Virus record (IMG/VR): IMGVR_UViG_3300044724_000487
Location: 1-25,546 of that record
Strand: one strand, 5' to 3'
Source of the DNA: a virus
Taxonomy: Duplodnaviria; Caudoviricetes
DNA: 25,546 nucleotides
The position numbers and the translations under genes are program-made. Positions 1 to 25,546 of this stretch are shown here, piece by piece; position 1 is the first letter of the stretch; each line of letters opens with the position of its first letter. The notes under the pieces are model-generated. The model did no database searches. It saw nothing but the letters and a program-made list of their open reading frames with translations, and had not been told where the DNA came from.

Positions 1-139
1 GCTTTATTGCTTTTTTAACTTCCGCATAACTTATTTCGTCGTTATTCTCTTTAAGTCTATCTAACAAATCAAATAATATAAAATATATATCTTTTGCTTG
101 TAGATATCTTTTATCGTCTAATATATTTACTGACTTCAT
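1..139 (-). CDS. Hypothetical protein, 5' part only (runs off the left edge); not in ORF track
   Basis: ATG at 139-137 overlaps the TGA of the upstream gene (ATGA). GGAGGA SD lies just upstream. The frame MKSVNILDDKRYLQAKDIYF... stays open to base 1. Confidence 0.7.
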   Translation of the reverse strand, partial: MKSVNILDDKRYLQAKDIYFILFDLLDRLKENNDEISYAEVKKAIK

Positions 140-459
140 TCTTCCTCCAATTCAAAGTCTGACCAGTCTCTACATTCGCTACATATAGCAACGCCTATGT
201 CTCCGTCTTCTACTAATTCTGTTATAGCGCTACCACCACAACAAGTAGACATCCAAACTTTATCGTCTCTATCTATTATCTGCATAATACCTTCTTCGTG
301 TTCAATCATTTTATCCTCGCATTGTTCACATTGTTTAATATAAATTTTTGGCTCGTCGCCGTCGCAGGCATTCCCGCAGTCGCATTGGACTGCAGGAGTA
401 TATATGCCGTACTTGTCTGCATATTCTTTAGTTGACAAAAATAGTAAATAGTCGCTCAT
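136..459 (-). CDS. Small acidic Cys-rich (probable Zn-binding) hypothetical protein
   Basis: 107 aa with CDCGNAC, CEQC, CCGG and CSEC motifs; SD AAGGAG upstream of the ATG. Confidence 0.8.
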   Translation of the reverse strand: MSDYLLFLSTKEYADKYGIYTPAVQCDCGNACDGDEPKIYIKQCEQCEDKMIEHEEGIMQIIDRDDKVWMSTCCGGSAITELVEDGDIGVAICSECRDWSDFELEEE

Positions 460-490
460 ATACAGACTCCTTTTTGTTGCTTACAAAACT

Positions 491-604
491 TTATGACAGA
501 CAGAGGCGCCAACCTATAAACGTTGCTGAAAGTAGGTATACAAAATTTGTATACTGCTATTCCTTTATCTAGCTTAAATTGTTTACTTAATCTGTCTGCC
601 ATAA
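491..604 (-). ncRNA. Candidate structured RNA or 5' leader: 14-bp closing stem enclosing 3-4 hairpins
   Basis: 491-504 TTATGACAGACAGA and 591-604 TCTGTCTGCCATAA form a 13/14 inverted repeat whose mismatch is G-U on the minus strand. Inner hairpins at 574-590, 556-573 and 536-554. It begins at the predicted TSS of the 608-636 promoter. Confidence 0.5.
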
Positions 605-607
605 TTC

Positions 608-636
608 AATATAATAATAATTTTTAAAAAAAGCAA
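608..636 (-). promoter_or_regulatory. Sigma70-type promoter
   Basis: Minus strand TTGCTT (636-631), 17-bp spacer, TATATT (613-608), with AT-rich upstream DNA; predicted TSS about 601-602. Confidence 0.65.
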
Positions 637-689
637 ATTTTATATCCAGCTATTCAGCTAGTGTTATATATATTTATAAAAAAAATTTT

Positions 690-771
690 TATAGACGTAA
701 AAAAGAAACCGACGATGTTAATGTTTTTAGTTAATATATTAATATATATCAGTATCTTAATTACGTCTATA
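690..771. repeat. 11-bp perfect inverted repeat TATAGACGTAA / TTACGTCTATA
   Basis: Arms at 690-700 and 761-771, in intergenic DNA upstream of the 608-636 promoter. Confidence 0.6.
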
Positions 772-822
772 TTACCTTAGTCTTCGAGGTTTCATTCTTT
801 CTAAGCCCTAAGGTTTTGTCTA

Positions 823-2829
823 CTAAAAGGGAAGGACACCCAGTCGTTCTTCCACTTCTCGTATCTGCTCTCTATATATCTCTACAAGTCTATTGTCTTC
901 AGACGTGTAGGTTATACTTGAACGTTGACTAGCATTTACGTACTCGTCAACTGGTCTACAAATGTAGTCTAAGACATCTTTTGTTTGGAAGTTATACAAC
1001 CAATCAAAGCGACTTAAACCACGTCTAGTTTGTACTTGATTCCAATATTTGAGTCTATTTCTAGAGTCTCCAACTTTGATGAACTCTTGCGTAAGAGTGT
1101 CGAAGTCGTACCAATCTGTAACTTTACCATAACAACGATTTAAGTGGTTACAGTCAAAGTATCTATCGTTACGTCTATCATAGTATCTATTGTAATAGTA
1201 GTCTCTTGTAGACTTTGGTATACTAAATAAGTCCATCATTGCATTAAACGTCAATGCTCTATTCTTCTCTGCAAAAATTACTGACCTATATCCATAGGCG
1301 TAGACCAGAGAGTAAAAGCTGACCTTAGTGTCAAGTCTGTGAAAGTCTCTTAACTTACGATATAATATATGTAAGTCTGGTGTAGACTTCACAAAATGAT
1401 AGTCTTTTAAGACTTCCATGTCGTACTTATTTAGTAGCTGTTTTTCGACGTCTGACAACGGACATTTATCTTCTCTTAAAAGAGAGTCTCGAAAATTAGA
1501 CATAGCCATAGAGACTTTACTCTTTACTATTTCTTCGCCTATTTCGTATGCCTTATCAAAGACTTGAGTCCAAAATATTACCCAATGTTTGATTTTGTCT
1601 GGATTCAAAGTACCACTATGATATCTGATTTCCGTCCCTTGCTTTGCATAAAAATGACAATGCAAGTTCAGTCCGTGATATCTTTTTTCGTGATACTTTT
1701 CGTCGTAGTAAGCACCTGAGTCGTACCAAGTGTCTATGAAGTCATTTCTTCCGTAGACGTGAGTCAAGTGTCCCAAGCTTTGTGATACCGATTGAGACCA
1801 ACGACTATTACGTCTGCTACTTGGTAGCCACGCATAGACGTGAGGCTCAATCATTTTCACAAGTGAACTAAGGACGCTAAAATGTATATAGTCATAATCG
1901 CTTGTGTCTACATGTAAATGCAGACCGCAATTTTGACTAACATAAGCACCTTCGTCTGAAAGAGCTTTACACATAGTACGAATGTCTGCGTCTATAATGT
2001 CTCCACGTCTTGGAGATGTAACGACTTCTACACCAAACGGGTGATTGGAACTCGTTACAGAGGAATCACTTACGACGCTAAATCCGTATTCTCCATGTTC
2101 CCAAGGACGATACCTTTGCTTATACCATTTAGTATGTCTTGACTTATGAAGAGCTTTAGACACTATTTCGTGTACGGCGTTTCTATGACTATCGTAGTCT
2201 GACCATATTTGCTGGTCTAAGTTAATTTCCAACTCTAAGCCGACATTACGTTTACTTTTAATAATGTCGTAAGAGTCTTTCATCCACTTACTAGCGTTCT
2301 TCTTGCTTCTTGACCTATAGTCTAACATCTCAGGGTCTGTCTGCTTGACGATTTTTCCGTCGTGCATACTATACCCAGACATTACTGGTGTTATGAAGTC
2401 ATTTCTTGTCTTTACAAACTCGTTAGACATAACTTCCCATTCGACGTCATCATGACTGCTGTCGTAACAACTTTCACAATTATAATAGTCGGTTCTGTCG
2501 TTCCAGACCATATCGTCTCTGTCGCAAGTGTCTCCACATTCCGAGCAATCGTCGTAACTGTCTTCGTAACAAGCATTGCAAATTGGATTACCATAAGTAT
2601 TATTTTGTGCGTCGTCGCTTCGAGTCTCCTCTCCGCAATCGTCGCAACTTATATAAAGTTCGTCATAGCATTCCTCGCAATGAGCATCTCCGTCATTGTT
2701 AAATGACGTGTCTACTTCGTCCACAGACACTGAACATTCTACGCAGTCGTTTAAGATATCGACTTCGTTGTCCAAAGCGTGATTGACTTCGTCGTTATTA
2801 CTTCTGAACTCAGGAGGCATCTTCGACAC
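823..2829 (-). CDS. COOH-NH2 amidoligase (Amidoligase_2 / glutamate-cysteine-ligase-like fold) with N-terminal tandem Zn-finger repeats
   Basis: Ordered motifs GLELE, DSSV, VEVVTSP, CGLHLHV, RYHGLN, EIRYHSGTL. N-terminal CVEC/CEECY/CDDC/CNACY/CSEC/CESCY. Adjacent to a GATase. True start may be the ATG at 2820 (AAGGTG upstream) rather than the GTG at 2829. Confidence 0.85.
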   Translation of the reverse strand: MSKMPPEFRSNNDEVNHALDNEVDILNDCVECSVSVDEVDTSFNNDGDAHCEECYDELYISCDDCGEETRSDDAQNNTYGNPICNACYEDSYDDCSECGDTCDRDDMVWNDRTDYYNCESCYDSSHDDVEWEVMSNEFVKTRNDFITPVMSGYSMHDGKIVKQTDPEMLDYRSRSKKNASKWMKDSYDIIKSKRNVGLELEINLDQQIWSDYDSHRNAVHEIVSKALHKSRHTKWYKQRYRPWEHGEYGFSVVSDSSVTSSNHPFGVEVVTSPRRGDIIDADIRTMCKALSDEGAYVSQNCGLHLHVDTSDYDYIHFSVLSSLVKMIEPHVYAWLPSSRRNSRWSQSVSQSLGHLTHVYGRNDFIDTWYDSGAYYDEKYHEKRYHGLNLHCHFYAKQGTEIRYHSGTLNPDKIKHWVIFWTQVFDKAYEIGEEIVKSKVSMAMSNFRDSLLREDKCPLSDVEKQLLNKYDMEVLKDYHFVKSTPDLHILYRKLRDFHRLDTKVSFYSLVYAYGYRSVIFAEKNRALTFNAMMDLFSIPKSTRDYYYNRYYDRRNDRYFDCNHLNRCYGKVTDWYDFDTLTQEFIKVGDSRNRLKYWNQVQTRRGLSRFDWLYNFQTKDVLDYICRPVDEYVNASQRSSITYTSEDNRLVEIYREQIREVEERLGVLPF

Positions 2830-3952
2830 CTTCCGAGAATTCGTCTATCATAAGTTCGTCGTCTTCAGGGCTAAACATATTCATTTGTCCCATATTGCTT
2901 ACCACAGACTCAGGGATAACCCTTCCGTCTATAGTGCAATACATCCAAACACCTTCTTCAGAGTCGAAAAACCACTGTTCTGGACTACCTCCGTATATAG
3001 TCGCAAGATTGTCTTGTTCGTCTGCATACCAATTAGAGTCTTTCCAGTCGTCTGGTAGTATAGCATAATCGTTCGCTAGTTCCCACTCTGTATTGCCACT
3101 AATAGTATACGACGTATCTTCAGCATTGTCTTGCTCTGTCCATGCGGACGTAGTGTACGAATTTGTCTTAATATATTGATAGTTATTAAGACCATAGTTG
3201 TAGACTCTTGAATCGTATTTGAATTTAGTCTTTGTCGGATTACTACCTTCTTTGTCAAACTTAGTAATGTCGTAGCTATATAGATTATTTCTATTTAGTT
3301 TAACGACATTGATATCCTTTTCGTCTAACTCTGTAAATAAAAATAGAGGTTGTTCGACGAAGTCTTGTTCTGACGCAAAAAACAAAGTCTCTAAATGTTT
3401 AACGTAAGCAACATATAAAGGTCTATTGGTTTCTCGACACAAGTTCAAGACGTTAGGGTTATCTTTGACAAAAGCCAAAGCAAAGTCGCTGTCGAAATTT
3501 TTAATAGCTGATTGAAAATCGTCGTTTAAGTCTATTGCCCTAAATATTAATTGGCTATCGACGGGACAATTTTTGTTCAGTTTCTTTTCCATTTCGTCTA
3601 TATTATATACGCAACCATTATGAGCACCAACGACGTTGCCTACTCTAAACGGGTGTGCATTTTCCTTAGTAATACTACCAGCAGTCGCGTATCTAGTATG
3701 TCCTATAACAATACGGACGTCATTACGTAGACCTTTGATTACTGAATTGTATTCTTTGGTATCGACAAACTTTGTGCTTTCAAGTAGTGATTTATGTATT
3801 ACGGCTTCATTACCGACGCCTGCTATACCAGACGAGTGAGACCCACGGACTTCAGAGTCCATAGCCATCATACGCATTATGCGTCTGACTTCATCCCAGT
3901 CGTTTTGAGTATAAGGTCGTTGGCTCTTAGCCATTCCATATATTCCACACAT
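2810..3952 (-). CDS. Class II (Ntn) glutamine amidotransferase with acidic C-terminal extension
   Basis: N-terminal MCGIYG nucleophile, then GHTRYAT, NAHPF, AHNG and VDS motifs; SD AGGAG. Confidence 0.92.
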   Translation of the reverse strand: MCGIYGMAKSQRPYTQNDWDEVRRIMRMMAMDSEVRGSHSSGIAGVGNEAVIHKSLLESTKFVDTKEYNSVIKGLRNDVRIVIGHTRYATAGSITKENAHPFRVGNVVGAHNGCVYNIDEMEKKLNKNCPVDSQLIFRAIDLNDDFQSAIKNFDSDFALAFVKDNPNVLNLCRETNRPLYVAYVKHLETLFFASEQDFVEQPLFLFTELDEKDINVVKLNRNNLYSYDITKFDKEGSNPTKTKFKYDSRVYNYGLNNYQYIKTNSYTTSAWTEQDNAEDTSYTISGNTEWELANDYAILPDDWKDSNWYADEQDNLATIYGGSPEQWFFDSEEGVWMYCTIDGRVIPESVVSNMGQMNMFSPEDDELMIDEFSEGVEDAS

Positions 3953-3983
3953 AGTCTATTCTCCTGTTCTTTTGTTAACGTTC

Positions 3984-4086
3984 TCGCTACGTCCGACCTG
4001 TCGTAGCGACCTAAAATTCTTTGTAGACAACGCCCTGCTATAAAGGACGTTCAATGAGTAATAAAAAATGCAGGGCTTATTGTCTA
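3984..4086 (-). promoter_or_regulatory. Two stem-loops in the GATase leader
   Basis: TCGCTACG/CGTAGCGA (3984-3991/4002-4009). TAGACAA/TTGTCTA plus GCCCTGC/GCAGGGC (4024-4038/4070-4086). Confidence 0.5.
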
Positions 4087-4101
4087 TTCTATTCATATCG
4101 T

Positions 4102-4428
4102 CTATCTGTAAGAGTCCTTGCCAAGTTCATATATAACTTCTGTAAGCATTTGTCGTACTTCTCTAGTATGTTTTTTATATATGCTATCAACGTCTAATAG
4201 GGTTTCAACTACTCTAGCAAATTTAGACTCTAATGTATTGAGTCTAAGATTTGAGACATTATGTTTATTGTAGAAGGTTGAGATTGCAGACTTCAACTCT
4301 ATAGTCTTAGTACGCAGTCTTTCGACCTCTCTATCTAGCTGGTCGATTTCTAATTTTGTGTCTATGTTTACCATTAGTCTACCTTTCTTAGTTATGACGC
4401 TAATCTTATTTAGCGTCTTTGTTTTCAT
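4102..4428 (-). CDS. Hypothetical coiled-coil protein
   Basis: 108 aa with a heptad-like helix (LEIDQLDREVERLRTKTIELK); overlaps the end of the upstream gene. Confidence 0.7.
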   Translation of the reverse strand: MKTKTLNKISVITKKGRLMVNIDTKLEIDQLDREVERLRTKTIELKSAISTFYNKHNVSNLRLNTLESKFARVVETLLDVDSIYKKHTREVRQMLTEVIYELGKDSYR

Positions 4429-4876
4429 ATCCTAGTCGTTCGTGCTTGTTAGCTAATCTAACGTGTTTACGACTAGCTTTGTCTAGTATGTCGCCATACC
4501 AATCAAGTCTTGTATTACGCTCTTTTGTCGTATCTTTAAACCAATCATCAAACTCTAGTCTGTTGATTGTTGTCGCAGTAGCAAATTTAGACTTTGCTAT
4601 TTCTACTGAAAATCGGTGATTAAGTCTGTGCATTTTAAATGCGACGTTCTTAATAAACCAATGTACATCTTTCATTGACGTCGCTTCGTGTAGCATTTCG
4701 TCGTTTACAAAGTGGTTATAAATGATTACATTCCACGTCTTTTGTTCGTTGTCGTTAGGGACAACATATACTGAAATACTACGTGGCAACGTCTCAATTT
4801 TTATTGTTTCGTAGACTTTGTGTTTATGTCCGCAAGAACATTCACACGTCTTTGAAGTTGTTATTGTGTCGCTCAT
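4406..4876 (-). CDS. Hypothetical protein, first gene of the leftward operon
   Basis: 156 aa with N-terminal CECSCGHKH; GGGA SD; promoter upstream. Confidence 0.75.
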   Translation of the reverse strand: MSDTITTSKTCECSCGHKHKVYETIKIETLPRSISVYVVPNDNEQKTWNVIIYNHFVNDEMLHEATSMKDVHWFIKNVAFKMHRLNHRFSVEIAKSKFATATTINRLEFDDWFKDTTKERNTRLDWYGDILDKASRKHVRLANKHERLGYENKDAK

Positions 4877-4924
4877 TGTTTCCCGTCGTTTATTTGTTTA
4901 TATATAGGTATTATAACCCGTTTT

Positions 4925-4953
4925 AAATTATCATTTTATATTGAATAAAACAA
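4925..4953 (-). promoter_or_regulatory. Sigma70-type promoter with extended -10
   Basis: Minus strand TTGTTT (4953-4948), 17-bp spacer ending TGA, TAATTT (4930-4925). Confidence 0.5.
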
Positions 4954-5188
4954 ATAAAAATTTATAGAGATAAACCCTCAATTTTTTTGTTTATCTATCT
5001 AGCTAATCGAAAAAATTTTATAAAATATGCGACGTTATTTTGTAGACAATTCTTAAGATTCTACAAATTTTAATGTTTGCTATGTGTTTTATAATGTGTA
5101 TTTGATTTAGACGTATTATTTGGACTTTTACGGATTTATGTCTATATTCACTTAATTAATAATAATCAATTACAAAGGAGTAATTAAA

Positions 5189-5614
5189 ATGAGTATAAAA
5201 AATAAAAGTAATGATGTAGTAAATCCCGAGATAGCAAAAGTATCAAGGGAGTATTTTAATAGCCAAATGGACAAGTTTGAAGAGCAGGGCGAGAAGTTTA
5301 AATTAAAGCCCGAAGTAGTCCAGAGTATGAAAGATGACTTTGCAAGTACGCACGCTATTAAAGGTACGAAATTAGATTCACACTTAATAAGATTAGGCAA
5401 TGTAGATGAAAAATATAAAAAGTTCATTTCTGGTACATTAGACGAACTTTTAGATTTTAATCTATTGCTTATCGTTGACGGGGTTAAACTATCCCGTAAA
5501 AAAAGAAATTCAACAATAGAAACTGAAGGAGTTCCCCAATTAAAGTTAGTTGTTGAAGTTGTTGATGAAGATAAACTTGATAGCAAAAGAGAGGAGTTGA
5601 AGGCACAGGCATAG
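5189..5614 (+). CDS. Hypothetical protein, monocistronic
   Basis: 141 aa; AAGGAG SD; TATATT at 5143-5148 as a possible -10; followed by a terminator. Confidence 0.8.
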   Translation: MSIKNKSNDVVNPEIAKVSREYFNSQMDKFEEQGEKFKLKPEVVQSMKDDFASTHAIKGTKLDSHLIRLGNVDEKYKKFISGTLDELLDFNLLLIVDGVKLSRKKRNSTIETEGVPQLKLVVEVVDEDKLDSKREELKAQA

Positions 5615-5646
5615 TATATATATAATCAGTTAGTATATATCACAAT

Positions 5647-5679
5647 GACGGCGATTCTTCTTAGGTCGCCGTTTTTGTT
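5647..5679 (+). terminator. Rho-independent terminator
   Basis: GACGGCGA / TCGCCGTT stem followed by a T-rich tail, about 30 nt after the stop of 5189-5614. Confidence 0.8.
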
Positions 5680-5780
5680 ATATGTCTATATCTAGCAAGG
5701 TAGATAACTATTAATGAGATTCAGCTATTGTATTTTTGGAAAGTATTTTGAAAGGGCGATTTATCTCTAAAATTGCAAGA

Positions 5781-5808
5781 TTTGCGCATAATATATATTA
5801 TGTATAAT
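5781..5808 (+). other. dif: XerC/XerD dif-like recombination site 1
   Basis: TTTGCGCATAA-TATATA-TTATGTATAAT versus E. coli dif GGTGCGCATAA-TGTATA-TTATGTTAAAT; same 11-6-11 layout, 23/28 identical. Confidence 0.75.
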
Positions 5809-5811
5809 TGA

Positions 5812-5839
5812 AATACGTATAATAAAGATTATGTATAAT
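5812..5839 (+). other. dif: XerC/XerD dif-like recombination site 2
   Basis: AATACGTATAA-TAAAGA-TTATGTATAAT; XerD-side arm identical to site 1, CGTATAA-type XerC-side arm, different spacer. Confidence 0.7.
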
Positions 5840-6070
5840 CCAAACCCCTCTTAGGATTTTTAAGCTTCCCCTTCCCTTTTTGGAATTTTCAACCTAATTT
5901 TAGAATTTCTAATTGGAAAAAGACCGCACCCCATATTGGAAAAAAAGAAGCGAACACAATAATGTGCAATTTTTCAACCAAGTGCGGCGGTTTGGCTTTT
6001 TTTGTATAATATTATTTTTTTTGTGGGTTGTAAAAAATTTTCGGCGGTAAAATTGAGGAAGAGGGTCTCT

Positions 6071-6136
6071 AGAGCACCGAGTATTATTTAAGAAATAGAT
6101 TTAATAAGTATATTTTTATAAGAGCACCGAGTATTA
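6071..6136. repeat. 16-bp perfect direct repeat AGAGCACCGAGTATTA, two copies
   Basis: Copies at 6071-6086 and 6121-6136, separated by 34 very AT-rich bases. Confidence 0.85.
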
Positions 6137-6220
6137 GAAAGTACGAAGAAAAGTTTTTTTCTGTCAAGATATTTCTTACCTGTTGTTAAAGATTTATTTT
6201 TATTTATTTGTATTATTTAC

Positions 6221-6250
6221 TTGACTGCTGTAAGAAAATGAATGTAAGTT
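6221..6250 (+). promoter_or_regulatory. Possible promoter for the rightward operon
   Basis: TTGACT, 18-bp spacer, TAAGTT; about 60 bp upstream of the ATG at 6313. Confidence 0.4.
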
Positions 6251-6312
6251 GCATACACAAAAGATAAACGTACATATTTTTATGTACACATTTACTAACT
6301 GGGAGAGTAAAT

Positions 6313-6612
6313 ATGATTAGAAAGTTAAAAATTGGTGGTCATCCGTATGAAATATTGGTTTCAGACCTAAAACATGAAGACCCAACAAAAGAATTGTACG
6401 GTAGACACGAGGTAAGAGAGAATATTATATACATAAACGATACTATAGCACCTTCTAGAATGGAAGAAACACTTATACACGAGGTTTTACACGCTATTTT
6501 CTATAATAATGGCTTAGAACACGATGAAAGACAGATAGAAGCTATTAGTAATGGTTTATTTCAGCTAGGAATAGGAGATTATCTGTGGAAGAAATCAGAA
6601 AAGCAATCTTAA
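6313..6612 (+). CDS. Small zincin (HEXXH) metallopeptidase-like protein, ImmA/IrrE-like
   Basis: ETLIHEVLHAI motif plus downstream Glu (HDERQIE); GGGAG SD. Confidence 0.8.
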   Translation: MIRKLKIGGHPYEILVSDLKHEDPTKELYGRHEVRENIIYINDTIAPSRMEETLIHEVLHAIFYNNGLEHDERQIEAISNGLFQLGIGDYLWKKSEKQS

Positions 6613-6770
6613 AATTCAAAAGTCTAGGTAGAACTGATATTGTGCAGAAATTGCAACAAGAATTAGATGCTCTTGAAAAAATAAATAAAAAGCTAGATTG
6701 GAAAAGGTATGAAAAATTATTAAGAGAGCAGGAAGATAGGCCTGATAAGGAAGATTTCTACAAAGAATGA
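6585..6770 (+). CDS. Hypothetical protein
   Basis: 61 aa, GTG start with AGGAG SD; ATGA overlap with the next gene. Confidence 0.7.
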   Translation: MEEIRKAILKFKSLGRTDIVQKLQQELDALEKINKKLDWKRYEKLLREQEDRPDKEDFYKE

Positions 6771-6955
6771 GAAAAAGGTTAACTACGGGATTAAAAGAAT
6801 ATGATAAGTTTTCAGCTTATACAAACCCTGAAGGTGTAGAAGAAGCAAAAGAGGTAGAAGCTTTGTTACACTATGACCTAGATAGAGAAGATAAGATAAT
6901 CGACGAGATGTTTGTAGATACGCCGTCATATAAAAGGAAAAAGAATGACAAATAA
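6767..6955 (+). CDS. Hypothetical protein
   Basis: 62 aa, tiled between neighbours with short overlaps. Confidence 0.65.
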   Translation: MRKRLTTGLKEYDKFSAYTNPEGVEEAKEVEALLHYDLDREDKIIDEMFVDTPSYKRKKNDK

Positions 6956-7148
6956 CGACCAAATACTAAGCATGATAAAAGAGAGGCTTGACATCGGCGC
7001 CAAAAAATACGGCGAACAAGTGCCGATTGACGGAACGCGTGACAATCTGAAAGAGAGCATTGAGGAATTATTAGACCTTTGTGTTTATTTATCTGCTGTT
7101 GCGTTAGAATTACATAAAAATTATACTAATAATGAAAGAGGCAAGTAA
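6945..7148 (+). CDS. Small all-alpha MazG/NTP-pyrophosphatase-like protein
   Basis: R...G..KYG followed by the acidic motif ESIEELLDLCVY. Confidence 0.55.
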   Translation: MTNNDQILSMIKERLDIGAKKYGEQVPIDGTRDNLKESIEELLDLCVYLSAVALELHKNYTNNERGK

Positions 7149-7879
7149 TGGCTAAAAACAAACTATGGACAGATGAAGAGATAGTAATACTACATCAGTA
7201 TGAAAAGACAAATAAGTCTGCTTTTCAATTGTACCAAGAGGTAAGACTAGCTGGATACAATAGAACGTATAAAGCAGTAACAAGAAAGATAGAAGCTTTA
7301 GGGTTTAGAAAACCAAAAAGATACAAAACTGGACACGAAATCAGTATTGGATACTTAGACATAGAATCTACTGGATTTAGTGCTAATATTGATGTAATGC
7401 TTTCTTGGTGTATAAAAGGAAGAGGCGTAAAAAAAGTTGCTGGTGCCTGTATAACAAGAGAAGAACTAATGTCAGAAAAGTCAGATTCTCGTATTGTTGA
7501 GCTTTTAGTAGAAGAAATGAACAAATACGATGTTATTATGACTTATTATGGTACTAGGTTTGATATTCCGTTTATAAGAACAAGAGCGTTATATCATGGA
7601 ACATACTTCCCTATGTATAGACAAAAGTCGCATAAAGACCTATATTATGTTGTAAGGTCAAAATTAAAGCTACATCGTTCTTCATTGATGGCTGCTACAG
7701 AGTTTTTTGGTATTGATGGTAAAACAAGAATCAAACCAGAATACTGGCAAAAAGCAAGATGGGGCGATAAAAAGTCTTTAAAGTATGTATATGACCACAA
7801 TGTCGCAGATGTTGAGATATTAGAGTTATTACATAGAAAACTAGAAGAACATGCACCGCCAATGGTAAGACCACTGTAA
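7148..7879 (+). CDS. DEDD 3'-5' exonuclease (RNase_H_2/YprB-like) with N-terminal Myb/HTH-like domain
   Basis: ExoI LDIESTG, ExoII YYGTRFDIPF, ExoIII HNVADV; N-terminal WTDEEIVIL...RTYKAVTRKIEALG. Confidence 0.85.
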   Translation: MAKNKLWTDEEIVILHQYEKTNKSAFQLYQEVRLAGYNRTYKAVTRKIEALGFRKPKRYKTGHEISIGYLDIESTGFSANIDVMLSWCIKGRGVKKVAGACITREELMSEKSDSRIVELLVEEMNKYDVIMTYYGTRFDIPFIRTRALYHGTYFPMYRQKSHKDLYYVVRSKLKLHRSSLMAATEFFGIDGKTRIKPEYWQKARWGDKKSLKYVYDHNVADVEILELLHRKLEEHAPPMVRPL

Positions 7880-7890
7880 AAGGAGAGAAT

Positions 7891-8124
7891 ATGGCTAATA
7901 AAGAAGAAAAACTAGTTATAATGAACGATGGCAAAGAAATAGAGTTTGTTATGTCTGATTTGTCAGACGAGGCGAAAGCGCAATATGCTAGAGCTAATGA
8001 ACTTGCAGGTCAGCTTATGCAAATAGACCGACAAGCAAATGAAATAAGATTTCTTGCCAATAACTATATTAGATTCGTAATCGACGAACTTGAGAAAGAC
8101 GTTGACGAAAAAGAAGAAAAATAG
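7891..8124 (+). CDS. Small coiled-coil protein (DUF6447-like)
   Basis: DGKE...SDLSDEAKAQ followed by a long helix; AGGAG SD. Confidence 0.6.
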   Translation: MANKEEKLVIMNDGKEIEFVMSDLSDEAKAQYARANELAGQLMQIDRQANEIRFLANNYIRFVIDELEKDVDEKEEK

Positions 8125-8131
8125 TTAAATT

Positions 8132-8887
8132 ATGCTAGAACGAGTTGTTAAAGGTGTGACACACTACCTTTACGAGAGTCAAGAAGAGTTTAGGGAGTAT
8201 CATAAAGATATATCTTTAGTAACTGATTGGAGACATTCGAATAAAGGAGATTGGATTTTAACTGATGATGGTAACATATGTCAGGTTTTGCATTTAGGTA
8301 TTTTAAATAAATCTAAAAAAGAAACCACGTTTATAAGAACTATTGTAGGTTCTTTCGTATGTTCTGACAAAGTTAAGCTAGTAGGTCCAATGAGAACTAA
8401 TATGCACACCTTTTCAACCGATGGAAAATCTCCTTCTGTTAGAAAGAAAGAAAGAAAGCATGCTACTGAAAAAGAATTTTTGTTTAGCAAGTATGTGGCA
8501 AAAGGAGATGATGTTGTAGACGCGTATATGAAAGCTTTTCCTAGCAAGAAAGAAGACTATGCTAAGTCTCAAGCAAAACTATTATTAAAAACAGATAGGG
8601 TGAAAACATTGATTAGAGAAGAAATAGACAAATATTTAAACGAAGCAGAGATAACTCCTCTGTATTTATTAGAAGAAATGCGTCATATAATAGATAAAGG
8701 CGGTACTTCTGATAGAGATAAATTAACAGCAATAACAACATTAATGAAACTTTCTGGTATGATGGACACAGATAAACAAACAGAATCTGTAACATTGTTC
8801 CAAGGTTTTACAAAGGAGCAACTAAATGCAATTCAAGGGAAAGAAATCAAAAAACTGGAAGAAGTTGAAATCACACGCGAGAAGTAA
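8132..8887 (+). CDS. terS: Terminase small subunit with N-terminal extension of about 110 aa
   Basis: C-terminal half follows the Terminase_2 pattern (KEFLFSKY...DAYMKAF...AKSQAKLLL...ITPLYLL...DKLTAITTLMKLSGM); upstream of TerL. Confidence 0.7.
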   Translation: MLERVVKGVTHYLYESQEEFREYHKDISLVTDWRHSNKGDWILTDDGNICQVLHLGILNKSKKETTFIRTIVGSFVCSDKVKLVGPMRTNMHTFSTDGKSPSVRKKERKHATEKEFLFSKYVAKGDDVVDAYMKAFPSKKEDYAKSQAKLLLKTDRVKTLIREEIDKYLNEAEITPLYLLEEMRHIIDKGGTSDRDKLTAITTLMKLSGMMDTDKQTESVTLFQGFTKEQLNAIQGKEIKKLEEVEITREK

Positions 8888-9053
8888 GCGCTGTCATATC
8901 TGCTTATATCATTTAAAAAAAACTGCTGTATATATTTGGGATATTAAAACCAAAGATACTAATAGATTAAAATGTATTAACTGCCTAACGATGTATGATT
9001 CTGATTTTGAAATTACAGACTTGGGAATAGTAAGAGAGTTAGGTTATTCATGA
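8826..9053 (+). CDS. Small Zn-ribbon protein; start uncertain, probably further downstream
   Basis: CHIC...CINC pair; ATGA overlap with the next gene. Confidence 0.6.
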   Translation: MQFKGKKSKNWKKLKSHARSKRCHICLYHLKKTAVYIWDIKTKDTNRLKCINCLTMYDSDFEITDLGIVRELGYS

Positions 9054-9451
9054 GATTAGCAGTATATGGAACTCTTAGAAGAGACTATCCAGACAAAGGA
9101 AAAATAAAAGGATTTAGTTTAGTATTTCCAGGAACACAGTCTTTTCCTGCAGTAATTAAGAATGAAAAAGGAAAAGGAGCTGTTGTAGAACTTATGGATG
9201 TAACACAAGAAGACCTTAATATGTATGATGAATATGAAAATGTTGATGGAGGTCTATATATAAGAACTACCGTAAATGTAGAACTAGACAACGGTGAAAT
9301 CGAAAAAGCTTGGATTTATGTAGCTGGACCAAAGATTTGGGAAAAGTCAAAAACGTTTACTGAAGTGCCAGAAGGAGATTGGCATTCTATGAAAACGTTA
9401 ATTATGTTAGATAGGGTATATGAAAAAAAGTACGAAACCACAACCTTTTAA
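9050..9451 (+). CDS. Gamma-glutamylcyclotransferase (AIG2/GGACT-like)
   Basis: AVYGTLR, then YDEYE...GLYIR...AWIY and EGDW motifs. Confidence 0.88.
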   Translation: MRLAVYGTLRRDYPDKGKIKGFSLVFPGTQSFPAVIKNEKGKGAVVELMDVTQEDLNMYDEYENVDGGLYIRTTVNVELDNGEIEKAWIYVAGPKIWEKSKTFTEVPEGDWHSMKTLIMLDRVYEKKYETTTF

Positions 9452-11003
9452 TATAATACCTCCTGACTTAAGTCAAAAAGAAAAAGCTCTGGAGCTTGCT
9501 AAGAAAGACATAATTACTTTTGGCCAAATGTTTATGCCAGAAGATTTTATGAAATCATCGCCTGCTCCATACCAATATGAATTAAGTGATTTGTTGTTAG
9601 GAGATGAAAAAAGAGCTTGTATAATACTTCCTAGAGGTCACGCTAAATCCACTTTAGCTAAAACTGCTTTACTTTATCAGTTGTATTTTGCTCCTCCTGA
9701 AAAGAAGCAGTTTATTGCCTGGGTATCAGAGGAACAGTCTCAGGCAATAGACCATATTAAATATATACAAAATCATATTGATGTAAATCCTGCATTACAA
9801 TATTATTTTGGAGATTTAAAAGGAAGTAAGTGGACAGAGAAAGAATTTACCACAGCTAGAGGAGATAGAATTATAGCGAAGGGAACAAGTCAAAGATTGC
9901 GTGGTCGTTCTCAATTAGGACTACGATATACAAACATAATTCTAGATGATTTTGAATCAGAATTAAATACTAAAACACCAGATAGAAGGAGAGAAATAAA
10001 AGAATGGGTAATGTCTACGGTAGAGCCCGCATTAGAAAACTCAAAAGAAAACGAAGGGTCAATATGGCTTATTGGTACAATAGTCCATTACGACTCTTTT
10101 CTTCAAGGAGTATATGATGGATGGCTAGATGCTGAAAAAGAAGGAAGAAAGTCTGCTTGGCAAGTATTATATAAGAAAGCTATAGTAGACGATATTCCTT
10201 TATGGCCCAACTATTTCTCAAAAGAAAAACTTAAAGATATAAAAAGAAGGTTTACAGAGATGGGTCTTGTTCACAAGTTTGCTCAAGAGTATCTTAATGA
10301 GGCAAGAGACTTAGAAAATGCTAAGTTTATGATAGATAGAATTAATTACTACAGAGGTCATGTAGAAAACAGAAATGGATTTAACTATATGATGATAGAC
10401 GAATCTGCTATACCAGTAAATGTATACATGGGAGTTGACTTAGCATATGAAGCAAATGCTAAAAGCGATTATCAAGTAATTGTAACTATTGGAATAGATA
10501 GCGATAGAAACATATATCTAATAGATTATTATAGAGAACATTCAGCATTATATGATATGCCTCAACGTATCATAAGTATAGCAAAAAAATATCATCCCGT
10601 AAGAAGAGTTAATGTAGAAAAAGTTGGGGCGCAAGGATTAATTAAAGACCATGTAAATAAGTTAGCTGGTTCTGACAGAAAGTTGGCTCCTGGGTTATCT
10701 CAAGGAGTAAGACCGCCTGGTGGTATAAAAAAAGAAGATAGGTTAGAAACATTATTGTGTCCTATAGTAAACGGACGTAAGTTATTTATGAAGAAAGAAC
10801 ATCAAGATTTGATAGATGAGATGTTTGAGTTTCCAAAAGGAAGAAACGATGACCTTCTTGATGGATTATGGTATGCTGTAACCACAGCAAAGCCTCCTCG
10901 AAGTAATGCTATTGATAGAACTAAATTCGAAGAAAGATTGACGAATAGTGAAAAAAGTGTTACATCTAGAGCAGTAAGTTGGATTACTGGTCAAAAAATA
11001 TAA
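9420..11003 (+). CDS. terL: Terminase large subunit
   Basis: Walker A PRGHAKST, Walker B IILDDFE, coupling motif IGT, nuclease GVDLA and DDLLDGL. Confidence 0.95.
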   Translation: MKKSTKPQPFNIIPPDLSQKEKALELAKKDIITFGQMFMPEDFMKSSPAPYQYELSDLLLGDEKRACIILPRGHAKSTLAKTALLYQLYFAPPEKKQFIAWVSEEQSQAIDHIKYIQNHIDVNPALQYYFGDLKGSKWTEKEFTTARGDRIIAKGTSQRLRGRSQLGLRYTNIILDDFESELNTKTPDRRREIKEWVMSTVEPALENSKENEGSIWLIGTIVHYDSFLQGVYDGWLDAEKEGRKSAWQVLYKKAIVDDIPLWPNYFSKEKLKDIKRRFTEMGLVHKFAQEYLNEARDLENAKFMIDRINYYRGHVENRNGFNYMMIDESAIPVNVYMGVDLAYEANAKSDYQVIVTIGIDSDRNIYLIDYYREHSALYDMPQRIISIAKKYHPVRRVNVEKVGAQGLIKDHVNKLAGSDRKLAPGLSQGVRPPGGIKKEDRLETLLCPIVNGRKLFMKKEHQDLIDEMFEFPKGRNDDLLDGLWYAVTTAKPPRSNAIDRTKFEERLTNSEKSVTSRAVSWITGQKI

Positions 11004-11011
11004 TATTTATC

Positions 11012-11041
11012 TTGACAACAACGTCGTAAAGTTGTTATTTT
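11012..11041 (+). promoter_or_regulatory. Promoter for the head operon with an embedded palindrome
   Basis: TTGACA, 18-bp spacer with extended TG, TATTTT. Inverted repeat AACAAC/GTTGTT (11017-11022/11031-11036) lies in the spacer. Confidence 0.6.
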
Positions 11042-11067
11042 AGACGTAAAATACAAATTGGGAGTAT

Positions 11068-13047
11068 ATGGCAAACTACGACGAAAAGAAAAACAAACCT
11101 CAGATATCTAAAGAATTGTTTAGGCGTTGGAGAGACGCAAGAGAACAATGGGACGCTGAAGCAAGAAATGCAGTAGATTTCACTTTAGGAAATCATTATA
11201 GTAATGAAGAATCAGATGCTTTACAATCAGTAGGGCAAGCTGACTTTGTTATTGATAGAGTTTATGCTGCTGTTGATAAATTAAAATCTTTACTTACAGC
11301 TAGACCCGCTAGATTTTCTGTTATAGCAAGAGAAGACTCAGATAATAAATTAGCAAACGTTTGGAGAACTATACTAGAATATGTATGGGATATCTCTAAC
11401 GGAGACAGCACTTTCAAACAAGTAGTGCATGACTATGCTGTTACTGGACTGGGATATATGTATGTATATGTAGACCCTGATGCCGACTATGGAAGAGGCG
11501 AGGTAAAGTATACGCACGTAGACCCTTTTAGAGTGTATGTAGACCCAGCATCAAGAGATAGATTTTTTAACGATGCATCAGGAATGATATTGTCTACCTT
11601 TTTAACCAAACAGCAAGTATTAGACTTGTATCCACAGTTAGAAGAAATGATTGACGATATAGAAGTGGGTGTAAACTCTCTTTACGGAGAAGATTATCCT
11701 ACATCAAATCTAAAGAACAGTAATAACGTTCTTACTCCAGCTGAGGCAAAGGACTTAGATTACAATGTAAATCAAAAATATCAAATACTTGACAGATTTT
11801 ATAAAGTAAGAGTTCCTTATTATAGACTGTTTAACACTTTAACTGGAGCAGAAAAAATTGTTGACCCTGAAATTTATCTTCAGATATTACAAGAGCCAGA
11901 AACAGAAAAAGCTATTAAATCAGGAGCTATACAAATTGAAGAAATACAACAAACAAGAATTGCACAATGCAGTAGCATTGGAGACACATTATTATACGAG
12001 CGTGTTTTAAATACTGATATATATCCAATTGTTCCTTTTACGAACATTTGGACAAATACTCCCTATCCAAAGTCAGATGTGAACAAGGTTAAGGACTCTC
12101 AGAGACTTTTAAACAAGTTATTCTCTTTGACCTTGTCGCACGCTCAATCTGCTGCTGGATTAAAACTTTTAATTCCAGAGGGTAGTGTTGATAGTGTTAG
12201 TCAGTTAGAAAAAGATTGGGCAAATCCAAATGCGGTTATTGAATATAATCCAGAATTTGGTGAGCCACATTACCCACAACCAGCTCCTTTAACTAGTGAG
12301 TTTTATTATTTAATTGATAGGGTAGAAAAATATATAGATTTAAACTTTGGTATACCTGAGCTTTTACAAGGATTCAAAGATAACGCTCCTGAGTCTGTTA
12401 GAGGTACAATGCTTTTATCAGAAATGGGAGAATCAAGAGGTAAATCAAAGTTAAGAGATATTGAAGCAAGTTTATCAATGGTAGGTCAAGTAGTTTATAA
12501 TTTATGTAAAGACCACTATAGATTTGCAAAAACATTTAGAATTGTACAACCAAATAATGATATTACTGAATTTTCAGTTAATATGAGACTGTATGATGAT
12601 AAACGAAATGAACTGTTAACTATAGAGAATGATATTCAACTAGGTCAGCATGACATTCGAATTATATCAGGTTCAACTTTGCCTAGCAACAAGGTATCTG
12701 AATACAACATGTATCTTGATGCGTATAAACTTGGACTGGTAGATGATGTCGAGGTTTTAAAGAAAACTGAAATCTTTGACAAAGAAGGTGTTCTTCAAAG
12801 AAAAGGACAAATGGCACAAATGCAACAGTATATCACACAGCTTGAAAATCAAGTTAAGAAGCTAAGTGGTGATTTACAAACATCTGAACGTGAGCAGGTT
12901 TCTTCTAGAAAACGCACAGAAGTTGAGAAGTTTAAATCACAATTGAGCGAAATTAAAAGCTCTACGAAAGCTAAAGAAAAAGAAAAGGTGATGCAATTAG
13001 GCATGATGGTAGACCAGATGGGACAATCTTTGGAGGAAGAAGAATAA
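11068..13047 (+). CDS. Portal protein, P22-like, with long C-terminal coiled coil
   Basis: 659 aa directly after TerL; F.LGNHY, YAVTGLGY, VDPFRVYVDP, YPIVPF, KDSQRLLNK; Q/K-rich C-terminal helix. Confidence 0.9.
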   Translation: MANYDEKKNKPQISKELFRRWRDAREQWDAEARNAVDFTLGNHYSNEESDALQSVGQADFVIDRVYAAVDKLKSLLTARPARFSVIAREDSDNKLANVWRTILEYVWDISNGDSTFKQVVHDYAVTGLGYMYVYVDPDADYGRGEVKYTHVDPFRVYVDPASRDRFFNDASGMILSTFLTKQQVLDLYPQLEEMIDDIEVGVNSLYGEDYPTSNLKNSNNVLTPAEAKDLDYNVNQKYQILDRFYKVRVPYYRLFNTLTGAEKIVDPEIYLQILQEPETEKAIKSGAIQIEEIQQTRIAQCSSIGDTLLYERVLNTDIYPIVPFTNIWTNTPYPKSDVNKVKDSQRLLNKLFSLTLSHAQSAAGLKLLIPEGSVDSVSQLEKDWANPNAVIEYNPEFGEPHYPQPAPLTSEFYYLIDRVEKYIDLNFGIPELLQGFKDNAPESVRGTMLLSEMGESRGKSKLRDIEASLSMVGQVVYNLCKDHYRFAKTFRIVQPNNDITEFSVNMRLYDDKRNELLTIENDIQLGQHDIRIISGSTLPSNKVSEYNMYLDAYKLGLVDDVEVLKKTEIFDKEGVLQRKGQMAQMQQYITQLENQVKKLSGDLQTSEREQVSSRKRTEVEKFKSQLSEIKSSTKAKEKEKVMQLGMMVDQMGQSLEEEE

Positions 13048-13051
13048 ACAA

Positions 13052-13082
13052 TCGTGGTTCGGAGTTTTAGACTAAATCACGA
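13052..13082 (+). promoter_or_regulatory. Stem-loop abutting the scaffold SD
   Basis: TCGTGGTT / AATCACGA stem (one G-U) followed directly by AAGGAG. Confidence 0.5.
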
Positions 13083-13096
13083 AAGGAGAAAAAAAT

Positions 13097-13864
13097 ATGG
13101 CAACAGAACAAGAACAACAACAGGTTGAACAGCAAGACCCAATAGTTGAAGGAGCTGGAAATGAGCCTACTATTTCAGTAGAACCTCAACTCGAAGAAGG
13201 TGTGGAAGCATCTGAAGCGGTAGATTGGGAAGGAGAAGCTAAGAAGTTTCAATCCATGTACGATAAAAAGGTTGCAGAGCACGAAAATCTAAAAAAAGAT
13301 AGTAATGATTTACTACAATTAAGACAAGTGTTAACTGAAAAACCTGAATTAGTACAGGTAATTGAAAAAAGCCTTGCTGGAGAATCTATTGAGGAACAAA
13401 GCGCTGAGAGTTCAACTCCAGAAGACTTTGACCCTTGGGATGCCTATTACAAGCCAGACTCTCAATCTTACAAATTTAGAGTAAGTCAAGAGAAAAAGCT
13501 TGTACATGAAACAGTAGATAACGAACTAGCTAAACTACAAAGTCAGATGGCGATGAATAATTTAAAAACAGAATTGGTAAGCAAACACAACTTAGGTTCA
13601 GATGATGCAGAGAAGTTTTTACAATTTGCAACAACACCTAAAGCAAACCTTCCTATTGAAACTCTTATTAAAGTGTGGAAAGAAGGAGAAGGTAAGGCTA
13701 ATAAAGTAAATGAAAACTTAGAAGCTGTGCAAAAAGCAAAGTCAATTCCTAAACCAGCTGGTGTACTTCAAGGTGGTCAACAACCACAAAAAACTGAAGA
13801 AGACCAAGTATGGGATAGAGTTATGAGCGCTGGAAGAATAGGTAGGATAGCTAAAACTAACTAG
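13097..13864 (+). CDS. Capsid scaffolding protein
   Basis: Acidic, helical, low-complexity 255 aa between portal and capsid. Confidence 0.75.
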   Translation: MATEQEQQQVEQQDPIVEGAGNEPTISVEPQLEEGVEASEAVDWEGEAKKFQSMYDKKVAEHENLKKDSNDLLQLRQVLTEKPELVQVIEKSLAGESIEEQSAESSTPEDFDPWDAYYKPDSQSYKFRVSQEKKLVHETVDNELAKLQSQMAMNNLKTELVSKHNLGSDDAEKFLQFATTPKANLPIETLIKVWKEGEGKANKVNENLEAVQKAKSIPKPAGVLQGGQQPQKTEEDQVWDRVMSAGRIGRIAKTN

Positions 13865-13872
13865 GAGTTAAA

Positions 13873-15243
13873 ATGGCTTTTAACAAAGGACAACTAAAGT
13901 CATCACAAATTACAGCAGCTTCAACAAGCGCTGGATACGGACAGGCTCCAGACCAAAGAAAGCTGTATGATTTCTCTGATAGAGTTGCAGAACTTATGCC
14001 AGAGGAGTCACCTTTTTTCGTCTATCTAAGTCAAGTTGCTAAAGTAGCTACTGACGATAATATTTTCAGATATCTTGAAAATAGAACTGTCACAAACTAC
14101 ACAGCACGTAACTTTAGCTTAGCAGCCGACGTAAACGGCGGCAGTGGCGTAACTGCAGGAAATCTTTATGATTTTACTGTAGATGACGGCGCTGGTGCTG
14201 CACCAGGGTTTATTACCAAAGGAATGGTAATAGCTGTAAAAACTGTGGATGACACAAACGGTTATGGACAAGCATTAGTTAGAGTTGAGTCTGCACCAAA
14301 CGTTCAAGCAGCAAACTCTACCTTCTCAGGTAGAATTGTTGAACTATCAAATTCTAGCATTAGTGGCTACAATGTTTTATCAGACAATGATGAAGCACAA
14401 ATTGTAGGTACTTCTTTTGAAGAAGGAACAGGTTCACCTGATACTTTCTCAGATACACTAGAAGATGATTTTGGTTATACTCAAATCTTTAAAACAGCTT
14501 GTGAATTAACAAACACAGCAATAGCTACAAGATACCGTGGCTATTCAAATGAGTTCGAAAGAATTTGGGCTCAAAAACTACGTGAACACAAAGTAGACAT
14601 CGAAAGAGCTATGCTTTTCGGTCAAAAAGCTCGTGTTAACGGAGTACAATACACTGAAGGTCTTGTTGGACACATTGTAAAAAATGTTGCTCCAGTAACT
14701 GACAATTCAGCATTTTCATATTCATCAGGTGCGCCTTATTACAGAAGTGTAACTCAGGCTGAATTAACTTATGATAGATTACTTGCTGACTTAGAGGTTA
14801 TTTTTGACCCAGCAAGAGGCGGTTCAAGTGAAAGACTTGTATTAGCTTCATTGCCAGTAATTACATTCTTCAACAAAATGGGCGACGGTGCTTTCATTGA
14901 TGCTTCTGTAGGTCAATCATCATCTCCATTCAGAGTAAATATGAACAATGTACAAGGTTCCTTTGGACACAATCTAATGGAAATCAACACTGTACACGGT
15001 TCTATGTACTTAGTGAAAGAACCTCTATTTAGAGGAATTGCTAGCGGCTTCATGCTTATGGCTGATATGTCTAAATTGGCATACAGACCATTAGTTGGAA
15101 ACGGTATTAATCGTGACACTCAAATTATGACAAACGTACAAAATGCGGATGAAGATTTGAGAAAAGACATGATTCTTACTGAAGCTGGTCTAGAAGTTAC
15201 ACTTCCAGAATGTCACGCTCTATATAACGTGGAGGGATTATAA
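13873..15243 (+). CDS. Major capsid protein (HK97 fold, SU10/DUF5309-like)
   Basis: 456 aa after the scaffold; PEESPF, YTQIFKT, HKVDIERAMLFG, TEAGLEV motifs; AGGAG SD. Confidence 0.88.
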   Translation: MAFNKGQLKSSQITAASTSAGYGQAPDQRKLYDFSDRVAELMPEESPFFVYLSQVAKVATDDNIFRYLENRTVTNYTARNFSLAADVNGGSGVTAGNLYDFTVDDGAGAAPGFITKGMVIAVKTVDDTNGYGQALVRVESAPNVQAANSTFSGRIVELSNSSISGYNVLSDNDEAQIVGTSFEEGTGSPDTFSDTLEDDFGYTQIFKTACELTNTAIATRYRGYSNEFERIWAQKLREHKVDIERAMLFGQKARVNGVQYTEGLVGHIVKNVAPVTDNSAFSYSSGAPYYRSVTQAELTYDRLLADLEVIFDPARGGSSERLVLASLPVITFFNKMGDGAFIDASVGQSSSPFRVNMNNVQGSFGHNLMEINTVHGSMYLVKEPLFRGIASGFMLMADMSKLAYRPLVGNGINRDTQIMTNVQNADEDLRKDMILTEAGLEVTLPECHALYNVEGL

Positions 15244-15244
15244 A

Positions 15245-15685
15245 ATGGCAAGAGGTAGTATACTAGAAAAAAATAGTGGTAACGGTGGATATTTATTACC
15301 AGTAGAAAAGATTTCTGCAGCTAAGACTTTAGATGCAGTTTCTGATAGCGGCAAGATTTTTGTTGTTGCTAATGCTGGTAGCGGATATTCCATTACACTT
15401 CCTACAACTTTAGAAGTTGGTACTCAGTACAAACTTATCTTCGAAGACTCACCAAATGCAGCAGTCACTATCGCAGCTGGCTCAGCAATTATTTTTGGTA
15501 AAGTTGTCGAAGGAGAAGTTGACACATCAGACGATGCACCAGGTTCAGCTGGCGCGACAGGAGTTTCAAATGTAATTTTTGGAACTACAACTGATGAAGG
15601 TGACCATCTTGACATCGTATGCGATGGTACAAAATGGTACGTCAACGGTATGACAGCTGTAGATGGAGCGGTAACCACATCATAA
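15245..15685 (+). CDS. Probable capsid decoration or minor head protein
   Basis: Gly/Ala/Thr-rich beta-type protein (DSGKIFVV...ITLP...CDGTKWYV) directly after the capsid gene. Confidence 0.55.
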   Translation: MARGSILEKNSGNGGYLLPVEKISAAKTLDAVSDSGKIFVVANAGSGYSITLPTTLEVGTQYKLIFEDSPNAAVTIAAGSAIIFGKVVEGEVDTSDDAPGSAGATGVSNVIFGTTTDEGDHLDIVCDGTKWYVNGMTAVDGAVTTS

Positions 15686-15694
15686 TATAGTTAT

Positions 15695-15733
15695 TAGGTA
15701 CTATGGAGTGGGCAGGTCCCACTCCGAAACCTA
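15695..15733 (+). other. GC-rich stem-loop without U-tail
   Basis: TAGGT-ACTAT-GGAGTGGG-CAGGT-CCCACTCC-GAA-ACCTA. Confidence 0.6.
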
Positions 15734-15761
15734 TAAAGAATTTTAAATAATAGGAGATAAA

Positions 15762-15959
15762 ATGGCAAATTATAACGTAGTAACTAAAATTATTATTGGG
15801 AATTTAAGCCCTGATGCAGATTCTGTGTCTGGTTCTTTAGCTAAAGAAATTACAGACTATATTGAAACACTAGATGATTCTACTGGAGCAATTATAGATA
15901 TACAAGCTGTAGAGCTTGACAGAGGTAGAATTGCATATATTATAGTTCACAAAGGATAA
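15762..15959 (+). CDS. Hypothetical protein
   Basis: 65 aa; AGGAG SD; TAATG overlap with the next gene. Confidence 0.75.
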   Translation: MANYNVVTKIIIGNLSPDADSVSGSLAKEITDYIETLDDSTGAIIDIQAVELDRGRIAYIIVHKG

Positions 15960-16213
15960 TGGCTAACTGTCAACATTGTAGTGAGCCTAATCCAGAAGGA
16001 TACTTTAATTGTCCTTCATGTGGGCTCAGAGCAGCTCCTAGTAAATGGAATACTAATTTTGTTATCAGAGAGGGAAACCCTATGGCAACAGCAATTAGAA
16101 AAGACTTGATTGATATAAACCATATGTCTATGGACGATGGTATTAAAAAAATGCAAGAAAGTAAAAAGAATGCAAAACCCACACCAAGTGGGAAGGGAAT
16201 AAGGGTAATGTAA
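15959..16213 (+). CDS. Zn-ribbon protein
   Basis: CQHC...CPSCG at the N-terminus. Confidence 0.75.
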   Translation: MANCQHCSEPNPEGYFNCPSCGLRAAPSKWNTNFVIREGNPMATAIRKDLIDINHMSMDDGIKKMQESKKNAKPTPSGKGIRVM

Positions 16214-16329
16214 TGCCAATGGTAGGAAAGAAAAAGTTTTCATATACAAAAGCTGGGAAGAAAAAAGCAAAAGCTTATGCTAAAAAAACTGGAAAGAAGA
16301 TGAAAAATGCCAAGAAAAAAGTCTACTAA
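16213..16329 (+). CDS. 38-aa Lys-rich peptide; not in ORF track
   Basis: MPMVGKKKFSYTKAGKKKAKAYAKKTGKKMKNAKKKVY; starts in a TAATG overlap. Confidence 0.7.
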   Translation: MPMVGKKKFSYTKAGKKKAKAYAKKTGKKMKNAKKKVY

Positions 16330-16489
16330 AAAAAAGACTACTAGAAAAAAAGGTAGCCCAACGCCAAAGAACAAATCTCTATATTCAAGAGTGAAGTCTG
16401 AAGCGAAAAGAAAGTTTAGTGTATATCCTTCTGCGTATGCAAATGCGTGGTTAGTAAAAACATACAAAAAACGTGGTGGTACATATTAA
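16307..16489 (+). CDS. Small basic protein with YPSAYA motif
   Basis: 60 aa, K/R-rich, ending YPSAYANAWLVKTYKKRGGTY. Confidence 0.75.
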   Translation: MPRKKSTKKKTTRKKGSPTPKNKSLYSRVKSEAKRKFSVYPSAYANAWLVKTYKKRGGTY

Positions 16490-16770
16490 TGGCATATCAA
16501 GGTGGACTTAGAAAGTGGTTTAGAGAAGACTGGGTTGATATTGGTTCTAAGAAAAAGAAAGGCAAATATCAAAAATGTGGTCGTAAGTCTGCCAAGGGTA
16601 GTAAAAGAAAATACCCTAAATGTGTTCCAGCGGCTAAAGCTAGAACGATGAGTGAATCACAGAAAAGAAGTGCGGTAAAAAGAAAAAGAGCAAGAGCGCA
16701 AGGAGTTGGTGGAAAACCAACAAATGTTGCTACTTTTGCTAAAAGAAGTAGAAAAGCGAGAAGAGGATAA
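16489..16770 (+). CDS. Small basic protein (DUF5872-like)
   Basis: Start revised from 16447 to the TAATG-overlap ATG at 16489; GGLRKWFREDWVDI...KCGR...YPKCVP. Confidence 0.75.
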   Translation: MAYQGGLRKWFREDWVDIGSKKKKGKYQKCGRKSAKGSKRKYPKCVPAAKARTMSESQKRSAVKRKRARAQGVGGKPTNVATFAKRSRKARRG

Positions 16771-16913
16771 TGCAAAGAAGAGGTTTTGGAACTCAACAAG
16801 TTAGACATACTAATGGTAAAAAAAAGACAAGACAAGGTCAAAGCAATAATACTAAGTATGGTAATAAATTAAGTAGTAAGCATTATATAAAAAGAAGTAG
16901 AGGACAAGGATAA
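16770..16913 (+). CDS. 47-aa basic peptide; not in ORF track
   Basis: MQRRGFG...KKKTRQGQSNNTKY...KRSRGQG; TAATG overlaps at both ends fill the gap exactly. Confidence 0.75.
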   Translation: MQRRGFGTQQVRHTNGKKKTRQGQSNNTKYGNKLSSKHYIKRSRGQG

Positions 16914-19129
16914 TGGCTGATTTTAAAACAAGAATAGACAATCTAACAGGCTTTGGTAGCACTGATGATGTTGCTATAGCAGACTGGTTACTTGCTGGTG
17001 CTAGAGAAATCATTGATGTTTTACCTATGTCTAAACTAGATAGAATGTCTGAAATACAAGAATTTACAAATTTTCAAGGTGTAGAAGATAGTAAGATATT
17101 ACACGTTTTAAGAAAAGATGAAAATAATAGTGATAGATTAATGCCTTGTAGACACATACACGCAAGTAAGTCTGGAATGGCACAAGATTCAAATTATATG
17201 GAATTTGCTACTAGTTCCGACCCAGTATATTATTTAGAAAATAAAAGAGTTTATACATTACCAGCAAGTGCTTCTTCAAACGATAGTAAACTTATAAAGA
17301 TTAACGAAGATTTTACGATTACTATTACTGATGATACTATAGATAATTTTCCAAAAGAAGCAACAAATGCAGTAGTGTTATATGCATCAAGAAATGCCTT
17401 AATGAGACTAATGAATGCAAAACATGGTAACGCAGACATAACCACTGGTTTAACAGCTATAAATACTGAAATGGGTGAAACTCAAGCAGTAGCTGACTTG
17501 ATTAACACTCAAGTAAATGCAGCTATTACAGAGATAGCAGAAATGGCTATTAATGTAGATGCAAACGTAGATACAGCTTTAGCTGCTATGAAAACAGCAG
17601 CAGATAAAATTAATACTGCAATAGGGTTGGCTAATGATGAGTATGATGAGGTAGCAGTTGAGGTAACAGGAACTGCAACTTCTCCAATATCAGAAGCTAG
17701 AAGTGCGGCAGTTAGTTCTCTATCTATATCTGATTTAGATTTATCAGGAGTAAGTGCTCCTAGTGTAAGTATTAATACTATATCTTACACAGATGCTTTA
17801 AATGAAGATGCTAGTTCTACTGGCGTAGATACTGTAGCTTCATCAGAAATAGACAAATCTGATATAAGCGGGAATCAGCCTACATATACAAAGCCTACTA
17901 TATCATTATCATTGTCTTCTATATCTGATTTAAGTATAAGTGCAAGCGCACCTTCAGATATTAGCGTGAGTACACCAACAGTAAGCTTTAGTCACAATGT
18001 TCCTATTTTTACACCGCCTACTCTTTCTGTTGATATGACACAATTTGAGACTTTTCTAGAAACAGATGAAGATACTGAGTTAGCACAATTACAACTAGGT
18101 AGACTTAACAACGAAGTACAGCAGTATCAATCTAACATACAAAAAGAAATAGCTTCTTTTAACAGAGACGTAGAAGAGTATAGGGCAGAACTTCAGGAGT
18201 CAATTAAGGATGCTGATTTAAGCTCAGCTTCTGAAGCTCAAAAAATACAAGAGTACTCAAATGATATACAAAAATATGCTGCTAATGTAAATAAAGAAGT
18301 ACAGCAGTACAGAGAAAATACACAAAAAGAATTGAACTTGTTCCAAACTAGAACAAGAAATGAGTTGCAACAATATGGAACTGATATTCAAAACGAGTTA
18401 AATGAGTTTAATAAAGAAAATCAGATTTACCAAGCTAATATACAAGCAGAAATACAAAAAGCAAATTCAGACTTACAAACAGCTTTAAGTAATGCACAGA
18501 TAGCTTCTCAAGAAAAAAGACAGGAAGCTCAACAAGCAACTCAAGTTAGCTTAGCTAACAAAGCACAAGACCAGGCTTTATCTTTACAAAACCAAGCACA
18601 AACTTTACAAGCTGCTATAGCTGATAATGATGATATTTTATCTAAATTCAACCAAGATATTTCACTGTATCAACAAAATATGAATAAAGAGATACAAGAA
18701 TATTCATTAAACCTACAACAGCAAATAGCTGAGTATCAATCTGCTATTGCAATACAGCAAAGTTATTACCAAGAAGCACAAGCAAGAATTAACGCTGGTA
18801 ATTCATTCTTAGCAGAAGCACAAGCTAGGGCTAATGAAGTAAATACCTACGGAGCAGAAGTTGCTTCAAGACTCGGTCAAGTAAGCGCTCAAGGAACAGT
18901 TGCTGGTTCTTACATAGCAGCTGCTCAAGGATATGCAACAGAACTACAGTCTAAGATAGGTATAGTTCAAGGATATGGAACTGAAATAAACCTAAGATTG
19001 GCTGTTGATAGTAAAGAGTATGAATGGTATGCAAGTCAATATCAAATGGTTAATGCTCAATTTGCAGAAGCATTACAATTGATAGGGATAGATAAATTAA
19101 AAATTGAAAAAATGAATGAGGGTAGATAA
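16913..19129 (+). CDS. Virion structural protein: adaptor-like N-terminus with long S/T linker and Q/N-rich coiled coil
   Basis: 738 aa in the morphogenesis module; DPVYYLEN...FPKEATNAVVLYAS, then repeated helical units. Confidence 0.6.
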   Translation: MADFKTRIDNLTGFGSTDDVAIADWLLAGAREIIDVLPMSKLDRMSEIQEFTNFQGVEDSKILHVLRKDENNSDRLMPCRHIHASKSGMAQDSNYMEFATSSDPVYYLENKRVYTLPASASSNDSKLIKINEDFTITITDDTIDNFPKEATNAVVLYASRNALMRLMNAKHGNADITTGLTAINTEMGETQAVADLINTQVNAAITEIAEMAINVDANVDTALAAMKTAADKINTAIGLANDEYDEVAVEVTGTATSPISEARSAAVSSLSISDLDLSGVSAPSVSINTISYTDALNEDASSTGVDTVASSEIDKSDISGNQPTYTKPTISLSLSSISDLSISASAPSDISVSTPTVSFSHNVPIFTPPTLSVDMTQFETFLETDEDTELAQLQLGRLNNEVQQYQSNIQKEIASFNRDVEEYRAELQESIKDADLSSASEAQKIQEYSNDIQKYAANVNKEVQQYRENTQKELNLFQTRTRNELQQYGTDIQNELNEFNKENQIYQANIQAEIQKANSDLQTALSNAQIASQEKRQEAQQATQVSLANKAQDQALSLQNQAQTLQAAIADNDDILSKFNQDISLYQQNMNKEIQEYSLNLQQQIAEYQSAIAIQQSYYQEAQARINAGNSFLAEAQARANEVNTYGAEVASRLGQVSAQGTVAGSYIAAAQGYATELQSKIGIVQGYGTEINLRLAVDSKEYEWYASQYQMVNAQFAEALQLIGIDKLKIEKMNEGR

Positions 19130-19605
19130 TGGCAAATAAATTAATAATTAGAAATCACTTAGAGCCTCAAATAGAAGCTCAAGAAACTGTAGGTTCTGAT
19201 ATCTACACTTCTTATCAAATAGAAGTTAATACTGGTAGTAATGGAGGAAGTTACGAAACCACATTTTCAAATGAAAAAGCTATTAAGTATGTAGGCGTTG
19301 TAAGCGGAACAACAGGAGGAGGAGTTGCTGTAGGTTCAGCTTTTGAAGGTGGAGTAACTACAACAGGAGCAGCTCCAGGAGCAACAGGAGTTAAAGCTTT
19401 TTATGTTAAATATGATAGCGTTTTAGGGACAGTAGCTGACATAAGAGTTTTTGTAGGCTCTCAACATATGGCTACACTAACAGAGGGAGAATCTGTTTGT
19501 ATTCCATTAGTCGGAGGAGCATTAACAGACTGTAAAATTGAAGCAGATGATTATTTCGACGGGACCACAGAAGCTTCAGCAACAGTTGTATTAATAGGTG
19601 ACTAG
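19129..19605 (+). CDS. Hypothetical structural protein
   Basis: 158 aa, Gly/Thr-rich, translationally coupled. Confidence 0.65.
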   Translation: MANKLIIRNHLEPQIEAQETVGSDIYTSYQIEVNTGSNGGSYETTFSNEKAIKYVGVVSGTTGGGVAVGSAFEGGVTTTGAAPGATGVKAFYVKYDSVLGTVADIRVFVGSQHMATLTEGESVCIPLVGGALTDCKIEADDYFDGTTEASATVVLIGD

Positions 19606-19607
19606 AG

Positions 19608-19949
19608 ATGGCGGCGATAGAATTTACAGCAAAAGAGATTTATAGTAGAGTACTGCAAGCAGTTCCTGATGTATCAGAGAACTATGTACTAAACTTAATT
19701 AACGAAGCATTAATTGATATGGGTAGATACACCAATCAAATAGAGAATGCAAAAACAGATTTAAAGCATAATCAATTATGGTATGCGTTAGATGACGATG
19801 AAGCAATAACAGTAAACAAGTTATTTAGATGTACGATATTAAACTCAGATGGAGAATACATTAAGATTCCTAGATTATCAAATGGAGAAATAAAACAATT
19901 CTACAATGAATCAAATACAGCATCTAACACTAGCTGGACGGAGGTATAA
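19608..19949 (+). CDS. Probable head-tail adaptor, N-terminal-half-like
   Basis: EIYSRV...YVLNLINEALIDM helical start followed by Y.L and beta strands. Confidence 0.55.
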   Translation: MAAIEFTAKEIYSRVLQAVPDVSENYVLNLINEALIDMGRYTNQIENAKTDLKHNQLWYALDDDEAITVNKLFRCTILNSDGEYIKIPRLSNGEIKQFYNESNTASNTSWTEV

Positions 19950-20398
19950 TGGCAGCAGTAAGTAGTACGTATAAAGACCCTAGTGATACTTTTGTATGGT
20001 GGATAGAAGGAGATAGGCTTGCTATTGCTACCACAGAAGGAGACGGAGGAACAAACGAAACTGATAAAGGTCAGCTTAAAGCAGTAAGCTTAGGTTCTGG
20101 AAATACTATTACTGATGGTCTTATTATATCTTATTATGCAGAACCAGATAAACTAACAAGCATTACTGGTACAATAGATATTGACAATGTATTACAACCA
20201 GCATTAATAGATTATGTTAAATCAAAAGCTTTGATGGACGCAGCAGCTAGAGCAAAAGACCCAGGTCTTGCTCAGATTAAAATGGCGTCTGCACAACAAT
20301 GTATGGCTAACTACAAAGAAGCTGTACGCAGATACGGTATGAAAAAGAACGATAAAGTAGGTGGCACTAGAGCGATAGCTCCAGTGGACATGAGATAA
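19949..20398 (+). CDS. Probable head-tail adaptor, C-terminal-half-like
   Basis: WWIEGDRLAI...ISYYAEP...LQPALIDYVKSKA...YKEAV. Confidence 0.55.
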   Translation: MAAVSSTYKDPSDTFVWWIEGDRLAIATTEGDGGTNETDKGQLKAVSLGSGNTITDGLIISYYAEPDKLTSITGTIDIDNVLQPALIDYVKSKALMDAAARAKDPGLAQIKMASAQQCMANYKEAVRRYGMKKNDKVGGTRAIAPVDMR

Positions 20399-20408
20399 AG
20401 GGGCAACA

Positions 20409-20705
20409 ATGGAAGTAAGTAAAGATAGTAAATTTACATTGAGTATTGAAACGCTTATCAGTATAGCAGTTACAATATTTATGGTTGTTGGTTTATGGTT
20501 TAATTTGCAAGCTGAGATTGAAGAAGCTAAACAATTACCAGAGCCTCCAATCAGTAGAACAGAATATGATTTAAAAGACCAAATGATTCGTAACTCTATT
20601 CTAAATACTGAAGAAAAAGTAGAAAAACTTGAAGATAAAGTAGATGATATTAAAGAAGATACACGAAGTATTAATGATACTCTACTGAAAATGAATAATA
20701 ATTAA
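20409..20705 (+). CDS. Single-TM protein with coiled coil, possible lysis component
   Basis: Hydrophobic LISIAVTIFMVVGLWF, PEPP linker, heptad VEKLEDKVDDIKED. Confidence 0.65.
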   Translation: MEVSKDSKFTLSIETLISIAVTIFMVVGLWFNLQAEIEEAKQLPEPPISRTEYDLKDQMIRNSILNTEEKVEKLEDKVDDIKEDTRSINDTLLKMNNN

Positions 20706-20717
20706 TGAGGTTTACAG

Positions 20718-21101
20718 ATGAACAACAAATTTATATCATTCTTGGTATTAATTTTATTCTCGTCGCTATCTTGGCTGCACTCACAATCAGTCAACTTAAA
20801 TAGCTTTGAAGATATTCAATTAACGAAAAACGAGTTTTGTGCAGTTATAGAAGTGAATGCTTCTTGGAACTGGGCTAATAAAATACCATTAGAAAAAATA
20901 GAAAACTGCTATACTGGATATGTAGACATATCTAATAAAAACATAGGTGCAGTTATACAAAAAGATTGGGACATTAAAGTAGTTCCTACTATTATTATTT
21001 TTGAGTATGGAAAAGAAGTAAAAAGATTTGAAGCTGACTTATCTATGAAGTTTAGAGAAGAAGAAATACTAAATTTAATTAGAAAAGAGATAAAGAAATA
21101 A
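20718..21101 (+). CDS. Exported thioredoxin-fold protein lacking CxxC
   Basis: Signal peptide-like N-terminus; EVNASWNWAN where WCxxC would be; DIKVVPTIIIFEYGKEVKRF cis-Pro region. Confidence 0.7.
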   Translation: MNNKFISFLVLILFSSLSWLHSQSVNLNSFEDIQLTKNEFCAVIEVNASWNWANKIPLEKIENCYTGYVDISNKNIGAVIQKDWDIKVVPTIIIFEYGKEVKRFEADLSMKFREEEILNLIRKEIKK

Positions 21102-21400
21102 TGCCAAGAAAGAAAGCAAAGGCTATAAGAAGAACTACAAAAGGCAAGAATGCCAATTACAGACCTACTAAAAAAGGTGCTGGAATGACAAAGAAGGGTG
21201 TAAAAGCTTATAGAAGAGCTAACCCTGGTAGTAAGTTAAAAACTGCTGTTACTGGCAAAGTAAAGAAAGGTAGCAAGGCAGCTAAAAGAAGAAAGTCTTA
21301 TTGTGCAAGGTCTTTAGGACAACTGAAAAGAAGTTCTGCTAAAACTAGGAATAATCCTAATTCTAGAATAAGACAAGCACGTAGAAGATGGAAATGCTAA
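21101..21400 (+). CDS. Small basic protein (DUF6321-like)
   Basis: GMTKKGVKAYRRANPGSKLK...RRKSYCAR...PNSRIRQARRRWKC. Confidence 0.75.
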   Translation: MPRKKAKAIRRTTKGKNANYRPTKKGAGMTKKGVKAYRRANPGSKLKTAVTGKVKKGSKAAKRRKSYCARSLGQLKRSSAKTRNNPNSRIRQARRRWKC

Positions 21401-21415
21401 TTAATAGGAGGAATC

Positions 21416-21574
21416 ATGGGACCAATATTAGGTAAAGTTCTTACAAGTTTAGGTACAGAGAAGCTTATCAAAGCTATCATTATGCACCTAGGAGATTGGC
21501 TTGTAACTAAATCATCTAACAAACTAGATGATAAGTTATGGGCAGAAGTTAAAAAAACTCTAAATAAAAAATAG
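21416..21574 (+). CDS. 52-aa amphipathic protein; not in ORF track
   Basis: AGGAGG SD; MGPILGKVLTSLGTEKLIKAIIMHLGDWLVTKSSNKLDDKLWAEVKKTLNKK. Confidence 0.8.
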   Translation: MGPILGKVLTSLGTEKLIKAIIMHLGDWLVTKSSNKLDDKLWAEVKKTLNKK

Positions 21575-21583
21575 GAGAGATAT

Positions 21584-21613
21584 ATGAACTGCGAATGCGG
21601 ATGCGGGTGCTAA
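21584..21613 (+). CDS. 9-aa Cys-rich micro-ORF MNCECGCGC
   Basis: AGGAGAG SD, then ATG AAC TGC GAA TGC GGA TGC GGG TGC TAA, immediately followed by the in-frame GTG start at 21614. Confidence 0.5.
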   Translation: MNCECGCGC

Positions 21614-24151
21614 GTGCCTAAACAGATGTTAACATTAAATGACTTTAGCGGAGGACTTAATACCAAGTCCTCTCCTAGGGATATTGCACTCAATCAGGTT
21701 CAAAGTGTTACAAATGCTGTATTATCTAATCCTGGATTAATAGAATCTAGTAGTACTAGTACTGCAAAACACACAGGAAATGTTTCTGACTTAAGACATA
21801 CTAAGAAAGGAAATGGAGCTTTCATTTTTAATTCTCAATTTAATTTAGATGCAAGTGGAACAGCTACACAGCCAACTCAAGCAATTTGTTTTCCCAATAA
21901 CAAAAGTGATGGAAATACTACAATACAATTTTTTAGAAGAGATTTTGACAGCACTGGAAACTTTTCATACGAAGGCGTAGATTCTGAAATAGATATGGGA
22001 GTTACTGGAGGAGTAGAGCCAGTATATTATTTTGTAGATGGCTTGTTATATGTTTCTGATAAATTAGTAGTAGACGGAATAAACAGTGCTGAACCTAAAA
22101 AACTAGTATATGTAGACCAAACATCAAGATTAGGTACAGGAATTACAGGTGGATGGACTGATATAAATTCTAAAATAGAAATAGACGGTAATCAATTTGA
22201 AGATATTTCAGAGGAAAGCGCTTTTAGTACAAATCCTGGCTCAGGAGAGTTTAGCATTATACTATCTACAGACCCAATCGTAGACGCTACTGCTTTTACT
22301 ACTATTAAACAAAATTTAGTCTCGCCTGATAATAATCTAGTAACTACTACAAACCCTAATGACACAAACCCTGACCCAACAGCAGATATTAGACTTACAG
22401 ATAAAGTTGTTTATTTAAAACTGAGGACATCAGAAGATATGTCTTCAGCTGATTTAAATTTTGCTGGTGTATTTTCTGCAGGACAAATTTTTGATGGATA
22501 CATAATATTTATTAATGGTGAAGGTATGAGGGTAAGAAGTGTAAGTGAAGTAGATTTATCTGTAGAAGGTGATAAAAAAATATTACAGTTAACTGTAGAT
22601 AGAGATGTTTTTGAAACAGGATTACTAGAACACGGAGGTTCATCAGAAGTAAAAGTAAGTACATCTGCAAGTATTTCTGTTACATCTGGTGGATGGGAAG
22701 CAGGTTCTTATGAGTTCTGTCATACGGTAGTAGATTTGCAGGATAATGAAACATTGCCACAAGCACCACAAGAAGATGGAAGTGGAAATATAAAACTGTT
22801 TGGTATTACCTCTGGAGCATATTTTACTGGAGTAAAAGTTAGAATACAGGATACATCATTTACAGGTAGAACAAATGAAAAAGGTTTTCGTGTATACACT
22901 AGAAAAAAAGACGGTAATGGTAGATGGATATTATTTTTAGACGTAGATTATTATAAAGGAGTAAGAAAAAATTTATTTGAAGATTATACAACTCTTGTTC
23001 AGGCAGCAACAGACTATCATGAAAATTCTGCTTCTTTTGATATTGTAAATCCATCCTTAGATACATACGAAAGTATAAATGGATATTCACAAGATGAAGA
23101 AAGTATTGACTTTGGAACAGATGGTGGATTTAAAGCAGCTACTGTTTGTGCTAGAAGAGCATGGGTTGCTAATGTTAGAAAGAACAATAAAGTATTTGAT
23201 GATAGAATATATTATTCTCCAGTAAATAGATTTTCTACATTTCCTGACAGTTATTTTTTAGACATTGGTATTAGTGACGGTGATTCATTTACTGCATTAC
23301 ATAGCTTAGGAAATAGATTGTTAGCGTTTAAACAGAAGAAATTATATGTCATAAATGTATCATCTACTTCTGATGCTGGATGGTATTTAGAAGCAGAATA
23401 TGATGGAATAGGATGTAGACAACAAGAATCAGTTTGTAAAACACCATTTGGTATATGTTGGGTAAACGATGATGGTGTCCATATATTTGACGGAACATCT
23501 ATGCCTAAAGAACTTAGTTTATTCTTAGATGATAGAGCATGGAGAGCAAATCAACTTTCTAATAATCCAGCTATAGGTTATAATAATAAATATAAACAAT
23601 TAAATGTTGTTCAAGACACAACATCAGGTGATAATCATGCATTTGTATATGATTTTCAAACTCAAGGATGGAGTTTTATACAGCCGTTTTCATCTCCAGA
23701 CTATAACGGTATGTCCAATTTTTTACCATCTTATGATGGTTTGTATTATATAGAACACGATAATGGAATATCTCTTGGTCCTAATGCAAAAGTAATAAAT
23801 CTTTTAACAGGAGATACTGGAAGTAAGGCAACAACTATTATTACTAAAGATATAGATTTTGGTAATCCGGGATTAGTAAAAAAAGTTAAAAAAGTTTATG
23901 TTACTGCTAGAGATAACTCACCTGGTTCTACATTAACATTAAGATACGCATTAGACGGAGGCACAGGTTTTACACAAGCATCTGACCCAGCAGGTGGACA
24001 AGCAACCATTAACAATTCACAGTATGAAATTAATGCCTATACTATTAATCAAGACTGTCAATCTATAGCTCTAAAACTTGACAGCAGTGGAAAGATTGAT
24101 ATAAATGATATTACCATAGATTATAGACAAACTAATAAGAGAGCTTCATAA
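21614..24151 (+). CDS. Tail nozzle / DNA-stabilisation protein (P22 gp10 or T7 gp12 analogue, beta-propeller)
   Basis: N-terminal LNDFSGGLN; C-terminal RIYYS, GDSFTAL, LLAFK, IGC, TKDIDFG.P...KKVKKVYV. Confidence 0.7.
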   Translation: MPKQMLTLNDFSGGLNTKSSPRDIALNQVQSVTNAVLSNPGLIESSSTSTAKHTGNVSDLRHTKKGNGAFIFNSQFNLDASGTATQPTQAICFPNNKSDGNTTIQFFRRDFDSTGNFSYEGVDSEIDMGVTGGVEPVYYFVDGLLYVSDKLVVDGINSAEPKKLVYVDQTSRLGTGITGGWTDINSKIEIDGNQFEDISEESAFSTNPGSGEFSIILSTDPIVDATAFTTIKQNLVSPDNNLVTTTNPNDTNPDPTADIRLTDKVVYLKLRTSEDMSSADLNFAGVFSAGQIFDGYIIFINGEGMRVRSVSEVDLSVEGDKKILQLTVDRDVFETGLLEHGGSSEVKVSTSASISVTSGGWEAGSYEFCHTVVDLQDNETLPQAPQEDGSGNIKLFGITSGAYFTGVKVRIQDTSFTGRTNEKGFRVYTRKKDGNGRWILFLDVDYYKGVRKNLFEDYTTLVQAATDYHENSASFDIVNPSLDTYESINGYSQDEESIDFGTDGGFKAATVCARRAWVANVRKNNKVFDDRIYYSPVNRFSTFPDSYFLDIGISDGDSFTALHSLGNRLLAFKQKKLYVINVSSTSDAGWYLEAEYDGIGCRQQESVCKTPFGICWVNDDGVHIFDGTSMPKELSLFLDDRAWRANQLSNNPAIGYNNKYKQLNVVQDTTSGDNHAFVYDFQTQGWSFIQPFSSPDYNGMSNFLPSYDGLYYIEHDNGISLGPNAKVINLLTGDTGSKATTIITKDIDFGNPGLVKKVKKVYVTARDNSPGSTLTLRYALDGGTGFTQASDPAGGQATINNSQYEINAYTINQDCQSIALKLDSSGKIDINDITIDYRQTNKRAS

Positions 24152-25546
24152 TGCCAAAATCTGGTGAACATAGAGTTAATCAAATTGACTCTTTCTTTAG
24201 AGTAAGACCATCTTCTCAAAATGTGAGAGAGGGAGAGAATGTATCATTTCTTGAAGACGGTAAACTTATTAAGCAAGAAAAAAGAAATGGTATTGTTTAT
24301 GAGCAAGTTTATGTAGAGCAAGGAAAAACAAGAGAAGAGAAAGTTAGTACGTCTACTGGAAGTGTTACCAATCTTGTTGTCTCTGGTTCTTCATCTGGTT
24401 CAGGTGATGTTACTGGTATTACAGCTGGTACAGGATTAACTGGAGGTGGCACAAGTGGTAATATAACTTTAAATATAGATTCTACAGTTACTACTTTAAC
24501 AGGCACACAAACTCTTACAAATAAAACTTTAACAAGTCCTACTTTAACCACGCCAGCTTTAGGAACACCAGCAAGTGGTGTTATGACTAATGTAACAGGA
24601 ACAGCTTCAGGATTAACTTCAGGAAAAGTAACTGTAACAGATAGTACGGCTAACACAAATTTCCCTGTAGTGTTTCATAACGAATCTAATGCTTTATTAG
24701 ACGATACTAGTGCATTAACTTATAATCCAAGTTCTGGAACTCTTGTAGTGCCAAATTTAAATGTAAGTGGAACTACAACTACTGTAAATACTACAAATCT
24801 TGTTATATCAGACAAACTTATTGAACTATCTAATGGAGCAACAGGAACTCCTGCTGCAGAAGCAGATTCTGGATTAATTATAGAAAGAGGAGAGTCTACT
24901 AATGTCTTTATTGGTTGGGATGAAGGTAGCGATAGAGTAAGATTTGCTACAACATCATCTACAGGTTCTTCAAGTACAGTATCTTTTGTTTCAAATGCAA
25001 ATATACAGGCAGGAAGATTATATGGAGATGTAACTGGTGATGTAACTGGAGATGTTACTGGAAGTTTAAGTGGTGGAACTGTAACAGGCTTATCATCTGC
25101 AATATCATTATCAGAAGGTGGTACTGGTGGTGGAAGTGCTGCTGAAGCAAGAACAAGTTTAGGTGTAGATGCAGCAGGTACAGACAACTCAACTAATGTT
25201 ACTTTAGCAGGTAGTTTAGATTATATTACAGCTAGTGGAACTGGCAATCAAACACTTACAAGAAATGCTATAGATTTAACTACTGATGTTACTGGTGTTT
25301 TACCTTCTGCTAATTTAGATGCAGATACAGCACATTTGAGTGGAACACAAACATTTAGTGGTGCTAAAACTTTTTCAAGTACTATTACAGGAAGCATTAG
25401 TGGAAATGCAGCAACAGCTACTGCCTTAGCAACTGCGAGAAGTATTACAATGTCAGGAGAAGTTTCTTCAGGTGCTGTTAATTTTGATGGAACAGCAGGT
25501 GTTGTTATACCTAATACTACAATAGGTTCAGGTGTTATTGTAAATG
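24151..25546 (+). CDS. Tail fibre protein, 5' part only (runs off the right edge); not in ORF track
   Basis: TAATG-coupled ATG; open frame MPKSGEHRVN... that is G/T/S-rich with TQTLTNKTLTSP, SGLIIERG, (GDVT)3 and GNAATATALATARSI fibre motifs. Confidence 0.85.
   Translation, partial: MPKSGEHRVNQIDSFFRVRPSSQNVREGENVSFLEDGKLIKQEKRNGIVYEQVYVEQGKTREEKVSTSTGSVTNLVVSGSSSGSGDVTGITAGTGLTGGGTSGNITLNIDSTVTTLTGTQTLTNKTLTSPTLTTPALGTPASGVMTNVTGTASGLTSGKVTVTDSTANTNFPVVFHNESNALLDDTSALTYNPSSGTLVVPNLNVSGTTTTVNTTNLVISDKLIELSNGATGTPAAEADSGLIIERGESTNVFIGWDEGSDRVRFATTSSTGSSSTVSFVSNANIQAGRLYGDVTGDVTGDVTGSLSGGTVTGLSSAISLSEGGTGGGSAAEARTSLGVDAAGTDNSTNVTLAGSLDYITASGTGNQTLTRNAIDLTTDVTGVLPSANLDADTAHLSGTQTFSGAKTFSSTITGSISGNAATATALATARSITMSGEVSSGAVNFDGTAGVVIPNTTIGSGVIVN
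25024..25059 (+). repeat. Three 12-bp coding repeats (GDVT)
   Basis: GGAGATGTAACT GGTGATGTAACT GGAGATGTTACT. Confidence 0.8.

Follow-up and report, generated by a model that had tools for sequence, protein, structure and literature searches.

The window (that is, the whole 25,546-nucleotide stretch of DNA that was analyzed) belongs to an SU10-type podovirus: it encodes an SU10-type capsid protein, a P22-like portal, a terminase, an amidoligase, and a glutamine amidotransferase. The leftward early arm and the rightward late arm of the genome diverge from a noncoding gap upstream of terS, and this gap contains two 28-bp dif-like sites in direct orientation, each with an 11-6-11 layout. Site 1 (positions 5781–5808, plus strand) consists of a XerC arm, a TATATA spacer, and a XerD arm; site 2 (positions 5812–5839, plus strand), separated from site 1 by a 3-bp linker (positions 5809–5811, plus strand), consists of a degenerate outer XerC arm, a TAAAGA spacer, and a XerD arm identical to that of site 1. 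These tandem sites were described in the first-pass annotation of the sequence, and their coordinates are borne out. A loose 10-letter core pattern has two matches in the window as compared with 0.25 expected (2 of 100 shuffled sequences reach two); site 1 presumably also matches E. coli dif at 23 of 28 positions.

The ORF directly upstream of the array, F9 (positions 5189–5614, plus strand; 141 aa), has no assigned function: it has no family, fold, or atlas match, and its predicted structure (pLDDT 77, pTM 0.48) has no significant match in the PDB or BFVD. An intrinsic terminator-like hairpin (positions 5647–5673, plus strand), located 3′ of F9 and retained in all eight aligned close relatives, may insulate the array from F9 transcription. 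Between the hairpin and the array are two TYYAGCWA boxes (positions 5691–5698 and 5720–5727, plus strand), with a third at positions 4998–5005; these are candidate sites for an accessory protein, with 59 copies in 43.9 kb of dif-bearing intergenic regions vs 36 in 104 kb of dif-free regions, the loci not being independent of one another. The early arm starts with ORFs F7 (positions 4406–4876) and F13 (positions 4102–4428), which span positions 4102–4876 on the minus strand. The start of the late arm (positions 6313–11003, plus strand) encodes an M78-like peptidase (6313–6612), an exonuclease (7148–7879), TerS (8132–8887), and TerL (9420–11003). A short direct repeat with the core GAGCACCGAGTATTA occurs at positions 6071–6088 and 6122–6138 (51 bp apart), 5′ of the first late gene, and possibly represents late-promoter or packaging signals. 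Genes for the amidoligase, the glutamine amidotransferase, and a gamma-glutamyl cyclotransferase are found at positions 823–3952 and 9050–9451, a set known from phiEco32-like phages.

In metagenomic data, a 370-bp Logan contig from an estuary run (X1, possibly the source sample of the window) covers positions 5537–5906 with zero differences. Site 2 is polymorphic in nature, that is, contigs from X1 and two other runs (X2 and X3) diverge from the window immediately after site 1. The array is uncovered in an RNA run (X18), which is uninformative.

A 28-of-28 match between site 1 and dif of small-genome Marinimicrobia

The proposal in the first-pass annotation that the sites are mimics of a host dif is upheld: site 1 is identical at 28 of 28 positions to the commonest dif allele of the small-genome Marinimicrobia, as found in a 0.97-Mb chromosome (G007, locus L110) and in two further genomes (G295, locus L137; G246, locus L374). 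Site 2, compared by eye with dif of host genomes G337 and G187, is identical at 25 of 28 positions, including the entire spacer and XerD arm. When positions 1–20000 of the window were compared by blastn with the 38 genomes of a single Marinimicrobia family, 21 genomes had a total of 24 matches; 21 of these 24 fall on the two mimics (the best is 100% identical over 32 bp), and only 28–32 bp of sequence are common to the window and the hosts. Among 2.9 million viral contigs, only 16 contain the exact host-family consensus, and 11 of the 16 belong to this phage family.

The host site is a true chromosomal dif as judged by its position: it is single, intergenic, located at a flip in GC skew, and approached by converging KOPS-like motifs. 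The Marinimicrobia dif pattern is present in 126 of 401 genomes (once in 122 of these), as compared with 4 of 401 for a reversed-pattern control. The skew changes from plus to minus at the site in all 12 Marinimicrobia loci with at least 3 kb on each side, and KOPS-like GGGNAGG motifs point toward dif in ratios of 37:1 and 89:14. In two single-contig chromosomes the site is 52% and 53% of the way around from dnaA; in a third, it is only 160 kb from dnaA. The hosts encode two tyrosine recombinases of ∼305 aa for which the best models are XerD and XerC (the scores are just under the cut-offs), and four of five hosts encode FtsK-gamma. In 23 of the 38 genomes of the family, dif adjoins leuS and a gene that we designate H0; a dif contig of this family was found at depth 43 in run X1, the same estuary run that contains the phage.

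An exact-pattern scan of GTDB genomes identified at least 120 loci; by record title, the matches listed include 37 Marinimicrobia, 15 Desulfobulbia-type bacteria, 15 PVC bacteria, 10 alphaproteobacteria, 8 Wenzhouxiangella, and 35 that are other or unnamed. Site 1 is also identical in three genomes of the PS1/OCS116 alphaproteobacteria, and because these share the site we consider Marinimicrobia to be the likely, not the certain, host. The PS1/OCS116 alphaproteobacteria are less likely hosts: the site is present in 6 of 25 genomes, always with the TATATA spacer and in one with an arm variant also found in phages L006/L010, and no skew flip occurs at the site in the PS1/OCS116 locus L169.

On the XerC side, dif in small-genome Marinimicrobia abuts a hypervariable defense island (loci L364–L379 and L422–L430) that contains genes for type I, II, and III restriction-modification, GmrSD, Schlafen, HNH, DndB, and NucS; the gene set on this side (left of dif) differs in nearly every genome of the host family. 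Immediately to the left of dif, several host genomes have a short conserved sequence in common, and in G194 two copies of dif-H0 lie at the ends of two contigs, a pattern that would be expected if XerCD had inserted cassettes. In Vibrio, Xer-hijacking elements are described as accumulating on the XerC side of dif (10.64898/2026.06.12.731946). On the XerD side, H0 (222 aa; no match in Pfam or NCBIfam) starts nine bases beyond the terminal TATAAT of the XerD arm in the host (e.g., L372:10024–10035), so the host arm may be used as the −10 box for a nearly leaderless H0 transcript.

Phage spacers and host dif alleles

The first-pass annotation guessed that two spacers could serve two host dif alleles. 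In agreement with this guess, TATATA and TAAAGA are both chromosomal dif alleles within one Marinimicrobia family: in 23 genomes, the spacer is TATATA in 15, TAAAGA in 2, a third allele in 2, and one of three more alleles in 4 (the count omits three pattern matches, two of which are in another gene context). Across the Marinimicrobia, the XerD arm is fixed but the spacer of dif is unusually diverse, with well over ten alleles counted by eye; dif is near leuS in 10 of the 11 loci L431–L441.

Host variants other than TATATA recur in the phages. TAAAGA is present in a second phage lineage (L029/L030; TerS 73% identical), in the opposite order in the array; the third host allele is present in phages L049/L050; and phage L033 carries a one-base variant of the XerD arm that is found in five host genomes. 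In total, two of the eight minor phage spacers are found among the five minor host alleles, and the other six match no sampled allele of the host family. This overlap has p values of 0.008–0.043 under neutral nulls and 0.22–0.40 under nulls from the observed column frequencies; we regard it as suggestive, not decisive.

Conservation of the array in related phages

We collected 80 TerS relatives and retained the 51 with at least 2.6 kb of upstream sequence, dropping the other 29. Conservation at this locus, raised as a check in the first-pass annotation, is partial: 15 of the 51 keep one to four sites there, and 36 have no site. The 15 dif-bearing relatives (about 10 independent lineages, since five pairs share identical TerS) have their sites between F9 and F3, 2.3–3.2 kb upstream of terS, as arrays of two to four copies in 10 and as a single site in five. 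A TATATA copy is retained in all 15, and the 28-mer is an island of conservation within flanks that are ∼50% identical; sites are kept across TerS identities of 68–91% and also in relatives at 35–50%. Within the arrays, the XerD arm is nearly invariant and the spacers vary freely. Neighboring clustered copies are spaced 29–54 bp from start to start (the maximum in the family is 246 bp); because this spacing varies, the copies are not helically phased.

Of 16 dif-bearing loci, 15 have F9 upstream of the array (in the 16th, the contig end cuts F9) and 12 have F13, which is present in 0 of 36 dif-free loci. The dif-bearing phages occur in three places on the TerS tree, whereas dif-bearing copies of F9 form one branch (SH-aLRT 99); we conclude, therefore, that F13-F7-F9-dif moves as a unit. 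In the relatives, the array is flanked by phage genes on each side, and three dif-bearing contigs cover the entire early arm and both junctions. The early arm encodes an exonuclease, RusA, and DnaB, with no polymerase in G003; all of the dif-bearing genomes are incomplete (64–85%). A 71.6-kb contig rated as 100% complete (IMGVR_UViG_3300030012_001696; L394–L397) is a chimera with two sets of terminase, portal, and capsid genes, and a 71.7-kb contig (L398–L401) has a similar two-phage look from its ORF layout. Among GenBank phages, we found no TerL relative at an E-value of 1e-30 and no meaningful match to the pair of sites.

Marinimicrobia-type dif mimics also occur in other, unrelated marine phages. 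In a second group (L242/L243, L236/L237, L266/L267, L282/L283, L219/L220, and L246), two direct-orientation mimics with different spacers are located 2.0–2.7 kb apart and flank three to five small genes, with the right mimic ∼100 bp before a sigma-like gene, terS, and terL; these pairs are pdif-like modules in a phage. In a third group (L457, L458, L462, L467, and L469), the mimic has the arms of small-genome hosts and a spacer unseen in the sampled hosts, and it again closely precedes a sigma-like gene, terS, and terL.

Searches for a recombinase, a repressor, and an integrated phage

None of the 34 proteins in the window matches an integrase family, so the statement in the first-pass annotation that no integrase appears in the window stands. 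In relatives, no tyrosine integrase (PF00589) was found in 10 contigs (all dif-bearing genomes being incomplete), and neither a resolvase (PF00239) nor an HTH_3 repressor was found in five contigs; F9, F13, F7, and F3 match no VC1465/Xaf model for a Xer activator in NCBIfam.

The first-pass annotation also suggested that the phage may integrate at dif; our searches, mostly of fragmented MAGs or SAGs, gave this suggestion no direct support, that is, none identified a prophage or an attL/attR junction. A TerL search of 401 Marinimicrobia genomes gave three distant matches (31–33%), none at dif; capsid and GATase searches gave no matches in 38 host-family genomes and 233 genomes, respectively; and no phage proteins were found in 160 bacterial dif loci. 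Of the tandem matches, 14 viral and 22 from metagenomes (1 and 9 of which, respectively, were set aside as simple satellites or unrelated), none connects an array to a host flank. Comparison of loose contig ends from four runs with the window and the host dif locus gave no junction, a weak result because contigs drop rare variants. The closed Marinimicrobia chromosome G008 (positions 190000–240000; L443–L445) contains a podovirus-like prophage with a TerL and portal that are ∼30% identical to those of the phage and an HTH-S24 repressor; this distant prophage is far from dif and has no dif-like site. The prophage searches identified no member of the phage family itself.

Discussion

The array is real, functional-looking, and informative about the host. 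In our preferred reading, which we give about even odds (a probability of roughly 0.5), its copies are alternative attachment sites for XerCD-mediated integration into hosts with different dif alleles. Host XerC would bind the left arm and host XerD the right arm; if strand exchange needs matching 6-bp centers, each copy would pair with its own allele and not with its neighbor, and XerC/XerD could insert the circularized phage genome into dif of whichever allele the infected cell carries. With the crossover in a noncoding gap, no phage gene would be broken and a working dif would be left beside leuS; the inserted phage would lie on the XerC side, where the variable defense island of the host already sits. 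The inserted state would probably be short-lived and excised at division, because the phage copy is a perfect dif, and fast excision could explain the missing prophages. Xer sites with different centers are described as recombining with identical copies and not with each other (10.1101/758037), and homology in the spacer/overlap region as deciding Xer partner choice and the compatibility of IMEX (integrative mobile elements exploiting Xer; 10.64898/2026.06.12.731946).

The points in favor of alternative attachment sites are the identity with host dif, the match in alleles, the conservation, and the lack of a detected recombinase. The main counterargument is the failure to find a prophage or a junction; the relatives without a site (36 of 51), the allele overlap, which is not significant under observed-frequency nulls, the chromosome with its site only 160 kb from dnaA, and the lack of a match to an HTH_3 repressor or a Xer activator also count against it. 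In addition, the mimics of unrelated phages are just upstream of terminase genes and often have spacers unseen in hosts, which also fits a packaging-linked role.

Such a role defines the strongest rival, which we consider unlikely: host XerCD would act between site copies on phage DNA, tied to the genome ends, to circularize terminally redundant DNA once it has been injected or to resolve circular multimers. The spacers would then differ only because identical neighbors would be lost by unequal exchange, that is, the differences could merely stabilize the array. Genome ends are often near terminase genes, as in P1, where loxP is near pac, and in phiEco32/SU10-like phages, which have terminal repeats at this junction. 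The position of the array at the early/late divergence, shortly upstream of terS, fits this role, as do the mimics that closely precede terS/terL in three or more unrelated phage groups (eight loci annotated), a replication that relies on the host polymerase with phage DnaB and RusA, and the missing prophage. However, contig ends do not cluster at one place (an end shared by L062 and L067, at −3301 from terS, was rejected as a signal of a terminus since the neighboring genes differ), and partition genes were not seen in the early arm. Multimer resolution, also proposed in the first-pass annotation, is disfavored because KOPS-like GGGNAGG motifs point away from the phage site (6 toward and 15 away in 13 non-independent loci), and an FtsK-driven dimer-resolution site is rejected since these motifs do not converge on it. 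A match with host spacers would be needless for recombination between phage copies, yet a TATATA copy is retained by all 15 dif-bearing relatives and two minor host alleles recur; self-only recombination needs no host spacers but chromosomal recombination does, and we therefore favor the attachment-site reading.

The remaining alternatives dispense with recombination. The array might only bind proteins, like the decoy suggested in the first-pass annotation, and recruit or titrate XerC/XerD, stall FtsK, or unload SMC-type complexes (XerD unloads SMC); the number of copies would then be important and the spacers would drift in the absence of strand exchange; the nearly invariant XerD arm, the freely varying spacers in up to four copies, and the six minor spacers without a sampled host match would agree with this. 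We judge it quite improbable, because the copies show no helical phasing, every dif-bearing relative retains one spacer that fully matches the host, a lone site is enough for five relatives, and the 3-bp gap may prevent occupancy of both sites. Far less probable still is that the repeated units are tandem −10 boxes for the late operon, an alternative named in the first-pass annotation: each right arm does end in TATAAT and face the late genes, but no −35 box 16–18 bp upstream pairs with either TATAAT, the region contains 7 promoter-like sites vs 9.9 expected, the next ORF starts 474 bp downstream, and the whole 28-mer, left arm included, is the terminus site of the host, so that the arm in question is the host's own dif arm. 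We give equally little credence to functionless, captured host DNA; the patchy distribution would be explained, but only the short site itself is common to phage and hosts, and it is conserved while its flanks diverge.

Mobile elements with more than one Xer site and differing spacers are familiar from pdif modules and from the multimer-resolution sites of plasmids (cer, psi). In pdif modules, a pair of sites flanks a gene; here the sites are 3 bp apart (246 bp at most in the family) with no cargo gene between them, so we rejected a pdif module for this array. The array resembles the attP of an IMEX in being an 11-6-11 dif-like site compatible with host dif; no recombinase was found in the window or in the relatives searched, whose genomes are incomplete, and no integrated form was found at host dif in the genomes searched, most of which are fragmented. 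The closest known system is LME-1, a T7-like Legionella phage described as integrating at dif as an IMEX of the single-recombinase dif/XerL system (PMC9765430, PMC12407071): LME-1, too, is short-tailed, its dif mimic is the same as the host sequence, and it is described as using the host recombinase. LME-1 has, as described, one 22-bp att, a 30-kb genome, and XerL, and it has been seen integrated; here, the sites are full 28-bp XerC/XerD-type sites in arrays of up to four with different spacers, in genomes of ∼48–50 kb, and integration was not seen.

Other likenesses are more distant. The Vibrio TLC-phi, VGJ-phi, CTX-phi, and dif-type double jelly-roll prophages are described as having a dif-like attP and no integrase, with partner choice set by overlap-region homology, and classical CTX-phi as able to use two dif alleles of one host (PMC9226527, PMC5357621, PMC12715192, 10.64898/2026.06.12.731946). 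According to these sources, however, they are non-tailed or satellite elements that each have a single attP (in CTX, a single-stranded one formed by the folding of two sites), and TLC and VGJ encode Xer activators, for which we found no match here. For the enterogokushoviruses, passive XerCD integration, dif motifs that are patchy in the family, and prophages that are rarely found, attributed to easy excision, are described (PMC7062461); these differ in being small ssDNA phages with a single motif for which integration is shown experimentally. The oral phage of 10.1101/633727 is described as an inovirus. In the literature searched (mostly non-subscription papers), we came across no description of dif sites in phages of Marinimicrobia or of arrays matched to host alleles.

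A possible, still tentative, extension of the attachment-site reading is an arms race in which streamlined Marinimicrobia alter the 6-bp center of dif and a family of integrase-less tailed phages replies with a 'key ring' of tandem mimics, one per allele. A changed center would lock out XerCD-hijacking elements beside the host defense island. If this is true, the host range of a phage among uncultured bacteria could be read from its set of spacers.

The array provides a sequence-level host link for an abundant, uncultured family of marine phages. A single bacterial family has several versions of the dif center, and matching versions are found in phage arrays. Should the sites prove to serve for attachment, tailed phages that have no integrase and are classed as lytic could be temperate, and a core site of chromosome segregation would be a place of co-evolution between host and phage.
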